Shown: piece after piece, positions 1-64,000 of the stretch | Layout of the letters: each line of letters starts with the position of its first letter | How positions within the stretch are numbered: position 1 is the first letter of the stretch | Virus record (IMG/VR): IMGVR_UViG_2925908680_000001 | Reading direction: 5' to 3' (one strand) | DNA: 64,000 nt | DNA from: a virus | Lineage: Duplodnaviria; Heunggongvirae; Uroviricota; Caudoviricetes | The notes under the pieces: generated by a model | Told to the model about the DNA's origin: nothing | The model's database searches: none | The model's input: only the letters and a program-made list of their open reading frames with translations | Made by a program: the position numbers and the translations under genes

Positions 1-1049
1 GCGTAGAAACTAAACAGCATGAAGCTGTTAGCGTTACATTTGATATTGAGAAGGAAACTTTATTTCTGACATTGTTGCTTTCCAGAGAGTTAACAAAAGA
101 AGTCTCTAGCCTGGATGTTTATGTTATTACAGATGGCGTAGAAGAAAAATGGACATATAACCCATTATTTAGAATGTCCAGAGACAAGAGTAAGCACTAT
201 TCATTGGCATATAAACCTACAGAACAACTTGGAGTCAAGTTTGGTGATGGTTCTATGGGTATGATGCCTCCAGCAGGCTGTCAGGTTCGAATCGATGTTA
301 TGGCTAGCCTTGGCGACTATACTTTGGCTGAAGGACAAAAGTTAGAACCGGCTGGAAATATCGCTCAATATGTGGAGTCACTTGAGTTTAAAACTGATTC
401 GATCATTACCGGTGGTAGTGGTATGGAAACTACAGAAGAAACTCGAAATCGTGCTCAGTATTATGTTGCATACGATGAACAAGTGGTATGGGGCGGTGAT
501 TATCGCCAATTCATTCAGAATGTTGTTCATGGAACTTCATGGTTGAACGTTTGGGGCGAAGCGTTACAAGAGAAAATAACTGGGTTTGACGTTCGAAACA
601 TCAACAAAATTTTCTTTTGCGGACATAAGCCGGGTGTAAGCCAGGCTCAGCTAAAATCAGAAATACTGAAAGCTCTAGAGAATGTTCCAAATGAGTTGAA
701 CAAGCGGTTCGAGTATGTAGATACAAATGAACAGCCATTTACTATAAATTTTATAGGTATTGCACGTAAAAATGTTCTGATAGACGATGCTCAAAATGCT
801 ATTAAAGCAGCGTTGGAAGATAATTTTGGCCGTGATTCGTCATCATTCAGTTTATTACTACAGAGTGATGATGATTCCCAGCAATGTTATGCACAGGTAA
901 AAGTTAAAGATATTTGGCGAGTAATAGAGTCTCTGGATATGTTTCTGTCTTACGACATAACAATACAAAATATGAAAGATGCTGTTTACTTTAATGACTT
1001 CATTTATCTTGACGTGAAATCTTCAACGTTCAGCATTTCTTACCCGTAA
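1..1049 (+). CDS. phage structural protein, 5'-truncated at window edge (tail/baseplate module)
   Basis: Reading frame is open from nt 3 through the annotated TTG at 72; sits directly upstream of the tail-fibre operon; no catalytic motif recognised. Confidence 0.4.
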   Translation, partial: VETKQHEAVSVTFDIEKETLFLTLLLSRELTKEVSSLDVYVITDGVEEKWTYNPLFRMSRDKSKHYSLAYKPTEQLGVKFGDGSMGMMPPAGCQVRIDVMASLGDYTLAEGQKLEPAGNIAQYVESLEFKTDSIITGGSGMETTEETRNRAQYYVAYDEQVVWGGDYRQFIQNVVHGTSWLNVWGEALQEKITGFDVRNINKIFFCGHKPGVSQAQLKSEILKALENVPNELNKRFEYVDTNEQPFTINFIGIARKNVLIDDAQNAIKAALEDNFGRDSSSFSLLLQSDDDSQQCYAQVKVKDIWRVIESLDMFLSYDITIQNMKDAVYFNDFIYLDVKSSTFSISYP

Positions 1050-1059
1050 TGAGGTTAGC

Positions 1060-1905
1060 ATGAAAGATAATTGGCTTAAGGAACGATTAACTAAAGTAAA
1101 ACAGGATTCCCATCTCTGGAGTGCCTTTATAGACGCTTTGCAAGATGTCTGGAATGAGGCAGTAGAACCAATATTAACAAGAATAAGTAACAGAAAATCC
1201 TTCTTCACTATGGACAGTGAGGATATGGATGCCCGCATTGCTGAATACGGGCGTTTTTTCGTTATCACTGAAAAAGATAAGACCCGTAGGCCAATGCTGC
1301 TGGCGCAACGATTAGATGAAGTGCACTTTAAAGGCACTATCTTGCCTATTGAGCAGACATTCTGGCGTGAATTCGGTTGTATTCCTGTTAGTTGGGAACC
1401 GCTATATGCACCTGTAAATATAGAAAAACACCCCTATGGTTCATATTTTGCGACAGAAATAGAAATACCTACGGCACAGGCTCAATTCGGTGAGTTCTTC
1501 CTGACATCAAGGGGGCTGGTCGTTGTTGATCAGAACAAGCTATATCGCTCATATGGAGAGCAGGATAAAGAAGCCGCTGTGCAGAAATTGTTATCTGACT
1601 TCGAAACAGTAATAGCCCCTTTGTTGCCATTGCATATTGTTTTTGATGGCGTCTCGTTTCGGCTTAGTGCTGTATTCCCTGAAGTGGCAGAAATACTAAA
1701 TTGCCTGTCTACGGATGTTTCGGTAATTGAAGGTGTTTATGTTACTGAGAGTATGGCTGATATGCTATCCCGTAGTGATACCTCCTGCCAGGTAAACAAT
1801 ATTTCTCTTAACGCCATACCGAACAGAACGGCAGAAAAGCAATTACATCTTGATGTAACCCCACTCGATGCGTGGCCTTTGGATTACCACCTTCAACCTG
1901 TTTAA
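1060..1905 (+). CDS. hypothetical tail/baseplate-associated protein
   Basis: 281-aa ORF tightly packed after previous gene in structural cluster; function by position only. Confidence 0.35.
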   Translation: MKDNWLKERLTKVKQDSHLWSAFIDALQDVWNEAVEPILTRISNRKSFFTMDSEDMDARIAEYGRFFVITEKDKTRRPMLLAQRLDEVHFKGTILPIEQTFWREFGCIPVSWEPLYAPVNIEKHPYGSYFATEIEIPTAQAQFGEFFLTSRGLVVVDQNKLYRSYGEQDKEAAVQKLLSDFETVIAPLLPLHIVFDGVSFRLSAVFPEVAEILNCLSTDVSVIEGVYVTESMADMLSRSDTSCQVNNISLNAIPNRTAEKQLHLDVTPLDAWPLDYHLQPV

Positions 1906-1908
1906 TAA

Positions 1909-1934
1909 TTCTTCCCCCAAATGCGGGGGAAGAA
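1909..1934 (+). other. GC-rich hairpin (ttcttccccc-aaatgc-gggggaagaa), possible terminator without U-tract
   Basis: 10-bp perfect stem seen directly after stop of 1060..1905. Confidence 0.4.
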
Positions 1935-1938
1935 CAAC

Positions 1939-1962
1939 GGAAATCACAAACTGAGCATACTC
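1939..1962 (+). promoter_or_regulatory. late-promoter-like element GGAAATCACAAACTG + -10-like CATACT
   Basis: Shares 15-mer with sites at 9459, 14702, 61335; 38 bp upstream of tail-fibre operon start. Confidence 0.5.
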
Positions 1963-1999
1963 TCCTTTGGTTCATTGCTTATGAAGGGGCTATGTTCGT

Positions 2000-2446
2000 A
2001 TGGCTGAAAATTTAAAGGCAAGAGATGGTAACCGCCTGTATAAGGCGCAATTGCTTTCCTACTATTATTCACGCCGCGCTGAGTCGGCGATCGGCAAAGG
2101 TGCGCGTTTTGTTATCTCTAAGGCGTATTGGTGCAAATCTAGTCTGGTAACTGCTAATGGTGCAGGAGGCTGGAATATAGCGGACATTCCACTCGATTTT
2201 AAATTGAGTAACGCTCAACAGTTTGCTGTGTCCGATCTGATATTGTCCAGTGTGGATGGGATTATCACTATCAATGCAGCCTTCCCTCAAGAAAGAATGC
2301 CGGATAACACGCCTTACGACTTTAACACGCTTGTGCTTGTTGATGCTGAGGAACAGGCTTTTGCTGTGCTTTGCACCCAGCAAGACACCCTCTATAAAGG
2401 TAAACGTTACAGTATTCTCATGACAATCGAGCAAGTTGAGGGATGA
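2000..2446 (+). CDS. first gene of tail-fibre operon (P1 R-like position)
   Basis: 148-aa ORF; stop overlaps ATG of tail-fibre gene (ATGA); synteny with P1 R-S-U. Confidence 0.4.
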   Translation: MAENLKARDGNRLYKAQLLSYYYSRRAESAIGKGARFVISKAYWCKSSLVTANGAGGWNIADIPLDFKLSNAQQFAVSDLILSSVDGIITINAAFPQERMPDNTPYDFNTLVLVDAEEQAFAVLCTQQDTLYKGKRYSILMTIEQVEG

Positions 2447-5400
2447 TTATGGGTGCTGATAAAACGAACAACATAATGACACTATCCTCTGGTGTCTCAC
2501 AGCCGTTGCTTGCTGATGTTCAATATTTCGAACTCTATAGTAGTTCGGCTCTTAACAGAAAACTTAAAAATATTGTTTTGCCGGGCTTTTACTGTGGATT
2601 TGAACCAGTTCCCGGCACAGGGTTGAGCGTCCGTATAACTTCTGAAAACTCAGAAGGTAAAGGGGCTGCTTCAGTAGATGTAAATAATGTTCAGATATCC
2701 GTTCAGCAAATAGAAGATGTGACTGTCTCGGTAAAGGCTGGGGCTACCAACATTATTGTGCTAGAAGCCAATTTTGAACATGGTGTAAAAACGACACAGG
2801 TAGAGAGCGCATCTTCTGTCAGTGCTGCAAGAATTTACGCGCGTACGGACAATACTATTGGGCAGAATCAAATTGAATTATGTCGAGTTATCGTGCCTAA
2901 CGGCGCAACGGCTGTGACGAAAGAAATGATTGTGCTTAAATACCGGGTTAACCGTGCTGTTGGTGTCGAATTCTCTAATGAAATAAGCAGTACAGAAGAA
3001 AGAAAAGCGGCTACACCTCTGGCTGTCAAAACTCTCCATGATTTGGTTGATACAAAAGCTCCGCTCGATAGTCCACATCTGTCAGGTACGCCGACTTCGC
3101 CGACACCTGAACCCGGTACAAACAACACACAGATCGCAAATGCGGCCTTTGTCTATGCTGCTATAAATGCGCTTATCAATGGTGCTCCGGGAACGATGGA
3201 CACGCTGAAAGAAATAGCGGCTGCGATCAATAACGACCCGAATTTCAGCACAACTATCAACAATGCCCTGGCTCTTAAAGCTCCTTTGGCAAGCCCGGCG
3301 TTCACAGGTACGCCGACAGCACCTACGGCCTCACAAGGCACAAATAGCACGCAGATTGCAAATACAGCCTTTGTTAAGGCAGCTATAACGGCACTTATCA
3401 ACGGTGCACCTGGCACATTGGATACGCTGAAAGAAATAGCGGCTGCGATCAATAATGACCCGAATTTCAGCACAACTATCAACAATGCCCTGGCTCTTAA
3501 AGCTCCTTTGGCAAGCCCGGCGTTCACAGGTACGCCGACAGCACCTACGGCCTCACAAGGCACAAATAGCACGCAGATTGCAAATACAGCCTTTGTTAAG
3601 GCAGCTATAACGGCACTTATCAACGGTGCACCTGGCACATTGGATACGCTGAAAGAAATAGCGGCTGCGATCAATAATGACCCGAATTTCAGCACAACTA
3701 TCAACAATGCCCTGGCTCTTAAAGCTCCTTTGGCAAGCCCGGCGTTCACAGGTACGCCGACAGCACCTACGGCCTCACAAGGCACAAATAGCACGCAGAT
3801 TGCAAATACAGCCTTTGTTAAGGCAGCTATAACGGCACTTATCAACGGTGCACCTGGCACATTGGATACGCTGAAAGAAATAGCGGCTGCGATCAATAAT
3901 GACCCGAATTTCAGCACAACTATCAACAATGCCTTGGCTCTCAAAGCGCCTTTGGCAAGCCCTGCATTAACGGGTGTCCCTACTGCGCCGACCGCCGCAC
4001 AGGGCACAAATAATACGCAGATAGCTACGACCGCTTATGTAAGAGCTGCCATATCCGCATTGGTTGGTTCATCACCAGAAGCTCTTGATACCCTGAATGA
4101 GCTTGCCGCAGCACTTGGCAATGACCCGAACTTTGCGACAACAATGACAAATGCGCTGGCAGGCAAACAGCCTCTGGATGCAACTTTAACCGCGTTTGCT
4201 GCCCTTGCGACTGGTGCAAACAAACTGCCTTATTTCACCGGTAAGGATACGGTAGCGCAGACTGATTTAACGTCAGTCGGTCGCGATATTCTGGCTAAAA
4301 CAAGCACACTGGCCGTTATCCAATACCTTGGTTTAAGAGAACTCGGAACAAGCGGTGAAAAGATCCCCCTGTTGAGCACGGCTAACACATGGAGTGCACG
4401 CCAGACTTTCAACGGCGGGATCACCGGGGCGCTGACAGGGAATGCCGACACCGCGACGAAATTGAAAACAGCCATAAACATTAATGGCGTCAGGTTCGAT
4501 GGTTCTACGAACATTTCGATACCAACAATTACGTCTAGAGGACGCGTTACTGCGCTTACCGGTACAACGCAAGGTGCTGCTACTGGATTGCAGATGTATG
4601 AGGCATACAACAATGGCTACCCTTCCCCCTATGGCAATGTGCTTCACCTTAAAGGTGCCACCGCTGCTGGCGAAGGTGAGTTATTCATTGGCTGGAGTGG
4701 CACGAGCGGTGCCCATGCGCCCGTACATATCCGTTCGCGGCGGGATACTGATTCTGCCAACTGGTCTGAATGGGCGCAGGTCTATACGTCAAAAGATTCA
4801 GTTCCCGGCGTCAATGCCAAAGGGGATCAGGATACCTCCGGCAATGCTGCTACGGCGACCAGATTGCAGACGGCGCGCACTATTAACGGTGTCTCGTTTG
4901 ATGGTTCTAAAAACATTGAGCTAACGGCGGAAGATTTAAATCTTGAGCAAACCGTAGAATTAGCCGCTGGATCATTGCAGAAAAACCAGAACGGCGCAGA
5001 TATTCCAAACAAAGATAAATTTACGCAAACAATAGGTGCTTGCCGCTCTTTTCATGGTGCTATTAGCACAGGTGCAGGAAACTGGACGACGGCACAATTG
5101 ATTGAATGGCTGGATTCTCAAGGGGCATTCAATCACCCATACTGGATGTGCAAATGTTCATGGTCATACGGCAATAATAAAATTATTACCGATACTGGCT
5201 GTGGAACTATTCATCTTGCAGGTTGCGTTATTGAGGTTATGGGTAATAAAGGTGCCATGACCATCCGTGTAACCACCCCGAGCACTTCCAGCGGTGGCGG
5301 AACTACTAATGCACAATTTACTTATATAAACCATGGCGCAGATTACGCACCAGGCTGGCGGCGTGACTACAGTACCAAAAATCAGCAGCCTGCATTTGCT

Positions 5401-5889
5401 TTAGGGCAGACAGGAAGCACAGTTGGAAATGACAAAGCTGTTGGATGGAACTCGATTAGCGGGGTTTATAACGCTAATATTGGTGGAGCATCTACGTTGA
5501 TTCTCCATTTTTATATGGGAGCTGGTAGTTGTCCGGCTGTTCAGTTCCGCGTGAATTATAAGAACGGCGGTATTTATTATCGTTCTGCGCGTGACGGTTA
5601 TGGTTTTGAAGCCGACTGGTCGGAATTTTATACTACAACACGTAAACCATCTGCGGGAGATGTTGGGGCATATACCAAAGCAGAATGTAATTCACGATTT
5701 ATTACAGGTATTCGATTAGGTACAAAATCGTCTGTGCAAACATGGAATGGTCCTGGATGGAACGATAAATCTGGTTATGTTGTTACTGCCTCAATCAACT
5801 CAAATAAGGACGAACTTATTGATACAACTCAGGCAAGGCCGGTGCAGTATTGTATCAATGGTACATGGTATAACGCGGGAAGTATTTAA
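2443..5889 (+). CDS. tail fibre protein (constant part 2443-4328 + variable tip in current orientation of invertible segment)
   Basis: 1148 aa; Gly/Ala/Thr-rich 80-aa repeats typical of phage fibres; C-terminal part shared in inverted orientation with 6983..8844; followed by Tfa chaperone. Confidence 0.85.
3061..4020 (+). repeat. 240-bp tandem repeat array inside tail-fibre gene (3 perfect copies 3301-3540/3541-3780/3781-4020 plus diverged flanking copies)
   Basis: Identical 240-nt units read directly; encode repeated 80-aa block ...[74 protein letters not shown]. Confidence 0.9.
4316..4341. other. cix-like crossover site (left): TTATCCAATACC-TT-GGTTTAAGAGAA
   Basis: Matches gix/cix/hix family half-site pattern (AAACC-NN-GGTTT core) at outer edge of inverted repeat. 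Confidence 0.75.
4329..5008. repeat. left ~680-bp inverted repeat of invertible C-segment
   Basis: Reverse complement of 8165-8844 read base by base; diverges at inner end. Confidence 0.9.
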
Positions 5890-5891
5890 TT

Positions 5892-6425
5892 ATGCAGCAT
5901 TTAAAAAACATCAGATCAGGTAATCCAAAAACTGTTGAACAATATGAATTGACGCGACAATTTGGTGTTGTCTGGTTGTATTCTGAAGACGGTAAAAACT
6001 GGTATGAGGAACAAAAGAACTTCCAGGATGACACTATAAAAATTGCTTACACATCAGATGGAATTATTGTGGCTATAAATAAAGACGTATCTACAATAAA
6101 TCCAGAAGGTTTAAGTGTGGTTGAGGTTGCTGACATTACTGCAAATCGCCGTGCTGACATTTCTGGTAAATGGATGTTCAAAGATGGCGTAGTGATAAAG
6201 CGAACTTATACCGAGGAAGAACAGAGGCAACAAGCTGAAAATGAAAAGCAAAGCCTATTGCAACTTGTCAGGGATAAAACCCAACTATGGGACTCACAGC
6301 TACGGCTGGGCATCATTTCCGATGAGAATAAACAGAAATTAACCGCGTGGATGCTATATGCGCAGAAAGTAGAATCTACAGATACCTCCATCCTGCCAGT
6401 AACGTTTCCCGAACAACCAGAATGA
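5892..6425 (+). CDS. tail fibre assembly chaperone (Tfa/U-like)
   Basis: 177 aa; N-terminal [21 protein letters not shown]... and conserved GKWMFKDG motif of Mu/P1/P2 Tfa family. Confidence 0.85.
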
Positions 6426-6426
6426 G

Positions 6427-6456
6427 AAAAGGCCCGTTATCGGGCCTTATTTTTTA
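6427..6456. terminator. bidirectional rho-independent terminator between convergent Tfa genes
   Basis: aaggcccg-ttat-cgggcctt stem flanked by A-run and T-run. Confidence 0.7.
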
Positions 6457-6981
6457 CTCAGGTTTTTGTGGCCATTCTGGCTTTGCCGTATCCACGCGGC
6501 TTACAAGAACGCTGTAGCGTTCCCATGCTTCCAGTCGGCTACGCTCCTCATCTGTTGCCATGTTCAGCCTGACAGCGCGTTCCAGTGGCTGAATAATGCT
6601 TTCTGCTTCGGAAAGTAACGCGGCCTTTTGTGATTCGGCCTGTTGTTGCTGTTCGTCTGCCGTATAAATCCGTTTAACCACAGCTCCGTCCTTAAACATC
6701 CACTTACCGGAATCATCGGCCCGACGATTGGCCGTTATATCGGGAACCTCAACGACGCTAAAACCTTCAGGGTTAAGCGTGGATGCATCTTTGGTGATGG
6801 CGACAATAATATTATTTTCATCGTAAACAATCTTTATTGTGTCTGGCTGAAAGTTTTTCACTTCCTCATACCAGTTTTTTTCGTCCTCAGAGTAAAGCCA
6901 GATGACTCCGTGCTTCTTTGTTAACTCATACTGCTCCACTGTTTTAGCATTACCAGCTTTTATGTTCTTTAAGTGCATCAT
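6454..6981 (-). CDS. tail fibre assembly chaperone (Tfa/U'-like), paralog of 5892..6425
   Basis: 175 aa, about 60% identical to the + strand Tfa by eye. Confidence 0.85.
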
Positions 6982-6982
6982 A

Positions 6983-8844
6983 TTAAACGCTCGCTACATT
7001 ATACCAGGTGCCATTTATATACTTTTGAACGGGTCTGTAATAAACACCAGCAATATTATCGGCGGAGTTGGAACCTGTATCCTGAACATTTATACCAGAC
7101 AATACATGACCTGAAGGACACTGGAAATTCCATGTTTGCCAGTTGTTTACACCATAATATTGCTGTGAGCCAAGCCGAACATCCTTTACATATCGGGAAT
7201 CAATGTTACCCCAGTTGCTTGGTTGTATCTGACCGTTTACAGCAAATGTCACCGAGTTATCTGTATTTCGCTGACTATAGAAATGCCAGCCTGAATCATC
7301 ACCAAGCTCTGCAACAGTTGGTCTTGACGAATTTCCCCACAAGTTAAATGATGCATTACGGGCAGCTGTATTTGAGCTTGAAAGTGTGAATAACTTACTT
7401 TCCCCAGTCTGAATACCCTTTAATGATATTGCTGAACCATTTCTAAAGCGGAATACATGCACACCATTAGCATAAGCATCCAGCACCCCATCACCATTTT
7501 GTTTAAACCCGGTATCGTTATCTCCTAAAACTATTGAATTGCCACCCAGGGCATTAGCCGTTCCAATCCCCAGATTTCCGCTAAAAATGGCATTAATACC
7601 GAATATTGAGTGAGAACAATAAAACCCTCGCCCATTGTTAAAATCAAGAATAGCTTGTGCGTTCGTGCTTTCTGTCGCGGGATTAGTTGCTCCCCACTTA
7701 TATGTTGTTTGACCGACGGTATAATCCTGAGTTGGAACAATAACCGTTAGCCCTTCTTCAGCAGAAACCCGCACAGGAAAAGCCCTGCCTTCAACGTAAA
7801 AAACGCTGCATACATCATCTTCTTTAAGGCTTGTTACAATGGAATGGATTGCGCGCTCATTAGTCTGATACGTCGAAAAATAACCTGCCGCATATGAACC
7901 ACGATCAGTCCAGCCACCAGGCATTACCATTCCATTGAATTCGCAGTTATTCATTTCGTAATTACCACCGGCAGATGTGGTCGTTATAATCACTCTGGAA
8001 GCCAGCTCGCCAGTGCTGCCTGTGGAACGCCGGAAAATAACTGGATACCACTTTCCACCAACTGCATTAGACGGCGCATTAAATGCGTACTGCCGCATTC
8101 CTTTTTTCTTATCCACTTCGCCTTTGCTGTAAACATTAATGTTACTCAGGAAGCGATCTTTATCAGGAATATCCGCGCCGTTCTGGTTTTTTTGCAATGA
8201 TCCAGCGGCTAATTCTACGGTTTGCTCAAGATTTAAATCTTCCGCCGTTAGCTCAATGTTTTTAGAACCATCAAACGAGACACCGTTAATAGTGCGCGCC
8301 GTCTGCAATCTGGTCGCCGTAGCAGCATTGCCGGAGGTATCCTGATCCCCTTTGGCATTGACGCCGGGAATTGAATCTTTTGACGTATAGACCTGCGCCC
8401 ATTCAGACCAGTTGGCAGAATCAGTATCCCGCCGCGAACGGATATGTACGGGCGCATGGGCACCGCTCGTGCCACTCCAGCCAATGAATAACTCACCTTC
8501 GCCAGCAGCGGTGGCACCTTTAAGGTGAAGCACATTGCCATAGGGGGAAGGGTAGCCATTGTTGTATGCCTCATACATCTGCAATCCAGTAGCAGCACCT
8601 TGCGTTGTACCGGTAAGCGCAGTAACGCGTCCTCTAGACGTAATTGTTGGTATCGAAATGTTCGTAGAACCATCGAACCTGACGCCATTAATGTTTATGG
8701 CTGTTTTCAATTTCGTCGCGGTGTCGGCATTCCCTGTCAGCGCCCCGGTGATCCCGCCGTTGAAAGTCTGGCGTGCACTCCATGTGTTAGCCGTGCTCAA
8801 CAGGGGGATCTTTTCACCGCTTGTTCCGAGTTCTCTTAAACCAA
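6983..8844 (-). CDS. alternative tail-fibre C-terminal segment (Sv'-like), promoterless in this orientation
   Basis: N-terminal 220 aa identical to residues of the + strand fibre encoded by the inverted repeat; unique 390-aa tip; ends with same INGTWYN motif. Confidence 0.8.
8165..8844. repeat. right ~680-bp inverted repeat of invertible segment
   Basis: Reverse complement of 4329-5008. Confidence 0.9.
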
Positions 8845-8856
8845 GGTTTAGGATTG
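8831..8856. other. cix-like crossover site (right): TTCTCTTAAACC-AA-GGTTTAGGATTG
   Basis: Inner half-site identical to left site; overlaps stop of invertase gene. Confidence 0.75.
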
Positions 8857-9408
8857 AAATGATGATGCCGGAAACTTCTTATAAAGAGTGGAAACAGCCA
8901 CATCATAGATGATAGCAACCTGCTTACGGGGGATGCCCTTCTCCAGCAATCGCCGCATTTGCTGCCATGTTTCTTTCTGGTATTTAGGCCGACGCCCACC
9001 TATTCGACCTTCTGCGCGAGCTGCATCAAGTCCAGCGCGTGTACGTTCAACAATAAGTTCACGTTCCATTTCTGCCAGCGCCCCCATTACGTGAAAGAAA
9101 AAGCGCCCCATTGGTGTACTGGTGTCGATGGAGTCAGTGAGACTCCGGAAGTTAATGCCTCTGTCACGCAGCTCTTCCACCTGCACAACCAAGTGACGCA
9201 TGCTGCGCCCAAGGCGATCTAACTTCCATACGACCAGGGTGTCACCTCTGGAAAGAATACGCAGAACCTTTTTTAACCCTGGGCGTTCAGCCTTTTTGCC
9301 GCTCGCCTTATCCTCAAAAATTAGCTCACATCCTGCGCTTTCAAGGGCGTTTCGTTGTAAAGCGGTGTTTTGGTCATTAGTTGATACGCGAATGTATCCA
9401 ATAAGCAT
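8848..9408 (-). CDS. cin: serine DNA invertase (Cin/Gin/Hin/Pin family)
   Basis: 186 aa; MLIGYIRVSTNDQ... catalytic Ser motif, resolvase fold, C-terminal HTH; adjacent to invertible segment. Confidence 0.92.
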   Translation of the reverse strand: MLIGYIRVSTNDQNTALQRNALESAGCELIFEDKASGKKAERPGLKKVLRILSRGDTLVVWKLDRLGRSMRHLVVQVEELRDRGINFRSLTDSIDTSTPMGRFFFHVMGALAEMERELIVERTRAGLDAARAEGRIGGRRPKYQKETWQQMRRLLEKGIPRKQVAIIYDVAVSTLYKKFPASSFQS

Positions 9409-9411
9409 ATG

Positions 9412-9436
9412 TCCCCCCTTGTATGTTAAGGGGGGA
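9412..9436. other. hairpin (tcccccctt-gtatgtt-aagggggga) immediately upstream of cin start, overlapping its SD
   Basis: 9-bp perfect stem; the G-run that would act as cin Shine-Dalgarno is inside the stem. Confidence 0.5.
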
Positions 9437-9458
9437 GATTCTAGAAGATGTCCTGTAA

Positions 9459-9481
9459 GGAAATAACAAACTGACTAAGTT
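9459..9481 (+). promoter_or_regulatory. late-promoter-like element GGAAATAACAAACTG + -10-like TAAGTT
   Basis: Same 15-mer family as 1939/14702/61335; upstream of holin/dar operon. Confidence 0.5.
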
Positions 9482-9513
9482 AGTGGCGCATTAGATGTTA
9501 TTTCTGGAGGGGT

Positions 9514-9840
9514 ATGTTTGCAGATTATGAAAATCTGGCTGTAGTAGTCATAACATCCCTACTAAGTGGAACCGGCGTATTCCTTCTCGGAGTTAGAGAC
9601 GGGCGCATTTCTGCGTCCCTGCTCAATCTTGCGAGTGAATTGTTTACTGCGGTAACAGCCGGGCTTGCGGGGTATGGGGTGGCGGTTAGCCAAGAATGGC
9701 CTGAAGGTATCATTTTCTGCGTTGTTCTGATTGCCAGTAACAACGGTAGTGAAATTTTACAGGGCTTGAAGTCCAGAGCTAGTAACGTCTTGAATCTCTT
9801 AAGCGTAATAGCGAATGGGGGAAAAGGTGGAGAGAAATAA
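9514..9840 (+). CDS. holin-like small membrane protein (LydA-like position)
   Basis: 108 aa, hydrophobic segments, first gene after late-promoter-like site. Confidence 0.45.
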   Translation: MFADYENLAVVVITSLLSGTGVFLLGVRDGRISASLLNLASELFTAVTAGLAGYGVAVSQEWPEGIIFCVVLIASNNGSEILQGLKSRASNVLNLLSVIANGGKGGEK

Positions 9841-10286
9841 TGGGTAACTTTGGAAATTATTTCATTTTTATCATGGCATTTGTTGCCATCATTGACCGTT
9901 TCATTTTTCGTCGCAAGAGTGTTGAGATTTTGAGTATTGGTGACGCTGTAGTGAAAGAATCCGCTATAGCATTTCCTGTTTCGCTACGTGTTAAGCGAAG
10001 CTGGGTCAGCAATGCTCAAATCGAATATTGGTTGCAAGACCTGAAAAATCCATCTGTGGTTATTTCAGGGAAAACGCGACCAGTTGACGCCTCAAAACGC
10101 GGTGAGAGAGAAGAGTATTTGCTCATCGATACGAAATATCTTGAGCCAACGAAGTGGGATCTGAAAGTCACATTGACTAACGGTAACTGTCGACTGAATC
10201 CGCTTTATCGCATTTTCCCTATCAATGACTGCATAGAGCGCCAGTTTACGATCGAAAAGCGTGAAGGAGACTGGGATGTCAAATAA
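9840..10286 (+). CDS. membrane-anchored protein (LydB/antiholin-like position)
   Basis: 148 aa, N-terminal TM helix; ATGA overlap with holin gene. Confidence 0.3.
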   Translation: MGNFGNYFIFIMAFVAIIDRFIFRRKSVEILSIGDAVVKESAIAFPVSLRVKRSWVSNAQIEYWLQDLKNPSVVISGKTRPVDASKRGEREEYLLIDTKYLEPTKWDLKVTLTNGNCRLNPLYRIFPINDCIERQFTIEKREGDWDVK

Positions 10287-10896
10287 GAATAATTATGTTC
10301 TTCTTAATTATGATGAGTTAAACGAAAAGGGGCTGGCAAAACTCGTCAAAGAAATCAGCAAAGGTGGTTACAAGATAGCGAGGGTGATCCCTGCAAGTAA
10401 TGGCAGGAAGAAAGATGGGATCATGACGCGCACGTTTACCCTTATTGGTATTGATGAACAGACAATGGAAGTTCAGGTTAACGATACCGGTGATATATCT
10501 GGGATCAAACTGAATGGTAAAACAGTACCATTCAAGCCAGTAAAAACAATGTCGGCTTTGGGGCAATCTCTTGCGGCTTTATTTAATCGCGGAGCAACTT
10601 CTTTCCAGAAGTCATTAGCTCGAAAACTTGCTCGTGCAGCAAAAAATATTGATGACGGAAATAAGAAGCGGCAGGGAGTTAAATCTAACGCTCAGAAATT
10701 AGCTGAAGCGAAAGAATCACGTGATGCACTCCGTGAAGATATCGCTAATGCTAACGACAAACTGTCTAAACTCCAGAGCAAGTCAGACAAAGTAATGCAA
10801 GATACGGGTAACGTTAAAGCTGCCTTGTCTCAGGAAGTAGCTAAGACACGTGCTCTTAAAGAAGAAATCGCGCGCCTGGAGGATGAGCATGATTAA
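10261..10896 (+). CDS. hypothetical coiled-coil protein (Hdf-like position upstream of DarA-like gene)
   Basis: 211 aa, Lys/Ala-rich C-terminus; synteny only. Confidence 0.3.
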   Translation: MKETGMSNKNNYVLLNYDELNEKGLAKLVKEISKGGYKIARVIPASNGRKKDGIMTRTFTLIGIDEQTMEVQVNDTGDISGIKLNGKTVPFKPVKTMSALGQSLAALFNRGATSFQKSLARKLARAAKNIDDGNKKRQGVKSNAQKLAEAKESRDALREDIANANDKLSKLQSKSDKVMQDTGNVKAALSQEVAKTRALKEEIARLEDEHD

Positions 10897-12844
10897 CAAT
10901 CCTTTACGAATTAATATTCAGTCTACTTTTGCTGATACGATCCCCGGCTATATGCCAAGTCGCTGGTCCTCAGAAGAATTAAGCGAAGATGACCTGATTT
11001 TTGAGGCGGCGACCTTAGAAGATATTGAGCTTGCCTATATGGGCAATGAAATTCTGGTTGTGTCTGACGAAGCTATGTTTGAGTCCATAACTACAACCAG
11101 AATTCGGTTAGCTCAAACAATGCGAGCTTTCGTCCGTGCGCTGAATCGTGGCCTGAATGGTACGAATATTATGGCAGGGACTGATGAAGCTGGGACCGAT
11201 GAAAATGGACGTAATTGTATTGGAGGTGCGATTATCGGTCGTGTACGTCGGGTAGCTAATATCCCTGTTTTGACCGCGCAGATACCGCTTACTGACGGGC
11301 AGAGTACAAGCATAATTTTCCACTCTCCAACAGCTGACGGGGCAAAAATAAAGAGTAACGACGAGCTTGTTGCATTTCAGTTTTTACTTAATAAGCGTAA
11401 CGTAACTCACGTTGTCGCCCCGATTGGTGGGAGAGATGTTTCTTTAAGCCAGGTATGCCAGGCGCTATCTAATTTGATTGAGCGTAACAGCGAAAAATTT
11501 AAGAAAGCAAAAGAGCGCCAGGACAAAATGAAGGCAGATATTGAGAGTTATCTCAATGAAGCAGATAAACTGGCAGAAGAACGGTCAATAATGATTGATC
11601 AGGTGGACGTTGCGCAACGTGGGCTGACTGAAAAGCGTGCTGCTCTTACGGAGATGCAAAAAAAACTTGATGCCCAGAAAGCCATCAACGAGGAATTACA
11701 AGAAAAACGCGATAAATTGTTGTCTGCTAAAGGTGAAAAAACGAAGGAACGAGCGTTTAGTGACCAGCTGCGACATGTAAAACATAATCTTGCCATTGAC
11801 GGAAAAACAGTGCTGGATAATGGCGCTGAAGTTAATTATGTCACGTCCGGCAGTGACAATTTCGTTACGATAGTAGCACCTGAAGGTAAATTCAGTATTG
11901 ATGCCAGTGCTGTCAAAGGAGGCAGTTTGGCAGATGCTGCAACCAAATTACTTAAAGCCTACCGAGAGCATAACGCAGATAAATATAAAGTTGATGTGTT
12001 ACCAGGCCAGCAGGAAGACTCCGAACCACCACAGACAGACCCCGAGACGAACCCAGTATCACAACCAGAGAGCCAAGATGTAGGTAAATACCACTATGCA
12101 CTTCAATCTCGCCCGGCTGGTGTTGGTGCTGTGCCGGATGGAAATAAAGCCGTGCTTGATCGTCCTGACCAGGCTGATCAGTATTACGAATATGCTCGTC
12201 ACGGTATCATTACGTATGACCGTAAACTGACAGATGAAGAAGTCAGCCAGTACGAGTTGCTCTATCTTCCTGATGAAGATGAGCTGAAAGATTTTGCAGG
12301 CCAATTGGTTGTGTCCAGCATGTCGAAACATATTGATGGCTATGTAGACCTGTTTGGCAGTGACCTGAAAACATTCAAGGCGCAAGTGAAAATTCTTTTC
12401 CGCAAAGCGTTTCCAAACGTGGCGTATCCACTTAGTGATGGGGAGAACCTTTTCATTATGGACGTGTATAACGCCCTTCAAAATCATTCAAGCGAAGTAA
12501 AAATAGAGCATATGGTTGAGCCAGAATCACAACCACAACCACAACCACAACCACAACCACAACCACAACTACAACCAGCACCAGAACAGGAGCCAGAAGA
12601 AACGGGTGAATCAGCAAGTGAAGCTGATCAGGAGGCAGATAAAGCACTGGAGTACCTGAAATCCGTGCCGGAGCAGTTTACATCCCGCGATCTGACGGTC
12701 ATCAGTGCTGAACTTGATCATGTGCAGGAAGCAGCAAACGCTCTAATCAGTGCAGGTCGATACGACGAGAACGAAGCCACTGTTGGTGAAGCAGTTGACT
12801 ACCTGATCAACATTCTGGCTGAAATTCAGCAGGGAGGTGCTTAA
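10850..12844 (+). CDS. DarA-like internal head/antirestriction protein (putative)
   Basis: 664 aa, coiled-coil centre, (QP)n linker; position after holin genes as in P1 darA operon; not sequence-verified. Confidence 0.35.
   Translation: MLLKKKSRAWRMSMINNPLRINIQSTFADTIPGYMPSRWSSEELSEDDLIFEAATLEDIELAYMGNEILVVSDEAMFESITTTRIRLAQTMRAFVRALNRGLNGTNIMAGTDEAGTDENGRNCIGGAIIGRVRRVANIPVLTAQIPLTDGQSTSIIFHSPTADGAKIKSNDELVAFQFLLNKRNVTHVVAPIGGRDVSLSQVCQALSNLIERNSEKFKKAKERQDKMKADIESYLNEADKLAEERSIMIDQVDVAQRGLTEKRAALTEMQKKLDAQKAINEELQEKRDKLLSAKGEKTKERAFSDQLRHVKHNLAIDGKTVLDNGAEVNYVTSGSDNFVTIVAPEGKFSIDASAVKGGSLADAATKLLKAYREHNADKYKVDVLPGQQEDSEPPQTDPETNPVSQPESQDVGKYHYALQSRPAGVGAVPDGNKAVLDRPDQADQYYEYARHGIITYDRKLTDEEVSQYELLYLPDEDELKDFAGQLVVSSMSKHIDGYVDLFGSDLKTFKAQVKILFRKAFPNVAYPLSDGENLFIMDVYNALQNHSSEVKIEHMVEPESQPQPQPQPQPQPQLQPAPEQEPEETGESASEADQEADKALEYLKSVPEQFTSRDLTVISAELDHVQEAANALISAGRYDENEATVGEAVDYLINILAEIQQGGA
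12527..12589 (+). repeat. hexanucleotide (CAACCA)n microsatellite, about 9 units, in-frame (QP repeat)
   Basis: Read directly; encodes QPQPQPQPQPQPQLQP. Confidence 0.9.
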
Positions 12845-13212
12845 TGACCATCTCTGTTTTAGACCGCCTGAAATTAGGTAAAGAGCTATCAGATCTAATG
12901 CAGGCGCAGAAAACTGCGCCAGTATTGCAACGCGTCACCATTGGTAAGCAGATTGTTGATGTGATGCTGAAATTGGGCCTGGGGACTGCCGCGCAACCGG
13001 CAGCGGAACCGCAACAACAGACTGATCCTGTTGTAGATGAAGTCCCTAAGATAGTGACTGACTTCTTGGGCGGTGTGTTCACAAAGTCCACACAAATGGA
13101 ATTTATTGATGCGCTGCGTGGGATCTCAAACTATGTTGGCGAGTTCCTTACGTTGGAGCAGGCTAAAGAGCAGACCATAAGCTGGGTGAAAGCTAACGGT
13201 TATGCCGGGTAA
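12844..13212 (+). CDS. hypothetical protein
   Basis: 122 aa ORF, ATGA overlap with preceding gene. Confidence 0.35.
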   Translation: MTISVLDRLKLGKELSDLMQAQKTAPVLQRVTIGKQIVDVMLKLGLGTAAQPAAEPQQQTDPVVDEVPKIVTDFLGGVFTKSTQMEFIDALRGISNYVGEFLTLEQAKEQTISWVKANGYAG

Positions 13213-13213
13213 T

Positions 13214-13240
13214 CAAAAGGGGCTGAAATGCCCCTTTCAC
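13214..13240 (+). terminator. hairpin aaaggggc-tgaaat-gcccctttc
   Basis: 8-bp stem directly after stop codon, short T-stretch. Confidence 0.5.
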
Positions 13241-13294
13241 TTATCTGTTCTCACATAAATCACACACTTTTTACACTCACAGCTTTCTCTATAG

Positions 13295-14692
13295 TTGGAG
13301 TGTATTTTGAACAAATCAGTTACTTCTGCGCTTTCCGGGGCCACAGATATTAACAGCGTCATTGCTCTGGTTTCTTCATTAGAGAGGAAAGAAACACGCC
13401 TGGGGCGAAGTAGCTACGTAGTCACCAGCAAAGGTGCAGAGGTAAAGACGGCTTTTAAGGTCGTTGATGCCAGCAGTCTGATCATTTCGAACAACCTTGA
13501 CGGTACGATTAACCCGGCCTTCCCGGAAGAACTCCAACCACGAGATCGTACCCGGCTATCCAGCAAACTCCAGGTTAACCGTATTGCCTCCAATTTACGC
13601 CCGGCACAATTAACGGATTCCGGTATGAGCAGCCACGGAGCGCCGATAGTTGGTCCGGACAACGTTGTTGAATCCGGCAACGGAAGGAGTATGGGTATCT
13701 GGCGTGCCTATGAGCAAGGACAGGCGGATGAGTATCGCCAGTACCTGATCGACCATGCGAAAGAGTTTGGTCTGAATCCTGACGAAATTTCGCAAATGTC
13801 TATGCCCGTACTGGTGCGAGAAAGACTCACAGATGTAGACCGCGCTCAATTTGCCCGCGATTCAAACATTAGCGATCTGCAAGAGATGGCAGCAAGTGAA
13901 AAAGCGTATGCGGATGCGCAATTTCTCACTGAGAGCGTCATGGCGCTATTTAATCCTTCAGATGATGGAAATCTGCTGGCGCGGTCCAATGATGCGTTTA
14001 TTCGTGCGTTTTTGCGCGAAATTGGCGATACAGCGACGGCAGGCTTGCTTACTGCCGATGGGCGTCCCACGAAACAGCTTATCGATCGCATCCAGAATGC
14101 AATTTTTGCCAAAGCGTACAAGGATGAAAGGCTTGTTCGGCTGGTGTCGGAAGAGCCAGATCCGGAAATGCGTAATATCCTGACCGCATTAAATACGGCA
14201 GCCAGCGATTTTGCGCAAATGCAGTCGCTGTCTGGCGACGCTCACCATGACGCAGTAACAGGCTTAGTGGACGGTATAGAGCAGGTTAATGGCCTGGATA
14301 CACAGGCGATAGCAGCACTCCAGGAAGCAATTAATCTTGTACGTGAAGCCAAAGACAACGGTCAGGCCGTTGAAGAAGTGATCGCCCAAAGGGGGTTATT
14401 CGGCGATAGTACACCGGAAGCTGAGGCATTGGCGTTATTCATCGTAGCAAATAATCGCAGTGCGAAGCGTATGGGGGCAGCATTCAAAAAAATGGCGCAA
14501 AAAATCAACGACGAGCTGACTCATAAACAACAGGCATTGGGCGATATGTTCGGCGGTGGCGATGTTGATCTGCGTCGTATTTTGTCTGCTGTATCTGATG
14601 AAATTGAGGGTGAATTTGGCAAAGGGAAAGGTCTGAACTTTGCTATGTTTGAAAATTCTACAGGTCTAAATAATTGCAGTATGGAAAACTAA
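13295..14692 (+). CDS. hypothetical late protein
   Basis: 465 aa ORF in late gene block; no motif recognised. Confidence 0.35.
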   Translation: MECILNKSVTSALSGATDINSVIALVSSLERKETRLGRSSYVVTSKGAEVKTAFKVVDASSLIISNNLDGTINPAFPEELQPRDRTRLSSKLQVNRIASNLRPAQLTDSGMSSHGAPIVGPDNVVESGNGRSMGIWRAYEQGQADEYRQYLIDHAKEFGLNPDEISQMSMPVLVRERLTDVDRAQFARDSNISDLQEMAASEKAYADAQFLTESVMALFNPSDDGNLLARSNDAFIRAFLREIGDTATAGLLTADGRPTKQLIDRIQNAIFAKAYKDERLVRLVSEEPDPEMRNILTALNTAASDFAQMQSLSGDAHHDAVTGLVDGIEQVNGLDTQAIAALQEAINLVREAKDNGQAVEEVIAQRGLFGDSTPEAEALALFIVANNRSAKRMGAAFKKMAQKINDELTHKQQALGDMFGGGDVDLRRILSAVSDEIEGEFGKGKGLNFAMFENSTGLNNCSMEN

Positions 14693-14701
14693 GCCAACCG
14701 C

Positions 14702-14724
14702 TGAAATCACATACTGATTATGCT
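14702..14724 (+). promoter_or_regulatory. late-promoter-like element TGAAATCACATACTG + -10-like GATTAT
   Basis: Same family; 33 bp upstream of 14757 ORF. Confidence 0.5.
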
Positions 14725-14756
14725 GCCGCAAAACTGGAAACAATTTGCGGTGATTC

Positions 14757-16439
14757 ATGGCAACGAAAGACAAAAACAAAGGCTTTCTGTCAGCATTGAA
14801 GAAAGCCTTCAACGGTGGTGATGTTACGCCCGCCGAACCGGTCGTTTTTACGAGCGGGCATAGTGTCGTTGCTCGTTCCGGCCTGTCTGCTTTACGTCCA
14901 GGTATACTGGGGAGCAACAGCGATGGCATGACGAGTGCAGCAGATTCAATTTCTTTATCCGCTGAACTGCCCGGCGAGCGCCTGCAAAAGTACAACATCC
15001 TGGAAACGATGGCTAAAAGCCCGACTATCTCGACGGCTTTAAACATTCACATTGCACATGCGCTTGCGCCTTCAAAAAAAACCGGACAAGCATTCATCCT
15101 TTCGCCAAAGGATGGTTCCGATGCTGAGGCAGTAAGTAGATGTGAAGAGTTAACCGCTGATTTGGGGGCGATGATTAATGACGGACTTCCTTCATGGGCC
15201 ATGATTATGGCTATCTTTGGGGTGTCTTATGTCCGACCTTATGCTGAACAGGGCAGGGGGATAACAGGCATTGAGTCCAGTTATTACACTCTGCCACACT
15301 TCGTCCAGGAGTTTTATCGTGGTAGCCAGCTGGTAGGTTTCAGTGGTGATTACATTCTGGATACGCATAGTTTGCGCAGAGTAATAACCGAACCGTGGAA
15401 TCTGGTTTCCATGAAAAATCCCTATTGGACGCCACAGCATAAAGTTATTCCGGTTAGCTACGGCACAAAAGGGTACTCACTGTTAAGTGATCAGGCTGAT
15501 AAGCCGTTAATGGAGACGCAGAATTACGGAACTTCATTCCTGGAATACAGCTATGAACCTTACCTTAATTTATGTGCTTCGCTCGCCGCGCTGAAATCAA
15601 CGCGAAATAATGCAGCCAAAATTGACCGCCTGATTGCTCTTACGACGAACACACTGGACCCGGTTAATGCGGCGAACTATACGCGTGGCGTCAGCCAGGC
15701 ATTGAAGCGTCATAGTGACCTGGTGGCGCAAAGGTCGATTAATGCCAACGCTATTCCGACTGTGCTTAACCATCTGATACCTGTTATGGGAGACGGGAAG
15801 AACGGCATCACCATTGATACGCAATCCATACCCGCAGATATCAGTGGTATCGAAGACGTTATGTTTCACCTCCGGCAGCTTGCTGCAAGCCTCGGCATTG
15901 ACGCAACAATGCTTGGCTGGGCTGATCAGATGAGCGGAGGGCTTGGAGAAGGCGGCTGGCAGCAAACTGCTATCCAGGCTGCATTGCGTGCGAACTGGAT
16001 CAGACAGGCCGCCCAGCGAACTATTTATCGGCTTCTGGACATTCACCTCGCTTATAAATACGGCAAGGTTTACACCGAAACAAACCGCCCTTATGACGTG
16101 CAATTCAACTCAATGAACACTGCTATCCAGGAAGAGGAAAACCGAGAACTGGATGCACGCGCCAACTTTGTTGCTGTCATCTCCCAAATTATGGACCAGA
16201 TCCAGAACAACCCGAAACTGGCTGGTAGCGACGCGTTTATGCGTTATCTGTTCACTGAGCAGTTGCACATCGACGATGACACTCTCAACACCATGATCAA
16301 AGAGTTTAAGGCGAATGAATCAGAGCAAAACAACGAGCATGGTATGTACGAATCCGCGCCGTTGTCGTCCGGTGACGATCCGGAAAACTGGACGCCAGAA
16401 CAGTTAATAAACTTTGCAAAATTTGTGATGAGCAATTAA
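14757..16439 (+). CDS. putative portal/head morphogenesis protein
   Basis: 560 aa, size and position (before protease/scaffold-like gene) only. Confidence 0.3.
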   Translation: MATKDKNKGFLSALKKAFNGGDVTPAEPVVFTSGHSVVARSGLSALRPGILGSNSDGMTSAADSISLSAELPGERLQKYNILETMAKSPTISTALNIHIAHALAPSKKTGQAFILSPKDGSDAEAVSRCEELTADLGAMINDGLPSWAMIMAIFGVSYVRPYAEQGRGITGIESSYYTLPHFVQEFYRGSQLVGFSGDYILDTHSLRRVITEPWNLVSMKNPYWTPQHKVIPVSYGTKGYSLLSDQADKPLMETQNYGTSFLEYSYEPYLNLCASLAALKSTRNNAAKIDRLIALTTNTLDPVNAANYTRGVSQALKRHSDLVAQRSINANAIPTVLNHLIPVMGDGKNGITIDTQSIPADISGIEDVMFHLRQLAASLGIDATMLGWADQMSGGLGEGGWQQTAIQAALRANWIRQAAQRTIYRLLDIHLAYKYGKVYTETNRPYDVQFNSMNTAIQEEENRELDARANFVAVISQIMDQIQNNPKLAGSDAFMRYLFTEQLHIDDDTLNTMIKEFKANESEQNNEHGMYESAPLSSGDDPENWTPEQLINFAKFVMSN

Positions 16440-16452
16440 CCGGAGGGAAATA

Positions 16453-17463
16453 ATGCAATCACTGAATACTGTTACGGATCGCTTCTCCCTGGTAGAGAAA
16501 ATCCGCAAACACACACCGCAGAACAACCGAAATTACGTCATTCAGTCGGTACGAGACACATTCAACTCGCCAGAAACAAAAGAGCGTATCGCGCTGGGTG
16601 AGATGTATGGTTATTACGGTCATGGTCGCCGGGCGATGCACTATAACAAAACGAAAAGCCTGAACTTGCCGGAAGTCTCTGTTGTGATGGTAGATGGGAA
16701 GCCTGTTGTATTGGAGAACGTGCCGTCAAACAGGACTATCGACATTTCGATTGACGACAACGGCATTGTTACTCATACGCAGGAAATACTGGATACAGAC
16801 ACCGGGCGTATTGTTCAGGGCATGATTAATTCTGGTGCTGGTGGTTGGTCGTGGGCTACATCTGGTCCAGATTCATCGGTATCCCTGGTAAAGTCTTTCC
16901 ACGGCTTTGATTACGTAACTGTGCCTAACTATATCAGCCTCGACAAGAAAAGCCTGATGCTTGAATCAGCAGAAGAGCGCGATGCGGCTATTCATGCAGC
17001 ACTTATCGAACAAGGTTTTACCGATAACGCTGCTACGGATCTGGTTCACCACTTTTCAGCAATGAAAAATCAGCAAGCCATGCTCGAATCTGCACATCGT
17101 GAAGCCCTGGAATCAGAATTGATGCTCCTTGAAGTGGAAAACATACAGCTTCGAGATAAGCTGCGCGCTCAAACAGCGATGATGGAAAGCCAGGGGGAAA
17201 ATGCAAAGCAATGCCGCCGGATTTTGCGTGACGCTATCCAGGAAATGCCTGTTTTTATCAGCGCAGAACAGCGCCGGGCGCTCTGCCGTATGCAGTCTGA
17301 AGATGATGCCCGCATAGTGGCTGCGATGCTTGAATCTCTTGGGGCAAATGCTACTTATGGCTTACCGGTATCAGGCAAGAAAGAACCAGAGTTATCACCG
17401 AAGGAGAACAAAAACACCACCCCGTTACTCTTCGTTTCCAGAAGGGGGCAATCGCCTTGTTAA
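16453..17463 (+). CDS. putative head maturation protease/scaffold
   Basis: 336 aa with C-terminal coiled coil; position only. Confidence 0.25.
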   Translation: MQSLNTVTDRFSLVEKIRKHTPQNNRNYVIQSVRDTFNSPETKERIALGEMYGYYGHGRRAMHYNKTKSLNLPEVSVVMVDGKPVVLENVPSNRTIDISIDDNGIVTHTQEILDTDTGRIVQGMINSGAGGWSWATSGPDSSVSLVKSFHGFDYVTVPNYISLDKKSLMLESAEERDAAIHAALIEQGFTDNAATDLVHHFSAMKNQQAMLESAHREALESELMLLEVENIQLRDKLRAQTAMMESQGENAKQCRRILRDAIQEMPVFISAEQRRALCRMQSEDDARIVAAMLESLGANATYGLPVSGKKEPELSPKENKNTTPLLFVSRRGQSPC

Positions 17464-17469
17464 GTTAAA

Positions 17470-17478
17470 TTTCTAACA
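17470..17478 (-). promoter_or_regulatory. operator-like 9-mer TGTTAGAAA (minus orientation)
   Basis: Member of dispersed motif family (12 sites). Confidence 0.5.
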
Positions 17479-17565
17479 TAGTGTATTTATATACACTGTT
17501 GATCCTGGTGGATGGGATCGAGTAGGATCGCGGTCACTGCTTCGGTAGCGACTGCCAAAAAAAGC

Positions 17566-17590
17566 AAAAGCCGCTGAGAAGCGGCTTTTT
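17566..17590 (+). terminator. rho-independent terminator aaaagccgc-tgagaa-gcggctttt + T-run
   Basis: Classic stem-loop plus U-tract. Confidence 0.85.
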
Positions 17591-17651
17591 GGTGTATAAA
17601 TCCACTGGCATAGATTTATACGGTAGATAGATTTTTTCACGGAGCTATCTG

Positions 17652-18614
17652 GTGAGTATTTTAAATTCAGTTTCAGTAACTTTCAACACTTCTGAGTATA
17701 AAAACAACACTGAATACCACAAAAAAATCAAAGGTCATCAGTTGAGTTTTTTTGCTCGTCATAGCGGTCTTATTTCCCCTTCACATAGCGCCATTATTGC
17801 CGAGTTCGCCAACCTGGCAGGGGCTACCGATGAATACATGATCCGTCGCTCATATGCTGATATGTCCGAGATTACAGGACGCAGTATTTCTACTGTGCGC
17901 CGGGCATTTGCTGAAGCGACGAAGTGCGGAATGCTTGTTAAGCAACATCAGGTAGCGAATAACAATGCCCAGGTGTGTAACGTATATCGGTTTACGACAC
18001 AATTTCTCCACTTCATTCATGTAGCAATGGAGATAGGGGGTAAGCAGGGCATCAAATTTGCCAACGCCACAAAACTGGTTAAGCAGTTGATTTCAAAGGT
18101 TCGTTATTTTTTTGAAACTGGGAACCCCCTGTTCAAATTGAACAAGTCCCCCCATGTTCAAAATGAACAGCCAATAGAAAATAAGAGTCACTCTATAGCC
18201 AAAAGAAGAGAAAGATCATGCGCGGTTCAGCCAAAGGCTTCACCAGCAGATAGTTCTCAAACGGATAACGTGGTACTGGATAAAAAACCAGTAATCAGGG
18301 AAGAACATACCAACCACTGCCTGGCGGCGGCAAAAGCGAGAGCTGCAAAGCGTCGTTCAGACGAGGGGCACGCAAAACGGCAGGCTCTGTATCGTACCGC
18401 TGAAAAGCTGGCAAAAAAATTTGCATGGATACGTAGTGCCGCTACCGCAGTGAATAAGCCTAAACAATCCAATGCCCTGGATTTCTCAATGGATTATTCT
18501 GGCTCCCAGGGGTGTGCAACCATTGGTGAAGCCTTTGACCTGATGAAACAGCGTGGCTATCGGTCTGAATTTGACCGGGAGGATTGGTCAATCCCTGCGG
18601 GATTTAGGGGATGA
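17652..18614 (+). CDS. HTH DNA-binding protein, possible replication initiator (RepL-like?)
   Basis: 320 aa; HTH-like ITGRSISTVRRAFAEATKCGMLV; internal palindromic iteron pair; basic C-terminal half. Confidence 0.3.
   Translation: MSILNSVSVTFNTSEYKNNTEYHKKIKGHQLSFFARHSGLISPSHSAIIAEFANLAGATDEYMIRRSYADMSEITGRSISTVRRAFAEATKCGMLVKQHQVANNNAQVCNVYRFTTQFLHFIHVAMEIGGKQGIKFANATKLVKQLISKVRYFFETGNPLFKLNKSPHVQNEQPIENKSHSIAKRRERSCAVQPKASPADSSQTDNVVLDKKPVIREEHTNHCLAAAKARAAKRRSDEGHAKRQALYRTAEKLAKKFAWIRSAATAVNKPKQSNALDFSMDYSGSQGCATIGEAFDLMKQRGYRSEFDREDWSIPAGFRG
18125..18169. repeat. two tandem palindromes CCCCC-TGTTCAAATTGAACA / CCCCCC-ATGTTCAAAATGAACA inside coding sequence
   Basis: Read directly; 15-bp palindromes 22 bp apart. 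Confidence 0.8.
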
Positions 18615-18668
18615 CCTGTGTGTCTACAAAGCATCCCAATGATCGGAAAATGCCCGCTCGATGATTTA

Positions 18669-18677
18669 TGTTAGAAA
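18669..18677 (+). promoter_or_regulatory. operator-like TGTTAGAAA with inverted partner TTTCTAA at 18690-18696
   Basis: Dispersed motif family; upstream of icd/ant module 1. Confidence 0.55.
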
Positions 18678-18879
18678 ATTAATTTGCTGTTTCTAAATCG
18701 GAATGTATGATCTGCATCATCGACAGAAGTCATCCATTGCTGAAATTTTTAGTTGATCTTCCATGTTTTCAGGCTTATATTCATGCCGTCGTAGCAAATT
18801 CTGCGACCAGGTTTGACAGCCTGAATGTTAGTGCGGACAACCGCAGATTTCCGATATTGCGGTATTTTTGTGTCCGTAA

Positions 18880-19020
18880 ACCGCGTTACGCCCGAATTAT
18901 GGTGGGGCGTGATGGGGAGGCTTCGGCCTGCTGGTTTCACTAACGCCAGTCTGTCAACCCTGTCACGTCCTGCCACCTGTTTGACAGCGGGTAGCAGGTT
19001 GTTAAACCTGTTAGTGAGGC
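18880..19020 (+). ncRNA. candidate C4-type antisense RNA / structured leader upstream of icd-like gene
   Basis: GC-rich hairpins in leader, position equivalent to P1 c4; not verified by covariance model. Confidence 0.3.
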
Positions 19021-19027
19021 CGTAACT

Positions 19028-19252
19028 ATGGTTAATGCCAATCCTTGCTCACGTCCAGAATTCATCTGGCGTTTCCACTCCCTGCAAAAACACTGCGATC
19101 ACTTCGCAATTGCCGCAACCGAAAAAGAAGCCCGTTCTCTGATCCCTGATCAGCATGGTGTTCTTACTGGTCGTTTCTCTACTTCCCCACAACCAAACAC
19201 TAATCCCTGGTATCGCAATATTACCAATCCCGGCATTGCGGAGGCACACTGA
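19028..19252 (+). CDS. Icd-like small protein (cell-division-inhibitor family candidate)
   Basis: 74 aa with EFIWRF motif; paralog at 58655..58870; directly upstream of antirepressor. Confidence 0.45.
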   Translation: MVNANPCSRPEFIWRFHSLQKHCDHFAIAATEKEARSLIPDQHGVLTGRFSTSPQPNTNPWYRNITNPGIAEAH

Positions 19253-19959
19253 TGGATATCTGCATTCTTGAAAAGCCATCAATGACCAGCATTGAGATCG
19301 CGGAGCTGGTGGGAAAACGTCATGACAATGTGAAGCGTACCATTGAAACATTAGCCGAATCCGGCGTTATTGTTCGTCCTCAAATTGAGGATGAACCAAA
19401 AATAGATGTAATGGGGCGTTCTCGATTAATTCAGGTGTTCCGATTTAGCGACGAGCAAGGCAAACGAGACAGCATCATTGTAGTCGCACAGCTTTGTCCT
19501 GAGTTTACTGCCCGGCTGGTGGACCGCTGGCGCGAACTGGAAGAACAAGTACGCCAGCCGTTGACCGAAATAGAGATGATCGCCGCAATGGCTGCAAATG
19601 CAGTTCAGCAGCAAAAGCGGCTTCATGCTGTTGAGTCAAAGGTTAGCCAGGTCGCTGAAACCGTCGAGCAAATCAAGAAGGGCAATATGCCAGATGGCTA
19701 CATTGGCTACCGCCAGCTGGCGGCGAAATGTGGCCTGACTGAAGCCAAATGTCGCAACCTGGTTAACGCTTACCGGATTCCCACCGATACACATGAGTTT
19801 TTAACTCCAGAGGGGGTATTGTCGCGTCGTTCCATCGTGGCCTTATCTCCCTTCATGAATGCTTTTAACCGGATGATGTCGGAGGCTGAACACCGAGGAA
19901 AACGCTGGTATCACCCCAAAATGGGGCAATTCCAGGTGATCGGTTGGGGAGGTGAGTGA
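19252..19959 (+). CDS. antirepressor (Ant/Rha-type N-terminal domain)
   Basis: 235 aa; MTSIEIAELVGKRHDNVKRTIE motif; ATGA coupling to icd-like gene. Confidence 0.6.
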   Translation: MDICILEKPSMTSIEIAELVGKRHDNVKRTIETLAESGVIVRPQIEDEPKIDVMGRSRLIQVFRFSDEQGKRDSIIVVAQLCPEFTARLVDRWRELEEQVRQPLTEIEMIAAMAANAVQQQKRLHAVESKVSQVAETVEQIKKGNMPDGYIGYRQLAAKCGLTEAKCRNLVNAYRIPTDTHEFLTPEGVLSRRSIVALSPFMNAFNRMMSEAEHRGKRWYHPKMGQFQVIGWGGE

Positions 19960-20156
19960 TGGACATCATGCAGGCGGTAAAAAAAATCAGGGAAGGACAG
20001 GCTGAAGTGTGCCGCCGTAAAGCATGGAGTGTTGGTGTATGGGCCTGGCCTGATAATTACTCTACTACCGGATGGTTTTGTATTAATGGACTCCAGATCC
20101 GGGAAGTTGATTTATCGACGGCTGATATAGTCGGTAATGATTGGATCGTGACTTGA
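19959..20156 (+). CDS. DUF2829 (Tad2-like) small protein
   Basis: 65 aa; W...W....DWIV pattern; homologous to C-terminus of second Ant (58870..59811); TGATG coupling. Confidence 0.5.
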   Translation: MDIMQAVKKIREGQAEVCRRKAWSVGVWAWPDNYSTTGWFCINGLQIREVDLSTADIVGNDWIVT

Positions 20157-20164
20157 AGCGTGAT

Positions 20165-20189
20165 GCCCCGGCCTGGCCGGGGCTTTTTT
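20165..20189 (+). terminator. rho-independent terminator gccccggc-ctg-gccggggc + TTTTTT
   Basis: 8-bp GC stem plus U-tract. Confidence 0.85.
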
Positions 20190-20674
20190 CATGCCTCATT
20201 AGTTGAGGTTGCTGCGTCTCCGACTGGTAACAGAGCGGTATTGCGTGGTTCGCCAGCAGGCCAGCGATAGCCAGACACTCTTGATGTTGGGAATGCGCGA
20301 ATATTAACCGCATCCCCCTGGTTCCCACCCAGGACAAGCAGATCGCCATTGGCGCGGCGTCCGACAACGAAGCCTACGTGCCCACCGCCTACACGGGTAA
20401 ATACAACGATACATCCGTATGCCGGTGTATCTAATTTCTCGCCCCAATCCAGATAGGATTTTGCCGACTCAAATCTTGTTGAGCGGATGCCTACACGTTC
20501 CAGCATTGCACCGACAAATGCTGCGCACCACGGCGTTTCATCGTCTTTAATTCCGCCGCGCTTGATGTCGCGCCAGAACTGAACGATTTCAGGGTTGTGT
20601 TTAGCGCCTTTTATTTCAGTCAGGCCAATGTGCTTACGGGCTTCAATTAGCCAGCGAGGTTCAATGTTTGCCAT
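20189..20674 (-). CDS. Cys/His peptidase-like protein (NlpC/P60-CHAP/TIGR02594-like)
   Basis: 161 aa; conserved WCAAFV ... GGHVGFVVG pattern. Confidence 0.5.
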   Translation of the reverse strand: MANIEPRWLIEARKHIGLTEIKGAKHNPEIVQFWRDIKRGGIKDDETPWCAAFVGAMLERVGIRSTRFESAKSYLDWGEKLDTPAYGCIVVFTRVGGGHVGFVVGRRANGDLLVLGGNQGDAVNIRAFPTSRVSGYRWPAGEPRNTALLPVGDAATSTNEA

Positions 20675-20825
20675 ATTTTTCTCCCGGTCATGGGTTAATA
20701 AGTAGGCAAACTATGGGGAGTATGTGATTTTGACGGTAGTATCGCCCCCCTGAAAATAACATTCTCCATACCCTCTCAACCGTACCGCATAGCGGAATTT
20801 TTTACGGTTTAGAGGGGGAAATCCT

Positions 20826-23800
20826 TTGGACAAACTACTTCATTCAATCAGTGAAGCCTCCAGCTTAGGCGAACTGATTGAAATTGTTAGTCGGTTGCAT
20901 AAATTACGTGCTGTTGCGACCTTTGGCGTCAGGAAAGCCGATGGCGTCAGTATTCAGAAAACACGCCGGGCAGCAAACAATGCCGCAGTAAATCTTCTTA
21001 ATTCCCTTCCGCCCGGCTTCGATGGGGCGAAATTAACTGACGAACAACGTCAGATTCTTGCTGGGTATACCGGTGAAGGCGGCCTGACAGATGGTGAGGG
21101 CAGCCAATACGAATACTACACGCCACAGTTTATGGCTGAAGGTATATGGGAGCTGTTTGCTGACTACGGTATTGATGGCGGTCACGTACTGGAACCATCA
21201 GCTGGCACGGGTATTTTCCAGGAGACAAAACGGCAGGGAATGATAATGACCAGCGCCGAGCTGTCTCCGATCTCCGGTCGAATCAACCAGCTGTTGCACC
21301 CGGAAGACGATGTGAACATTGGGGCGTTTGAGGCTCTGGCGGCGAAAGACGCAATGTATGACCACGCTGTTGGTAACGTACCGTTTGGCGAAGGCCGTTC
21401 CGGCGTTGCAGGGCTTGATCCGGCATATGCAAACGAGAAGAACGTTGGCAATTACTTTGTGCTGCGCACGATCGACAAGGTTAAACCTGGTGGGCTTATC
21501 GTATTGGTGGTGCCGAATGGCATGACTGATGGTACGAAATACAAAAAATTGCGCGATAAAGTTAGCCGTAAAGCGGAATTTTTGGGCGCGCATCGTATGC
21601 CTTCCGGTACGTTCAGTGAATCAGGTACAGATACCGTGGTGGACGTATGGGTATTGCGTAAACACCCGGAAGCCTTCCTGGAGATGATCCCCGATACGGA
21701 TGATTCGACGCTCAAATCGGCAAACGTCCTTTGGGATACCTTCCTCAAAGGGAAATGGTTTACAACCGAAGGGAAGCGATTTGTTTACGGCGACATGGAA
21801 CGTACCAGCTTCCGCAATACCCTGGTGGTGAAAAAAGACGGTCGTGTATCCAATGAGTCGATGAAAACCGCGCTATCTCGTCGCTTTGATAGTCGCATCA
21901 ATTGGGATTTGCTCGGCGTAACTACTCAGGCATGGCAGGGCGCGAAAGTGGGCGATAAACGCCTTGTAGGCGGTATCTGGCATGAGTTTGATGGTCTGAA
22001 ATGGGTTAAGGACACGACAACCAAATCCTCCGCGCTTGATGTAAGTCGATATGGTGTTTCGACGTTTGGCGATCTGCAGATCGCGTTCCAGTCAACAAAC
22101 GGGATTCTGGCTTTGTCATGGGACCAGATATCGGCGATCGCGTCCGACTATCCATCGGTTGTCAGTGATGAAGTGGCAGCAATGATTCGCTTTGCTGGCA
22201 AGCAGCGAGAAAAAGACAGGGAGCGCGTTATGCGCGGTGCACTGATAGGTCAGTTGATCAACAAGGCACTTGATTTGCGTAACCTGGGGGTGAACGTTGA
22301 TGACAAACTGGCAGATGCATCCCGCTTGGCGGCAGCAGAAGTTGCGAAGTATGGACCACCGCACGCGATTAAGCTGAATGGGCTTGCTGAAGCTGGCGCT
22401 AAAAACTGGATGACGTTCACTGGCAATGTGAAACAGGATGGTTCCACTTCTGACCTTCTGGCAGGGCGACTTGATGTAACGGATGGTGCTGCCGGTATTG
22501 ACTTTACGCGTCCTGAACAAGTGATAGCACATCTTTTTAGTGATGTAGCCCTTAATCCTATAACGCTGGGCGACTTTCGTGAGGCGTTTGCTGGTGAACT
22601 GCCAGAGGACGACGACGCGGTCCTTGAATACCTGGCGAAATTTGATGATATCGCTATTGATGGGTATGGCTGTCTGCTGCCGATGGACCGCGCCACCAGC
22701 GGCGATGTTGCAACCAAAACAGCACTGCTGGTGGGCTGGCGTGATGCGTCAACAGGTGAGCAGAAAGCGAACTTTGAGCGTCAGTTGGCGAAAATCGAAG
22801 AGAAACGCATTTTCACGCCACTAAATAAAGTCACCGTTAATCTGAATGCCCGCTGGCTGGATCGCCGCTTGATAAAAGAGTTCCTGGCAGAGCAGGGCTA
22901 TGACGAGTTTAAGTACACTGAACCTGATCTGAAGGTCGTCGATGGCATTCTGGTATCTCCGGACGATTACGAAGGTAAGGACGGGGTATTTACCGGCTAT
23001 CAGCTACGAACCGTAAACGGCAAAAACGGGAATGAGTTCAAGAAGGCCAACAATAAAGACGGCTTCCTGAACCAGTTAGAAAACTACCTGAACGGTGTTA
23101 AACCGCGTGGGCAGAACGCTAACGAGTACCTGGATAAAATTGCTCAACTGGAAGTTAGCTTTAACGACTGGTTACGCACCCACCCGCAGGCGGATCAGAT
23201 AGCCCGTGACTATAACGACGCATTCAATGGTTTCATTCCGTTCACACATTCTGACGCACCGCTTGGCCTGGAAGGGATTAGTGGAAAGCGCATTCCTCTG
23301 ACTTATCAGAATGAAGAAGTTCGGCGCTTGTCAGAAGATGGGCGTGGCATCATGGGATTTGGTACCGGGCTGGGTAAAACCACGACCGCGCTTGCGCTTG
23401 AGGCGTATAACTTCGAAACAGGTCGCACTAAACGCACGTGTATTGTTGTTCCGAAGGCGGTTTATCAGAACTGGTATCACGAGGCACAGAGTTTCTACAG
23501 TGCTGATGCCTTCGCCAATATGATGTTTATCGGTTTGGATGAAGTTCGTGATGACAGCGGAAATATTCTGACCGCGCCGGTGCTTGATGAAAATGGCGAA
23601 CCACGCCTCGACAGTAACGGGCAGCCTCTTACCAGAAATGTTGTGAAAGAGTCCTCCAGCGCCGTTATCGTTCAGCGTATGAACATGATCCCGTCGTCAA
23701 ATTGGCGAACGGTCATCATGACAAAAGAACAATTCGCGTCTATCCCGCTACGAGAAAAAACCATCGAGGAGAACTCACAGCAAGCTGTCTTTAATGCTGT

Positions 23801-26800
23801 GGAAATGGGGCGTCTTGACCTGGCGTCCGGTAAACACCGTGATGCGCAGAAGAAGAACAAGATTAAGGATCAGGCCGCGAATACCGGTACAACGAAGAAG
23901 CAGAATATCCCGTACTTTGAGGATATGAACTTCGATAGCGTGATTGCCGACGAGGGGCATAACTACCGCAACTCCTTTAATGCCGGGCGTGAAGCGGGAC
24001 AACTGGCATATTTGCCTAACCCGGCAGTATCCAAGATGGCCCGCGACATGGCTGTAAAAGCTGCGTACATGATGAAACGCAACAACGGGCGTGGTGTAGT
24101 CATGCTGACGGCAACTCCGCTGGTGAACAGTCCGATTGATGCCTTCAACATGCTGTCTACTGTCATTCCGCAGGAAGAGTGGATGCGCATGGGCATCATT
24201 ACGCCTGATGATTTCGTTCGTGTGTTTGGCAAAACAGCCACAGTTCAGGTCCAGAAAATTTCCGGGGAAGTGGAAGAGAAGCAGGGGCTGGTGGGCTTCC
24301 AGAACCTTGACGGCCTGCGTGGTATTTTCCATCGTTGGACCACTCTGAAGACTGCTGCAGATGTCGGAGCGACGGTTAAAATTCCCGACATCATCGAGAA
24401 CACCTTGCAGATCCCGATGACAGGGGAGCAGGAGACTGCTTATGAAGAGCTTCGTAAGCGTGCTCAGGAGTTAAGTCGCAATGATGAGCTGACAGTCGAT
24501 GAAAACGGGCATATCACTAACGACAAACCGGATGATTTCATTTTCTCCATCATCCGTGACATGGACAAGGTTGCTATAGACCCGGATCTGTATGCCAGTG
24601 CGATTACATTCCAGTTCCCCGTTGAGCTTGCAGACCAGGTAAAAGCTATTGCTGATGCCTTGCCAAAAGTAGCTGGCGGTAAAGTGGCAGATGATGTTGA
24701 TGAGGCCGAGGAAGACGGCGCTGGCGGGCTGGTCAGTACGCGTACCAGCAAGGTAGTGAAGACCGCTTTTAGTGAACATCCGACGCATGTTGAAATACGT
24801 GCCAGCATTGAACTGGAAGCTGAAATACTGAAGGCCATTGCGGCTGCCGGCATTGATATGCAGCAGGTATCGCACCCCATCCCGCCGAAGTATGCCGCGC
24901 TGATCGAAAATCTTCGTGAAGGTCTGAAGAACGGTAAGCAGATCGTCTTTATTGATGAAAAAGCCCAGCACCAGAAGCTGCGCCGTATTATCGCCAGTGC
25001 ACTGCAAATGCCGGAGCAGGAGATTGGCATTATCAATGCGACGACAGTTAGCCAGGCTGGTGGCATCAAGCTGAAGAAGGTGAATAAGCCGACCGAACCT
25101 ACTCCAAACAAAAACGGTGAATACAAAGAAGGGGCATGGGAAACCTACTACAGCAAACTTGCCCAATATGAGGATTATCTCTCCGCTAAAAATGATGCTG
25201 GCCTTGAGGGCATGGAAGGTATTGCCGCCGACTATAACGAAGGTCGCACGCGCATCATAATCTGTAACAAGAAGGCTGAAGTAGGTATTAACCTGCACAT
25301 CGGGACAACCGATATCCACCACCTGACACTACCCTGGACACCAGCCAGTATCGACCAACGAAATGGGCGCGGTGCGCGCGTAGGTTCACCGCAAGAAAAG
25401 GTCAATGTTCACTACTATTGTGGCAAAGGCACATTCGACGACTTCCGTCTGGATACGCTGAAACGTAAGAAAGACTGGATCAAGATGGTGATGACCTCCG
25501 ACATGTCAGAGATCGCCAATGGTGATGCGGATGATGCTGATGAACGCGCCATTATGCTGGCGGCAAACCCGGAAGAACGCCGCGCAATCATGGCTCGCCA
25601 GGCGCAAGAGCGTGAAGAACGTCTGAAACTGAAAGCACAGCGCGAGGCCAACAATGCTCTCGATATCTACCTGAAAGCGGCAAACGCCGCCGGAAAAGAT
25701 ATCGGCATGATGGAGACAGAACTGAAAAGCGCGATGGAACAGATAGAGTATTACCAGCGAAATCTTGACGACCTGATAAAAGCGGGTACGAACAGGAATG
25801 GGCAAAAATACGCACTTGAGCAGTTGAGTAGCTACAGAAAACGTGCGCGGGTGCTGCGGTTTGCGATCACCAGGGCAAAAGACGCGGATACCATAATGAA
25901 ACGCTCTCGTGGTGATGTGGAGCGCGCTATTAAGTCTGGTGTGCTGGATATCAGTATCGATGTTATTCAGAACCCACAGGAATATATGCGCACTGACAAG
26001 AATATCCTGTTGCATAAAGGTAGTTATTACCGTGCAGTCATTGATGATCGCGAAACAACAGCGATTGTCCGGGTGGAAAAAATTGACGGTGAAAAAGCAC
26101 AATACCTCTGCCGTATCGCCTGGTTGGATAGAGCAAGTCGTTACGCTCGAGCACCGGGGTCAATCGTTACATTGCCGTTTGACTCTGTGATTGAAGCGGT
26201 AACTTTTGAAGAGGGGGTAGCTGAATCGCGCGCAACGGCTGCGCGTGGTGTTCAGTGCCACCAGCTATCAACAATACTTACTCGCGATCAGTTCTATGAT
26301 GCTATTCGCAATGGGGTAATGAATGTTATTGCTGGTAAACCTGGTAATGCATGGGGCGGTGGGTCAGCGATTAAATACTGGGCATATCGCACAGATGATG
26401 GTCAGATCGCGCTGTCATCGGCCTATGATGGCGTGATAGGCCAAAAAATCGGGCGAGCATCGGATATAGCACCTGAGCGATGGATATATCCTGATGGCAA
26501 CGACGAGGCGCTGAAGCGTGAAGTGGCAAAAATACAAGCCAGTGATAACCCGCTGAATATCGTGGACGGCGAGGGATTCCTCCAGGCATTGTATGGGTAT
26601 GATTACATCCAGGGAATGCAGTCATGGGGCGCACAGGCAACGATGGATGATGTTGCCCAGGAGTTCGAAAACTGGATGGCTGGGCGTGGTCTGTCAGGTC
26701 GTTCGCTTAATAAAGTCACTTCTGAAGATATTCTTAGCTTGTTCCGCAAACCGTCCGGAGAAGGTCTGGAATCATTCTGGAGGACCGTGCTGGCATACCG

Positions 26801-27662
26801 TGTATTCCAGGGCAGGATGAAAGCCTTTAGCAATATCGATGATATTGAACGGATGTTTAATCAGGTCAAGATAGCGAAAATTAAGACGAAGATCGAAAAA
26901 ACACGTTCTGCGCTGGTGGCCTGGCGCGATGCATTGTTTGAGCAATATAAATCACTCAGTGATGCAGATGGATGGGCGGCATTGGAACAGCTGGCGAATA
27001 ATGGGGTAGATGGAGCGAAACTAGCCATTGTTCAGGCTGATAACCCCCTGGAATCACCGGCAGCACAGTGGATTAAGGTGGGGGCTGTCATCAATGCATT
27101 TGATGAAAAATACATTAGTAAGGACGATTTTGCTGATGCTGTTTCTGTTAATCGCCTGGTAGAAATGGCTACCCGTCGCGCCCGTGAGTTGAAAGACGGC
27201 GACTATGTGAATGAGTTGCCGGATGCGCTCAAATCGGCAACGTGGCAGGACTATGTATCGCTGAAAAACGGCGGGGCCACTGAATCAGAGATCGCGGAAA
27301 GGCTTGAGCAGGCTGAAAGCAAAAGAGAAGAGCAGGCGGCAGTGGCTGAAGCCAGAGCTGATGAAGCGGCGAATGATGACTATATCATTGTGGTTAATGA
27401 TAAGCCGATTCGCGCTAAGGCGCGTGTTCGCGGGCGCTGGTGGAGCGTCAGCGAGGACGTTGGCGCGGTTTATCTCATTGCCGACCAACCAGGTTCCTCG
27501 ACAATACGGAACGCCAAAGACGCGATTAAGAAGATTGGCGGGCGTTTCTGGAATTTTGAAGCAAACCCGGTTGCTGATGTGAACTTTGACCGTCCTGCAT
27601 GGATGGTATCTACGCGTTACTCGGTAGATGAACTGCGTAAAATAATCGCCGATGCGGCCTAA
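20826..27662 (+). CDS. darB: DarB-like antirestriction protein: N6-adenine methyltransferase + SF2 helicase fusion
   Basis: 2278 aa; SAM motif EPSAGTGIF, catalytic NVPFG, Walker A GFGTGLGKTT, DEGH box, helicase motif VI QRNGRGARVG; strong SD before TTG start. Confidence 0.75.
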   Translation: MDKLLHSISEASSLGELIEIVSRLHKLRAVATFGVRKADGVSIQKTRRAANNAAVNLLNSLPPGFDGAKLTDEQRQILAGYTGEGGLTDGEGSQYEYYTPQFMAEGIWELFADYGIDGGHVLEPSAGTGIFQETKRQGMIMTSAELSPISGRINQLLHPEDDVNIGAFEALAAKDAMYDHAVGNVPFGEGRSGVAGLDPAYANEKNVGNYFVLRTIDKVKPGGLIVLVVPNGMTDGTKYKKLRDKVSRKAEFLGAHRMPSGTFSESGTDTVVDVWVLRKHPEAFLEMIPDTDDSTLKSANVLWDTFLKGKWFTTEGKRFVYGDMERTSFRNTLVVKKDGRVSNESMKTALSRRFDSRINWDLLGVTTQAWQGAKVGDKRLVGGIWHEFDGLKWVKDTTTKSSALDVSRYGVSTFGDLQIAFQSTNGILALSWDQISAIASDYPSVVSDEVAAMIRFAGKQREKDRERVMRGALIGQLINKALDLRNLGVNVDDKLADASRLAAAEVAKYGPPHAIKLNGLAEAGAKNWMTFTGNVKQDGSTSDLLAGRLDVTDGAAGIDFTRPEQVIAHLFSDVALNPITLGDFREAFAGELPEDDDAVLEYLAKFDDIAIDGYGCLLPMDRATSGDVATKTALLVGWRDASTGEQKANFERQLAKIEEKRIFTPLNKVTVNLNARWLDRRLIKEFLAEQGYDEFKYTEPDLKVVDGILVSPDDYEGKDGVFTGYQLRTVNGKNGNEFKKANNKDGFLNQLENYLNGVKPRGQNANEYLDKIAQLEVSFNDWLRTHPQADQIARDYNDAFNGFIPFTHSDAPLGLEGISGKRIPLTYQNEEVRRLSEDGRGIMGFGTGLGKTTTALALEAYNFETGRTKRTCIVVPKAVYQNWYHEAQSFYSADAFANMMFIGLDEVRDDSGNILTAPVLDENGEPRLDSNGQPLTRNVVKESSSAVIVQRMNMIPSSNWRTVIMTKEQFASIPLREKTIEENSQQAVFNAVEMGRLDLASGKHRDAQKKNKIKDQAANTGTTKKQNIPYFEDMNFDSVIADEGHNYRNSFNAGREAGQLAYLPNPAVSKMARDMAVKAAYMMKRNNGRGVVMLTATPLVNSPIDAFNMLSTVIPQEEWMRMGIITPDDFVRVFGKTATVQVQKISGEVEEKQGLVGFQNLDGLRGIFHRWTTLKTAADVGATVKIPDIIENTLQIPMTGEQETAYEELRKRAQELSRNDELTVDENGHITNDKPDDFIFSIIRDMDKVAIDPDLYASAITFQFPVELADQVKAIADALPKVAGGKVADDVDEAEEDGAGGLVSTRTSKVVKTAFSEHPTHVEIRASIELEAEILKAIAAAGIDMQQVSHPIPPKYAALIENLREGLKNGKQIVFIDEKAQHQKLRRIIASALQMPEQEIGIINATTVSQAGGIKLKKVNKPTEPTPNKNGEYKEGAWETYYSKLAQYEDYLSAKNDAGLEGMEGIAADYNEGRTRIIICNKKAEVGINLHIGTTDIHHLTLPWTPASIDQRNGRGARVGSPQEKVNVHYYCGKGTFDDFRLDTLKRKKDWIKMVMTSDMSEIANGDADDADERAIMLAANPEERRAIMARQAQEREERLKLKAQREANNALDIYLKAANAAGKDIGMMETELKSAMEQIEYYQRNLDDLIKAGTNRNGQKYALEQLSSYRKRARVLRFAITRAKDADTIMKRSRGDVERAIKSGVLDISIDVIQNPQEYMRTDKNILLHKGSYYRAVIDDRETTAIVRVEKIDGEKAQYLCRIAWLDRASRYARAPGSIVTLPFDSVIEAVTFEEGVAESRATAARGVQCHQLSTILTRDQFYDAIRNGVMNVIAGKPGNAWGGGSAIKYWAYRTDDGQIALSSAYDGVIGQKIGRASDIAPERWIYPDGNDEALKREVAKIQASDNPLNIVDGEGFLQALYGYDYIQGMQSWGAQATMDDVAQEFENWMAGRGLSGRSLNKVTSEDILSLFRKPSGEGLESFWRTVLAYRVFQGRMKAFSNIDDIERMFNQVKIAKIKTKIEKTRSALVAWRDALFEQYKSLSDADGWAALEQLANNGVDGAKLAIVQADNPLESPAAQWIKVGAVINAFDEKYISKDDFADAVSVNRLVEMATRRARELKDGDYVNELPDALKSATWQDYVSLKNGGATESEIAERLEQAESKREEQAAVAEARADEAANDDYIIVVNDKPIRAKARVRGRWWSVSEDVGAVYLIADQPGSSTIRNAKDAIKKIGGRFWNFEANPVADVNFDRPAWMVSTRYSVDELRKIIADAA

Positions 27663-27673
27663 CAGATAAGGAG

Positions 27674-27690
27674 CGGCCCCAACCGGGGCC
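27674..27690 (+). other. hairpin cggcccc-aa-ccggggccg after darB
   Basis: 7-bp stem, weak U-tract. Confidence 0.35.
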
Positions 27691-27698
27691 GAATTTGA

Positions 27699-28133
27699 AT
27701 GACGACATTAATTGACACTGTAAAACCGACGGAATCCTACCTTGAGGACATTTTGCCGCAGGCGCTCAATGGCAGGAGTGAAGAGGCGTTTCTGGATGCA
27801 TATCTGAATGGCATGGTGGAAAGGCTGAAACGAGATCCACAGCTTTATCACCTTTATGGGCCGTGGTGGCCTGCGCTTAAAACGTTATTGCTGGAGCGCG
27901 GCGACATATCATTTGGACAAGTTGTAGATAGTGATGTGGCAGAGATCTACAAAATGAGTCGCCCGGCGCTTACGGTTTTGGCTGGGCATCTGTATTCGAG
28001 CGATCGCCTGGGAAATGACGCGGTATACAATCCCGTTCATGCTCTGGAAGTCGCACCTTATGCTGATGATACAGAGCCATACGTGTACATAAGTTACGAC
28101 GAGTCTATAGAGAAATATCGAATCATGGGGTAG
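27699..28133 (+). CDS. hypothetical protein
   Basis: 144 aa ORF immediately after darB. Confidence 0.4.
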   Translation: MTTLIDTVKPTESYLEDILPQALNGRSEEAFLDAYLNGMVERLKRDPQLYHLYGPWWPALKTLLLERGDISFGQVVDSDVAEIYKMSRPALTVLAGHLYSSDRLGNDAVYNPVHALEVAPYADDTEPYVYISYDESIEKYRIMG

Positions 28134-28135
28134 CC

Positions 28136-28396
28136 ATGCGAAAGAATCGTAGGTTTACGGTCGAAGACCTAAAGGAATATTCCATATCGAAGGGGTATAT
28201 CCTTGAGTTCCACCGATACAAGAAGGTTTTTACGCTGCGAAAAGCAGAAAACCCTGCGAACTGGAGCTGGATATACTTTCCTCACACCGATGATAAGTTG
28301 GTAGAACTTGTTGATGATTTAACCTATGAAGGTTGGTTGATCGCAATCGACAAGACAATCAAAGAATTATCCGAACAGGATAAAATAACCCTTTAA
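28136..28396 (+). CDS. hypothetical protein
   Basis: 86 aa ORF, 3-nt spacing from previous. Confidence 0.4.
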   Translation: MRKNRRFTVEDLKEYSISKGYILEFHRYKKVFTLRKAENPANWSWIYFPHTDDKLVELVDDLTYEGWLIAIDKTIKELSEQDKITL

Positions 28397-28408
28397 AAAT
28401 AACAGGTT

Positions 28409-28432
28409 GGGTAAATGCCATGCGATTTACCC
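28409..28432 (+). terminator. hairpin gggtaaat-gccatgcg-atttaccc
   Basis: 8-bp stem after stop. Confidence 0.45.
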
Positions 28433-28532
28433 TCCTTGTTGATTAAGGTCACTCTTTACTCTAAAAGCAAATCCGACCTGTTGCATATAGACCATCCTTG
28501 AGTAGTATCTCTCTTGTTTTACAAATCTAACG

Positions 28533-29027
28533 TTGTTGTTATTATTTCGCATATTTACTATCAATGGGTGTGTTAGAAAAATAGCGCGAAAGAGAAGGCG
28601 TCGCAGTGAATATTCTGAAACATCCCCACATGCCGCAGCTCTTAGAGAACTGGAGAAAAACCCAGATCTAATCAAAAGGAACCATGAGCATTACGAGCAG
28701 GTTCGCGTCCTGGACTGGTTGTATCGCAATATGCGTTATGTGTATGAGCATACTCACGCCACTCCAAACGGTGGCCTGCGAGGCATAAGGACGGCAATAA
28801 AAATGGTGGCAGAGGGCCAAAAGAAGGGATATCCCGATCTTTCTATAGACCTTGCTTGTGGGGGATACCACGGAATGCGCATTGAGATGAAACATGGGAG
28901 AAATCGCCTGACTCCCGAACAACTCGTCTGGATGACCCGCCTCACTGAAGCCGGTTACTACTGCTTTGAGGCGCGCAGTGCCGCTGAAGCCATAAAAGCT
29001 ATCACGGAGTATGTTTGTCTTGATTAA
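28533..29027 (+). CDS. VRR-NUC domain nuclease (start uncertain)
   Basis: C-terminal GYPDLSIDLACGGYHGMRIEMK pattern typical of VRR-NUC; operator-like 9-mer lies inside the annotated 5' end, so true start is probably downstream. Confidence 0.55.
   Translation: MLLLFRIFTINGCVRKIARKRRRRSEYSETSPHAAALRELEKNPDLIKRNHEHYEQVRVLDWLYRNMRYVYEHTHATPNGGLRGIRTAIKMVAEGQKKGYPDLSIDLACGGYHGMRIEMKHGRNRLTPEQLVWMTRLTEAGYYCFEARSAAEAIKAITEYVCLD
28571..28579 (+). promoter_or_regulatory. operator-like TGTTAGAAA
   Basis: Dispersed motif family. Confidence 0.45.
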
Positions 29028-29041
29028 ACGGAGAAATCGTT

Positions 29042-29242
29042 TTGCGTTTACTTAACGTGGCAGAACTTATCCCTGCAGGAACTAATGCTATCGCTCGTCG
29101 TCGCTCATGGCAGCAGGCTCTATGTATTGAGATCTCGAAACGTATCAATGGAAGTTTTGAAGCTCGCAATATTGTTACTGGCGATAAGGTTCACATAACC
29201 CCGGAAAGTGCAAGCGCTGATGATTGGGAGTTTGTACATTGA
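29042..29242 (+). CDS. hypothetical protein
   Basis: 66 aa ORF. Confidence 0.3.
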   Translation: MRLLNVAELIPAGTNAIARRRSWQQALCIEISKRINGSFEARNIVTGDKVHITPESASADDWEFVH

Positions 29243-29538
29243 GCAAAAAATATTATGTGAGTCTGGCGTTCGCTGACGATGCGGGGAGGACGCGGAGTAT
29301 CACGTTGAGCACGCCGGTTAAGGCTGTGACAGCGCCGTTAATCCGTGAAGCTCTCAGAGAGCTGGAATTGGGGGAAAACTCGGCACTGTTGTCGGTTAGT
29401 TGGTTAGGGAAAATGTCAGAGAAGCAATACGTGAATGGAGTTACCCCAATAACAGTAATGAGGCTACTTTCATTGCTGCAATGGGCCATCGTACCTGTAT
29501 TTATCGCGTATCTTATTTATCAGGCTGCAACACAGTAA
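29224..29538 (+). CDS. hypothetical protein with C-terminal TM helix
   Basis: 104 aa ORF followed by strong terminator. Confidence 0.35.
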   Translation: MGVCTLSKKYYVSLAFADDAGRTRSITLSTPVKAVTAPLIREALRELELGENSALLSVSWLGKMSEKQYVNGVTPITVMRLLSLLQWAIVPVFIAYLIYQAATQ

Positions 29539-29545
29539 TTGCATA

Positions 29546-29575
29546 AAAACCCGCCAATTAGCGGGTTTTTTGTTT
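29546..29575 (+). terminator. rho-independent terminator aaaacccgc-caatta-gcgggtttt + T-run
   Basis: Classic. Confidence 0.9.
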
Positions 29576-29613
29576 ATTGCATCTTCCGATACCGCCATCA
29601 AACTAATAAAATA

Positions 29614-29622
29614 TGTTAGAAA
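29614..29622 (+). promoter_or_regulatory. operator-like TGTTAGAAA
   Basis: Dispersed motif family; 30 bp upstream of 29652 ORF. Confidence 0.55.
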
Positions 29623-29651
29623 ACTAATTTAACAAGGTGACGGGAACAGCA

Positions 29652-30860
29652 ATGAGTCAACACACTGATACTTCTAATCTGGAAATTATCTCGACAGCAA
29701 TTGAAACGCTGCGCACACAAATCGCTCTTATACAGAAACGGAATCCGGGTGATGACCTGTCAAAGCGACTGCACGAGAGTGTCATTGCCACTACAGATAA
29801 CCTGGTGGCGGAAATCAACAAGCTGCTTGATGATGGGGCAGTTGATTACAATAAGCTGGTGGATCAGTTTGAGGAATACCAACAAGCCGTTAATGATGGC
29901 TTGATCCGTTTTTCACAAGTCACAGGCGTATCAGCGACAGTTGAAAGCCTGGGTGATGCAGTTAATCAATTTGCCGCGAATATGCGTAATGAGATCGGCA
30001 ATCTGGAAGCGCGTCTTGAACAGGCAAATACACTGCGTAAATCTGCCGAAGCCGATTTGAACCGTTACAAAAAAGACTATCCGCCCAGCCTGACAAAGCG
30101 GCTGGATGTTGCGGAGAAGGATAACCGCACGCTGAAAAGAGAGCGCCGGGAACTAAAAGAGCGTTTAACCAAGCTCAATCAGCAATGCATTGATTATCAA
30201 GGCGAAGGCGTCACACTGCGTAAAAAGTTGGCTACAGCGCAGAGCATTATCGAAACATTAAAGCGAGAGTGCTCACAGCTTGGTCACGATCTGAACCGTG
30301 CTTGTGGCATGGGACAAAGACCAGAGACATTTCCACTTATGTATGATGGAAGGGATGCCATTGCCTACATCCATGAGTATCCGCACGGCCTGGTTGCGGA
30401 AACTGGGCAGCGTGGCGAAGCACTGCTGACGGCTAATTACCATCAACAAATCAGAACCAATCGCCTGTTAACGATGGATGTGATCCCATCGGTATGGGGA
30501 ACGCCGCTTTACTATCGCCTGCCGGGCTTCGAAAAGGACTGGAATACCGACATAGACGAATGTCTCGCAGATAAAATTATGGCGTACCTGGAGACGGATT
30601 TTCCGCGCTTATATCGCCGGATTATGGACTCTAAGGATGCGCCAATCGATGAATTAAAAATGCGTCCGGAGACGCTGGAGGCAATCAAGCAGACGGAGTT
30701 TGATACTGTATTCAGTGTGGCCTGCATTCCAAGCTGTTTCCATGAAAGCATCCCGTTCATGCAAGGAGATCGTCGTCAGGAAATCCTTGACGCTTGCCGG
30801 GTATGGGCGAACGAATGGGATAAGAAGAATGGGGGTGTAGAAGATCTTTATGGGAAATAA
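29652..30860 (+). CDS. coiled-coil protein of unknown function, operator-bracketed
   Basis: ATG at 29652 (ORF track GTG at 29637); N-terminal coiled coil, C-terminal globular domain. Confidence 0.5.
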   Translation: MSQHTDTSNLEIISTAIETLRTQIALIQKRNPGDDLSKRLHESVIATTDNLVAEINKLLDDGAVDYNKLVDQFEEYQQAVNDGLIRFSQVTGVSATVESLGDAVNQFAANMRNEIGNLEARLEQANTLRKSAEADLNRYKKDYPPSLTKRLDVAEKDNRTLKRERRELKERLTKLNQQCIDYQGEGVTLRKKLATAQSIIETLKRECSQLGHDLNRACGMGQRPETFPLMYDGRDAIAYIHEYPHGLVAETGQRGEALLTANYHQQIRTNRLLTMDVIPSVWGTPLYYRLPGFEKDWNTDIDECLADKIMAYLETDFPRLYRRIMDSKDAPIDELKMRPETLEAIKQTEFDTVFSVACIPSCFHESIPFMQGDRRQEILDACRVWANEWDKKNGGVEDLYGK

Positions 30861-30862
30861 TG

Positions 30863-30871
30863 TGTTAGAAA
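30863..30871 (+). promoter_or_regulatory. operator-like TGTTAGAAA
   Basis: Dispersed motif family. Confidence 0.5.
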
Positions 30872-31018
30872 TCTAAAATCACAATCCGAATGTATTGATT
30901 GTGAAGATAACTTAACATAGAATTTTCCTTGCTGGTGGGCGGTACCCACGTTTCGCTTGCTGGGCTTGATAGTCACTTATTGGTTATTGTTCTCCCACCA
31001 GCATTTAACAAATTAAAG

Positions 31019-31027
31019 TGTTAGAAA
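31019..31027 (+). promoter_or_regulatory. operator-like TGTTAGAAA
   Basis: Dispersed motif family. Confidence 0.5.
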
Positions 31028-39834: not shown

Positions 39835-40863
39835 ATGAGTGAATTAATTATCTCTGGCAGTTCCGGTGGTTTTCTGCGCAACATTGGCAAAGAGTACCAG
39901 GAAGCCGCAGAAAACTTTATTCGGTTCATGAATGACCAGGGGGCTTATGCGCCGAATACACTGCGCGACCTCCGGTTAGTGTTTCATTCCTGGGCGCGCT
40001 GGTGTCACGCTCGCCAGCTTGCCTGGTTTCCGATCTCACCAGAAATGGCCCGCGAGTATTTTCTTCAGCTGCATGATGCCGATCTGGCTTCGACCACCAT
40101 TGATAAGCACTACGCCATGCTGAACATGCTGCTTTCGCATTGTGGCCTTCCGCCACTTTCGGATGATAAAAGTGTTTCTCTGGCTATGCGGCGCATCCGG
40201 CGCGAAGCGGCAACTGAAAAAGGCGAACGAACAGGCCAGGCTATTCCTTTGCGGTGGGATGATCTGAAACTGATCGACGTCCTGTTGTCCAGGTCAGAAC
40301 GGCTGGTGGACCTGCGCAACCGGGCTTTTCTCTTTGTTGCATACAATACGCTGATGCGTATGTCGGAAATCTCGCGTATTCGCATAAGAGATCTGGACCA
40401 AACAGGTGACACTGTCACGTTGCATATTTCACACACGAAGACAATAACGACCGCAGCCGGGCTTGATAAGGTGCTTTCCCGTCGCACTACTGCTGTGCTG
40501 AATGACTGGCTGGAGGCTTCCGGGCTTCGTGAACATCCTGACGCGGTGCTGTTCCCGCCGGTACACCGTAGCAATAAGGCCAGGATTACGGCAACGCCCC
40601 TTACTGCGCCTGCAATGGAGAAAATATTCAGCGACGCCTGGGTGTTGCTGAATAAAGGAGATGCTACGCCAAACAAAGGAAGATACCGGACGTGGACCGG
40701 GCATAGTGCACGCGTCGGGGCCGCTATCGATATGGCTGAAAAGCAGGTATCTATGGTGGAGATTATGCAGGAAGGAACCTGGAAGAAACCGGAAACACTT
40801 ATGCGGTATCTGCGCCGTGGCGGCGTGTCTGTGGGGGCTAATAGCCGCCTGATGGATTTGTGA
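39835..40863 (+). CDS. dre: Dre tyrosine site-specific recombinase (Cre family)
   Basis: 342 aa; MSELIISGSSGGFLRNIG... N-terminus; Cre-like catalytic block WTGHSARVGAAIDMA...MRYLR. Confidence 0.9.
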   Translation: MSELIISGSSGGFLRNIGKEYQEAAENFIRFMNDQGAYAPNTLRDLRLVFHSWARWCHARQLAWFPISPEMAREYFLQLHDADLASTTIDKHYAMLNMLLSHCGLPPLSDDKSVSLAMRRIRREAATEKGERTGQAIPLRWDDLKLIDVLLSRSERLVDLRNRAFLFVAYNTLMRMSEISRIRIRDLDQTGDTVTLHISHTKTITTAAGLDKVLSRRTTAVLNDWLEASGLREHPDAVLFPPVHRSNKARITATPLTAPAMEKIFSDAWVLLNKGDATPNKGRYRTWTGHSARVGAAIDMAEKQVSMVEIMQEGTWKKPETLMRYLRRGGVSVGANSRLMDL

Positions 40864-40869
40864 ATTAAA

Positions 40870-40878
40870 TTTCTAACA
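40870..40878 (-). promoter_or_regulatory. operator-like TGTTAGAAA (minus orientation) just after dre
   Basis: Dispersed motif family. Confidence 0.5.
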
Positions 40879-40936
40879 CATCTTTTTAGATTAACATCTT
40901 TGCTGTAAAGTACCCTCGCCTATTTAGGAGGGTGCT

Positions 40937-41281
40937 TTGCAGAGTCAAATCACGGAATCAAGACGCTTCAAGGTGGATGGTTACACCGTAACCTTCGCCG
41001 CTGGTGTTAAGAACAGTCATGCTGTCGTTGTGTTCGGCATCATGACCGGGCTTGAGGCCGTCCCTGTGTTTACCCTCGAAAAAAACTGGCGAAATCTGGA
41101 GGAAGCAGAAAGCTACGTCCGGAAAGTAACCATCATTGCCGCCGAAAAACTCCTGGCCCACTATCAGGAAAATTATCGCACTATGGTCGAGAAGATTAAT
41201 CTCGCTTTCACTCGCCCCACTACCGGCTTTATCGCACCAGATACTAATGCAGGTCGATATCCTGCAAGGGGGCGTCGGTGA
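40937..41281 (+). CDS. hypothetical protein
   Basis: 114 aa ORF. Confidence 0.4.
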   Translation: MQSQITESRRFKVDGYTVTFAAGVKNSHAVVVFGIMTGLEAVPVFTLEKNWRNLEEAESYVRKVTIIAAEKLLAHYQENYRTMVEKINLAFTRPTTGFIAPDTNAGRYPARGRR

Positions 41282-41754
41282 AAACTTATTACCCATCTCT
41301 GAATTGTTACCCGTCTTCCTATCCAGAATTGTCCGGGAAGCTGTTAGCTCTATTAGCTAAAGCACCTACGGAATGGTTTAAGCCAGTCGTTATTAATCCG
41401 CACTTCCAGGATTACGGATCTGTTCGTACTCGTAACGAACTCAAAAACCTACTGGCGCATGGATTCATTCGACACCGTGCCGGGAAAGGCTATCAGTTAG
41501 CGATTGCGCCAGAAGAGGCCGTGCGGCTATTCGCATATCGTGACAGCCAGACAAAAGCTCGGGTAATAGCTCAAATACTTCATAACGGCAGCACCTATGC
41601 CCGCCAGTTTGGCGGCGACACGTCGCAGTTCTTGCGGGCGGTGCGATCGCTGGAGGAGCAAGGAGTTATTGAAAGTTCCTGTCTTCCTGTTCCTACCGTT
41701 CCACATATCAAACGTCGGGTTTACACCTTCACGCAGAGAGCTAAAAAACTATGA
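41278..41754 (+). CDS. hypothetical protein
   Basis: 158 aa ORF, overlaps neighbours by 4 nt. Confidence 0.4.
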   Translation: MKTYYPSLNCYPSSYPELSGKLLALLAKAPTEWFKPVVINPHFQDYGSVRTRNELKNLLAHGFIRHRAGKGYQLAIAPEEAVRLFAYRDSQTKARVIAQILHNGSTYARQFGGDTSQFLRAVRSLEEQGVIESSCLPVPTVPHIKRRVYTFTQRAKKL

Positions 41755-42245
41755 TTTACGTAAAAGTGAAACGCCTACATCCGGCAGCAAAACTTCCAGC
41801 TTATGCCACCTCCGGATCGGCGGCGATGGATTTTGAGGCTGTTGAAATAACACCATGCGTCGATAGCAATGGTGAAATTTCCTCAAGCTGGTGGGTGCAT
41901 ACCGGACTGGCTATGGAGATCCCGCCCGGCTGGTGTCTGAAACTCTATCCGCGCTCCGGGTTGGGTTGCAAAAAACATACCCGCCTGGCTAACTGCGTAG
42001 GAATTATCGACTCCGATTATCGCGGTGAAATCATGGCAAAACTGATTGCTGATCCCGGCGGGGAAGGCGTTTGCCTCAAGCCTGGAATGGCTGTTATGCA
42101 AGGCATTTTTGAGCGTGTTGAACAAGTCTCACTAGTCGAGGTTGAGGAACTCAACGAAACGGAACGTGGTGCTGGTGGCTTTGGTAGCACATCGGAAGGC
42201 CACTTTGAAATTAAGCGTTCACCGCTTCAGTACGAAAAGTTATAA
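41751..42245 (+). CDS. dut: dUTPase
   Basis: 164 aa; PRSGL, GIIDSDYRGE and RGAGGFGSTS motifs. Confidence 0.85.
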   Translation: MIYVKVKRLHPAAKLPAYATSGSAAMDFEAVEITPCVDSNGEISSSWWVHTGLAMEIPPGWCLKLYPRSGLGCKKHTRLANCVGIIDSDYRGEIMAKLIADPGGEGVCLKPGMAVMQGIFERVEQVSLVEVEELNETERGAGGFGSTSEGHFEIKRSPLQYEKL

Positions 42246-42259
42246 GCAGAGAAAAGACT

Positions 42260-42910
42260 ATGAATAACATGGCAACGAAAGAGCTTTTTAAGGTCCTTCC
42301 CAAATACAAAGCTCACAAAAACGTTAGTGCATCGAAAATCAAAAATGTTGTTATTTTCGGAGTAACTGATGACCCACTTTGGGGCTGCATCGAACTCGTT
42401 GAACCCAAAGGGGCAACAGTTTGTGTTGACGCAATTTTTTTACAAAAACACCGACCAAAAACTGGCGGGTATCTGATCGTTTATGAAAACGGTTATCTGT
42501 TCTATGCCCCGGAGAAACCATTTGAGCAATGCTATGGCCTGGTTAACGACGCCTCCGAAAATGGGGTATCGCTCAGCATTGAAGGTCACAATGGGGTGAC
42601 ATTCATTACAGCCAGGGACGTAACTATTGCTGTCGGTGGCATCATTACCACACAAGAAGAAATCGACCTTGAAGCAGCCGACTTTTCTGACGCGCTAATG
42701 TGGCTGAAAGAAGGAAAAAATGTAGCTCGACGCGAGTGGAAAGGCGAAAAGCAATTCTGCTGGTTAGTTCTCGCTGGGAGCGTCAATTTACATGACATTC
42801 AGGTTCCTTATGGTGACCATTTTGTGTTGAAAGATGCACAAAATATAAACAGCGTTTGGTTGCCGTCTGTTGATGATTTACTGGCTTGTGACTGGTTTGT
42901 AGTGGAGTGA
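42260..42910 (+). CDS. two-domain protein with C-terminal DUF2829 (Tad2-like) domain
   Basis: 216 aa; residues ~138-216 FSDALMWLKEGKNVARREWKG...DWFVVE. Confidence 0.5.
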   Translation: MNNMATKELFKVLPKYKAHKNVSASKIKNVVIFGVTDDPLWGCIELVEPKGATVCVDAIFLQKHRPKTGGYLIVYENGYLFYAPEKPFEQCYGLVNDASENGVSLSIEGHNGVTFITARDVTIAVGGIITTQEEIDLEAADFSDALMWLKEGKNVARREWKGEKQFCWLVLAGSVNLHDIQVPYGDHFVLKDAQNINSVWLPSVDDLLACDWFVVE

Positions 42911-42916
42911 TTTGAC

Positions 42917-43693
42917 ATGGAAAGCACCAAAACAATTCAATACCGCTTGCGTAATGGCCTGCTGGTGGCTGTTAACGCCGACATGTCACTGCCGTTTGAC
43001 ACGATTGAACGCACTATCATGACGTATCTCGGCTTTAATGAAGAGCTGAATGAAGAGCATGGCGTAGCTATATGGAGTGATGCAGACAGCGGCGTTCGTC
43101 GTTACATCACCGCCAGGGGCAAAGACTACTCTCTGGAAGAACTGTTTGCCCTTGCGCAGTCTTTCGAATGTGTAGCATTAGACCTGTTTAATGATCCTGC
43201 TATAGCGCAACGACTTATACGCGAGCTTGGGCTATCCGTTACACCAATTATCTTTAAAAATGGCAGCCTAACTGGCACATGGCGCGTAGAACGCATCTCA
43301 AACTACCTTCCATATAACCGACAGTTAAATGGAGTAATCTCCGGCGTTAATCAGCCCGTAGCGTGTGAAAATGTAAACCTGGTTGTCGCTGTTTTGGCAA
43401 CCGCATGTCGTGTTATCGGTTTGGCTAAACAGGCATTTATTCATTTCCCAAATGGTGCAGAAGGTAGCGCAGAGATTATCGCGTGTGATTTCGAATTTAC
43501 CTGGATGCTACGCGAATATCTGGACCAAACAGTATTCCGTGCCGAAGAACTGGATATGTATATCACGTCAACGATTCCAGACGATGTGCGAGCTGAAGCA
43601 ATCGCTACAGCCAGGGCGAAATGCCGTGCGGCGATTGCAGAACGGGCCAAAGAAGAACAGTCCAATGATACAGCGGCAGAAGAGGTGAAATAA
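42917..43693 (+). CDS. hypothetical protein
   Basis: 258 aa ORF. Confidence 0.4.
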   Translation: MESTKTIQYRLRNGLLVAVNADMSLPFDTIERTIMTYLGFNEELNEEHGVAIWSDADSGVRRYITARGKDYSLEELFALAQSFECVALDLFNDPAIAQRLIRELGLSVTPIIFKNGSLTGTWRVERISNYLPYNRQLNGVISGVNQPVACENVNLVVAVLATACRVIGLAKQAFIHFPNGAEGSAEIIACDFEFTWMLREYLDQTVFRAEELDMYITSTIPDDVRAEAIATARAKCRAAIAERAKEEQSNDTAAEEVK

Positions 43694-43695
43694 CA

Positions 43696-43727
43696 AAAAG
43701 CCCGCTTGGTATGGCGGGCTTCTTTTC
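43696..43727. terminator. bidirectional terminator aagcccgc-ttggtatg-gcgggctt
   Basis: 8-bp stem with flanking A and T runs between convergent genes. Confidence 0.8.
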
Positions 43728-43944
43728 AAATACTGGAAGCACTTTGTCTGCTACCAAGCATTCTCTGTTTAAGCACAACCATTTCCTGACGGCATAACAC
43801 AGCAATAGCGGTCCTGGCACCAATTTGCTTACCAATCAGGTATTGCTTTACCTCGCGGCGACTCACGCCATCAAGAAGCATCTTTAACGCTTCACGGGAC
43901 AATTTGTTGTATTTGCGTGCCATTAATCTACTCCGCAGAACCAT
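43726..43944 (-). CDS. hypothetical small basic protein
   Basis: 72 aa ORF downstream of doc. Confidence 0.35.
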   Translation of the reverse strand: MVLRSRLMARKYNKLSREALKMLLDGVSRREVKQYLIGKQIGARTAIAVLCRQEMVVLKQRMLGSRQSASSI

Positions 43945-44203
43945 ACAATCTACGTAGCGTGGTAGCAGTAGATGCAGATATCGCCCTTAAAACCTCCTCC
44001 TTACTTACATCACTGCGGGAGAGGATTTCAGAAGGCGATATTTCCTTTAACGACTTTTGCTTCTCTTTGCAGTTCTCGACCAGTTCCGCAGGAATAACAA
44101 ACCTGCTATCAATCGGCACAAGTTCATCAAGCGTTTGTTTGGGTACGTTAAACGTAGGATTCTTGAACACCGCAGATTCGGTTCTTAAGTTAATTTTCGA
44201 CAT
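43928..44203 (-). CDS. hypothetical protein
   Basis: 91 aa; C-terminal LRRLYGSAE resembles the end of Doc. Confidence 0.35.
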   Translation of the reverse strand: MSKINLRTESAVFKNPTFNVPKQTLDELVPIDSRFVIPAELVENCKEKQKSLKEISPSEILSRSDVSKEEVLRAISASTATTLRRLYGSAE

Positions 44204-44222
44204 TGTTTCGTAACTCCACTAC

Positions 44223-44603
44223 TCAAGTCTTGGAACCATATAGTTCACGTAGCTTTTCTGCGACTGAAGATACGGCGATTTCACCAGTCGCAGCCCCTAC
44301 AGTAAGGTCTGCCAGTTCAGGTGAATCAAATACCTGCACCCCGTTACGGCGTAGAAATAGCAGCGCACTGTTTAGCGCGGTACGCTTATTGGCATCATTG
44401 AATATATGCCCTCTCGCTGTAGCCACCAGGTAGGTGGCGGAGACTTCGAAAAGGTCGGTGATCTCTTCGTAGGCAACTCTGGCCTGAACTCTCCCGATAA
44501 TGGCCTCTGCCCTGCCCGGATCTGACATGCCAGGCAGGCCGCCGTAGCGGCTTATATTCGCATCATGAAGCGCAATAAGTTCTTCCGGTGATATATGCCT
44601 CAT
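44223..44603 (-). CDS. doc: Doc toxin (Fic-family kinase)
   Basis: 126 aa; [22 protein letters not shown]...[10 protein letters not shown] Fic motif; TAATG coupling to phd. Confidence 0.95.
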
Positions 44604-44824
44604 TATCGGTTAACCAGTTCCTTGTTGGTGGAGTCCAGGGTGTCAAACAGGGATGCAAATTCAGCATCCAGCGCCGCTTTTTTGTAGGCTTCGAAAGTAG
44701 ACTTGCTGACAATTACTGCTGGCTCACGGCCTCTGCGGGTGATTTCAACCTCTTCCCCGGCTTCAACATTGTTGAGCACTTCAGAAAGGTTGCCGCGCGC
44801 GGTACGGAAGTTAATGGATTGCAT
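44603..44824 (-). CDS. phd: Phd antitoxin
   Basis: [39 protein letters not shown]; ORF track start 44830 is likely 2 codons too long. Confidence 0.9.
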
Positions 44825-44896
44825 AAACACCTCGTGTACTCGTTATGTGTACACAATTATAAACCTCACAGGCATAAAGCACCAGCCCTTTGCAGC

Positions 44897-45286
44897 TTAA
44901 ATAACCGGACAATCATCAAACTCCCCAATTCGGGCATCATTGATGACATGAGTGATCACACCAAAAACAGCATTACTGCCCGTGCATCCATCGTCATCTA
45001 CTGGTAACGCCTCTTTCTTCCCGGTGCTTAAATCCTCCAGGTGCTGGCGCGGATACTTCCTGTATCTCTTTATGCGATATTCACCCTCCATAGCGCAGAC
45101 AAGTAGCGAACCATCAACCGGAGTAAGTGAGGAATCGACCACCAGCAAAGCACCCTGCAATATTCCCTCACGGTGATGGCTATCAGCTGCCCGCATGAAG
45201 TAGGTTGCTGATGGATGCCTGATTAGTTGCTGATCAAGAGAAATTCGGCTTTCAACATAATCCGCCGCAGGAGAAGGGAAGCCCAT
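44897..45286 (-). CDS. humD: UmuD-like protein HumD (S24 LexA-type peptidase domain)
   Basis: 129 aa; S24 peptidase fold motifs; LexA box in promoter. Confidence 0.85.
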   Translation of the reverse strand: MGFPSPAADYVESRISLDQQLIRHPSATYFMRAADSHHREGILQGALLVVDSSLTPVDGSLLVCAMEGEYRIKRYRKYPRQHLEDLSTGKKEALPVDDDGCTGSNAVFGVITHVINDARIGEFDDCPVI

Positions 45287-45305
45287 AGCGTTTTCACCTC
45301 AACAA

Positions 45306-45325
45306 TACTGTTCATTTATACAGTA
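45306..45325. promoter_or_regulatory. LexA (SOS) box TACTGT-TCATTTAT-ACAGTA
   Basis: Perfect CTGT-N8-ACAG palindrome between divergent humD and 45461 gene. Confidence 0.85.
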
Positions 45326-45460
45326 TACATTAAAGGGACACCTTTGGTGCAAACGCGTTACGTACATCAACCACCGCTGATGATTTTGTGCTCTTTGCTA
45401 CTATTCATCACCAACGGATCAGCGTAACCTCGTTGCCAATCAGTTAATAAGGAATTAGCT

Positions 45461-46042
45461 ATGCCTAATCGCATTCCTCTCGATCCTGTATTGCCCAAGA
45501 ATTTTGACTGCACTCCTAACGAGAAACGCTCTAAAGCTCAGCTGGACGCCTGGTGGGACCATCCCTATGGGGTTACAGAACATGACGGGAAAATTGTTGT
45601 TTATTGTCTGAATGGTGGCGCGTGGGACCGTCCATCCGTGCTTGGTTTGGCAAATAACTATGATGAAGCCTGTGAACTTGCCGAAAGACAGCAGGCTAGA
45701 TGGGTGAATACACGGTCTGAACCGACATTCATGTTTTCAAAAGAACCGCCATTTATACTGGCGAGGATGCCGCAGCGACCGGATCATCAACAAGAAATTG
45801 TTGCTGAATTTTCCTCAAGGGATGAGATGAATCTCTTCTCATTAAAGCAGGAAGAAAGGGATCGCGTCGAAGTGTCTCCAACTCTCGACCACAACCAGAT
45901 GAACCTGGCCCAACTCGCCTGGTACAGCAAAGAATTAGAGATGTCTATTGCCCGACTTGAAAACGAAAAAGCCGCTATCCAAGCCCAGCATGAAGTAGTT
46001 CTGAACCGGATTAGAGAAATGCAAAACGATAATAGAGGCTAA
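45461..46042 (+). CDS. hypothetical protein (Lxr-like position, probably LexA-regulated)
   Basis: 193 aa; divergent from humD across LexA box. Confidence 0.4.
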   Translation: MPNRIPLDPVLPKNFDCTPNEKRSKAQLDAWWDHPYGVTEHDGKIVVYCLNGGAWDRPSVLGLANNYDEACELAERQQARWVNTRSEPTFMFSKEPPFILARMPQRPDHQQEIVAEFSSRDEMNLFSLKQEERDRVEVSPTLDHNQMNLAQLAWYSKELEMSIARLENEKAAIQAQHEVVLNRIREMQNDNRG

Positions 46043-46066
46043 ATCGAGGTAGAAAACACATTGTTT

Positions 46067-46086
46067 AAGGCCACTAATTGTGGCCT
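46067..46086. other. hairpin aaggccac-taatt-gtggcct between convergent genes
   Basis: 7-8 bp stem. Confidence 0.45.
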
Positions 46087-46102
46087 CAAAGGGGAGAGAT
46101 GC

Positions 46103-46654
46103 TTATTGGCTATGGCTAAAAATCAAATGAGACACTTCATGTGGTTGTAGCTCGTCAAGATCCGGGGCCACAAAACCTTTTCCGAAAAACTTCACAAGTA
46201 ATTCACCAGCCGAATCATTGTCACCTATTACACGAAAGTCATACGGCAGCATCGCAAGTTGACGGCGTAATCCTGCGGAGAAAGTCGAACCTAACAGCGC
46301 CCACGAATTGCCGCCCGCGTTGTGTACAGCTGCGCTCTTAAAAATAGACTCAGTTATCCATATTGGGCCATCTTTTAAAGGAAGATAGGTTCCCCAAAGT
46401 AACTGTCTGCCATGTGATCGCGTGAAATACCGGGCCATCTTCGGATTGCTATGCTGCTTAGGAGCACCTGGTCTATATGTCTGATACCCAGCCAACATCC
46501 CATCAAACCTGTATAGAGGGAATGTAACTACTCCTTCACTTTCATCGATCCACTGTCTATATGGGTGTATATCATGGCGGTAGTTACGAGTTAGCAAATG
46601 AGCTTCCAGCTTTCCAAATTTTGTCATATTCCGTTCTTCCTGCATACTGGGCAT
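46103..46654 (-). CDS. TOPRIM-domain protein (stand-alone)
   Basis: 183 aa; conserved Glu (WITESIF) and DxD (VIGDNDSAG) arrangement. Confidence 0.4.
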   Translation of the reverse strand: MPSMQEERNMTKFGKLEAHLLTRNYRHDIHPYRQWIDESEGVVTFPLYRFDGMLAGYQTYRPGAPKQHSNPKMARYFTRSHGRQLLWGTYLPLKDGPIWITESIFKSAAVHNAGGNSWALLGSTFSAGLRRQLAMLPYDFRVIGDNDSAGELLVKFFGKGFVAPDLDELQPHEVSHLIFSHSQ

Positions 46655-46929
46655 GTGTTCTCTGTGAAATATGGGAAACTATTATCCAGCTCATCTACCC
46701 ACTGTTTATGGTCGAAGCAGAAAAATATCTCCCACGGCATTCCATATTCTTCCATCCATAGGCGGATCTGCATTTCTATTGGAATCGGCGGTATTGCAGA
46801 CACCATATCAACAGGATAACAGTTCAGACGACGTTCCAGTTTTTCTACTCTCTTCTGGAGATGAAATATCCGATCCAGATGCACACGCCGCTCCCGTGCC
46901 ATTTTAAAATAAAGCTCGCCGGTCATCAT
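46624..46929 (-). CDS. small Cys-pair protein, paralog of 46929..47294
   Basis: 101 aa; shared W..F.C.DH..W.DELD.SFPYF...CP.CR motif. Confidence 0.45.
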   Translation of the reverse strand: MMTGELYFKMARERRVHLDRIFHLQKRVEKLERRLNCYPVDMVSAIPPIPIEMQIRLWMEEYGMPWEIFFCFDHKQWVDELDNSFPYFTENTCPVCRKNGI

Positions 46930-47294
46930 TAACTCCTACATTCAGGGCAAGAGTTCCCTTCCGCAAAATAGGGGAAACTGCTATCAAGCTCATCACACCA
47001 TCTGCGATGGTCGTAGCACCAAAACGCCTCCCACGGTGCACGGAAATACTTCATCCACCAGGACACTCGATCAGGTATATCTGCTGGTGGCAGCTCTTCT
47101 GGCAATAATTTGCCTGATAATTCCCTTTCCGCCCGCGCCAGCATTCCTTTTAGACTCGCATTCTCTTTTTCAAGAATATCTATGCGCGCCTGTAACTCAG
47201 CTTTCGTTGGCATGGTCCGCCTCATGCTTTTCAGCCACCAGCGGCAATAAAGCCCTGGCCATCTTATGAACCAACAGAGCATCGATAATGCCAA
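46929..47294 (-). CDS. small Cys-pair protein, paralog of 46624..46929
   Basis: 121 aa; same C-terminal motif. Confidence 0.45.
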   Translation of the reverse strand: MALSMLCWFIRWPGLYCRWWLKSMRRTMPTKAELQARIDILEKENASLKGMLARAERELSGKLLPEELPPADIPDRVSWWMKYFRAPWEAFWCYDHRRWCDELDSSFPYFAEGNSCPECRS

Positions 47295-47877
47295 GCGTAT
47301 GCCCCGGCTTAATGTTTAATGCCGCCTCAAGGTGACACCTTTCCAGGTCACTTTTCTCGGCTTGTTTATGATGATCTGGCGTAATAACGTCGCCCAAAAC
47401 ACGGCTAATTCTTTCTCGTAATTGCTGGGTGCCTGCACACTTGATCGCTGTATCGTGGAGACGGTTAACCAGTTCGCGATAAACATGCGGCTTAATGCGG
47501 ATACGTTCACCGGTGACGCCCTTTCCTGGCGCTGGCACCGAACTATCCGGAATATCCGGATAGTTGCCAGCCTCGTAAGCTACCCGCAGCCAGTGCATGA
47601 ATGTTTCAGTGGACACACAACCACAGTCCACATCGATTTTTCCGCGTTGCTGTTCCAGCCACTGCTCAAAATTCAATCTACACGTATTACTTTCATGTTG
47701 CTCTTTTTGTCTCAAGGCCAGCACCTGTTGGGCCAGTTCCAGAACGATACCGGGTGACGCTAACCTCTCAAATTCCAATAAATAGTTTGCGTCAGGATGA
47801 CAAGTAGCCTCGCCTGCAAAAAATACCAATTGCTGTAAGTATGCTGTCGTTAGAGTAGTCATTTCTTTTTGCGCCAT
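47197..47877 (-). CDS. hypothetical protein (C-terminal region related to C-terminus of 56369..56992)
   Basis: 226 aa; LVNRLHDTAIKCAGTQQLRERIS vs LVDALRDVAIECHGTDQLRARLS. Confidence 0.4.
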   Translation of the reverse strand: MAQKEMTTLTTAYLQQLVFFAGEATCHPDANYLLEFERLASPGIVLELAQQVLALRQKEQHESNTCRLNFEQWLEQQRGKIDVDCGCVSTETFMHWLRVAYEAGNYPDIPDSSVPAPGKGVTGERIRIKPHVYRELVNRLHDTAIKCAGTQQLRERISRVLGDVITPDHHKQAEKSDLERCHLEAALNIKPGHTLGIIDALLVHKMARALLPLVAEKHEADHANES

Positions 47878-48233
47878 TTCTTTTCACATTCCTTAGTCCA
47901 TTTTTCAATGTTCATTTTGGCAATATCAGTCATTCCATCACCTAAGAAATACTTTTTCCGGTACGTCTTGCACTTAAACCACACTACAACAGCCACCAGC
48001 CAGAAAATAAAAGGCCATACGGCAATACCAACTCCAGCCGCGATAAAGCCCAATATCCATAAATGAAGCTCTCCAACTTCTGTTTCCGGCAATATTCTTA
48101 AAGAATTAAACAGCAGGCTGAACGAATGGTCGTATGCATTGGCAGTATAAGACATGCAATCCATATAATTAAAGTCATAGCCTGCGGCTGCCGCCCATAA
48201 TGGGCGGTCAAGAAAATGTTTTAGTGTCATCAT
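47859..48233 (-). CDS. membrane protein
   Basis: 124 aa with central TM helices and Lys-rich tail. Confidence 0.4.
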   Translation of the reverse strand: MMTLKHFLDRPLWAAAAGYDFNYMDCMSYTANAYDHSFSLLFNSLRILPETEVGELHLWILGFIAAGVGIAVWPFIFWLVAVVVWFKCKTYRKKYFLGDGMTDIAKMNIEKWTKECEKKWRKKK

Positions 48234-48239
48234 ATTAAT

Positions 48240-48533
48240 TTAAGGTTCAGACCAGTTATCTTCAATAGCAATGCTTAATCTTTGTAGCCATTCTGCTAAT
48301 TTCAGCATTGCTTCTCTTTCGCTTAAACCACACGGAAAATCATCAAGCGATATTGTTGGCTTGAAGTTTCCCAAATTATCCATTTCAACGGTCAGATTTT
48401 GCTCCAGAACGGTATTTCTTACGCGGCTATTGTGCCGAAGCAAATATACTGAACGTGATTTATTGGTTTTGTGGTCGAACGTATATTCGGTAAGTATCAT
48501 CTGACTTCCGCCATGATTATTACCGCGCCACAT
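48240..48533 (-). CDS. hypothetical protein
   Basis: 97 aa ORF. Confidence 0.35.
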   Translation of the reverse strand: MWRGNNHGGSQMILTEYTFDHKTNKSRSVYLLRHNSRVRNTVLEQNLTVEMDNLGNFKPTISLDDFPCGLSEREAMLKLAEWLQRLSIAIEDNWSEP

Positions 48534-48556
48534 AATTACTCCGTGTTAATTGAAAT

Positions 48557-48919
48557 TTAGCTATTAATCTTCACTTTTATCGCGAACACCTTTACCGGTT
48601 TATCACCGAAGTGTGGATGTGTGATTGTTTTTATTTCATATCCGTTATACGGGACGTCTATTCTGCGACTGGAATCGTCGCGCTTCGGATATCCCTTTGT
48701 GATAATCAGGCGGTCATATTCCCGGAACATGATTCGCTTATTCCAGTAGTCATTACACAAGCGATACTCTTCCGTTTTCTCTCCAGACTTCATCTGGTCG
48801 AAATATTCACCGTTAACTGCCAGTTGAAGGTTAGCCACGGTTAACCTCCTGCGGTGGTTCCGGTAGCGGCATCCAGTGAGTTGCCTGCTCAATACCATTA
48901 CCCGGTTTAATCGTTGCAT
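48557..48919 (-). CDS. ASCH/PUA-like domain protein
   Basis: YFDQMKSGEKTEEYRL motif; start may be internal. Confidence 0.45.
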   Translation of the reverse strand: MQRLNRVMVLSRQLTGCRYRNHRRRLTVANLQLAVNGEYFDQMKSGEKTEEYRLCNDYWNKRIMFREYDRLIITKGYPKRDDSSRRIDVPYNGYEIKTITHPHFGDKPVKVFAIKVKINS

Positions 48920-50075
48920 CTCCGCGCCGAAAGGTGCTTCCGGTATAGCGTGCGGAGCATATTAGCGGTTCAACCAGAGAGCTATCGAAATTCACCGAAA
49001 TAAGCACGTTCTGGCCCTTTTCAGGCATTCGCTCACTACAGCTTATCCAACTATCCGAAATTACCGGAGAGTTTACGGCTAACGAGCGACCCAACTCAGC
49101 GCGGGCTTGCCAGGCTAACCAGGCAGCGTTTTTTGCGCCAACACCAGCTATGGGGAGGTTCTCGTCGTTATTCCAGGCATTGAAAGCTGCACGTTCATCA
49201 AGCCCAACAGGTACTACTGCCAACTGACTGGCATATTTGTTAATGGTAACGATAAGCTCTTGCTCAGCCTCATCCAGACAATCACCGATACCTCGCCTGT
49301 CACCGTCAAAATCATCGAAATCGGCACGAATCTTGGCAACCTTCAGGATTGCGGACAACACCTCACTAAGAATTACCGGATAGTTGGTTGACGTTTCCGC
49401 GATTTCCCGAAAATTATTGGTTGATGTTTCCGCGATTTCCCGAAAGTTTCCGGCATGAAGCATAGCCGCGCGGCAGGCGTTCCAGCCACCACGAAACCCA
49501 TTAGCCCATGCATCACTTTTCGGTAATTTCTCCATTAAATCATCAGCAATTTCCCCAGGTACTACCGGCACTGGCTTGGCGGTATAAAGCGGTGTTATAT
49601 CTGCCCGAAAATTACATGCTTTATGCAGCCGCACCCACCGTTCGACTTCTGCTTTGTCAAAATACATACCAGTGAACGTGTTATATTCACGGTCAATTTG
49701 CGTGAATGTTACCTTCCACGCCACCGGCTCTGCTTCCAGCGATGCCAGCGCAATTCGTGCCAGTTCTTCCGCTTCTTCTGCTGGCAGTACAACGTTGCTA
49801 CCCGGTCCGTATGTTTCGCGCCACTGCTTGATTGTCAGCAGTCGCTCTTTGGTTATAGTGGTCATGGGTTTTCCATCCGCCATCTCTTCATCGGTTTCCC
49901 ATAAAACTCGCGCCTGCCCCTCACAGACTTGAATGACTCCGCCACGACCGCAGGAGTTGCACTTAACGGCATCGTCATCCCACAAGGCGGTTTCATTTCC
50001 GCGAGCTGTTTTGACCGTGTGTGATTTATTCCCGCAGCGGCATTTGTTGAGCCAGTCAATAGTGAAAGTTTTCAT
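48831..50075 (-). CDS. phage protein with C-terminal DUF551-like domain and internal 11-aa tandem duplication
   Basis: 414 aa; ends HWMPLPEPP; NFREIAETSTN x2. Confidence 0.45.
   Translation of the reverse strand: MKTFTIDWLNKCRCGNKSHTVKTARGNETALWDDDAVKCNSCGRGGVIQVCEGQARVLWETDEEMADGKPMTTITKERLLTIKQWRETYGPGSNVVLPAEEAEELARIALASLEAEPVAWKVTFTQIDREYNTFTGMYFDKAEVERWVRLHKACNFRADITPLYTAKPVPVVPGEIADDLMEKLPKSDAWANGFRGGWNACRAAMLHAGNFREIAETSTNNFREIAETSTNYPVILSEVLSAILKVAKIRADFDDFDGDRRGIGDCLDEAEQELIVTINKYASQLAVVPVGLDERAAFNAWNNDENLPIAGVGAKNAAWLAWQARAELGRSLAVNSPVISDSWISCSERMPEKGQNVLISVNFDSSLVEPLICSARYTGSTFRRGDATIKPGNGIEQATHWMPLPEPPQEVNRG
49385..49450. repeat. 33-bp direct tandem duplication inside coding sequence
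   Basis: ttggttga(c/t)gtttccgcgatttcccgaaa x2 read directly. Confidence 0.85.
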
Positions 50076-50341
50076 GATGCCTCTCCTTTACCCGCTGCTT
50101 TCGCCTGCTCTTTAGCAAGTCGCTCCGCTTCTCTGAAATCCCAATCCACTCGATGTGCTATATCAATTGCAGAGCGCACGGTTCGCTCAATTAGCGTATC
50201 CAGATTGTCAATTGTCATTGCCATATCTGGATTGCGAGATAAAATCTCCGCCCTCTGAATCTGCCAGTTGTTGCAGGTTTCAAGTAATGAGTTAGCCATA
50301 TCACTCTCCTTTGATGCGAATGCCAGCGGTGCGGGAATCAT
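50072..50341 (-). CDS. hypothetical protein
   Basis: 89 aa ORF. Confidence 0.35.
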   Translation of the reverse strand: MIPAPLAFASKESDMANSLLETCNNWQIQRAEILSRNPDMAMTIDNLDTLIERTVRSAIDIAHRVDWDFREAERLAKEQAKAAGKGEAS

Positions 50342-51053
50342 TCCATCGCTTTACTTCTTCACGAATTACGTCAATGCATTCTTTCGAATCCATTAGGTAA
50401 TCTTCATCAAAAAGACGTTCCTGTTCGTTTTCTATCGCAACAATGATTGCTTCAACTAACTTTTGTGCCTGAGAATCACTTTCTAACTCTGCTATGCGCT
50501 TCTCTGCGGCTTCCAGCTTCTCGCGCATATCGTCAACGTACTCGACCAGAGATCCGCCAGCAGGAATTTCGCACTCCTCGACCAGTTGGAAGTAGATATC
50601 AGCTGCGGCCCGTGTGTTGCTATGCCTTGCGTCGCCCATCTCACCTTCACGAAGAGCATCGCGTTCGGCGGTAAGATTGGCTATTTTGCTGTCTTTGCCT
50701 TCCAGCTCAACGCGCAGCCTCCCAACCGTTAGCGCAATTTCCTCGTTCTCCTGGTCGCGGCGTTTGATGTATTGCTGTTTTCTTTCCAGCTCATCCAGCA
50801 GCGCCAAGACGGTAGCCGGATTGGCTGCGGCGATGAATTCAGCATTGGCCTGCTGTTCCATTTGGAAATCTTCATCGAAACCGCTTTCTGGATGCGCTCC
50901 TTCAATTCTGCAAATTGGAAGATATCCAACAACCTCACGATGAATTAGCGCATCATCACCATCAAATCGGCCATTTCCATATTCGAGCGACCACACACCA
51001 CACGTTGCTTTCTCTGCCTTTTCACGCAGTGCCTGATAGTCAATCTTGTTCAC
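50301..51053 (-). CDS. Ead/Ea22-like protein
   Basis: 250 aa; ANAEFIAAANPATVLALLDE motif and coiled coil. Confidence 0.55.
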   Translation of the reverse strand: MNKIDYQALREKAEKATCGVWSLEYGNGRFDGDDALIHREVVGYLPICRIEGAHPESGFDEDFQMEQQANAEFIAAANPATVLALLDELERKQQYIKRRDQENEEIALTVGRLRVELEGKDSKIANLTAERDALREGEMGDARHSNTRAAADIYFQLVEECEIPAGGSLVEYVDDMREKLEAAEKRIAELESDSQAQKLVEAIIVAIENEQERLFDEDYLMDSKECIDVIREEVKRWNDSRTAGIRIKGE

Positions 51054-51643
51054 TGGTTGCCTCCTTTGCGAAGCTGGGCGGCGAACTCGTTAAGTGATAT
51101 GTAGCAATCTCCAAATGTTAACGAACCGCTCGACCGCATATGCTCCATAGCCATCTCCACGCCCTGCGCCCGTACTTCAGCCAGGAAAGCGTCGGTAGCT
51201 GGCGTTTCGCTGTGGTGCAGGGCATCATTAATAATCATCGCAGCAACTCCGGCCTGCCCTGCATCCGTGACCGACACATGCTCAAGAGTTACGGCCATTG
51301 CGTGTTTCAGCCCAGCGTTCTCTGCCACCAGCGCAGCGAGATTAGTCTCAAGCTCTGAAATTCGGCACGTGGCATCAATATTTGTGTCCTCCAAGCACTT
51401 AATTTCACCAAGCAGCTCCAGTGCAACCTTTGGGTTGAACGCGGCAACATGACGAGCGTTGTTCTCTGCATTTTTCTGTCCATCAAAGCCGGTCCATTTG
51501 ATAACGTCTTCACATCGTTCATCACCGGGCGTGCGCACCGCATAAGTACCAGTATCCGTCGAAATAAATGCGACCCATTCGTCTGGTGTTGCCTTTTCTG
51601 CCGCCTCACGCAGTACCTGATAGTCAATTGTCATTCTCGCCAT
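51050..51643 (-). CDS. Ead/Ea22-like protein
   Basis: 197 aa; HVAAFNPKVALELL motif; C-terminus shared with 55095..55757. Confidence 0.55.
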   Translation of the reverse strand: MARMTIDYQVLREAAEKATPDEWVAFISTDTGTYAVRTPGDERCEDVIKWTGFDGQKNAENNARHVAAFNPKVALELLGEIKCLEDTNIDATCRISELETNLAALVAENAGLKHAMAVTLEHVSVTDAGQAGVAAMIINDALHHSETPATDAFLAEVRAQGVEMAMEHMRSSGSLTFGDCYISLNEFAAQLRKGGNQ

Positions 51644-52275
51644 CCTTCACAGTTGTAATCACTACAGCCTTCAAAATCATATGGGCTGTACTGCCAGGTG
51701 ATTTTTCCGCAATGCGGACAATTCCAGCGCACCTTCCCGCTTCGTGACTTCTTTCTTCTGTTTTGCTTTTTCAACCAGTCAGGCATGATCAAACCTGCGC
51801 CCTGAACCATTGTTCTGCGGTTAAAATTATTGATATTGAACGTCCGCCGCTTTGCTGCATCGGCAATGGAAAATGGCAACCAAACTATTCCTGGTTCGTT
51901 TTTGTTGGCGACGCTAAAGATGGTTGCTTTACTGAAGTCATCGGTTGGCAATCCACCGTGTTGAAGCCAGTAAACATCGTTGCCATTCCAGCAACCTTTT
52001 TTGTAGGCCACATACGCAGTGCAATCTGACTCAATCAGGCTTTCTGTAGGGATGTACTGGCAATCAACGTGCCACACTGCCATTGCATCCACGCTATCAG
52101 CGCAAACAGGCTGATCGATATCTCGACCACAATTCCAGGCTTTTTGGGCTTCTTCCAGCGTGTAAACATGAGCGCGATCGATATCAGAGCTGTAACCATT
52201 GCCGTTATGGCAATGGAATGAGGCGTTATTACCCACAGTTTCACGCAAGCACATCATGTAAAAGCGGTTATTCAC
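51631..52275 (-). CDS. hypothetical Cys-rich protein
   Basis: 214 aa, C-terminal CPHCG...C..YNCEGW. Confidence 0.35.
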   Translation of the reverse strand: MNNRFYMMCLRETVGNNASFHCHNGNGYSSDIDRAHVYTLEEAQKAWNCGRDIDQPVCADSVDAMAVWHVDCQYIPTESLIESDCTAYVAYKKGCWNGNDVYWLQHGGLPTDDFSKATIFSVANKNEPGIVWLPFSIADAAKRRTFNINNFNRRTMVQGAGLIMPDWLKKQNRRKKSRSGKVRWNCPHCGKITWQYSPYDFEGCSDYNCEGWRE

Positions 52276-52561
52276 TGGTTGCCTCCGCTTCCCACGTTTT
52301 CAGACTTTCACCACAGAACGGGCAAAATGAAACTCGAATCGGCGATTTAGAAAATTCACCAGACCGCAGCATGATCAGGTCCTGTGAATGAATTAATTCA
52401 TGGTTATAGATTTTGTATTTCAGCAGACCTTTCCGCGTCGTGTATTCAGCATCCTGCTCCAGGGATTGTGCCAACGCCGCGCACGGTTCTATTTTTTTGT
52501 CATTAATCAAACAAGTGGAGATTCTGCACTTTGCAGCTCCGTCACCATTACCTTGACTCAT
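52268..52561 (-). CDS. small zinc-ribbon-like protein
   Basis: 97 aa; C..C ... CPFCG. Confidence 0.35.
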   Translation of the reverse strand: MSQGNGDGAAKCRISTCLINDKKIEPCAALAQSLEQDAEYTTRKGLLKYKIYNHELIHSQDLIMLRSGEFSKSPIRVSFCPFCGESLKTWEAEATSE

Positions 52562-52574
52562 TGCATTGTTCCCA

Positions 52575-53570
52575 TCAGTTATTGAACGTGATCACTCCGC
52601 GCTCGATGGCGAAGTCGAAAAGCTGGTTGGCGGCTACGTAAAGGCGTATGCCATGTGCTTTTTCCCATGCCCGGACATCGTTTTCTGCGCTTCTGGCGCA
52701 TTCATCGCAAAGAGGAACGGCCCAGCGATCGTGTTCGTTTAACGAGCGGGCGCGGTACATGAACGGGTGGTTAACTTTGCCACCGCATCCGATGCACGGA
52801 CGAGAAACCACAAACCGGAGATAAGCCGGGCTTTTACCGAGGACCGCTTTTGGTCGGCGCATATACAGCAGGCCAGAATCCTCATCTACAGACAGGTTGA
52901 CGATCTGCTCTGCGGTTATGTCCACCAGCTCGCGCGTACTGCGCTCCCAGGTGATATCTGATTCTTTCAGCGTACCGGTAGGGATGTCAGTTTTTGGCTG
53001 ACAAAATGCAATGCGACCAGCTTCATCAGGCAGTTCGTCTTTAAGATTCCGGCGAATGGCCCAAAAGGTGAGTTCAACCATGCTCAGATCGCGATCTGGC
53101 GGAAGTTTTAACTCGCTGGCAGCCCAGTTCATAATCCAGTTGGCGCGATTCAGTGACAGTTGGTCTTCCAGCTTGCCGTATCCCTTCATCATGTATTCCG
53201 CATCATGCTTCCAGCACAGGCGAACGGCAGAACCGTTATAGAAGTGAGTGGTTAGCTGGTGGCTACAATCGCGCTTATCATGCGCCTGGCAATCGTGAAT
53301 GTTGGTGCTAACCCAGTGAACGATAGAATCCTCGCCACCTAACGCATTAAATACGCGCTCACTTTGAAAAAAGGGTGTCAGTGACTGGTTGGCAACCAGG
53401 GAATAATTCAGGTCCACGACGCCATCAGGGGTGTTTTCAGCCTGTTCGCGCGGCAATGGGGAGATAAGAAAACGGCGACCGGCGCCGATGTAATTGCTGG
53501 TGGGCTTATCTACAGGAAAGACAGCCACACCAGTTTCATTTACGACATATGGGGTGATTATTGCACTCAT
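52575..53570 (-). CDS. hypothetical protein (DUF968-like, C-terminal Cys cluster)
   Basis: 331 aa; CIGCGG...CDEC pattern. Confidence 0.4.
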   Translation of the reverse strand: MSAIITPYVVNETGVAVFPVDKPTSNYIGAGRRFLISPLPREQAENTPDGVVDLNYSLVANQSLTPFFQSERVFNALGGEDSIVHWVSTNIHDCQAHDKRDCSHQLTTHFYNGSAVRLCWKHDAEYMMKGYGKLEDQLSLNRANWIMNWAASELKLPPDRDLSMVELTFWAIRRNLKDELPDEAGRIAFCQPKTDIPTGTLKESDITWERSTRELVDITAEQIVNLSVDEDSGLLYMRRPKAVLGKSPAYLRFVVSRPCIGCGGKVNHPFMYRARSLNEHDRWAVPLCDECARSAENDVRAWEKAHGIRLYVAANQLFDFAIERGVITFNN

Positions 53571-53612
53571 AATGCATACCGACTCTGTTTTGTTCCGAGC
53601 GGTAAAATAATA

Positions 53613-53621
53613 TGTTAGAAA
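53613..53621 (+). promoter_or_regulatory. operator-like TGTTAGAAA with inverted partner TCTAACA at 53636-53642
   Basis: Dispersed motif family; inside leftward operon gap. Confidence 0.55.
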
Positions 53622-53674
53622 ATTAAAATCAACAATCTAACACGATTTTGAGCGCGTAAACGATGTAACCCGGC

Positions 53675-54358
53675 TTACGGTTGCCCTCCCTTCACCTGCA
53701 TTAGCGTCAGGTTTCCGCAAAATACAGCACCAGTATCGATATAATGCTGGTTCCAGAATGCTTTTGGGCTTTTAGCCGGGGTGTGTCCGAAGATAAAGCG
53801 ATCTGCACCTGTAATTTCTTCACCGATGCCATCTATCGAATCACTAACACGGTCGCGCGACCAGATGACATTGAAAAGCGGCACAGCCTTACCGAACTGA
53901 TACTCTCTATCCGGATAGTCAGCATGAGCAATGACAATAGTCTCCTGCCCGGTGTTCAGCTCAATGATATGAGGCAATTGCCTTACCAGCTCCACCAGCG
54001 CCCTGGCTAAAACTTCCTTATCACTATCCAGCATAAAGAACCACTGGCCGCCATTCATTAGCCAGTTATTCACGTTTCCAGCTGGGCTTAACGCATCGAT
54101 CATCAACCGCTCATGGTTACCCATGACAGCCCGGAACCAGGGCATCTGCAATAACTCCAGGCATTCGACATTTTCAGTACCGCGATCGATAAGGTCGCCG
54201 ACTGATATCAGTAAATCCTGCGCCGGGTCAAAATCCACACGATGGAGTTCATTCATAAGCAGGGTGTAGCAACCGTGCAAATCACCAACAACCCATATGT
54301 TTCTGTATCCTGAACCATCAATACGGCTATATAACGCCTGGTCGTTAACGGTGATCAT
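53675..54358 (-). CDS. Ser/Thr protein phosphatase (lambda PPase-like metallophosphatase)
   Basis: GDLHG, GDLIDRG, GNHE motifs. Confidence 0.85.
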
Positions 54359-54582
54359 TCTGCAACATCCTCCAAATCAGCAACCGCGTCCATCACATCA
54401 GAACCTCGAATAACTTCAAAAGCGCGGCAGGCCATTTGAAATACCTGTTGTTCTTGCGGGTGCGGAGACTCCCAATATTTGAAGCCTGGGCGATGCGTGT
54501 ACCCCATCATGGAATAAAAATCGCCAGCAAGTTCAATCGCGGCATCAACAAGTTCGCGATTAGTCATTCGCTTTGCTGCCAT
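54355..54582 (-). CDS. hypothetical protein
   Basis: 75 aa, ATGA overlap. Confidence 0.35.
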
Positions 54583-54853
54583 TTGCTTTCTCCTGTCGGA
54601 ACATCACGATCATCAGGTCACCTTTTGTCGCTATCCTGGCTGTTGTGCCAGGCTCAATGCGGCTAAGTTCAAATGCGTCATAGAACGCCTCTAACGCTTT
54701 CTGGCGTATCTCCTGTTTGCGGCGCTTTCCCCACTGCTTTAGAAAAACAGAGGCCGCCCACTTCCCCGCACTGAACATGATGTAAAACCAACCGAGCAGG
54801 GCCAAACCTGTGTTGAGGGCCGTATCGATCGTTATCGTGGTGTCGATATTCAC
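54560..54853 (-). CDS. small membrane protein
   Basis: 97 aa with TM helix. Confidence 0.35.
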   Translation of the reverse strand: MNIDTTITIDTALNTGLALLGWFYIMFSAGKWAASVFLKQWGKRRKQEIRQKALEAFYDAFELSRIEPGTTARIATKGDLMIVMFRQEKANGSKAND

Positions 54854-55098
54854 TGTGGTGGCTCCTGCTTTTCTGCCTTCAATACCATGCGCGAACCATC
54901 ATCCAGCTCCCAATTAATTTCACCGCCTTCTTCCATGACCAGATGCCAGACGAGTTGAGCGGCCTCGTTGGTTACATCACGACCGCGATCATTGCCAACA
55001 CGACGTTTTGTTCCATCCCCTAAGTCACGCATTTTTGCCAACACGATGGTTTTTGATAGCGGTGAAAAACCAAGCTGTAGTCGTGCTGAATTGCTCAC
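54850..55098 (-). CDS. hypothetical protein
   Basis: 82 aa ORF. Confidence 0.35.
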   Translation of the reverse strand: MSNSARLQLGFSPLSKTIVLAKMRDLGDGTKRRVGNDRGRDVTNEAAQLVWHLVMEEGGEINWELDDGSRMVLKAEKQEPPQ

Positions 55099-55757
55099 TG
55101 TTTCCCTCCCTTGCGAAGCTCTGCGGCAAAGTCAGTGGCATGTTCACCGAGTAGCTTCCAGTTATCGCGTATATCAGATGCAAATGACTGTTCAGATTTT
55201 GAGTTACATTTCTGTGCAAACATCTCCAATCCCTGCGCCCGGACTTCAGCCAGGAAAGCGTCGGTGGTTGGAGTCCCTTCAACCTTCAGCCCTATAGGGG
55301 CCAGGTAATACTTCAGCCCCGCATTCTCCGCCGCCAGCGACGCGCAATTACCCTCCAGCTCTGCAATGCGCTGTTTTGCAGCATCAAGTTCAATCGATAA
55401 TTTTTCCAACTGCTCTTTATGCTTCTTGTATTCCTGATATGCGTGCCAGGACTGACCTTTGCGCACACTATCAGTAATATCAGTAATCTGTTCTGGTGTT
55501 AGCGTGGTTAGTGGCTGTGCTGGGAAAATCAGCACTTTCCCGGAATCCCAATCAAAACCAGCGTGAATTGACTGAACCTCAACTGAGGGTGTTGAACCAA
55601 TGCTGCCAGGCGAATGAACAACGATCGTTACATCCATATCGCGACGATGGCTGTGGTTGTTGGACAAAATACGATTCACCAACTCAGAAAATTTGGAAAA
55701 TTTCATGCTGATTCCCTTTGCTCTTCCTGGATAATATTGTTGCAATCTTTCACGCAC
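55095..55757 (-). CDS. Ea22-like coiled-coil protein
   Basis: C-terminal [14 protein letters not shown] shared with 51050..51643. Confidence 0.5.
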
Positions 55758-56065
55758 TCGTTGCAGATGAAAACGTTGTCCCCGGCAATTAACTTTTTAA
55801 CGGTGTGCTGGGATTTGTTGCAGAAGCTGCAATAAAGCGTTGGACTGGCTGATACGGATTGTGCGCCAGATGTCAGCCGCGCGATGTCGTTCTTGCGACG
55901 CAATATCACACGGCTGCACTCGACCAGCATCTCCGGGGATATCTTCTCCTCCGTAGCGAGCGTTTCTAATCGTTCGAGTATGTGGAAGGCTTTTTCCTGG
56001 GTAATCCTGGGTAATTCAGCGTTACGCTCTGCCAGTTGTGCGGGCGTTAAACCTTCAGACTTCAT
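55703..56065 (-). CDS. protein with ClpX-type C4 zinc-binding domain
   Basis: [32 protein letters not shown] closely resembles ClpX N-terminal ZBD. Confidence 0.55.
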
Positions 56066-56372
56066 ACACTCTCCTTTCGAAATAAACGTACTGATTAATC
56101 ATGCCCAGGGGCATTTCGAGTTTTTCCGCGATCTCACGGCGGGGAACACCACACTGATGAAGCTGCCGTGCCAGTTCTATATCGCTCTGCCGGTATTTGG
56201 CTGACGGATGAAAGTCTCCTTTCAGAATCATGCTGATCCCCAGCTCCCGCGCTTTAGTCCTGACGGCATCACCGGTACGACCGATCAGCTTCCCAATACT
56301 CTCTACCGTCATAGTTCCGGCGCACTGGCGGAGTATCATGATTTCTGCCCTTCCCCATCCCCGCCAGCTCAC
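56055..56372 (-). CDS. small HTH-like protein
   Basis: 105 aa; two helix-turn-helix-like segments. Confidence 0.35.
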
Positions 56373-56992
56373 GCCGACATCCTCTGAGACATAAACTCCA
56401 CAAAACGAACTGCATCTTCAGAAACAACGCCGCATGACTTCAGATAATTCATTGCGTCATCAGGTAGCGGATTAGTTGGTTCGGCATTTGCCAGGGATTG
56501 AGATAAACGCGTGATTAATTTGACCATTCTCCGCTGCCGGAGGTTGTATCCTTCAGCTAAAGACAGGTAACTGGAAAGGGTATTGCTTAAGCGGGCGCGA
56601 AGCTGATCCGTGCCGTGACATTCAATAGCAACATCACGTAACGCATCGACCAGTTCACGGTAAAGATGCGCTGCCATTCTGCAATCTGTGTCAGATGGTG
56701 CTTCATAAATTACCGTCAACCCCAGTTTTTCAGCCAGAGCGTGTTCTGCACGTGCTCCTGCGGACACATCCCATCCCTTAAGCAGATAGATCGCATCAGC
56801 AGAACGCACCATTGCCAGGCAAATATCCATGTATTCACTCTGACAAAGGCCACCAGGTAACACAGCTGGATTCAGAACGATATGCCCTTCAGCCATCAGC
56901 TCGCTCGCTTTCGCATTAAACGCCGCACGGTTGTAATCTGGATAACCAGTCATCGGCCCCGCGATGTAAATTTTCAAAACACGTTTCACCAT
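56369..56992 (-). CDS. DUF4406 / nucleoside 2-deoxyribosyltransferase-like domain protein
   Basis: IYIAGPMTG...W..S.GA..E N-terminal pattern; start at M10 coupled (TGATG) to upstream small ORF. Confidence 0.45.
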   Translation of the reverse strand: MVKRVLKIYIAGPMTGYPDYNRAAFNAKASELMAEGHIVLNPAVLPGGLCQSEYMDICLAMVRSADAIYLLKGWDVSAGARAEHALAEKLGLTVIYEAPSDTDCRMAAHLYRELVDALRDVAIECHGTDQLRARLSNTLSSYLSLAEGYNLRQRRMVKLITRLSQSLANAEPTNPLPDDAMNYLKSCGVVSEDAVRFVEFMSQRMSA

Positions 56993-57148
56993 CAAAATTT
57001 CCCCAAAATCGTGACGCAAAACATAAGCACTGCGAAAAGCTCAATACCAAGCTCAAGTAGCGCCAACGCCCCGAAAAACAACACATAGAACAGGCCAATC
57101 TCATTCACAGATGGCTGGTGGATCGCACTTAAAGCTATAAGCATCATG
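56992..57148 (-). CDS. 51-aa hydrophobic peptide, first gene of leftward operon
   Basis: GGAGGA SD before ATGATG; MMLIALSAIHQPSVNEIGLFYVLFFGALALLELGIELFAVLMFCVTILGKF; below ORF-track size cutoff. Confidence 0.4.
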
Positions 57149-57186
57149 TCCTCCAAACAGTTATCAGGAATGATATTAATGTTTTG

Positions 57187-57195
57187 TGTTAGAAA
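57187..57195 (+). promoter_or_regulatory. operator-like TGTTAGAAA in divergent promoter region
   Basis: Between leftward operon start and ref-like gene. Confidence 0.55.
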
Positions 57196-57264
57196 ATCAA
57201 TTTTGAATATCTAATCATTTTGATCAATCATAGAAAAATCGCTGAAAAGTAAGAGGCAGCCATC

Positions 57265-57843
57265 ATGCAGAAACAGAGCTATTGGGAGAAACAGAGACAA
57301 AAAGCCATGCAAAAATTGGCTGACCCAGCCTGGCGAGAGGAACAAAGGGCAAAGCGCCTTCAACAAGCTCAACGCCAGCAGCAGCGAGCGAGAGAAAAAG
57401 CCGCATCGCCTGAATATCGGCAAAAGAAAATTGAAAAAGCAAAGCAATATGAACAGCGGAGAAAAGATAAAGCTGTATCCGCTCCGTCCAAAAAAACACG
57501 CACGTCACGCGGCCTGAAAGGCAGATCACTCACAGCCGATGAACGCCGGATACAGACCGCTATCGGTGCTCTCCCCTGCATTGCCTGCCATATTCACGGG
57601 CAACATAGCCCAGTGGTATCCCTGCACCATATCTTCGGGAGAACGGCAGAGAACGCACATAGATATGTCCTCCCTTTGTGTAAATGGCACCACCAGTACG
57701 CAGCGCCAGCCGAGGTCCGAGAACAATATCCCTGGCTGGTCCCTGTTCATGCTGACGGAAAAATAGGCGGAAAAGCAGATTTCATGCGGCACAATGCCGA
57801 TGAAATGACGTTGTATCAGATGGCGATTGAATTGATAAATTAG
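57265..57843 (+). CDS. Ref-like HNH endonuclease (recombination enhancement function family)
   Basis: 192 aa; Lys/Arg/Gln-rich N-terminal 90 aa then CIACHIHGQH...HHIFG...LCKWHH HNH core. Confidence 0.6.
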   Translation: MQKQSYWEKQRQKAMQKLADPAWREEQRAKRLQQAQRQQQRAREKAASPEYRQKKIEKAKQYEQRRKDKAVSAPSKKTRTSRGLKGRSLTADERRIQTAIGALPCIACHIHGQHSPVVSLHHIFGRTAENAHRYVLPLCKWHHQYAAPAEVREQYPWLVPVHADGKIGGKADFMRHNADEMTLYQMAIELIN

Positions 57844-57845
57844 TT

Positions 57846-57854
57846 TTCTAACAT
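57846..57854 (-). promoter_or_regulatory. operator-like TGTTAGAAA (minus orientation)
   Basis: Dispersed motif family. Confidence 0.5.
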
Positions 57855-58173
57855 TTTAAGTTGAATTGTAAATTTCTCCGATGTACATTCACTACCGATT
57901 GGCACACCGGTCAACTTTTTGAGACAAACTGTTTAGTTTTTCGTATTATTGCCGCCGCTATACCTATGGCGGTGCAATATAGGTGGCTGAAAAGCCCCCG
58001 TTGACTCACGGTGTTCCAGCCTTTATTGCGCCGCCACCAGACCGTGGAACAGTCGATGGCGGCTCCGAAAGCAAGGAGTCACCACACTATGAACAGCTAC
58101 TGTCTTTTCCCATCACTCGTTGTCCGCCACTCACGCGATAATCTGCATTCTTTACTCGCGCTGGGGGTGTCAA

Positions 58174-58341
58174 AATGACCGTTCGCTACCTCAACTTTCA
58201 AATCCAGAACATCACTGGCGGTTGCTATGACTGGTTTGTCACTCTCGGAAAAGAAGTGATCACCGGGAAGCTGGATGAAGTGAAAGCTAAAGCAATGGCC
58301 TACGCCTGCAAGCAAGCCCGGAAGAAATCCGCCAAAGCATA
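58174..58341 (+). CDS. 55-aa small ORF
   Basis: SD-like GGGGGTG before ATG; ends before terminator; below size cutoff. Confidence 0.25.
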
Positions 58342-58446
58342 AAATACTGACTGTTGCGCCCTGGCATTATCGTGGGGTATATTTCTACGGCACCTTAGAA
58401 AAACGGGTGCCGGGATTGGAACCCCGGATAATGCAAAAGGCGACAC

Positions 58447-58470
58447 AGACGCCGAAAGCGTCTTTTTTTG
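58447..58470 (+). terminator. rho-independent terminator agacgc-cgaaa-gcgtct + TTTTTTT
   Basis: Classic. Confidence 0.85.
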
Positions 58471-58499
58471 TGTCATGCCATCGCACAGCCATACGTAGC

Positions 58500-58640
58500 G
58501 TTTAGCTCAGAGATCAATGGTAGTGCTGGCTGGGCTGCCGAAAGGCAGGCCGGTTCCCTTTTGCGCCGGTAGTTCCAACCCAGTCAGTGCTACCGCCATT
58601 GAGATTGGAACCTCACGCGGTAGCTCCTTAAATTAGCAAA
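58500..58640 (+). ncRNA. candidate C4-type antisense RNA / structured leader upstream of second icd-like gene
   Basis: Multiple GC hairpins in 140-nt leader; position as P1 c4. Confidence 0.3.
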
Positions 58641-58654
58641 AGGAGGCTGCCAAT

Positions 58655-58870
58655 ATGGCTACTATCCCTACCCCAACTCATTCTGAATTTATCTGGCGTT
58701 TCTATTCCTGCCAAAAACACCTGTATATCTGCGTCATGGCTGCTACCGAAGCAGAAGCTCGTTCATACCTTCCTGAAGAACCCTGCATTTTTGCCGCACG
58801 CTTCACTCTTGATGCGATGGAGATCCTAAATTACTGGAATCTGCCAATGAACTGCGTGGAGGTGCACTGA
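58655..58870 (+). CDS. Icd-like small protein, paralog of 19028..19252
   Basis: 71 aa; SEFIWRFYSCQKH motif. Confidence 0.45.
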   Translation: MATIPTPTHSEFIWRFYSCQKHLYICVMAATEAEARSYLPEEPCIFAARFTLDAMEILNYWNLPMNCVEVH

Positions 58871-59811
58871 TGAATCTGTCCATCTCTCAAAAAGCGACAA
58901 TGACCAGTATTGAGATCGCGGAACTGGTAGGTAAGCGTCATGATAATGTGAAGCGTACCATTGAAGTATTAACTAAAGGTGGTGTCATTCAATTTCCTCA
59001 AATTGAGGAAATTGAAAATAAACAATCAGTTGGCCCTCGTCGATTTTCCAAGGCTTACATATTTGAAGGCGAACAAGGAAAACGAGACAGCATCATTGTC
59101 GTCGCGCAGCTCTCTCCGGAATTCACCGCCCGGCTGGTGGACCGCTGGCGCGAACTGGAGAATGCCCGGGTACAGTTAAAATCAAAAGCCGAAATTCTGG
59201 CTGAAATGGCGCAAATGCATCTTGAGCATGAACGCCGGATCAACGCCGTAAATGCCCAGGTAGCCGAGGTATCAGCACAAGTATCGATGGTCGCTGAAAC
59301 ACTCGAGCAAATCAAGAAAGGCAATATTCCGGAAGGCTACATTGGCTACCGCCAGCTGGCGGCGAAATGTGGCCTGACTGAAGCCAAATGTCGCAACCTG
59401 GTTAACGCTTTCCGGATTCCCACCGATACGCATGAGTTTTTAACTCCAGATGGTTTGCTTGCGCGACGCTCCATTGTGGCCCTGGTCCCCTTCCGGAAAG
59501 CCTTTAAGCAGGTGATGTCGGAGGCAGAACCACGCAATAAACGCTGGTATCATCCAAAGATGGGGATGTTTCAGGCAATCCACCATCCTGTGCCTGAAAG
59601 CCCAAAGGATAATCTGTCACTACATACCGTCAGAGAGAAGATCAGGACTGGATACGCAACAGTGTGTCGTCGTTCTTCCTGGCCTGAAGGTATATGGGTG
59701 TGGCCCGAAGGTGGATCACGAAAGCACTGGCGCACCATCCGTGACGGGAAAATCCATGCTATTGATTTAGCTCCAGAGGATGTTATTGCTATGGACTGGA
59801 TTGTTAGTTAA
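58870..59811 (+). CDS. antirepressor (Ant/Rha-type) fused to C-terminal DUF2829 (Tad2-like) domain
   Basis: 313 aa; N-terminus MTSIEIAELVGKRHDNVKRTIE; C-terminal 70 aa homologous to separate ORF 19959..20156. Confidence 0.6.
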   Translation: MNLSISQKATMTSIEIAELVGKRHDNVKRTIEVLTKGGVIQFPQIEEIENKQSVGPRRFSKAYIFEGEQGKRDSIIVVAQLSPEFTARLVDRWRELENARVQLKSKAEILAEMAQMHLEHERRINAVNAQVAEVSAQVSMVAETLEQIKKGNIPEGYIGYRQLAAKCGLTEAKCRNLVNAFRIPTDTHEFLTPDGLLARRSIVALVPFRKAFKQVMSEAEPRNKRWYHPKMGMFQAIHHPVPESPKDNLSLHTVREKIRTGYATVCRRSSWPEGIWVWPEGGSRKHWRTIRDGKIHAIDLAPEDVIAMDWIVS

Positions 59812-59818
59812 ATGCTGC

Positions 59819-59839
59819 ATCCCCGGCGACGCCGGGGAT
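59819..59839 (+). terminator. hairpin atccccggc-gac-gccggggat
   Basis: 9-bp GC stem after ant stop; weak U-tract. Confidence 0.55.
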
Positions 59840-59870
59840 TTAACTGCCAAATAATCGGATTATCCGCACG

Positions 59871-60182
59871 ATGAAAAAAATAGATTTCACTTATTCTGCC
59901 GCCACACTTGAGCGGCGCTTCACCCTCATTAGAGAGTTGGAACTGTCAAAAGTCTGGTATCAAATCCTACTGGATGAAGAGTTTTCACTGATGGTTATAG
60001 CAGAAAAATTGGCTATGCCTAATGATCGGCACAAGGTCATAGCCAGCCTCGATCTGGTGACAAACAGATACTGGGAAACAGAGGAACTACATGAGGCGGG
60101 AGTAATTCGTGACCTGATGGAGAATTCCGTTCCCCGCCGCTATCGTGCAGGGAACGGCATCTCCGTGGTTAAAGGTGTTTAA
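59871..60182 (+). CDS. hypothetical protein
   Basis: 103 aa ORF. Confidence 0.35.
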   Translation: MKKIDFTYSAATLERRFTLIRELELSKVWYQILLDEEFSLMVIAEKLAMPNDRHKVIASLDLVTNRYWETEELHEAGVIRDLMENSVPRRYRAGNGISVVKGV

Positions 60183-60571
60183 AGCTCACCTGCGCGCTGT
60201 TTTTCAAGCACAGATTTAACATTTGGCGCTTTCCCTTTAAAAGAATGGAAAGTGCCACATTTTTCTGTTTTAACCTCGCGCAGAGCTTCGCCATCGGCGT
60301 TCTGCCATTGATGGGATAATGTCATATCACCGCGAGAAGGAACATCCAGCGAGTACAGCGTGTAAGTTCCCCCCATCTCCGCATACTCCTGGAACACATA
60401 GCTCATTACGTCAGATTCAGTTTTTCGGTGTGCGTTATCAACCTTATTCCCATTCAGAAATATGGCATCTGGATAGATTTTTATATCAAACCTACCGCAC
60501 TTAACTTGTAAATTTCCGGCGCTCGCGATCAAAGGGAAAGACGCCAGTAAAGCAATAGCCAATCTTTTCAA
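60179..60571 (-). CDS. secreted protein (signal peptide)
   Basis: 130 aa; MKRLAIALLASFPLIASA leader. Confidence 0.45.
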   Translation of the reverse strand: MKRLAIALLASFPLIASAGNLQVKCGRFDIKIYPDAIFLNGNKVDNAHRKTESDVMSYVFQEYAEMGGTYTLYSLDVPSRGDMTLSHQWQNADGEALREVKTEKCGTFHSFKGKAPNVKSVLEKQRAGEL

Positions 60572-60591
60572 TTCTGCCTCCGCTGCGTAAC

Positions 60592-61215
60592 TTATTGCCC
60601 GTATTTTTTACACCATTGCTCTGCCATTTGTTTGGCTAAAGGCCCGGCTACTGCACTGTATTCTGCTGTTTTACTTTGCACACATGAAGCAGATGGTTTT
60701 TTATTTCGCTGCTCGGTTAGTTTGCGCTCATAAGCCATCATGCTATCGAACCCGGCAATATCACTTTGGCGAAGCATTCCCTTTTTAACCAAAAATTGCT
60801 GCCCCTCGGGCACCAGCGCAAGCATAAAAAGTGGTTGTAATAACTCACCTAATCCTTGCTGGCGATACACTTCGAATTGCTGCCATCCCTGACTTAATCT
60901 GGAAAGAGTATCTTTGGTTGAATAACCTGTTTTTGTTATAGCTTTGTCCGTCAGATATGCTGTATATGCAAAAACGCAAAAGTCAGTTTTACCAATAAAC
61001 TGAGTTCCAACAGGCCGTAATGGAATGCCCTCTCTCTTGCAAAAGTCCATAATTGCCGCTTGTGAATGATCCCCACCAGCGTTATTCATAACCTGCTGCC
61101 CTGCCCTGTATTGTGCAGGTAACGCAGTTGCATTGGCTGTATTAACAGATACGCATCCCAACATAGCCGCGAGCGCGGTCCCTAAAACCCTTAACTTCAC
61201 TACACCGTCCTTCAT
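60592..61215 (-). CDS. secreted/periplasmic protein (signal peptide)
   Basis: 207 aa; hydrophobic leader ...AAMLGCVSVNTANA. Confidence 0.45.
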   Translation of the reverse strand: MKDGVVKLRVLGTALAAMLGCVSVNTANATALPAQYRAGQQVMNNAGGDHSQAAIMDFCKREGIPLRPVGTQFIGKTDFCVFAYTAYLTDKAITKTGYSTKDTLSRLSQGWQQFEVYRQQGLGELLQPLFMLALVPEGQQFLVKKGMLRQSDIAGFDSMMAYERKLTEQRNKKPSASCVQSKTAEYSAVAGPLAKQMAEQWCKKYGQ

Positions 61216-61334
61216 GTAAACAAAATGAAGTTTTATGTTACAAAAACAATCAACTACATCAACATGATTTAGGCCAAATTTCGGTCAAAAAATAAAATCC
61301 ACAAAAAGTGGTTGACACTATTTTGGAAATCACA

Positions 61335-61357
61335 AACTGCACATAATCCATCGCGCT
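61335..61357 (+). promoter_or_regulatory. late-promoter-like element GGAAATCACAAACTG + -10 CATAAT
   Basis: Best match of the four-member family. Confidence 0.55.
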
Positions 61358-61431
61358 AACGGCTCCCGTTGAAGGTTCTTTTGACGATTAACTTTCAGCC
61401 GAAGCGCGGTAGGGAGTCATAACGCCAAAGC

Positions 61432-61457
61432 AGGCCGCCATGTGCGGCCTTTTTTTG
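61432..61457 (+). terminator. rho-independent terminator aggccgc-catgt-gcggcct + TTTTTTT located in leader between late promoter and next gene
   Basis: Classic stem plus U-tract. Confidence 0.85.
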
Positions 61458-61483
61458 TATCCGTCATCCGTGGAGGAAGGACA

Positions 61484-62137
61484 ATGGAAAAGATCGCAAT
61501 ATTCAGCCTGACCACCAGCAAGCCTCAAATGCTCACTGCAATACTGAAAGACGGTGCTCTCATTATTAACGAAGTAAAACCCCTTCCCGCGTCAGCATTG
61601 GAGCAAAAGCAAAAAATTCCTCCAGCCATAGCAGCCCTGCGGAAAAGCAAATTTAAGGTACTGGTAGACGAAATTACGCCAACGATCTCCGCTGGCACCG
61701 GAGCAAGCCAGGTGACTCTCAAGACCCGTCATGCCGATGGCAGAGCAGCAATCATCGTCGGGATGGAAAGATACAGAGAGTTAAAACTCCAGAAGCTATT
61801 ATCCCTGCCGCAAAATAACAAAGGTGCTTTCGAAATCCCCGACTCTATCGTTGATACCGAATACAACGGTAACGGAGAAGAAGTCTACAGGGTGAACTGG
61901 CAGGATATCAGGCCGGAGCATATTCTGATGATCCTGTGTTGCTACGCGACCGTATACCACAACGTTGCCAGTGCGGATTACGTAGAGCAGATGACCGGTA
62001 CAGTCGAGAAAGAGCAAAAAACAGGCATACTCGCTTCGTTCCTTTCCATTATTGGGCATGAAAAAGTTAAAGCAGGCACCTCCCAGCCAAAGTCACTGGC
62101 TGGGAAAGAAGTTGATGAAGATACCGTGATACTTTGA
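61484..62137 (+). CDS. hypothetical late protein
   Basis: ATG at 61484 with GGAGGAAGG SD (ORF track start 61442). Confidence 0.45.
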   Translation: MEKIAIFSLTTSKPQMLTAILKDGALIINEVKPLPASALEQKQKIPPAIAALRKSKFKVLVDEITPTISAGTGASQVTLKTRHADGRAAIIVGMERYRELKLQKLLSLPQNNKGAFEIPDSIVDTEYNGNGEEVYRVNWQDIRPEHILMILCCYATVYHNVASADYVEQMTGTVEKEQKTGILASFLSIIGHEKVKAGTSQPKSLAGKEVDEDTVIL

Positions 62138-62272
62138 TCACATTAGTAGCTTTGTTAACTCCCTCAACACCAGGTAGAAGAGTAACAAAAATATTGACGC
62201 GAGTATTTGAGTGGTCAATGAGGCGTTCATAAACAGATCAATTAGCTTTAATATTTCGAAGATAACATCCAT
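62138..62272 (-). CDS. 44-aa hydrophobic peptide (small membrane protein / type-I-toxin-like)
   Basis: GGAG SD 5 nt before ATG; MDVIFEILKLIDLFMNASLTTQILASIFLLLFYLVLRELTKLLM; convergent with 61484..62137. Confidence 0.35.
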   Translation of the reverse strand: MDVIFEILKLIDLFMNASLTTQILASIFLLLFYLVLRELTKLLM

Positions 62273-62445
62273 GTCATTCACTCCGTTTAATTTTTAATCT
62301 AATGCCAGCAAATGAAGCTGGCCCCCGCATAAAGATTAATGAAAGTCACTTGTCACCAGTGAGGGGATTTATGGTGGCCTGTCTGTTTCTCGCATTTCAC
62401 ACCCTGCATACAGTTTCCCCCAGGTTATGACTGAGAGGCTTTGTT

Positions 62446-62775
62446 ATGGGCTATAGCAGACTCGACGATAGGTACATTGAAGACGATATTTTTCGTGCGC
62501 TGTTTCACCAGGAAATGATTAAGCGGGTATCGGAGTATCACTCTGATAATTTCCAGTACACGATAAAGATTGATGAAGTATATCGTTCAGACCTTGCAGC
62601 CTACCGGGCGTATGGCAATGCAGATTTGCGCTGGGTATTCCGGGTGCTGGTGGGCCATGAGTCAGAAATGGAAGAAATGCCCGCCGGGACCACGTTAACT
62701 CTTCCTGATGTGGCATGGCTGAGGAATAAGATCCGTGATTACGCGAGCGCGGAACCGGAGATAGAAAATGCCTGA
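62446..62775 (+). CDS. hypothetical protein
   Basis: 109 aa ORF. Confidence 0.4.
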   Translation: MGYSRLDDRYIEDDIFRALFHQEMIKRVSEYHSDNFQYTIKIDEVYRSDLAAYRAYGNADLRWVFRVLVGHESEMEEMPAGTTLTLPDVAWLRNKIRDYASAEPEIENA

Positions 62776-63964
62776 TTTCCTGAAAAACCAGGACGGGCGC
62801 TATATCACTGACGGCCTGTCCTCTAAGGACTTCACGCGTTTATTCGACCTTATCAGGAAAGAACAAACCCGTAAGCGCCGGCAAGCTCACCGGACGCTGA
62901 CGCCAGGTAGACTGAGGAACAAATCCGCCGAAGATATTCTCAAGTTAGGGAAGAAAAAAGGCGGCACGTTCTTCACGCGAGACGACCTGAAAGGTTTCGA
63001 AAAGCTACGGAGTAAAACGCGCGAAAAATATGACAGCAAGACGGCTGGCATCACATACGCCCAGCTGGTGGCATCCAGCCAGGCAATCGATATTAAGCGT
63101 GCAAATAACGCCGTGGATGACGGATCCGGTATCAAAAGAGCTACCCCCGTATCTCTTCGCCACAATGTGATTAATATCCGCGTAGAAGCATCGGATATAT
63201 CCGTCCACCAGCACCATATCGTCCGGATACGCTTTGAAGAATGGGATCAGATGGTTGATGACATCGCAGAAGACGATAAATCAGCTCTCAAAATCACTAA
63301 ATCACTGTGCGCCGGGCGAGTGTCTTTCGATTGTGACTGTGGTCGTCATCAATACTGGTATCGTTACATCGCCACTGCGGGTAACTTTGCCCTGGCACCG
63401 CCAAAAGAATACGCCTATCCAAAAGTTCGCAACCCGAAGCTGCAAGGCGTCGCCTGTAAACACGTGATCCACTCAATGACGCGGTTACAGTCCGCCAGTT
63501 GGCAAATGAGTATTGCTCGTGCGCTACAAAAGGCTGCAACGCAAATTGCATTTGGTGACGATCGCCGCCGTACAACTAAACACTTCTCAAAAGAAGACGA
63601 GAAGGAGTTTAATCGCAATCGTAGCAGTAAAACGAACGTTGAAGCCGCCAAACGCGAATGGAGGCTCTATCAGAAGCGCCAGGCAGCTTTAAGTACAAAA
63701 CTGGCAAAGGACAACGGCAAGATCGACAAGCTACGTGACCAATTGACCAGGGCCAGAAAGTTGTCAGACGCACAGAAAAAACGGGCGGCTGCAAAAGAAG
63801 CGGCCTTGCAACGTGAGAAACAGAAAAATAAGGAACTTCAGCAACGCCTTGCCGATCAGTTCGCACTGAAGAAGCAGGCGTTCATTGATGCACTGGTCAT
63901 GGCAGGAACGTCACCTGAGCAAGCTGAAAAAATGTTTATGGAGTACGTGAAGAAAGGTTCTTGA
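62768..63964 (+). CDS. SWIM-type zinc-finger protein with basic coiled-coil C-terminus
   Basis: 398 aa; CDCGRHQYWY...CKHVIH (CxC-Xn-CxH). Confidence 0.45.
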   Translation: MPDFLKNQDGRYITDGLSSKDFTRLFDLIRKEQTRKRRQAHRTLTPGRLRNKSAEDILKLGKKKGGTFFTRDDLKGFEKLRSKTREKYDSKTAGITYAQLVASSQAIDIKRANNAVDDGSGIKRATPVSLRHNVINIRVEASDISVHQHHIVRIRFEEWDQMVDDIAEDDKSALKITKSLCAGRVSFDCDCGRHQYWYRYIATAGNFALAPPKEYAYPKVRNPKLQGVACKHVIHSMTRLQSASWQMSIARALQKAATQIAFGDDRRRTTKHFSKEDEKEFNRNRSSKTNVEAAKREWRLYQKRQAALSTKLAKDNGKIDKLRDQLTRARKLSDAQKKRAAAKEAALQREKQKNKELQQRLADQFALKKQAFIDALVMAGTSPEQAEKMFMEYVKKGS

Positions 63965-64000
63965 TTGACAACAAAGGCGGTCATACAGACCGCCAAACTC

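What the first reader, a model, noticed from the sequence alone, without database searches (positions are those of the whole stretch)
20826..27662. 2278-aa DarB-like methyltransferase-helicase, divergently arranged with a Cys/His peptidase-like gene
The domain order (N6-adenine MTase motifs, then SF2 helicase Walker A, DEGH and motif VI) matches the capsid-packaged antirestriction protein DarB. The C-terminal ~700 aa have no recognisable motifs. A DarA-like gene lies 8 kb upstream, consistent with a complete Dar system.
Basis: partly seen in the sequence, partly recalled or inferred. Interest (0 to 1): 0.45.

Follow-up and report, generated by a model that had tools for sequence, protein, structure and literature searches.

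The report
D6-type DarB antirestriction gene
This 2278-codon gene is the already-annotated DarB homologue of a D6-like (P1-family) plasmid prophage of E. coli, a giant methyltransferase-helicase that in phage P1 is packed into the phage head and protects the injected DNA from host type I restriction; it is real and intact but ordinary.

Summary
The ORF is at exactly 20826-27662 (+), 2278 aa, with a TTG start. The window is a D6-like P1-family phage-plasmid. The gene is 99.0% identical in DNA (2264/2278 aa) to Escherichia phage D6 orf15, which GenBank already annotates as "defense against restriction; similar to P1 darB". It is 43.5% identical to P1 DarB from residue 1 to about 1935 and shares every MTase and SNF2 helicase catalytic motif. 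All six P1 Dar components have homologues here: hdf, darA, ddrA, a half-length ddrB, darB and ulx. The divergent neighbour is a CHAP/TIGR02594 peptidoglycan hydrolase. It is probably the endolysin and not part of Dar. The C-terminal ~700 aa has no Pfam or solved-structure match, but it is a folded module private to the DarB family and under purifying selection. It is also the fastest-evolving part of the protein. The gene is common: 93 of 5,426 complete E. coli genomes and 113 plasmid records carry it near full length. How DarB acts biochemically is still undefined even in P1. Novelty: already known. Interest: low.

The parts
20826..27662 (+). darB-like CDS, 2278 aa, TTG start (D6 orf15 orthologue)
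   Evidence: dN/dS 0.01-0.2 along its whole length
20826..20915 (+). aa 1-30: counterpart of the P1 DarB capsid-targeting sequence (inferred)
   Evidence: Only 8/30 residues are identical to P1. Predicted helices 2-9 and 14-24 and an amphipathic helix pattern are conserved across the family. In P1 the first 30 aa are sufficient for capsid targeting (PMC9024508).
20943..21113 (+). aa ~40-96: LPD36-type N-terminal helical region with GEGG83 (GxG[GAS]) motif
   Evidence: definition in PMC5512222
21114..21725 (+). aa 97-300: gamma-class N6-adenine DNA methyltransferase core (YYTP97, EPSAGTG123, NVPF184)
   Evidence: Pfam N6_Mtase/Eco57I. The AF2 model (pLDDT 82) matches type I HsdM, M.TaqI, M.BseCI, CamA and BsaXI by Foldseek, E 1e-8 to 1e-6.
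21726..23285 (+). aa 301-820: conserved linker region between MTase and helicase; confidently folded, no known family
   Evidence: No Pfam hit at E<=1. 38% identical to P1. Scattered invariant residues across 17 relatives. No clear structural match beyond the MTase core.
23286..25625 (+). aa 821-1600: SWI2/SNF2-type SF2 ATPase (GLGKT848, DEGH1042, TATP1095, insert ~1221-1460, QRNGRGAR1511)
   Evidence: Pfam SNF2-rel_dom 2.9e-12, ResIII, Helicase_C; motifs; 60-63% identical to P1 in the two lobes
25536..25934 (+). aa ~1571-1703: three long helices (coiled-coil / helical bundle)
25983..26201 (+). aa ~1720-1792: small beta-barrel, Tudor/KOW/LSm-like fold (weak resemblance)
   Evidence: AF2 strands. 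Foldseek hits to SMN/PHF1 Tudor and NusG have TM 0.65-0.79 but E only 0.1-1.
26505..27368 (+). aa ~1894-2181: alpha-helical domain preceded by the conserved YPD motif (aa 1888-1890); aa ~1750-2100 is the most variable stretch of the protein between alleles
27381..27659 (+). aa ~2186-2278: compact terminal alpha/beta domain with invariant K2235 and W2259 (family motif G.WW.IP)
20675..20825 (.). 151-bp divergent intergenic region. Block A (20708-20735) stays with the CHAP gene. Block B (20752-20788) stays with darB. Small hairpin CCGC-ATA-GCGG at 20785-20795. SD GAGGGGG at 20812-20818. Weak sigma-70-like site at 20730-20757.
20189..20674 (-). CHAP / TIGR02594 peptidoglycan hydrolase (D6 orf16), probable endolysin; a neighbour, not a Dar component
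   Evidence: Pfam CHAP 2.7e-7; TIGR02594 143 bits against a cut-off of 70.55; phrog_1259 tail-lysozyme C-terminal domain 1e-46. There is no P1 Lyz homologue in the window or annotated in D6.
27699..28133 (+). ulx homologue (144 aa), 36 bp downstream of darB
   Evidence: 46% identical to P1 Ulx, E 4e-44; phrog_1629 'Ulx-like anti-restriction' 1.6e-58
28136..28396 (+). 86-aa ORF (D6 orf13) in the position of P1 lxc but unrelated to it
10261..10896 (+). hdf homologue
   Evidence: DarA_N domain 8e-18; 40% identical to P1 Hdf, E 5e-32
10850..12844 (+). darA homologue
   Evidence: DarA_N + DarA_C; 38% identical to P1 DarA, E 3e-138
12844..13212 (+). ddrA homologue
   Evidence: 33% identical to P1 DdrA, E 2e-23
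13295..14692 (+). short ddrB homologue (465 aa; ParB-like N-terminal half only)
   Evidence: ddrB-ParB domain 2.6e-42; 64% identical to aa 2-445 of the 995-aa P1 DdrB

Best explanation
The gene encodes the D6-lineage orthologue of phage P1 DarB. It belongs to a complete six-gene Dar (defence against restriction) system of a D6-like plasmid prophage.

By homology with P1, the ~250-kDa protein is made late in infection. It is loaded into the procapsid through its N-terminal ~30 residues, after Hdf/DarA (and DdrA, DdrB, Ulx) are in place. It is then ejected with the DNA and protects that same DNA molecule, in cis, from type I restriction of the EcoK/EcoB kind.

What the sequence shows is an LPD36-type N-terminal region, an EcoKI/TaqI-like N6-adenine methyltransferase and a SWI2/SNF2 double-strand-DNA translocase, all with intact catalytic motifs. 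These are followed by a ~700-aa module private to the family.

My preferred mechanism is inferred, with about 0.45 probability. The SNF2 motor tracks along the entering DNA and carries the methyltransferase, which methylates adenines. Type I target sites then look at least hemimethylated ('self') before the host enzyme can cut.

Steps shown here: homology, domain order, motif integrity, purifying selection, and the presence of all partner genes. Steps inferred: packaging, ejection, the restriction systems countered, and the chemistry.
For: - The gene is 99.0% nt / 2264 of 2278 aa identical to D6 orf15, annotated 'similar to P1 gene darB'.
- It is 43.5% identical to P1 DarB over aa 1-1935, starting at residue 1.
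- All seven catalytic motifs are identical to those of P1. They are kept in 11 relatives of 2190-2302 aa drawn from clusters at <=50% identity.
- dN/dS is 0.01-0.04 in the MTase and helicase cores and <=0.2 everywhere else.
- The AF2 model of aa 1-830 matches type I HsdM, TaqI and related gamma-class N6A MTases.
- ulx lies directly downstream, and hdf-darA-ddrA-ddrB lie 8-10 kb upstream.
- Diverged relatives sit in the same P1-like context.
- P1 data: DarB is found in virions by LC-MS/MS, and its N-terminal 30 aa are sufficient to target cargo to the capsid at ~40 copies per virion (PMC9024508). The packaging order depends on Hdf/DarA (PMC12810830). Dar acts only in cis (PMC12707154).
- The translocating-methylase model was proposed for this family in PMC5512222.
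Against: - Nothing has been tested for the D6-type protein itself.
- The N-terminal 30 residues are only 8/30 identical to the P1 targeting signal.
- DdrB, which in P1 aids DarB incorporation, is half-length here.
- No P1-type late promoter was found upstream.
- The mechanism of DarB is 'not defined' even in P1, and plasmid-based assays of darB were confounded by a DNA (Chi + EcoKI site) artefact (PMC11109961).
- Motif IV is NVPF rather than canonical NPP(F/Y). Relatives alternate between the two. From my own knowledge, the Erm/KsgA adenine-N6 methyltransferases are active with N(I/L)PY.
- No target-recognition domain was recognised.
Confidence: 0.88

Rival explanations
1. Same protein and same delivery route, but protection does not come from methylation. 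In this reading the SNF2 motor and bulk protein physically occlude the DNA, or strip or stall translocating type I enzymes. The MTase domain would serve only DNA binding or another role.
For: Protection acts strictly in cis, and reviews favour a physical-shielding hypothesis (PMC12707154). About 40 copies are packaged per virion. No target-recognition domain was recognised in the model. The large family-private C-terminal module could mediate protein-protein contacts. Helicase motifs are as strongly conserved as the MTase motifs.
Against: The SAM-binding motif and catalytic motif IV are invariant or conservatively varied across all diverged family members. The MTase core has the lowest dN/dS in the protein, at 0.01-0.03. 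That is hard to explain if catalysis were dispensable.
Confidence: 0.35
2. The gene is not an anti-defence gene but a prophage-encoded defence enzyme. It would be a DISARM-, BREX- or type ISP-like MTase-helicase that protects the lysogen from other phages.
For: There are weak local hits of the helicase lobes to DrmD, ZorD, DpdE and BrxHII models, and of the MTase to type II MTase models.
Against: Those hits score at most 44.5 bits against curated cut-offs of 500-1100 and cover only 50-200 residues. No nuclease or PLD domain and no partner defence genes are present. The protein shows full-length homology to the virion protein DarB, including its N-terminus. It has conserved linkage to ulx and the portal/head genes.
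Confidence: 0.03
3. The ORF, or at least its C-terminal ~700 aa, is a decaying or non-functional remnant that happens to stay open.
For: There is no recognisable domain after aa ~1600. Ten of the 14 differences from D6 lie after aa 1779.
Against: The ORF is intact with the same start and stop in all seven alleles, which go down to 80% nt identity. dN/dS is 0.10-0.18 in the C-terminal region despite dS near 1. The AF2 model is confident, with pLDDT 84. Conserved islands and invariant residues recur across relatives that keep the same overall length.
Confidence: 0.02

Closest known systems
Escherichia phage D6 orf15 (ASR76325.1 / YP_009914692.1), GenBank MF356679 / NC_050154; described by Gilcrease & Casjens 2018 (cited in PMC6799933; the paper itself is not held)
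   Same: It has the same length, the same TTG start and the same neighbours. 2264 of 2278 residues are identical.
   Different: There are fourteen substitutions, ten of them after aa 1779. The surrounding element lacks D6 orf23/orf24 and has a different tRNA set.
Phage P1 / P7 DarB (YP_006479.1, 2255 aa)
   Same: It has the same domain order and identical catalytic motifs, and is 43.5% identical over aa 1-1935. ulx lies downstream, and the rest of the Dar system is present.
   Different: The last ~680 aa are only 15-29% identical. P1 darB starts with ATG and is divergent from the portal gene, whereas here pro, repL, icd, ant and a CHAP gene lie between. The partner DdrB is half-length. Only about 180 nt of DNA similarity remains.
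MTase-helicase dyad of 'polyvalent proteins' (Iyer et al. 2017, PMC5512222), e.g. the giant DarB-like proteins of Bcep22/PEp14-type podophages (phrog_10089)
   Same: Both have LPD36-type GxG[GAS], the TP motif, an EcoKI/TaqI-like MTase and then a SWI2/SNF2 ATPase.
   Different: Those proteins are 3700-4600 aa and carry further effector domains. The C-terminal module here is found only in ~2200-2300-aa proteins of P1-like elements.
Type I R-M HsdM (EcoKI M) and M.TaqI
   Same: These are the nearest solved folds for the MTase core, at Foldseek E ~1e-8 and phmmer 7eew E 6e-4.
   Different: No HsdS/HsdR partners and no recognised target-recognition domain are present. Sequence identity is 14-21%, and the MTase is fused to an SNF2 motor.
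DISARM DrmD and other defence SNF2 helicases
   Same: They share the SNF2-type helicase C-terminal lobe.
   Different: Scores are far below the family cut-offs. The genomic context and direction of the conflict differ: these are host defence proteins, whereas DarB is phage anti-defence.

Membership tests
P1-type DarB (capsid-delivered MTase-SNF2 antirestriction protein) | Full-length sequence homology to P1 DarB, including the N-terminus | tested here: met
   BLASTP 43.5% over aa 1-1935, E=0. phrog_11801 (P1 DarB type) scores 2032 bits. The C-terminus aligns weakly, and phmmer recovers ~2250-aa relatives at the same position.
P1-type DarB (capsid-delivered MTase-SNF2 antirestriction protein) | Domain order N6A-MTase then SF2/SNF2 helicase, with intact catalytic motifs | tested here: met
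P1-type DarB (capsid-delivered MTase-SNF2 antirestriction protein) | Genomic linkage to ulx and presence of hdf, darA, ddrA and ddrB in a P1-like phage-plasmid | tested here: met
   DdrB is only half-length
P1-type DarB (capsid-delivered MTase-SNF2 antirestriction protein) | Functional N-terminal capsid-targeting sequence (first ~30 aa) | tested here: inconclusive
   8/30 identical to P1. The helix pattern is conserved across the family. Function cannot be shown in silico.
P1-type DarB (capsid-delivered MTase-SNF2 antirestriction protein) | Protein present in virions and ejected with the DNA | not testable with these tools
   Known for P1 only (PMC9024508)
P1-type DarB (capsid-delivered MTase-SNF2 antirestriction protein) | Cis protection against EcoK/EcoB type I restriction | not testable with these tools
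   Known for P1 only
Polyvalent-protein MTase-helicase dyad (Iyer 2017) | LPD36 N-terminal domain with GxG[GAS] motif | tested here: met
   GEGG83 lies in a conserved LTDEQR..LAGYTGEGG block. No Pfam model hit, so this rests on the motif and the alignment only.
Polyvalent-protein MTase-helicase dyad (Iyer 2017) | TP motif plus NPP(Y/F) active site of an EcoKI/TaqI-like MTase | tested here: met
   YYTP97 is present. Motif IV is NVPF184, a family variant that alternates with NPPF/NPPY in relatives. The fold matches HsdM/TaqI.
Polyvalent-protein MTase-helicase dyad (Iyer 2017) | SWI2/SNF2-clade ATPase C-terminal to the MTase | tested here: met
   Pfam SNF2-rel_dom 46.7 bits against a cut-off of 24.9, plus Helicase_C
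DISARM DrmD / other defence SNF2 helicases (ZorD, DpdE, BrxHII) | Score above the curated family cut-off over most of the model | tested here: not met
   NCBIfam DrmD scores 44.5 bits against a cut-off of 610. PADLOC hits are <=38 bits and local.
Type I R-M methyltransferase subunit (HsdM) | HsdM architecture with HsdS/HsdR partner genes | tested here: not met
   Only the catalytic core matches. The Pfam N6_Mtase hit is marginal at 20.7 against 20.4. No hsdS or hsdR lies nearby.
CHAP / TIGR02594 peptidoglycan hydrolases (the divergent neighbour) | Model score above cut-off and a catalytic Cys/His pair | tested here: met
   TIGR02594 scores 143.4 against a cut-off of 70.55; CHAP scores 31.4 against 26; Cys50 in PWCAAF and His99 in GGHVGF

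The most novel reading that the evidence does not exclude
The family-private C-terminal module consists of a coiled-coil, a Tudor-like barrel, a helical domain and a terminal alpha/beta domain. Its residues ~1600-2100 evolve several times faster than the enzymatic cores and appear to be exchanged between alleles by recombination. This module could be a specificity determinant that decides which host defence systems (type I families, BREX) the protein neutralises. If so, D6-type and P1-type DarB would have different anti-defence spectra. Paired with the half-length DdrB, the D6 Dar system would then be a functionally distinct variant rather than a copy of P1's.
Probability: 0.2. Interest if true: 0.45.

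Novelty: already known. Interest (0 to 1): 0.1.

Why it matters
It matters little as a discovery. The gene, its DarB assignment and the accompanying Dar genes were already annotated in phage D6, and the same gene sits on about a hundred sequenced E. coli, Salmonella and Shigella plasmids.

There are three residual values.
- RefSeq calls it only 'SNF2-related protein' and PHROGs lists its family (phrog_1685) as 'unknown function'. The DarB assignment could therefore be propagated.
- DarB's mode of action is still undefined even in P1. The D6 type is a 44%-identical natural variant that marks which residues and modules are indispensable.
- The N-terminal capsid-targeting principle shown for P1 may extend to D6-like particles as protein-delivery vehicles.

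Tried and rejected
- I looked for a P1-type late promoter (AAGTGAYTW-N4-TANNNT, derived from the P1 LPlyz/LPpro/LPmat annotations). None lies upstream of the gene, and window-wide matches are at chance level. Only a weak sigma-70-like site was found.
- I tested whether the conserved upstream block B is a repeated regulatory motif. It is unique in the window.
- The word-indexed protein search with the C-terminal 718 aa returned only near-identical fragments. The exhaustive HMMER search was needed.
- Pfam on isolated segments at E<=1 found nothing for aa 1-120, 301-820, 1201-1460 or 1561-2278.
- The PDB sequence search gave only marginal HsdM and INO80 hits.
- The D6 genome paper (Gilcrease & Casjens 2018) and Piya et al. 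2017 are not held in the library. Their content is cited only through the GenBank notes and through papers that cite them.
- I considered and rejected the defence-system reading and the pseudogene reading.

Full report
**Observation.** The ORF exists exactly as described: 20826..27662 on the + strand, 2278 codons from a TTG. A stop-free run of that length has a chance probability of about 3e-48. The TTG is the first possible start after an in-frame stop 12 codons upstream. It is preceded by GAGGGGG at a 7-nt spacing and is used by all seven D6-like alleles examined. It also aligns with residue 1 of P1 DarB. Pfam reports N6_Mtase (marginal), Eco57I, SNF2-rel_dom, ResIII and Helicase_C. The divergent neighbour (20189..20674, minus strand, 151-bp gap) is a CHAP-domain protein. 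A DarA homologue ends 7981 bp upstream.

**What the window is.** The gene is 99.0% identical in DNA to Escherichia phage D6, whereas P1 and P7 darB share only a ~180-nt island of DNA similarity. The window is collinear with D6 from 8156 to 39666, except that it lacks D6 orf23/orf24. The D6 record annotates the same 6837-nt CDS as orf15, 'defense against restriction; similar to P1 gene darB'. RefSeq calls it a 'DEAD/DEAH box helicase family protein'. The proteins differ at 14 of 2278 positions. The closest record is a 91-kb E. coli plasmid at 99.4%. In all, 113 plasmid records and 93 of 5,426 complete E. coli genomes carry the gene at >=80% coverage, nearly always on ~90-kb non-mobilizable plasmids. 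D6-like plasmid prophages are a described group (PMC6799933).

**Relationship to P1 DarB.** BLASTP gives 43.5% identity over residues 1-1935.
- Identity to P1 is 57% in the MTase core and 60-63% in the two helicase lobes.
- It is 38-40% in the linker (301-820) and the helicase insert (1221-1460), and 15-29% after residue 1600.
- Every catalytic motif is identical in the two proteins.
- Eleven further full-length relatives (2190-2302 aa), taken from clusters at <=50% identity, keep all of the motifs. Motif IV alternates between NVPF and canonical NPPF/NPPY. NVPF is therefore a family variant and not a sign of decay. From my own knowledge, the Erm/KsgA adenine-N6 methyltransferases work with N(I/L)PY.
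- The family features defined by Iyer et al. 2017 are all present: the LPD36-type GxG[GAS] motif, the TP motif, an EcoKI/TaqI-like MTase and a SWI2/SNF2 ATPase.

**The Dar system.** All six P1 Dar components have homologues:

| Component | Window coordinates | Identity to P1 |
|---|---|---|
| Hdf | 10261-10896 | 40% |
| DarA | 10850-12844 | 38% |
| DdrA | 12844-13212 | 33% |
| DdrB | 13295-14692 | 64% |
| DarB | 20826-27662 | 43.5% |
| Ulx | 27699-28133 | 46% |

DdrB covers only the ParB-like N-terminal 445 residues of P1's 995-aa protein.

The gene order differs from P1. In P1, and in two diverged relatives, darB is divergent from the portal/protease pair. In D6-like elements the portal, pro, repL, icd, ant, a small ORF and the CHAP gene precede darB. 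The order CHAP-darB-ulx-orf13 is conserved down to 80% nt identity. The 86-aa ORF after ulx sits where P1 has lxc but is unrelated to it.

**The neighbour.** The 161-aa protein scores 143 bits on TIGR02594 (cut-off 70.55) and matches CHAP. It has the Cys (PWCAAF) and His (GGHVGF) pair and no N-terminal signal. It resembles the C-terminal lytic domain of tail-hub proteins in PHROGs. No homologue of the P1 endolysin Lyz exists in the window, and none is annotated in D6 positions 1-83,000. I therefore infer that this gene is the endolysin working with the LydA/LydB holin pair, and that it is not functionally linked to Dar.

**The C-terminal ~700 aa.**
- No Pfam hit appears even at E<=1.
- An exhaustive HMMER search of 1.84 billion representative proteins found only 32 matches. 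Every long one is a 2190-2302-aa protein matching at the same C-terminal position. The module is therefore private to this family.
- With a 13-sequence alignment, AlphaFold2 gives a confident model (mean pLDDT 84.2, pTM 0.44). It contains three long helices (~1571-1703), a small beta-barrel (~1720-1792), a helix/strand unit, a large helical domain (~1894-2181) and a compact terminal alpha/beta domain (~2186-2278).
- Foldseek returns nothing at E<=0.001. The only consistent weak matches are Tudor/KOW/LSm barrels (TM 0.65-0.79, E 0.1-1) for the small barrel.
- Conserved islands include IKR.R..VE.AIK.G.LD, YPD..D..LK and a terminal G.WW.IP-type motif, with invariant N2003, K2235 and W2259.

**Evolution.**
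- Among D6-like alleles the enzymatic cores are 98-100% identical, while residues 1601-2100 drop to 65-85% and residues 1-120 to 83-90%.
- dN/dS is 0.01-0.04 in the cores and 0.10-0.18 in 1601-2100. Selection there is relaxed but clearly purifying.
- dS is very uneven between segments within single allele pairs. This suggests recombination between alleles; that is an inference.

**N-terminal module structure.** The AF2 model of aa 1-830 (pLDDT 82.4) matches type I HsdM (including EcoKI M), M.TaqI, M.BseCI, CamA and BsaXI at E 1e-8 to 1e-6. The match covers only the ~200-300-residue catalytic core. No target-recognition domain was recognised in residues 300-830, but failure to find a match does not prove that one is absent.

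**How it most likely works.** In P1, DarB is a virion head protein of ~40 copies. Its first 30 residues are sufficient to target a reporter to the capsid (PMC9024508). Hdf and DarA must be incorporated first (PMC12810830). The system protects only the DNA it was packaged with, against type I systems and BREX (PMC12707154). darB is non-essential for growth (PMC10695390).

The biochemical mechanism is explicitly 'not defined', and plasmid-borne darB assays were confounded by a Chi/EcoKI-site DNA effect (PMC11109961). Iyer et al. proposed a translocating methylase. Both catalytic centres are under the strongest constraint in the protein. I therefore favour translocation-coupled adenine methylation of the entering DNA, at about 0.45. 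It is established that EcoKI treats hemimethylated sites as self, so methylating one strand would be enough. The motor-only occlusion or displacement model is next, at about 0.35. Packaging, ejection, the target spectrum and the chemistry are all inferred for the D6 type.

**Rivals rejected.** A defence-enzyme reading fails. Hits to DrmD, ZorD, DpdE and BrxHII are <=44.5 bits against cut-offs of 500 and above, and they are local. A pseudogene reading fails on intactness, dN/dS and the confident fold.

**Transcription signals.** No P1-type late-promoter box lies upstream. A weak sigma-70-like site sits at 20730-20757. Footprinting across alleles separates block A, which stays with the CHAP gene, from block B (20752-20788), which always stays 40-85 nt upstream of the TTG. 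Block B is followed by a CCGC/GCGG hairpin whose loop varies, and block B is unique in the window. Its role is unknown.

**Verdict.** The feature is a known gene of a known phage lineage, so interest is low. The only open biology is the undefined mechanism of DarB and the role of its fast-evolving private C-terminal module.

Noticed in passing
window 32097-33583: The tRNA cluster here is Arg-TCT, Tyr-GTA, Thr-TGT, Ser-TGA and Met-CAT. Phage D6 has Asn-GTT, Thr-TGT, Ser-TGA and Met-CAT at the same place, so Arg and Tyr replace Asn in this element.
   Followed up: partly
window 14652/14704 junction: The window lacks about 1.1 kb that in D6 holds orf24 (DUF4145) and orf23, between ddrB and the portal gene.
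   Followed up: partly
window 13295-14692: DdrB is 465 aa and corresponds only to the ParB-like N-terminal 445 residues of the 995-aa P1 DdrB (64% identity). The C-terminal half, annotated in P1 as a possible metallopeptidase, is absent.
   Followed up: partly
window 20189-20674 (-): This stand-alone CHAP/TIGR02594 hydrolase is the only endolysin candidate. No P1 Lyz homologue is found in the window or annotated in D6, which suggests the lysis enzyme was swapped relative to P1.
   Followed up: partly
window 20752-20807: A conserved block lies upstream of darB, with a CCGC-loop-GCGG hairpin. The stem is invariant while the loop varies in sequence and length among alleles. It is unique in the window and its role is unknown.
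   Followed up: partly
L007 1410-1754 (E. coli plasmid p92_MLI108-1): One D6-like allele carries an extra 114-aa ORF inserted between the CHAP gene and darB. The Shigella allele has a ~60-nt insertion at the same point.
   Followed up: no
window 28136-28396: An 86-aa ORF (D6 orf13, phrog_6844, unknown function) occupies the position of P1 lxc after ulx but has no similarity to Lxc.
   Followed up: partly
window 20826-27662 and the whole window: There are seven Chi sites (GCTGGTGG) in the gene, 5 on the + strand and 2 on the - strand. The window as a whole has 25 on + and 14 on -. P1 darB has 11, as reported in PMC11109961.
   Followed up: no
window 28533-29027: The pmgM homologue ('putative morphogenetic function' in D6) is annotated as a VRR-NUC domain protein in RefSeq plasmids.
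   Followed up: no
window 39666-52272: About 12.6 kb has no megablast match to D6 positions 1-83,000. Part of it may correspond to D6 83-91 kb, which I did not fetch. I listed the ORFs but did not examine the content.
   Followed up: no
window 1-8200: The tail-fibre / Cin invertible-segment region is rearranged and more divergent (81-91%) relative to D6.
   Followed up: no
PHROGs phrog_1685; RefSeq WP_089477117.1 and relatives: Public annotation is inconsistent. The D6-type family is 'unknown function' in PHROGs and 'SNF2-related protein' in RefSeq, although GenBank D6 calls it a darB homologue.
   Followed up: yes

What the first reader, a model, noticed from the sequence alone, without database searches (positions are those of the whole stretch)
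29614..30871. Unknown coiled-coil gene bracketed by operator-like sites
Gene 29652..30860 has an operator-like 9-mer 30 bp before its start and another 3 bp after its stop, and a strong terminator just upstream isolates it as its own unit. Repressor-controlled single genes in P1-type phages are typically replication, anti-immunity or host-takeover functions, so this unannotatable 403-aa protein is a good functional target.
Basis: inference. Interest (0 to 1): 0.45.

Follow-up and report, generated by a model that had tools for sequence, protein, structure and literature searches.

The report
Repressor-controlled pmgS gene of D6-like phage
The gene is the already annotated pmgS homologue of a D6-like (P1-family) plasmid prophage; the flagged 9-mers look like real binding sites for the phage's main repressor, but the site after the gene serves the next operon, so this is an ordinary, largely known arrangement.

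Summary
TGTTAGAAA occurs 11 times in the window against 0.49 expected. One copy lies 29 nt before the ATG at 29652, another starts 2 nt after the stop, and a strong terminator (29545-29576) precedes the gene.

The window is a D6-like P1-family plasmid prophage, 98-99% identical to phage D6 here. The 9-mer is best read as the operator of the D6-type C1 repressor. Its copies sit where P1 has C1 operators: c1, lpa, repL, c4-icd-ant, ref, the tRNA unit and pmgS. In relatives it keeps its position but changes orientation. It is distinct from a separate late-promoter box, AATCACANNCT.

"Bracketed" is a misreading. The sites at 30863 and 31019 face the downstream tRNA unit, and ref has the same layout.

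The protein is not unannotatable. It is D6 orf9, a PmgS homologue (PHROG 1660, E=1.6e-146). In P1, pmgR-pmgS is annotated as C1-controlled. A P1 pmgS deletion plates normally, and PmgS is absent from the virion proteome.

One modest new point: the family combines an N-terminal coiled coil with a C-terminal domain resembling the RNA polymerase alpha C-terminal domain. That argues against D6's "prohead scaffolding" label. Interest is low to moderate.

The parts
29545..29576 (+). Intrinsic terminator ending the upstream pmgM-orf11-pmgR unit. It isolates pmgS as its own unit.
   Evidence: Stem of 10 pairs, loop of 6, then a T-run. RNA fold dG -19.7 kcal/mol, z = -5.55. A terminator occupies the same position in relatives L008 and L009.
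29607..29612 (+). Candidate -10 hexamer TAAAAT of the pmgS promoter, with a weak -35 TTCCGA at 29584-29589. Inferred, not shown.
   Evidence: Read from the sequence. Relatives have TATTTT and TATATT abutting their operators. The consensus scan found no sigma-70 site of 9/12 or better here.
29611..29634 (+). Operator of the D6-type C1 repressor in front of pmgS. The core TGTTAGAAA is at 29614-29622, and the extended element is TGTTA-N11-TAACA.
   Evidence: Motif statistics. It is positionally equivalent to P1 OpmgRa/b. It is conserved upstream of pmgS in L008 in the opposite orientation and in L009 as an inverted pair.
29634..29639 (+). Shine-Dalgarno-like AAGGTG, 12 nt before the ATG.
   Evidence: Read from the sequence. 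The same ACAAGGTG string precedes P1 pmgR.
29652..30860 (+). pmgS homologue (D6 orf9), 402 aa.
   Evidence: PHROG 1660 E=1.6e-146 over residues 1-401. 99.3% identical to D6 orf9. 21% identical to P1 PmgS over the full length, E=1e-13.
29670..30302 (+). N-terminal coiled-coil region, residues 7-217.
   Evidence: AlphaFold model with pLDDT 87; helices 7-30, 35-91, 100-142 and 145-217. Database hits here are only weak coiled-coil matches.
30327..30638 (+). Conserved middle beta/alpha domain, residues 226-329, with no recognisable relative.
30639..30830 (+). C-terminal domain resembling the RNA polymerase alpha C-terminal domain (double helix-hairpin-helix), residues 330-393.
30863..30871 (+). C1-type operator belonging to the next (tRNA) transcription unit, not to pmgS.
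   Evidence: Conserved at or overlapping the pmgS stop in L008 and L009. A promoter-like site follows at 30895-30923.
30877..30897 (+). Tentative late-promoter-like box AATCACAATCC-N3-TGTATT. It has one mismatch to the late box.
   Evidence: It resembles the box upstream of D6 gene 7. One-mismatch matches to the box as a class are no more frequent than chance.
31019..31027 (+). Second C1-type operator of the downstream unit, lying between the hexamers TTAACA and TATAGT.
   Evidence: Conserved in L008 (11371) and L009 (11386).
32097..33583 (+). tRNA cluster (Arg-tct, Tyr-gta, Thr-tgt, Ser-tga, Met-cat), co-oriented with pmgS. It is the likely target of the operators at 30863 and 31019.
   Evidence: ARAGORN and Rfam. 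P1 has the analogous Obanab-controlled tRNA/ban unit.
38403..39440 (-). c1-type repressor gene (345 aa), the presumed binder of the 9-mer.
   Evidence: 21% identical to P1 C1 over 240 aa, E=2e-8. D6 annotates it as 'prophage repressor'. The orthologues in L008 and L009 carry PF27008 Phage_P7_repressor_C1.
39460..39468 (-). Operator 20 nt upstream of the c1 start codon, at the expected autoregulatory position.
   Evidence: Paired inverted sites lie upstream of c1 in L008 and L009.

Best explanation
The window is a D6-like, P1-family plasmid prophage. Positions 29545-30860 form a monocistronic unit: an intrinsic terminator, a short AT-rich promoter region, one operator of the phage's C1-type repressor, a ribosome-binding site, and the pmgS homologue.

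In the lysogen, C1 bound at 29611-29634 would block RNA polymerase, because the operator abuts the only plausible -10 element and covers the likely start site. On induction or infection the gene would be switched on with the other C1-controlled early genes. It would not depend on Lpa-driven late transcription.

The 9-mer just after the stop, together with the one at 31019, is the operator pair of the next unit: a roughly 1.2-kb leader followed by the tRNA cluster. This is the counterpart of P1's Op72-controlled tRNA/ban unit.

The product is a dispensable, non-virion accessory protein. It has a long coiled coil (probably a dimerisation rod), a conserved middle domain of unknown fold, and a C-terminal domain resembling the RNA polymerase alpha C-terminal domain. 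The most likely activity is binding to DNA or to a partner in the transcription or replication machinery during early lytic growth, not capsid scaffolding.

Shown here: motif statistics, site positions, the terminator, homology and the predicted fold. Inferred: C1 binding, early timing, dimerisation and the molecular target.
For: Identity of the element: 98-99% identical to phage D6 across 14704-32173 and 33502-39666.

Operator reading:
- 11 exact copies against 0.49 expected, and 11 of 12 D6 copies are intergenic (P = 1.4e-10).
- Copies lie 20 nt upstream of c1, 79 nt upstream of lpa (one mismatch, bivalent), 174 nt upstream of repL, about 100 nt upstream of the c4-a1b1/C4 RNA module, on both sides of ref, upstream of hrdC (inverted pair), in the ppp/pdcB spacer and upstream of pmgS.
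- These positions mirror P1's annotated C1 operators Op99, Op94, Op53, Op51, Op2, Op72, Op83 and Op86. The last is annotated 'controls expression of pmgR and pmgS'.
- Orientation does not matter. Upstream of pmgS the site is forward in the window, reversed in L008, and an inverted pair in L009.
- A different motif, AATCACANNCT-N3-TAnnnT, marks the late operons. It has 5 exact copies against 0.66 expected, all facing R, ddrB, prt, the peptidoglycan hydrolase and mat. It is absent upstream of pmgS.

Terminator.

Protein:
- PHROG 1660 E=1.6e-146; similar to P1 PmgS over the full length.
- The P1 pmgS deletion yields infectious virions with normal plating, and CRISPRi gives an efficiency of plating of 1.2.
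- PmgS is not among the 23 P1 virion proteins.
- In Vibrio phage douglas 12A4 the homologue sits among early and replication genes, next to a DNA methyltransferase.
Against: - No binding or transcript data exist for D6-type phages. The D6 genome paper (PMC5800970) was not readable here, so it may already define these sites, or define them differently.
- No sigma-70 promoter of 9/12 or better was found upstream of pmgS.
- The 9-mer plus the conserved TAAnnT downstream of it also resembles a box-plus-(-10) promoter layout.
- The hairpins after the pmgS stop are weak terminators, so pmgS transcripts may read through into the tRNA unit.
- The window protein itself does not reach Pfam significance for RNA_pol_A_CTD.
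- The alpha-subunit DNA-contact residues R265 and N268 align with E340 and E343. DNA binding in the manner of the alpha C-terminal domain is therefore doubtful.
- Dispensability was shown for the P1 orthologue, which is only 21% identical, and only under laboratory plating conditions.
- The CRISPRi screen also missed the essential neighbour pmgR, so the deletion carries the weight of that evidence.
Confidence: 0.65

Rival explanations
1. The 9-mer is not an operator. It is the activator box of a promoter class: a TGTTAGAAA box at about -22 plus a TAAnnT -10 element, like P1's Lpa-dependent late promoters. On this reading pmgS would be a late gene.
For: A conserved TAAnnT lies 2-3 nt downstream of the box. 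The geometry resembles the P1 late promoters, which have a 9-bp -22 box, about 4 nt, then a -10 element. The box shares ATGTnA with P1 LPpac.
Against: The sites are not in front of the late operons (prt, ddrB, R, mat, sheath, tube and others). Several of those carry a different over-represented box, AATCACANNCT. The sites lie instead at c1, lpa, repL, c4 and ref, which are the C1 targets in P1. At pdcB (53613) and upstream of pmgS in L008, the site faces away from the gene it precedes. Many sites are inverted pairs.
Confidence: 0.05
2. PmgS is the prohead scaffolding protein, as the D6 GenBank record proposes. The coiled coil would fill the procapsid and be expelled or degraded on maturation.
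For: D6 orf9 is annotated 'putative prohead scaffolding protein'. The protein has a long helical coiled coil of typical scaffold size. No scaffold has been identified in P1. A scaffold would be absent from mature virions, which fits. The neighbour pmgR acts in head completion in P1.
Against: The P1 pmgS deletion gives infectious virions with normal plating, and CRISPRi scores the gene non-essential. The gene lies far from the portal/protease genes (16453-17463 region) and from the capsid gene. It has an operator but no late-promoter box. It carries a conserved globular half ending in an alpha-CTD-like domain, which scaffolds are not known to have. The P1 authors suggest the capsid protein's N-terminal 120 residues act as the scaffold.
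Confidence: 0.1
3. The two flanking operators act together on pmgS. C1 bound at 29614 and 30863 loops out the 1.25-kb gene and tightens repression, which is the 'bracketing' in the first reader's sense.
For: Both sites are conserved at the same positions in relatives whose PmgS is only 45-54% identical. From my own knowledge, not checked here: C1-mediated looping between distant operators has been described for P1 c1 autoregulation.
Against: The downstream site has its own partner at 31019 and its own promoter-like elements, and it faces a co-oriented tRNA unit, as in P1's Obanab. The same layout at ref shows that it arises wherever C1-controlled units are adjacent.
Confidence: 0.1
4. PmgS is a DNA-organising or DNA-bridging protein: a coiled-coil rod carrying helix-hairpin-helix DNA-binding heads. 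It would act on replicating or partitioning phage-plasmid DNA, not on transcription.
For: The family has a helix-hairpin-helix or alpha-CTD-like domain. Some relatives keep the alpha-subunit R265/N268-type residues, for example P0018 with LSTRTANTL. The coiled coil gives weak SMC/Rad50/JetC-type matches. The family was seen only in P1-supercluster phage-plasmids and a few other phages.
Against: The coiled-coil matches are compositional noise far below the family cut-offs, and there is no ATPase head. In the D6-type protein, acidic residues replace the DNA-contact positions. No plasmid-stability or plating phenotype has been reported for P1.
Confidence: 0.15

Closest known systems
Phage P1 pmgR-pmgS unit with C1 operators OpmgRa/OpmgRb (former Op86a/b)
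   Same: Both have a homologous pmgS (full-length alignment, E=1e-13). In both, a hairpin/terminator, a C1 operator and the string ACAAGGTG lie just before the coding region. Both belong to the same genome arm leading to lpa-pacAB-c1.
   Different: In P1 the cassette precedes pmgR, and pmgS follows 1 nt after it. Here pmgR sits in the upstream unit and the cassette lies between pmgR and pmgS, which makes pmgS monocistronic. The operator sequences also differ: TGTTAGAAA-type here against ATTGCTCTAATAAATTT in P1. This matches a C1 that is only 21% identical.
Escherichia phage D6 orf9 (ASR76320 / YP_009914686)
   Same: 99.3% identical protein and 99% identical DNA, with the same neighbours.
   Different: The D6 record annotates no operators or promoters, starts the gene 5 codons earlier at a GTG, and calls it a putative prohead scaffolding protein. 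The evidence here does not favour that label.
P1 Obanab (Op72)-controlled tRNA/ban operon
   Same: Paired C1 operators at the head of a unit that carries phage tRNA genes and tciA/tciB.
   Different: Here the two operators are 156 bp apart instead of overlapping. A roughly 1.2-kb leader with no recognised RNA family precedes the tRNAs. No ban helicase follows in this arm.
Bacterial RNA polymerase alpha subunit C-terminal domain (Pfam PF03118)
   Different: Here the domain is attached to a coiled coil and an unknown middle domain, not to the alpha N-terminal domain. In the D6-type protein the R265/N268 DNA-contact positions are acidic. The window protein itself does not reach Pfam significance.
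Tailed-phage prohead scaffolding proteins (P22 gp8, T4 gp22 type)
   Same: Elongated and largely helical, and absent from mature virions.
   Different: Scaffolds are essential, expressed late, and usually encoded next to the capsid or protease genes. None of this holds here or for P1 PmgS.

Membership tests
PmgS family (PHROG 1660) | Full-length match to the family profile | tested here: met
   E=1.6e-146; residues 1-401 match profile positions 1-404 of 405.
PmgS family (PHROG 1660) | Detectable similarity to P1 PmgS over the whole length | tested here: met
   BLASTP gives 21% identity over 415 columns, E=1e-13. tblastn against the phage collection missed P1 at the 1e-5 limit.
PmgS family (PHROG 1660) | Conserved neighbourhood in P1-supercluster phage-plasmids (darB-ulx-...-pmgM-...-pmgR-pmgS ... 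lpa-pacA-pacB-c1) | tested here: met
   D6, L008 and L009, L011 and L015.
C1-repressor operator regulon of P1-type phages | Asymmetric motif of about 17 bp, strongly over-represented and confined to intergenic control regions | tested here: met
   11 copies against 0.49 expected. 11 of 12 D6 copies are intergenic, P = 1.4e-10. Extended consensus of 17-18 bp.
C1-repressor operator regulon of P1-type phages | Sites at c1 itself and at lpa, repL, c4-icd-ant, ref and the tRNA/ban unit, as in P1 | tested here: met
C1-repressor operator regulon of P1-type phages | Function independent of orientation, with bivalent (inverted) pairs | tested here: met
   Reversed in L008, an inverted pair in L009, and pairs at hrdC, lpa and pdcB.
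C1-repressor operator regulon of P1-type phages | Physical binding by the C1 protein and repression of the adjacent promoter | not testable with these tools
   Needs gel-shift or footprinting and reporter assays. The D6 genome paper was not readable.
Lpa-dependent late promoter | The conserved box sits a fixed distance upstream of a -10 element, in front of late (structural, lysis, packaging) operons, always facing the genes | tested here: not met
   The TGTTAGAAA sites avoid the late operons and occur in both orientations. A different box, AATCACANNCT, fills that role.
Prohead scaffolding protein | Required for procapsid assembly | tested here: not met
   From the literature on the P1 orthologue: the deletion plates normally and CRISPRi scores the gene non-essential. 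Not tested for D6 itself.
Prohead scaffolding protein | Late expression and linkage to the capsid, portal or protease genes | tested here: not met
   No late box upstream. The portal/protease genes lie about 12 kb away, and the capsid gene is outside the window.
RNA polymerase alpha C-terminal domain-like fold (PF03118 / helix-hairpin-helix) | Profile match above the Pfam gathering score | tested here: inconclusive
   Met in relatives P0016 (29.7 bits), P0030 (25.6) and P0018 (24.0) against a cut-off of 23.8. Not met by the window protein itself. hhalign of the family against the E. coli alpha C-terminal domain gives E=3e-4 and probability 39%.
RNA polymerase alpha C-terminal domain-like fold (PF03118 / helix-hairpin-helix) | Structural superposition on solved alpha C-terminal domains | tested here: met
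RNA polymerase alpha C-terminal domain-like fold (PF03118 / helix-hairpin-helix) | Conservation of the '265 determinant' DNA-contact residues (R265, N268) | tested here: not met
   These positions align with E340 and E343 in the window protein. Some distant relatives, such as P0018, keep R and N.

The most novel reading that the evidence does not exclude
PmgS is an early, C1-repressed mimic of the RNA polymerase alpha C-terminal domain. A dimeric coiled-coil rod would present two alpha-CTD-like heads. These would compete with, or substitute for, the host alpha C-terminal domain at activators or UP elements, or cooperate with Lpa and SspA. The effect would be to redirect host transcription during the switch from early to late growth in P1-family phage-plasmids. 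It would be dispensable on laboratory lawns but advantageous in nature.
Probability: 0.12. Interest if true: 0.6.

Novelty: new member of a known kind. Interest (0 to 1): 0.25.

Why it matters
For the scan, this finding can be closed. It is the D6-type counterpart of a P1 unit already annotated as C1-controlled, and the gene is already in GenBank.

Two by-products are useful to phage-plasmid annotators:
- A working definition of two D6-type control elements that the D6 record does not annotate: the C1 operator (TGTTAGAAA core) and the late-promoter box (AATCACANNCT).
- Evidence that the PmgS family ends in a domain resembling the RNA polymerase alpha C-terminal domain and is controlled by an early operator. 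This undercuts the 'prohead scaffolding' and 'head morphogenesis' labels now propagated by PHROGs and RefSeq.

The function of PmgS remains unknown. It is conserved across the P1 supercluster but dispensable in the laboratory, so it is a reasonable but not urgent experimental target.

Tried and rejected
- I first read TGTTAGAAAnnTAAnnT as a late (Lpa) promoter because of its box-plus-(-10) geometry. I rejected this after mapping all sites on D6, finding a separate late box, and seeing reversed orientation in relatives.
- Pfam, NCBIfam, PADLOC and PDB sequence searches with the protein gave only coiled-coil noise: ERM, DivIVA, SMC, Rad50, JetC and haemagglutinin HA2.
- The first structure prediction, from 9 sequences, was poor for residues 225-303. 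It was replaced by a model built from 60 sequences.
- The afdb50 structure library was unavailable.
- The search for related loci with the 60-sequence alignment failed because it has no conserved stretch.
- The D6 genome paper and the P1 genome paper are not held. One literature search was wasted on the ambiguous term 'pmgS'. No paper on PmgS function was found.
- An Rfam search of the 1.2-kb leader (30861-32096) found nothing credible beyond the tRNAs.
- A consensus scan found no strong sigma-70 promoter directly upstream of pmgS.
Full report
**What the window is.** The region around the finding is 99% identical to Escherichia phage D6, a P1-related plasmid prophage, in reverse-complement orientation. 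A whole-window alignment shows a D6-like element, not D6 itself. Long blocks are 97-98% identical, and several segments are replaced or diverged. The target ORF is D6 orf9, annotated 'putative prohead scaffolding protein; similar to P1 gene pmgS' in GenBank and 'PmgS-like head morphogenesis' in RefSeq. The encoded protein is 99.3% identical to it.

**Check of the observation.**
- The gene runs from ATG 29652 to the stop at 30858-30860 and encodes 402 aa. Close homologues align from this Met, and the 922-member cluster P0001 has the same length. The GTG at 29637 used by the D6 record is therefore probably not the start.
- The window has 11 exact copies against 0.49 expected, and the largest count in 100 shuffles was 3.
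- Aligning the copies extends the motif to about 17-18 bp: T(a/g)TGTTAGAAA(a/t)nTAAnnT.
- The upstream terminator is strong: a 10-bp stem followed by a T-run, dG -19.7 kcal/mol, z = -5.55.

**What the 9-mer is.** Because a conserved TAAnnT follows the box, I first suspected a promoter of the P1 late type, which has a -22 box plus a -10 element. Four results argue against that reading and for a repressor operator.
- Position. I rebuilt the D6 genome from four fetched stretches and mapped every copy.
  - Exact or one-mismatch copies lie 20 nt upstream of c1, 79 nt upstream of lpa (as an inverted pair), and 174 nt upstream of repL.
  - Further copies lie about 100 nt upstream of the c4-a1b1/C4 antisense RNA module that precedes icd-ant (Rfam), on both sides of ref, upstream of hrdC (inverted pair) and in the ppp/pdcB spacer.
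  - The remaining copies lie next to cre, upstream of pmgS, and twice ahead of the tRNA cluster.
  - This is essentially the list of C1 operators annotated in the P1 record: Op99, Op94, Op53, Op51, Op2, Op83, Op86 and Op72. P1's OpmgRa is annotated 'controls expression of pmgR and pmgS'.
- Intergenic bias. 11 of the 12 exact D6 copies are intergenic, although only 10% of the genome is (P = 1.4e-10). The twelfth lies in the annotated N-terminus of the pmgM-like ORF, 26 nt downstream of a 10/12 sigma-70 promoter. That start codon is probably mis-called.
- A separate late box.
  - The regions upstream of several late operons (R, ddrB, prt, pmgB and gene 7 in D6; also the peptidoglycan hydrolase and mat in the window) carry a different box, AATCACANNCT-N3-TAnnnT.
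  - This box has 5 exact copies in the window against 0.66 expected, and each one faces a late operon.
  - Only the capsid gene 23 upstream region in D6 also has a TGTTAGAAA copy, and that copy lies 16 nt from the divergent orf52.
- Orientation in relatives.
  - In two D6-like relatives whose PmgS is 54% and 45% identical (L008 and L009), a site is kept between the terminator and pmgS.
  - In L008 that site is reversed (TTTTCTAATA), and in L009 it is an inverted pair (TTTCTAATAtaattcGTTAGAAAA). A promoter element could not tolerate this, whereas an operator can.

The presumed binder is the 345-aa c1 product (38403-39440, minus strand). It is a distant homologue of P1 C1 (21% identity, E=2e-8), which fits an operator sequence different from P1's ATTGCTCTAATAAATTT. 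Binding itself is inferred, not shown.

**Why the gene looks 'bracketed'.** The sites at 30863 and 31019 both point rightwards.
- A promoter-like site follows the first (30895-30923).
- A tentative late-type box also follows it (30877-30897). This box has one mismatch, and one-mismatch matches as a class are no more frequent than chance.
- Next comes a roughly 1.2-kb leader with no recognisable RNA family.
- The leader runs into a co-oriented cluster of five tRNA genes at 32097-33583.
- P1 has the equivalent arrangement: the bivalent operator Obanab heads a unit containing trnA, trnT, tciABC and ban.
- Both downstream sites are conserved in L008 and L009.
- The ref gene (57265-57843) has the same layout, with an operator 70 nt before its start and another 2 nt after its stop.

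Bracketing is therefore a by-product of consecutive C1-controlled units. Cooperative looping between the sites cannot be excluded, and I keep it as a minor rival.

**The pmgS control region.** Only about 75 nt separate the terminator's T-run from the start codon.
- In all three phages a -10-like hexamer abuts the operator core: TAAAAT, TATTTT or TATATT. The -35 elements are weak.
- The consensus scan found no strong sigma-70 site here.
- I infer a modest promoter whose start site lies inside the operator, so bound C1 would occlude it.
- No late box is present.
- Compared with P1, the same cassette (hairpin, operator, ACAAGGTG) sits before pmgR instead. In D6-type phages pmgR belongs to the upstream pmgM-orf11-pmgR unit, which has its own operator at 28571, and pmgS stands alone.

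**The protein.**
- It matches PHROG 1660 over its full length (E=1.6e-146) and aligns end to end with P1 PmgS (21% identity, E=1e-13).
- Pfam, NCBIfam, PADLOC and PDB sequence searches return only coiled-coil noise.
- An exhaustive profile search found 86 cluster representatives (at 50% identity) with E-values up to 1e-3, most of them 350-470 aa long.
- Using 60 of them as the alignment, AlphaFold gave a confident model (pLDDT 87). It has long helices over residues 7-217, a beta-rich region at 226-280 followed by helices at 299-329, and a compact helical domain at 339-393.
- Three relatives score above the Pfam gathering threshold for RNA_pol_A_CTD at the homologous position, and six hit HHH_5.
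- hhalign places window residues 330-385 on alpha residues 255-310 (E=3e-4).
- In that alignment the DNA-contact residues R265 and N268 correspond to E340 and E343. Some distant relatives keep R and N.
- The fold assignment is therefore solid, but DNA binding by this subfamily is doubtful. A protein-protein role is at least as likely.
- The middle domain, the best-conserved part among close relatives, has no recognisable fold match.

**What is known of the P1 orthologue.**
- Gonzales et al. 2022 (PMC9024508) made an in-frame pmgS deletion. It produced infectious virions with a normal plating and restriction phenotype.
- PmgS is not among the 23 proteins detected in P1 virions.
- The same authors note that no scaffold has been identified in P1 and suggest the capsid protein's N-terminal region fills that role.
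- A genome-wide CRISPRi screen scored pmgS non-essential, with an efficiency of plating of 1.2 (PMC10695390). That screen also missed the essential neighbour pmgR, so the deletion carries more weight.
- No paper on PmgS function was found.
- In Vibrio phage douglas 12A4 the homologue lies among early and replication genes, next to a DNA methyltransferase.
- In L015 it lies immediately upstream of an Lpa-like gene.

**Best explanation.** This is a monocistronic, C1-operator-controlled early unit encoding a dispensable, non-virion accessory protein. The protein is a coiled-coil rod, probably a dimer, carrying an unknown conserved domain and an alpha-CTD-like head. It most plausibly engages DNA or a component of the transcription or replication machinery.
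- The regulatory half of this statement is well supported by comparative evidence.
- The biochemical half is inference.
- The 'prohead scaffolding' label in D6 rests only on helical content and is disfavoured by dispensability in P1, the operator-only control region, the gene's location and the globular C-terminal half.

**Novelty and verdict.** The gene is already annotated, and its P1 counterpart is already annotated as C1-controlled. The D6 paper, which I could not read, may already describe the operators. The finding is a new member of a known kind.

The only new elements are working definitions of the D6-type operator and late box, and the alpha-CTD-like domain in the PmgS family. Interest is 0.25.

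The most novel reading still open is an early alpha-CTD mimic that redirects host transcription. I give it about 0.12 probability and an interest of about 0.6 if true.

Noticed in passing
window 57187-57195 (+), 57265-57843 (+), 57845-57853 (-): The ref homologue is flanked by the same 9-mer in the same way as pmgS: one copy 70 nt before its start and one starting 2 nt after its stop. The upstream copy also sits in a divergent promoter region.
   Followed up: partly
window 32097-33583 (+); L001 11896-13662: The window has five tRNA genes (Arg-tct, Tyr-gta, Thr-tgt, Ser-tga, Met-cat) co-oriented with pmgS. D6 has Asn-gtt where this element has Arg plus Tyr. ARAGORN places the D6 tRNAs on the strand opposite to the one shown for the GenBank features. 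The D6 record also lacks the tRNA-Met.
   Followed up: partly
window 30861-32096 (+): A roughly 1.2-kb stretch with no annotated gene lies between pmgS and the tRNAs. It is headed by two operators and contains a terminator-like hairpin at 31608-31636. No Rfam family matches credibly. Relatives L008 and L009 keep a similar gene-free stretch.
   Followed up: partly
window 18775-18980 (+) and 58390-58600 (+): There are two immunity-I-like RNA modules. The first has the c4-a1b1 targets plus C4 antisense RNA upstream of icd-ant. The second has a C4 copy preceded by an isrK-like sRNA match and lies next to a second icd/anti-repressor pair.
   Followed up: no
window 34038-34613 (+): This ORF (D6 orf6, annotated 'hypothetical') carries a Tad2-like Thoeris anti-defence domain (PF11195, 39 bits against a cut-off of 25). 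It lies two genes upstream of lpa and is conserved in L008, L009 and L010.
   Followed up: partly
window 1942, 13258, 14705, 20719(-), 61328: A candidate D6-type late-promoter box, AATCACANNCT-N3-TAnnnT, has 5 exact copies against 0.66 expected. Each copy faces a late operon: R, ddrB, prt, the peptidoglycan hydrolase or mat. The D6 record does not annotate it.
   Followed up: partly
window 28518-28579 (+): A 10/12 sigma-70 promoter (28518-28545) and an operator copy (28571-28579) lie inside the annotated N-terminus of the pmgM-like VRR-NUC ORF (TTG start at 28533). The true start is probably downstream, because relatives have shorter ORFs (149-156 aa against 164).
   Followed up: no
window 12525-12570 (+): A run of the repeat CCACAA (aaccacaaccacaacc...) lies inside the ddrB-like region. 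I saw it only while listing motif contexts.
   Followed up: no
L010 199-7392: One D6-like relative has a Tn3-family transposase, a resolvase, and a SIR2-like plus DUF87 gene pair inserted just upstream of pmgR-pmgS, in place of the darB arm. This may be a defence cargo.
   Followed up: no

Follow-up and report, generated by a model that had tools for sequence, protein, structure and literature searches.

The 23 consecutive, co-directional minus-strand genes at 46103-57147 of the window (the whole 64,000-nt stretch of DNA analysed here) likely form an early, repressor-controlled train of accessory genes of a D6-type phage-plasmid (Table 1). Since a strong operator-like site (O2) lies in the sole large gap of the block, the train is probably organised as two tandem repressible units, not as one operon. 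In kind, these are the small, dispensable-looking early accessory genes under repressor control found in P1/D6-type phage-plasmids, and this copy of the block brings known cassettes together in a new arrangement, some of them being common to lambda-like phages. Judged by its closest relatives, the window belongs to a D6-like phage-plasmid (P1 subgroup 2): D6 and ~940 D6/P1-type plasmids are its best matches, and the gene order of the block matches D6 orf88-orf105 and pKOr024_2. The block is bounded by ref at one end, which is divergent from g01 and shares the O1 intergenic region with it, and by lxr-humD-phd-doc at the other. By position, its counterpart in P1 is the set of C1-controlled ppp, pmgR and pmgT units (Oppp/OpmgR/OpmgT) near lxr-humD, which run from Oppp through pmgN...ppp-pmgQ, followed by OpmgRa/b and then OpmgT.

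Packing is tight. Seventeen of the 22 gene junctions overlap, 12 by 1-4 nt and 5 by 8-23 nt; the remaining five comprise four gaps of 1-23 nt and one of 104 nt (53571-53674), after the phosphatase gene ppp and before the DUF968 gene. The preliminary description had counted about 24 small overlapping genes, most overlapping by 1-4 nt, and had ended the block at 57148. The overlaps are as described, whereas the ORF listing with start-codon and Shine-Dalgarno (SD) analysis, which found SD motifs among the block genes, gives 23 genes, the first starting at 57147. GC skew is negative over 46-57 kb.

Table 1 Genes and regulatory features of the block and its surroundings, in order of descending coordinates.
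Feature	Coordinates	Strand	Description	Basis
Operator site	57839..57853		further site, at ref	
ref	57265..57843	+	RecA-dependent nuclease	Pfam RecA_dep_nuc E=9.6e-35
O1	57187..57201	-	D6-type C1 operator-like, ATTGATTTTCTAACA; ref/g01 divergent intergenic region	PWM 27.5 bits
P-left1	57173..57200	-	candidate sigma-70 promoter	-35 TTGATT (57200-57195), 16-nt spacer, -10 TAATAT (57178-57173)
g01	56992..57147	-	hydrophobic peptide, 51 aa, or 50 aa from ATG 57144	phrog_8890 E=2.5e-35
g02	56369..56992	-	DUF4406/nucleoside 2-deoxyribosyltransferase (NDT)-like N-domain, helical C-terminal module	Pfam E=7.6e-34
g03	56055..56372	-	105-aa HTH-like protein (PGAP: DNA-binding protein)	phrog_323 'transcriptional regulator, D5-like' E=6.7e-28
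g04	55703..56065	-	120 aa; C-terminal 46 aa ClpX-type zinc-binding domain (ZBD)	zf-C4_ClpX E=1.2e-17
g05	55095..55706	-	Ea22-like coiled-coil protein, 203 aa from ATG 55706	phrog_6026/368
g06	54850..55098	-	DUF7446 protein	Pfam E=5.6e-18
g07	54560..54853	-	DUF4752 protein	Pfam E=1.7e-40
g08	54355..54582	-	75-aa protein	phrog_4132
g09 (ppp)	53675..54358	-	Ppp, lambda-type Ser/Thr protein phosphatase	Metallophos E=9e-15
P-left2	53607..53635	-	candidate promoter	-35 TTGTTG (53635-53630), 17-nt spacer containing O2, -10 TATTAT (53612-53607)
O2	53613..53627	-	operator-like, TTTAATTTTCTAACA; sole large gap	PWM 30.9 bits, among best motif matches
g10	52575..53570	-	DUF968/PdcB-like HNH protein	Pfam E=1.8e-44; phrog_96 'HNH endonuclease'
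g11	52268..52561	-	97-aa protein, P7 Upf87.4-like	phrog_4030
g12	51631..52275	-	214 aa, C-terminal Cys cluster, P7 Upf87.6-like	phrog_2457
g13	51050..51634	-	Ead/Ea22-like protein	Pfam E=2.5e-24
g14	50301..51053	-	Ead/Ea22-like protein	Pfam E=1e-29
g15	50072..50299	-	75-aa protein; SD AAAGGAGAG	phrog_10585 E=2.3e-42
g16	48831..50075	-	414-aa multi-module protein, C-terminal DUF551	Pfam DUF551 E=1.1e-21; PHROG modules
g17	48557..48838	-	93 aa; PGAP 'ASCH' in near-identical homologues	phrog_625 E=6.6e-49
g18	48240..48533	-	97-aa protein	phrog_1258
g19	47859..48233	-	124 aa, strong transmembrane segment	phrog_2638
g20	47197..47877	-	226 aa, PmgU-like C-terminal half	phrog_21459
g21	46929..47213	-	94-aa coiled-coil protein, CxxH-x19-CxxC; paralogue of g22	phrog_3797
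g22	46624..46929	-	101-aa coiled-coil protein, CxxH-x18-CxxC	phrog_3797
g23	46103..46627	-	174-aa stand-alone DnaG-like RNA-polymerase/Toprim domain protein	PHROG 'DNA primase' families
Hairpin	46064..46090	-	terminator-like, between convergent g23 and lxr	Delta-G -16.5 kcal/mol, z = -4.8
lxr homologue	45461..46042	+	convergent with g23	96% identical to P1 Lxr
LexA box	45308..45323		CTGT-N8-ACAG, between lxr and humD	
humD	44897..45286	-	flank gene beyond lxr	
C1-like gene	38403..39440		candidate repressor	
PmgS-like gene	29637..30860		outside block, own operator	

The evidence for repressor control is an asymmetric operator-like motif, AATTARTTTTCTAACATA, with 10 strong sites (at least 26 bits, PWM) in the window, where shuffled sequences yield just 1-5 matches at 10 bits or more; a search for the D6-type motif with up to 3 mismatches gave 13 matches against 2.7 expected. 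The P1 operator consensus, which as a positive control recovered the annotated P1 and SJ46 operators, had 0 matches in the window. The preliminary description was thus right to call the block operator-controlled, in that operator-like sites are real at O1 and O2, but they follow a D6-type motif and not the P1 operator. At most sites in the window the operator fills the spacer of a promoter and borders directly on a TAnnnT hexamer. Sites also immediately precede the Lpa-like, C1-like/Cre-like and PmgS-like genes, whose P1 counterparts (lpa, c1/cre and pmgS) are operator-controlled. The candidate C1-like repressor is only marginally like P1 C1 (~21% identity; E=1e-6 by tblastn; E=9e-6 with NCBIfam, well short of its curated cut-off), so its pairing with the motif is presumptive. 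The position of O1 is kept in D6, pKOr024_2, the FWSEC0003 plasmid and pGMI14-002_2. The -35 and spacer of P-left1 are placed inside O1; with an 8/12 consensus match, under the threshold of the promoter scan, P-left1 is a putative promoter. P-left2, as read from its hexamers, may serve as a promoter too; the scan called neither, both being weak consensus matches.

A single 11-kb operon driven only from the upstream promoter/operator, in which O2 would act as a roadblock, be a relic or regulate something else, is a less likely arrangement, though it has points in its favour. All 23 genes are co-directional and tightly coupled, and the 104-nt gap holds no terminator-like hairpin, so that transcription of the first unit would likely run on into the second anyway. 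To this extent the earlier proposal of one operon stands. Against it, O2 is a strong match flanked by its own promoter-like hexamers between ppp and the DUF968 gene, four other D6-group elements have it in the same position, and in P1 the corresponding place holds promoters under operator control, OpmgRa/b following ppp-pmgQ.

Under the favoured reading of two tandem units, in the plasmid-prophage state the C1-like repressor would bind the operator, which would overlap two sigma-70-type promoters, at O1 before g01 and at O2 after ppp. Upon infection or induction, both units would fire leftward, the 23 genes would be translated mostly by coupling through ATGA/GTGA overlaps, and transcription would stop at the hairpin facing lxr, the T-tract of which is weak. 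The products would be non-structural accessory proteins, predicted to include a membrane peptide, an NDT-like N-glycosidase/transferase, an HTH protein, a ClpX-ZBD mimic, Ea22-family coiled-coil proteins, a lambda-type phosphatase, a PdcB-like HNH protein, a DUF551 protein and a mini DnaG-like Toprim protein. Most plausibly, they would adjust host physiology and influence the choice between lysis and lysogeny, like the lambda exo-xis/nin genes, and possibly also act on host defences. Cassette exchange at gene boundaries with other P1-group elements probably keeps the gene set variable, the Ea22/DUF551 part being exchanged also with lambdoid prophages of the same hosts.

Mosaicism is evident in the comparisons. 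Among phages, plasmids and 5,426 E. coli genomes, any single record covers at most 71% of the block in one place, so the combination is new but of a known kind; gene-by-gene identity to eight related loci ranges from absent to 100%, in agreement with its earlier designation as a mosaic accessory module. By megablast, 48557-51643 (g13-g17) matched 547 phage records, mostly Stx-converting, lambdoid or P22-like, whereas the other four segments matched 18-37 records each, mainly the P1-group phages D6, P1, P7, SJ46 and RCS47. The view that the content is lambdoid rather than P1-like therefore applies to these ~3 kb, the only near-identical DNA common with Stx/lambdoid/P22-like phages; synteny with D6 extends over the whole block, and the remainder circulates among P1-group elements. 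P1 itself has homologues only of ppp (86% identity), of the PmgU-like half of g20 (85% over 57% of g20, in the pmgU frame) and, distantly, of g10 (PdcB, 38%, with pdcB placed elsewhere in P1), and the block is accordingly not an orthologous, syntenic copy of characterised P1 housekeeping genes.

It is improbable that the block is instead a cargo or 'moron' island, for example of defence or fitness genes, expressed in lysogeny. P1-group variable regions do bear cargo such as resistance genes (PMC9603915), and Ea22 is a modular, early protein that favours lysogeny (PMC10834534). However, two operator sites here are of the same type as those before the lpa-, c1- and pmgS-like genes, insertion sequences and integrons are absent, and the homologous cassette belongs to the PL early operon in P22-like and lambdoid phages, lying between xis and recT in a P22-like phage. 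PADLOC gave no defence matches for the 10 block proteins tested, and literature searches on anti-defence or host-takeover roles of the block proteins found nothing; the block may nevertheless be enriched in such functions, as had been suggested.

At the distal end, the paired Cys-motif paralogues (g21 and g22, 52% identical over 54 aa) and the stand-alone TOPRIM protein were recognised correctly in the preliminary description. That they constitute a split DnaG-type primase serving replication of the element is very doubtful. The gene for g22 overlaps that for g23 by ATGA, and its CHC2-pattern Cys motif has the spacing of the DnaG zinc ribbon. The Toprim protein has an invariant TE...DxDxAG motif, with its acidic residues, and a predicted catalytic-core fold (AF2 pLDDT 89.8) that matches T7 gp4 primase and DnaG in Foldseek (E ~1e-5, TMq 0.58-0.60). 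However, a zf-CHC2 signal is absent in the Pfam search even at E<=10, every g22 homologue found is a stand-alone protein of ~100 aa, and no g22-g23 fusion occurs among the homologues. Relatives of g23 (1,235 clusters at 50% identity) are mostly 165-190 aa, the longer ones being rare and having unrelated N-termini; two distant Toprim homologues lack a g22-like neighbour, and the Toprim gene is absent from D6.

It is hardly credible that these are morphogenetic or housekeeping genes, as P1 'pmg' names in some annotations might imply: g20 is PmgU-like and related records name neighbouring genes PmgS, PmgQ and PmgP, but such names are putative only, their positional counterparts in P1 are uncharacterised and, by knock-outs and CRISPRi, non-essential except pmgR (PMC10695390, PMC9024508), PHROG searches of the block gave no structural categories, and the PmgS-like gene of the element lies outside it.

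The other products named in the preliminary description are largely borne out. The first, a membrane peptide, is very hydrophobic (Kyte-Doolittle values reaching 2.3 in residues 17-49) and 98-100% identical across D6-group loci; its GGAGG SD precedes the ATG at 57147 by 2 nt and a second ATG, at 57144, by 5 nt, so the peptide may have 51 or 50 aa. It has no homology to P1 PmgN. The DUF4406/NDT-like assignment of g02 agrees with an AF2 model of the N-domain (pLDDT >90) whose best Foldseek PDB matches are NDTs, CMP N-glycosidases and DNPH1, and with the invariant residues AGPxxG and S77-x-G79-xxx-E83; its C-terminal module (aa 105-144) recurs in g20 (aa 127-166) at 50% identity. The ClpX-ZBD protein aligns with the E. 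coli ClpX ZBD structure 1OVX (E=1.3e-15), and the phosphatase with lambda phosphatase 1G5B (E=3e-96). Two of the three Ea22-like proteins are recognised by Pfam Ead_Ea22; g05, for which the Pfam search gave no Ead_Ea22 match, shares its C-terminus with g13 and has 81% identity to a protein that PGAP names 'ead/Ea22-like'. The DUF551 protein is clear, while the ASCH label is tentative: it comes from the PGAP name of 89-91% identical proteins, with Pfam ASCH reaching just E=0.14.

Proteins that the earlier list lacked are DUF7446, DUF4752, the DUF968/PdcB-like HNH protein and the HTH protein; the last has a weak Sigma70_r4_2 match and is 93-100% identical in D6-group loci, as g08 is at 90-97%. 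SJ46, P7 and the P22-like phage 611R6 carry g12 at 97-98% identity, and SJ46 carries g19 at 98%, the transmembrane segment of which (VGIAVWPFIFWLVAVVVWF) scores 2.38 (Kyte-Doolittle). The phrog_10585 match of g15 corresponds to residues 15-79 of the long ORF. Finally, g16 has a Cys-rich N-terminal segment and a variable middle, within which a 33-nt tandem duplication (49383-49448) has copies identical at 30/33 positions.

The block of 23 leftward genes (g01-g23, numbered in the direction of reading) belongs to a known kind of locus, the non-essential early accessory units that P1-like phage-plasmids keep under a C1-type repressor, and represents the form found in the D6 group. The locus itself is an expected feature of the P1/D6 phage group, and its gene combination, within a known and highly recombinogenic module, is by the sequence comparisons made here one not yet seen. 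When the 11-kb region was searched against phages, the closest was D6 (91% identity, 43% coverage). The D6 genome (NC_050154) is reportedly described in a 2018 paper by Gilcrease and Casjens. The region also matched about 940 E. coli and Salmonella plasmids, non-mobilisable, of about 90 kb and of D6/P1 type, the best single record being pKOr024_2 (94% identity, 71% coverage of the block). The annotated loci of D6 and pKOr024_2 share a layout in which a rightward gene for a Ref-like nuclease is set against a long leftward train of small genes; the first members of the train are a 50-aa ORF and a gene for a DUF4406 protein, and past its end lie (hot)/lxr, humD, phd-doc and pdcA. These matches and the identical layout identify the window, judged by sequence, as part of a D6-like phage-plasmid, a class named 'P1 subgroup 2' (PMC10879196). 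The backbone and the synteny beside lxr-humD-phd-doc are those of the early accessory units of the P1 group (D6 subgroup), and the ppp gene is present. D6 orf88-orf105 occupies the same backbone slot, between ref and (hot)/humD-phd-doc. It has the same first three genes (hydrophobic peptide, DUF4406 and HTH protein), followed by DUF4752, a 75-aa gene, ppp, DUF968 and orf99, and it carries both operator sites. However, D6 lacks g06 (DUF7446), g12, g15-g19 and the Toprim gene (g23), and has other cassettes in those places (DUF4014, phiV10-like genes).

The preliminary description, made by a model from sequence alone, was accurate in outline as to gene count, packing and domains. It had counted about 24 small overlapping leftward genes; an ORF list with inspection of start codons and Shine-Dalgarno sequences gave 23. 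Twelve of the 22 junctions overlap by 1-4 nt (ATGA, GTGA or TGATG type) and five by 8-23 nt; the remainder are gaps, four of 1-23 nt and one of 104 nt that separates the phosphatase gene from that for DUF968. As described, the g01 product is very hydrophobic and GGAGG precedes its gene. Among the named domains, Pfam recovered DUF4406, zf-C4_ClpX, Metallophos, DUF551 and two Ead_Ea22 proteins, and it added DUF7446, DUF4752 and DUF968. The lambda-type phosphatase, Ppp (g09), aligns to the lambda phosphatase structure 1G5B (E=3e-96), and the paired Cys-motif proteins g21 and g22 are paralogues. Of three proteins called Ea22-like, g13 and g14 are so by Pfam, whereas g05 has no Pfam match; its C-terminus is common to g13, and an 81% identical protein carries the PGAP name Ea22-like. 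The ASCH label of g17 draws on PGAP names for 89-91% identical proteins, Pfam giving only E=0.14. PDB sequence searches with the Ea22-like C-termini and the Toprim, ASCH-like and DUF4406 proteins returned no significant match, so fold searches were needed, and NCBIfam and PADLOC gave zero matches for the block's unknown proteins. The DUF551 protein g16 has NFREIAETSTN two times over in its variable middle, from a tandem duplication of 33 nt (30/33 identical); a tandem-repeat scan of the block returned a single trivial 10-nt repeat and no other.

The block had been taken for one operator-controlled operon. Operator control is well supported by sequence and comparison, but the operator is of a D6-group rather than a P1 type and stands at two places. 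The P1 C1 operator consensus, ATTGCTCTAATAAATTT, had 0 matches at <=3 mismatches in the whole window and in D6-group loci, and no operator of this type lies at the promoter; as a positive control, the scan recovered the annotated P1 and SJ46 operators. The P1 consensus was rejected for the block in favour of a motif that emerged from a k-mer comparison between the g01-ref intergenic region and the remainder of the window. This motif, ATTAATTTTCTAACA, has 13 matches at <=3 mismatches against 2.7 expected, a number reached by 0 of 100 shuffles. A PWM trained on nine sites of the D6-type motif scored ten sites in the window at 26 bits or more, two of them belonging to the block (the predicted operators O1 and O2); most of the other operator sites abut a TAnnnT hexamer. 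D6, pKOr024_2, the FWSEC0003 plasmid and pGMI14-002_2 all have O1, O2 and a site after ref at the same positions; the P1, SJ46 and lambdoid loci compared do not contain the motif.

Coordinates of the block, of copies of the D6-type operator motif AATTARTTTTCTAACATA and of other features (window positions unless stated)
Feature	Position	Strand	Remarks
Block, g01-g23	57147-46103	-	
O1	57187-57201	-	upstream of g01; spans TTGATT (-35) and spacer before TAATAT
O2	53613-53627	-	in 104-nt gap; fills 17-nt spacer of TTGTTG...TATTAT
Inverted degenerate copy ATCAACAATCTAACA	53628-53642	+	
Copy outside block	17464-17478		PWM
Copy outside block	18669-18683		PWM
Copy outside block	29614-29628		PWM
Copy outside block	30863-30877		PWM
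Copy outside block	35021-35035		PWM
Copy outside block	39454-39468		PWM
Copy outside block	40864-40878		PWM
Copy outside block	57839-57853		PWM
Weaker copy outside block	61236-61250		
Weaker copy outside block	39542-39556		
Weaker copy outside block	31019-31033		
PmgS-like gene	29637-30860	+	phrog_1660
Lpa-like gene	35114-35506		
C1-like gene	38403-39440	-	345 aa
humD	44897-45286	-	
LexA box CTGTTCATTTATACAG	45308-45323		
lxr	45461-46042	+	
Helical module, g20	47380-47499		aa 127-166
Segment g13-g17	48557-51643		
g16 duplication	49383-49448	-	
Helical module, g02	56561-56680		aa 105-144
Region around mini-Toprim homologue	1494-7234		L010, Logan SRR12487039 contig; contig positions

The putative operator over the candidate sigma-70 promoter is group-specific and asymmetric, and it is common to the lpa, c1 and other early genes of the element. 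The sites outside the block precede Lpa-like, C1-like/Cre-like, PmgS-like and RepL/O-like genes, with one after ref; one lies directly upstream of the Lpa-like gene and another between the C1-like and Cre-like genes. In P1, lpa, c1 and pmgR-pmgS are C1-operator-controlled, and the outside copies here outline a putative C1 regulon distinct from P1's. The candidate immunity repressor is the C1-like protein, with about 21% identity to P1 C1 (tblastn E=1e-6) and an NCBIfam phage_rep_C1 match (E=9e-6) far under the cut-off; its low identity to P1 C1 fits the different operator sequence. Repression of the block by C1 and its early expression are predicted.

The single operon of the earlier account is the less likely arrangement, O2 being internal and conserved in position in four D6-group elements. 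With both O1 and O2, the block more likely consists of two repressible units in tandem, g01-g09 followed by g10-g23, and transcription probably reads through from one into the other. Back-to-back with O2 lies ATCAACAATCTAACA, an inverted degenerate operator copy (4 mismatches; PWM score <10 bits), which completes a 30-bp near-palindrome; there is a weak possibility that the pair acts as a bivalent operator like P1's, or it may have arisen by chance. The convergent genes g23 and lxr have a stable hairpin between them (-16.5 kcal/mol, z = -4.8). The 9-mers from P1 -22 boxes (Lpa-type late promoters) are degenerate and gave many chance matches.

The corresponding P1 units are Oppp with pmgN-pmgO-pmgP-ppp-pmgQ, OpmgRa/b with pmgR-pmgS-pap, and OpmgT with pmgT-pmgU-pmgV...hot; next come lxr and humD, which have a LexA box. 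Like the block, they are tandem, operator-controlled and co-directional, consist of small, mostly non-essential genes, include ppp and end next to lxr/humD; the P1 ppp unit also opens with a gene of 51 codons. They differ in operator (ATTGCTCTAATAAATTT in P1, AATTARTTTTCTAACATA here), in upstream neighbours (tail genes in P1, ref/immI here) and in the place of pmgS, which lies inside the block-equivalent in P1 and elsewhere in the window here. In the flank, Lxr and HumD are 96% and 98% identical to those of P1, and a LexA box sits between the divergent humD and lxr, as in P1. Within the block, what is common to both is limited to ppp (86%), one half of g20, which is PmgU-like (85%), and a distant relative of PdcB (38%), whose P1 counterpart is located elsewhere in P1. 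The g01 peptide, equal to P1 PmgN in length and position, has no similarity to it. The PmgS-like gene, about 16 kb from the block, has its own operator 23 nt upstream. The P1 genes concerned are non-essential except pmgR, as judged by CRISPRi and knock-outs (PMC10695390; PMC9024508), and the stretch pmgT-humD is recognised as hyper-variable among P1-like phage-plasmids (PMC9603915). Orthology with characterised housekeeping genes of P1, which would have counted against the preliminary description, was therefore not found, there being few P1 homologues and these P1 genes, pmgR apart, being non-essential. The comparison with P1, P7 and D6 that it had proposed gave the gene order of D6, g18-g23 shared with P1-group phages including P7, and few genes shared with P1.

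A gene content lambdoid rather than P1-like, as had been suggested, describes about 3 kb, g13-g17, and not the remaining segments, which have mainly P1-group matches. In a megablast of five segments against 50,697 phage records, g01-g05 matched 21 records, g06-g09 37, g10-g12 25, g13-g17 547 and g18-g23 18. Only g13-g17 (two Ea22 genes, a small gene, DUF551 and the ASCH-like gene) matches Stx-converting, lambdoid and P22-like phages, at 90-98% identity over parts; in the P22-like phage 611R6 the counterparts lie in the PL operon, between xis and recT. The other four segments had few or no near-identical lambdoid matches among these records, and g18-g23 is 95-98% identical only to the P1-group phages RCS47, P1 variants, SJ46 and P7. 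The PL exo-xis (ea) region of lambdoid and P22-like phages resembles the block in its Ead/Ea22, DUF551, DUF4752, ASCH-like and small unknown genes and in being tightly packed, early and dispensable, and lambda has in NinI a phosphatase like Ppp. The block shares these tightly packed Ead/Ea22 and DUF551 genes, and DNA with the 547 records, but it is outside the int/xis/exo/N context and PL/cI control, and its operator is predicted to be of the P1-family type. Rather than lying in a PL operon between xis/int and exo/bet under cI/N control, it neighbours ref, lxr and humD, and the annotations of syntenic records include no int, xis, exo or N. The D6 annotation notes that many genes resemble proteins of N15, ES18, phiV10, mEp and 933W; on the strength of these notes, the block's protein families appear to be those of temperate enterobacterial phages generally.

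The proposal of a mosaic module was upheld by a gene-by-locus matrix, which separates a D6-group core (g01-g03, g07-g11) from exchangeable genes (g04-g06, g12-g23). A search of 5,426 complete E. coli genomes found pieces of the block in 3,768, mostly in chromosomal prophages, and no record among these genomes holds >=80% of it, which makes it a new combination within a known module. Gene-flow analyses of P1-like phage-plasmids (PMC10879196) and the mosaic nature of Ea22 proteins (PMC10834534) agree with this mosaicism.

The most likely role of the block, by analogy with the lambda exo-xis/nin genes and the early units of P1, is to adjust host physiology and the choice between lysis and lysogeny early on. 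It may also have counter-defence roles. That the whole is a counter-defence and host-takeover island, with a conserved 5' core and variable cassettes including new effector types, seems unlikely; on the same reading, the D6-type motif would also mark out a C1 regulon separate from that of P1. PADLOC defence models had zero matches among the 10 block proteins searched, and literature searches turned up no specific work on these protein families in phage-plasmids. Phage-plasmids of P1/D6 type, which are frequent in E. coli and Salmonella, disseminate resistance genes, and the early accessory block is their recombination interface with lambdoid prophages. The map of genes, of two operator/promoter units and of core versus exchangeable cassettes supplies an operator motif that can be put to the test in the D6 immunity group, and candidates for toxicity and anti-defence screens, the first being the ClpX-ZBD mimic g04, the NDT-like enzyme g02 and the mini-Toprim g23.

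The g04 protein consists of a 73-aa N-terminal region followed by a ClpX-type zinc-binding domain, and the latter, as previously described, aligns to that of E. coli ClpX (1OVX, E=1.3e-15). Such a close mimic of the host domain could compete for ZBD-dependent substrates or adaptors and, standing alone, could redirect or block host ClpXP, the protease that degrades the P1 Phd antitoxin and lambda O. The NDT-like label of g02 was likewise sustained: the model of its DUF4406 N-domain resembles nucleoside 2-deoxyribosyltransferases, CMP N-glycosidases and DNPH1, with NDTs as the best Foldseek matches (E=3e-4, probability 1.0) and DNPH1/MilB also found. Its S-x-G-xxx-E motif is invariant, and we infer that the Glu, E83, is the counterpart of the nucleophile. 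The N-domain has the fold of the NDT/DNPH1 superfamily and a conserved, putatively catalytic Glu. The predicted activity is that of an N-glycosidase or transferase acting on (deoxy)nucleosides or nucleotides, and g02 could break down signals derived from nucleotides, or nucleotide pools. The enzyme is fused to a helical module some 40 aa long (YRELV..L.D.AI.C.GT.QLR.R.S), which recurs in the PmgU-like g20 and in several PHROG families and looks like a portable domain.

The stand-alone TOPRIM protein, g23, was confirmed by PHROG primase families and by a core-fold match of its AlphaFold model (pLDDT 89.8), with no support for Toprim from Pfam or NCBIfam. The best PDB matches of the model are the T7 gp4 primase and the DnaG catalytic core, and TE and DxDxAG are invariant in an alignment of 11 sequences. 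It is like these primases in its catalytic-core fold and Toprim acidic residues (E, DxD), but has neither the N-terminal CHC2 zinc-binding domain nor the C-terminal helicase-binding domain, the model of its 174 aa spanning the catalytic core only. A split primase formed with the CHC2-patterned g22 was not supported, as no fusion, conserved neighbourhood or zf-CHC2 signal was found; feature labels under BLAST hits had pointed to P1 PmgS, to which the Toprim gene has no tblastn match, the PmgS-like gene being elsewhere. The family is a large one of mini DnaG/Toprim proteins that have no zinc finger and are about 175 aa long (1,235 clusters at 50% identity, most 165-190 aa), and it may be a widespread, uncharacterised type of candidate effector. 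A distant homologue, 36% identical, occurs in the contig L010 beside DUF2828, AAA_33 kinase, PMM-type hydrolase and T7-kinase-like genes, in a stretch that resembles a virulent phage's early region.

Follow-up and report, generated by a model that had tools for sequence, protein, structure and literature searches.

The window, meaning the whole 64,000-nucleotide stretch of viral DNA analysed here, encodes a 120-aa protein (the ZBD protein) in which a ClpX-type zinc-binding domain (ZBD) at the C-terminus is preceded by a predicted helical hairpin. The ClpX-type identity of the C-terminus is far beyond chance and is confirmed. At only 120 aa the protein lacks the AAA+ module of ClpX (Walker A/B, pore loops, IGF loop; ~420 aa in ClpX). 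Our tentative reading, possible though short of probable, is that the protein acts as a decoy for ZBD-dependent ClpXP adaptors or substrates. The gene and its parts are as follows.

55703..56065, minus strand: ZBD gene, 120 aa (helical hairpin plus ClpX-type ZBD), stop TGA at 55703-55705, from the ORF list
56006..56065, minus strand: chimeric 20-residue leader, the first 17 residues being the D6 orf91 start
55850..56005, minus strand: family-specific N-terminal domain, residues 21-72, from the AF2 model and alignment
55706..55840, minus strand: ClpX-type zinc-binding domain, residues 76-120, from ClpX identity, PDB matches, Foldseek and invariant columns
55829-55831, 55820-55822, 55763-55765 and 55754-55756, minus strand: Zn ligands C79, C82, C101 and C104, respectively

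The open reading frame picked out by the original prediction is real. RefSeq has the same 120-aa CDS, annotated as 'ClpX C4-type zinc finger protein', in a plasmid 99.4% identical, and its ATG is preceded at 5 nt by a strong Shine-Dalgarno sequence (AAGGAGAG). The Pfam family zf-C4_ClpX (PF06689) matched residues 78-114 at 63.9 bits (cut-off 27, E=1.2e-17) over profile positions 2-39 of 39. An alignment to ClpX had been proposed as a check, and it gave 30 of 44 identical residues (68%) and 37 of 44 similar ones between E. coli ClpX 13-56 and residues 77-120 (BLASTP, E=6e-20). A PDB sequence search with the ZBD protein matched 1OVX and 2DS5 (E about 1e-15), and the ZBD crystal structures 2DS6 and 2DS8 fitted the AF2 model with 0.6 A rmsd over 38-39 residues (Foldseek). 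The model, with pLDDT 79-89 over residues 81-120, has a predicted treble-clef fold with a C-terminal helix. Cysteines C79, C82, C101 and C104 form a CxxC-x18-CxxC pattern, align to ClpX C14, C17, C36 and C39, and are invariant across 19 aligned family members. The ZBD had been placed correctly at the C-terminus, but it occupies the last ~44 residues and not the 32 first given, a cut that loses the first CxxC knuckle.

The NCBIfam models of ClpX (NF003745 and TIGR00382) gave 47.1 bits (cut-off 359) and 43.2 bits (cut-off 370.75), and aligned at model positions 5-50 only. The ZBD is already recognised in databases, and residues 16-119 match positions 3-106 of 107 in the phrog_6797 profile (E=5.9e-54). 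Our literature searches found no paper on the ZBD protein or on stand-alone phage ZBD proteins. Older GenBank records name the family 'carboxylate--amine ligase'; we rejected this name, as no ATP-grasp/GCS2-type domain was found in Pfam/NCBIfam at E<=1 and the protein is too small. The family is common, occurring in about 124 plasmids and 453 IMG/VR contigs, so that a function for it would annotate many genes that now carry this misleading label.

The ZBD protein shares with the E. coli ClpX ZBD the Cys4 treble clef, the C-terminal helix and the hydrophobic pocket, in which F16 and I46 of ClpX are kept as F81 and I111. In ClpX this pocket docks lambda O, SspB, RssB and trigger factor (PMC7804408). 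F81 is invariant in the family, and of 26 distinct family ZBDs 23 carry I or V at position 111. By column comparison L12, Y13, V24, L27-G30, V33, I35, V40 and I47 are also conserved as in ClpX. Unlike ClpX, the ZBD protein has a hairpin in front of the ZBD, which is C-terminal with no linker and AAA+ module after it, and its gene lies on a mobile element. The two also differ at G18, E23, P31, L42 and D45. These positions are near-invariant in ClpX ZBDs, whereas in the family four are replaced (G18 by N/K, E23 by A/T, P31 by D/E, and L42 by V/A/D, with D107 here) and D45 is variable. Because of these family-specific replacements, ligand specificity or dimerisation may differ from that of ClpX. 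Pairwise dN/dS against close relatives was 0.34-0.75, noisy values from 40-100 codons; these point away from strict mimicry and towards selection that is relaxed or diversifying.

The substitutions at ClpX-invariant positions and the elevated dN/dS would also fit an exapted treble clef, that is, a zinc module that binds proteins or nucleic acids in a generic way, perhaps a small regulator, unlinked to ClpXP. Treble-clef fingers are said to be versatile binders, and the neighbouring genes encode a DNA-binding protein and Ea22-like proteins. We consider this explanation somewhat unlikely. Identity to the ClpX ZBD, 68% in the window allele and about 80% in member P0021, is very high for an exapted fold; the docking pocket is kept besides the zinc scaffold; basal family members retain the host-like GPSVYIC..DLCN; and several other phage lineages also carry stand-alone ZBDs. 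Recent capture from E. coli clpX is likewise not supported, since the window ZBD has T11 and F34 against L and Y in E. coli ClpX, DNA similarity is undetectable, and the basal members are more host-like.

The N-terminal part had been described as an unrelated 85-aa N-terminus. It is 76 aa long, and residues 21-72 are a conserved domain, predicted by AF2 as a hairpin (H23-39 and H44-66) followed by a low-confidence linker, with pLDDT 86-96 across residues 21-50. Near-invariant positions in the hairpin are E24, K25, R32, L33, E34, L36, A37, E40, I42, L47, L55, R56, R57, D60 and L64. A hairpin profile run against 1.84 billion representatives found 17 clusters only. All full-length clusters are ZBD-fused, and the rest consist of truncated or frameshifted fragments and three short ZBD-less proteins. 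As far as these sequences go, the hairpin appears to occur almost only fused to a ClpX-type ZBD. For the hairpin Pfam gave just a spurious hit (BRCA-2_OB3, E=0.034), the best E in a PDB profile search was 0.27, and Foldseek against PDB and BFVD matched the ZBD part and found nothing for the hairpin. The earlier description of the protein as a free-standing ZBD stands as regards the missing AAA+ module; the conserved N-terminal domain, however, makes it more than a ZBD on its own.

The leader, residues 1-20, stems from recombination. By blastn, window positions 56016-57300 correspond to L002 7278-8550 and window positions 55721-56005 to L002 6001-6285, with the recombination junction at 56006-56015 of the window. 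This pattern, together with the translations of D6 orf91 and orf93, shows that the leader was gained when a D6 orf93-like gene received the 5' end of an orf91-like one by recombination. The window allele is a demonstrable recombinant fusion. Around it Ea22-like and DUF genes form a patchwork, and truncated or frameshifted family copies exist (P0123, P0126, P0129-P0132). The gene could on these grounds be a functionless passenger, a recombination by-product maintained by linkage in a hypervariable accessory region, but this is very unlikely. Members sharing anywhere from 27% to 99% identity, on three unrelated phage backbones, keep the two-domain architecture intact. No computable pair reached a dN/dS of 1, the zinc ligands and the pocket Phe are invariant, and the gene has its good Shine-Dalgarno sequence and apparently coupled translation.

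The three contexts of phrog_6797, an accessory family of temperate phages, are D6-like plasmids, ~108-111 kb plasmids and P2-like prophages. Among E. coli matches to the window, 144 of 150 were on plasmids, and by its sequence we assign the window to a D6-like (P1-related) E. coli phage-plasmid. The phrase 'leftward early operon' in the original prediction had implied a lambdoid setting; this was rejected on the plasmid matches and on the absence of the family among the lambdoid phages listed. Ea22-like genes are often close to the ZBD family gene.

The leftward operon that holds the ZBD gene has nine genes, the other eight being the following.

56992..57144, minus strand: 50-aa hydrophobic protein, first operon gene, D6 orf88 homologue (phrog_8890, E=3e-35; D6 annotation)
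56369..56992, minus strand: DUF4406 / nucleoside 2-deoxyribosyltransferase-like gene (Pfam DUF4406, E=8.4e-34; phrog_355, phrog_5781)
56055..56372, minus strand: 105-aa DNA-binding protein gene (phrog_323 transcriptional regulator, E=6.7e-28; RefSeq 'DNA-binding protein')
55095..55706, minus strand: Ea22-like gene (phrog_368, phrog_6026)
54850-55098, minus strand: DUF7446 gene (Pfam, PHROGs)
54560-54853, minus strand: DUF4752 gene (Pfam, PHROGs)
54355-54582, minus strand: 75-aa ORF
53675-54358, minus strand: Ppp/NinI-like Ser/Thr phosphatase gene (Pfam, PHROGs)

The phrog_8890 alignment starts at residue 5 of the first listed ORF. The gene of the 105-aa DNA-binding protein shares 11 nt with the beginning of the ZBD gene, and the ATG of the Ea22-like gene (55706-55704) overlaps the ZBD stop as ATGA, the RefSeq CDS beginning 4 nt before that stop, which suggests translational coupling. 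None of the 8 operon proteins compared with PADLOC-DB defence models matched a family at E<=0.01.

A 17-bp motif, TGTTAGAAAWYTAAWTT, was found de novo as a repeat; the window has 10 copies, where 0.09 would be expected. The regulatory sites that bear on the operon are these.

57187..57203, plus strand: operator-like 17-mer TGTTAGAAAATCAATTT, between ref and the leftward operon
57200-57195 and 57178-57173, minus strand: candidate leftward promoter, -35 TTGATT, 16 nt, TAATAT
53613-53629: second operator-like site, beyond the phosphatase gene

Phage D6 carries the 17-bp motif at the same three places as in the window, and the position of the 57187..57203 site is also the same in NZ_CP122910. The candidate promoter scores 8/12, under the scan threshold, and its -35 is overlapped by the 17-mer, a candidate operator that might just as well belong to the divergent ref gene. 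For the P1 C1 operator consensus ATTGCTCTAATAAATTT, which differs from this motif, the window has 0 matches at <=3 mismatches. With several genes in the operon and a motif copy in the upstream intergenic region, the original description of an operator-controlled leftward operon was reasonable, while the pointer to expression early in infection is the operator motif only. Taken as a whole, the earlier reading is partly supported.

The proposed decoy would work as follows. When the operon is derepressed, the ZBD protein would accumulate and form ZBD-type dimers. The hairpin, connected to the ZBD by a flexible linker, may add further oligomerisation and so permit bivalent capture. The protein would then soak up N-domain-dependent partners, such as SspB, RssB, UmuD-type tethers, and lambda-O or MuA-like degrons. 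This would selectively lower ZBD-dependent degradation by ClpXP and leave pore-recognised substrates (such as those with ssrA-type C-terminal tags) untouched. The decoy reading draws on experiments with isolated ClpX ZBD, which at 5-20 uM in trans inhibited RssB-mediated sigmaS degradation by 0.6 uM ClpXP in vitro, and which cross-links to the RssB C-domain (PMC7226468). The competition put forward in the original prediction thus has an in-vitro precedent. Also in favour of a decoy are the retained docking surfaces, the conserved hairpin-ZBD architecture, the spread of the family over unrelated temperate elements, the stand-alone ZBDs of other phage lineages, the operator-like motif and translation signals, and ClpXP-relevant cargo in the same window. 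ZBD-partner affinities are micromolar (PMC7226468), so a decoy needs high expression.

Possible beneficiaries, on a more speculative footing, are encoded on the same element.

44603-44830: phd, same window
44223-44603: doc, same window
44897-45286: S24 UmuD'-like gene (HumD), same window

The Phd antitoxin and the UmuD'-like HumD might both be spared; Phd is degraded by ClpXP (Lehnherr & Yarmolinsky 1995, cited in PMC4963847). Against a decoy, the conserved N-domain would be superfluous if titration were all that the protein does and may carry the real activity, and CmdTAC-like ClpXP-dependent defence triggers with C-terminal AA degrons would escape a free ZBD. The family-specific replacements at near-invariant ClpX positions and the dN/dS values also count against it.

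That the N-domain is conserved and restricted to the family implies a further binding function, and the ZBD protein might instead act on ClpX itself. Its ZBD would pair with nascent ClpX N-domains or bind the AAA+ ring, the hairpin would bring cargo, and ClpX would be re-targeted or poisoned. SspB, RssB and trigger factor all act via the ClpX ZBD (PMC7804408, PMC7226468). The ZBD core residues are retained here, so that ZBD-ZBD pairing is conceivable. The ClpX ZBD, however, reportedly forms a constitutive dimer of high stability, so that exchange with ClpX already present is unlikely and only nascent ClpX would be left to capture, a slow process on the time scale of lytic growth. This clade moreover has replacements at L42 and P31, and by-eye inspection of the D6-like, ~108-111 kb plasmid and P2-like contexts found no neighbour gene common to them that could be a conserved cargo partner. 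We regard such an adaptor-like role as unlikely.

A fuller version of the decoy reading, which we hold as a rather doubtful possibility, is that temperate phages and phage-plasmids of enterobacteria use a captured ClpX docking domain, oligomerised by the hairpin, as a viral 'anti-adaptor by domain mimicry' that titrates adaptors and N-domain-dependent degrons. Host proteolysis would thereby be reprogrammed selectively, with ssrA-type quality control left intact. Phd-type antitoxins, UmuD'/HumD, replication initiators or sigmaS would be examples of the proteins stabilised. If the decoy reading holds, the virus would be editing the substrate list of a host protease instead of switching the protease off. 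The phage-plasmid would encode its own protector tied to its ClpXP-sensitive cargo (Phd/Doc addiction and the UmuD'-like HumD), and the ZBD protein would offer a genetically encodable inhibitor of N-domain-dependent ClpXP degradation, usable as a tool. If it is wrong, the protein would be just another small accessory protein whose zinc finger is borrowed.

The RssB-ClpXP anti-adaptors IraD, IraM and IraP, which are small and inducible, resemble the ZBD protein in the proposed outcome, in which adaptor delivery is stopped and the protease motor is untouched (background in PMC7226468). They differ in having their own unrelated folds, in binding RssB and in containing no copy of a ClpX domain, so any functional equivalence would be purely by inference, and none of the searches made found a sequence relation between the ZBD protein and the Ira proteins. 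T4 PinA and T7 Gp4.5 act against Lon, and lambda RexB acts against ClpXP. These have in common with the ZBD protein the concept of an early or accessory phage product that keeps a host protease from degrading labile phage proteins or antitoxins, but they are not known to contain a zinc finger or to copy a domain of the protease.

Other phage proteins also carry a ClpX-type ZBD without the ATPase, namely phrog_12435 'protease', phrog_5259 and the 65-aa 'Clp protease' of Pseudomonas phage PP9W2. These are 57-70 aa long, lack the hairpin N-domain and have an identity of about 38-40%. P88 gp19 is annotated 'carboxylate--amine ligase', a name with no domain support in Pfam. Together with phage D6 orf93 (83% identity), P88 gp19 (48.5%) belongs to the same family as the ZBD protein and has the same architecture. 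The two differ from the window allele in being 106-110 aa long and in starting MTTSHSA.. or MQHIDRE..., where the window allele has the 20-aa orf91-like leader.

The gene at 55703..56065 (minus strand) encodes a 120-aa protein and has a Shine-Dalgarno sequence, AAGGAGAG, 5 nt upstream of its ATG. An E. coli plasmid that is 99.4% identical carries the same CDS, for which RefSeq gives the name 'ClpX C4-type zinc finger protein'. Pfam zf-C4_ClpX matches residues 78-114 (63.9 bits, E=1.2e-17; cut-off 27 bits), and BLASTP aligns residues 77-120 with residues 13-56 of E. coli ClpX (30/44 identities, 37/44 positives, E=6e-20). The top PDB sequence matches are 1OVX and 2DS5, both structures of the isolated zinc-binding domain (ZBD). 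An AlphaFold2 model with a mean pLDDT of 78 was built from an alignment of 19 family members. Its C-terminal module fits 2DS6 and 2DS8 with an rmsd of 0.6 A, and all members of that alignment share the four Zn ligands, C79, C82, C101 and C104. The ClpX-type assignment is solid and bears out the original prediction, including the alignment to the ClpX N-domain that it called for. Its boundaries were misplaced: the ZBD occupies the last ~44 residues, not 32, because the shorter domain would leave the first CxxC outside, and it is preceded by 76 aa rather than 85. The protein belongs to the zf-C4_ClpX domain family and, over its full length, to phrog_6797 (E=5.9e-54), which has no assigned function; in an NCBIfam comparison the 120 aa lack an AAA+ module and so lie outside ClpX proper.

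Column by column, 26 different ZBDs of the family were compared with 39 different N-terminal fragments of ClpX. The Zn ligands are retained, the equivalent of ClpX F16 (F81) is invariant, and the I46 position (I111) is I or V in 23 of the 26. Also kept are I47, L12, Y13, V24, L27-G30, V33, I35 and V40 (ClpX numbering). The F16/I46 pocket is used in ClpX by trigger factor, lambda O, SspB and RssB (PMC7804408). Five positions near-invariant in ClpX differ in the family: G18 is N/K, E23 is A/T, P31 is D/E, L42 is V/A/D (D107 here) and D45 is variable. The host-like GPSVYIC..DLCN persists in members that diverge further (the P88 type, P0030, P0034, P0124, P0127 and P0135), and the clade with D/E at position 31 therefore looks derived. 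That the finger was exapted for a binding role unrelated to ClpXP is favoured by the altered positions but opposed by the retained pocket, and appears rather unlikely. For both modules, dN/dS between the gene and its close relatives is 0.34-0.75 (pairwise, small samples), which is below 1, though the strongly conserved host domain would be expected to give a much lower value; that the gene is a functionless passenger is improbable.

The N-terminal part is no arbitrary attachment. For residues 21-72 AlphaFold2 predicts a helical hairpin (H23-39 and H44-66, pLDDT up to 96) with near-invariant positions E24, K25, R32-E34, L36, A37, E40, I42, L47, L55-R57, D60 and L64 in the family alignment. A profile search of 1.84 billion representative proteins recovered the hairpin in 17 clusters only; every full-length cluster has a ZBD C-terminal to it, and the others are truncated or frameshifted fragments and three short ZBD-less proteins. 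No hairpin relatives were found in Pfam or PDB.

The protein is thus a motorless ZBD with its docking pocket residues intact, joined to a conserved, family-specific hairpin. In authentic ClpX the ZBD is where SspB, RssB and substrates dependent on the N-domain (lambda O, for example) dock, and its deletion abolishes degradation of docked clients but not of ssrA-tagged proteins (PMC7226468; PMC7804408). At 5-20 uM the isolated domain, supplied in trans, inhibits the RssB-mediated degradation of sigmaS by 0.6 uM ClpXP, and it cross-links to the RssB C-domain (PMC7226468). By analogy, our favoured but tentative reading is that the phage protein acts as a decoy or anti-adaptor, in which case N-domain-dependent ClpXP clients would be selectively spared. 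The hairpin could add oligomerisation, and hence avidity for dimeric adaptors, or instead a second specificity. The protein might alternatively pair with ClpX and serve as a hijacker or adaptor; the high stability of the ClpX ZBD dimer speaks against such pairing, and we think this unlikely. A general ClpXP block is not expected, because pore-recognised degrons need no ZBD; one of these is the Ala-Ala C-terminus of CmdA, the antitoxin whose loss through ClpXP sets off CmdTAC defence. UmuD/D' is handled by ClpXP via the ZBD, and, speculatively, beneficiaries of a decoy could be Phd and a UmuD'-like protein encoded in the same window:

Candidate clients and neighbouring gene
44603-44830, minus strand, phd of the phd-doc addiction module
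44223-44603, minus strand, doc of the same module
44897-45286, minus strand, UmuD'-like S24 peptidase (HumD-like), adjoining phd-doc

Phd is described as a ClpXP substrate (Lehnherr & Yarmolinsky 1995, as cited in PMC4963847).

The nearest functional concepts to the decoy are the Ira anti-adaptors and the phage-encoded protease modulators PinA, Gp4.5 and RexB; none of these is known to mimic the protease's own docking domain. Full-text literature searches turned up no work on a free-standing ZBD from a phage. The sequence observation is already covered by RefSeq, Pfam and PHROG annotation, and what is new, if true, is the mechanism and not the domain. The hypothesis is testable, and each of its functional steps is inferred.

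Pattern scanning confirmed relatives on 453 IMG/VR contigs. Known locations of relatives are orf93 of phage D6, genes set among Ea22/EaA genes near a UmuD-like gene in phage records of ~108 kb, and genes of P2-like phages and prophages such as P88, where the order is gpA replication gene, ParM/ParR pair, ZBD gene and portal gene. The pair, a ParM/StbA-type actin-like ATPase and a ParR-like (Plasmid_stab_B) gene (2662-3937 in P2-like region L003, 4439-5714 in L006-L009), is a plasmid partition module, unexpected in an integrating phage family. Many GenBank/RefSeq entries (P0001-P0027, D6 orf93, P88 gp19) carry the name 'carboxylate--amine ligase', which we rejected as Pfam and NCBIfam detect no ligase domain; it belongs to older records, and in newer PGAP records the name is 'ClpX C4-type zinc finger protein'. 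Other phage lineages have shorter stand-alone ZBD proteins that lack the hairpin (phrog_12435, phrog_5259 and one of 65 aa from a Pseudomonas phage). Two metagenomic proteins of 176 aa, P0031 and P0033, have two tandem ClpX-type ZBDs followed by an extra Cys-rich tail, and could represent ATPase-free ZBD 'dimers' that occur naturally as one chain.

Residues 1-20 have a separate origin from the remainder. The first 17 are identical to the start of D6 orf91, an Ea22-C-terminal-like protein, and the remainder matches orf93 from its codon 8. At the DNA level 56016-57300 aligns with D6 as far as orf91 codon 17 and 55721-56005 aligns with orf93, with ~1 kb of D6 (the remainder of orf91, orf92 and the initial codons of orf93) absent at the junction; this allele is therefore a recombinant fusion. 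The 120-aa form is common despite the fusion (176 member sequences in clusters P0001-P0004); the typical family length is 105-112 aa. The downstream Ea22-like gene (55095-55757, minus strand) has patches common to D6 orf91/orf92 (6306-7327 of the D6 region), which lie upstream of the ZBD gene in D6. By gene order, the accessory array is reshuffled between D6 and the window.

The window belongs to a phage-plasmid of about 91 kb that is D6-like and related to P1. Among E. coli matches to the ZBD gene, 144/150 are on plasmids. Of 124 plasmid records with a match, 117 are non-mobilizable, and their lengths are about 90 or about 110 kb. The ZBD gene comes fourth in a run of nine co-oriented genes, overlapping or abutting, from 57144 to 53675, divergent from ref (57265-57843):

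Genes of the leftward operon, all on the minus strand
Gene 1, 50-aa hydrophobic protein
Gene 2, DUF4406
Gene 3, 105-aa DNA-binding protein
Gene 4, 55703..56065, ZBD protein
Gene 5, Ea22-like protein
Gene 6, DUF7446
Gene 7, DUF4752
Gene 8, 75-aa ORF
Gene 9, Ppp/NinI-like phosphatase

The start of the ZBD gene overlaps gene 3 by 11 nt. Its stop overlaps the start of gene 5 in an ATGA; GTG 55757 was rejected as the gene 5 start in favour of ATG 55706. No operon protein matched a PADLOC defence model.

The P1 C1 operator consensus was not found anywhere in the 64-kb window. An asymmetric 17-bp motif, TGTTAGAAAWYTAAWTT, occurs in 10 copies (0.09 expected by chance), mostly intergenic, at 17462, 18669, 29614, 30863, 35019, 39452, 40862, 53613, 57187 and 57837. 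The copy at 57187-57203, between ref and the operon, overlaps the -35 of a candidate minus-strand promoter, TTGATT-16-TAATAT. D6 and NZ_CP122910 keep the copies in the ref/operon intergenic region, at the ref end and in the ppp-pdcB gap. The motif is probably the operator of a D6-type C1 repressor, distinct from the P1 consensus, and the operon, on a temperate element, is probably repressor-controlled. The description of the operon as operator-controlled is thus fair at the level of the motif, with the operator itself still putative; it could equally serve ref.

The window also carries RNA genes, among them two immI-type modules, which is unusual relative to P1:

RNA features
58513-58600, plus strand, C4 antisense-RNA locus 1, upstream of icd/ant
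58390-58468, plus strand, isrK-like RNA, with C4 locus 1
18895-18980, plus strand, C4 antisense-RNA locus 2, with its own a1b1 target element at 18775-18827
32097-33583, plus strand, cluster of five tRNA genes (Arg-tct, Tyr-gta, Thr-tgt, Ser-tga, Met-cat)
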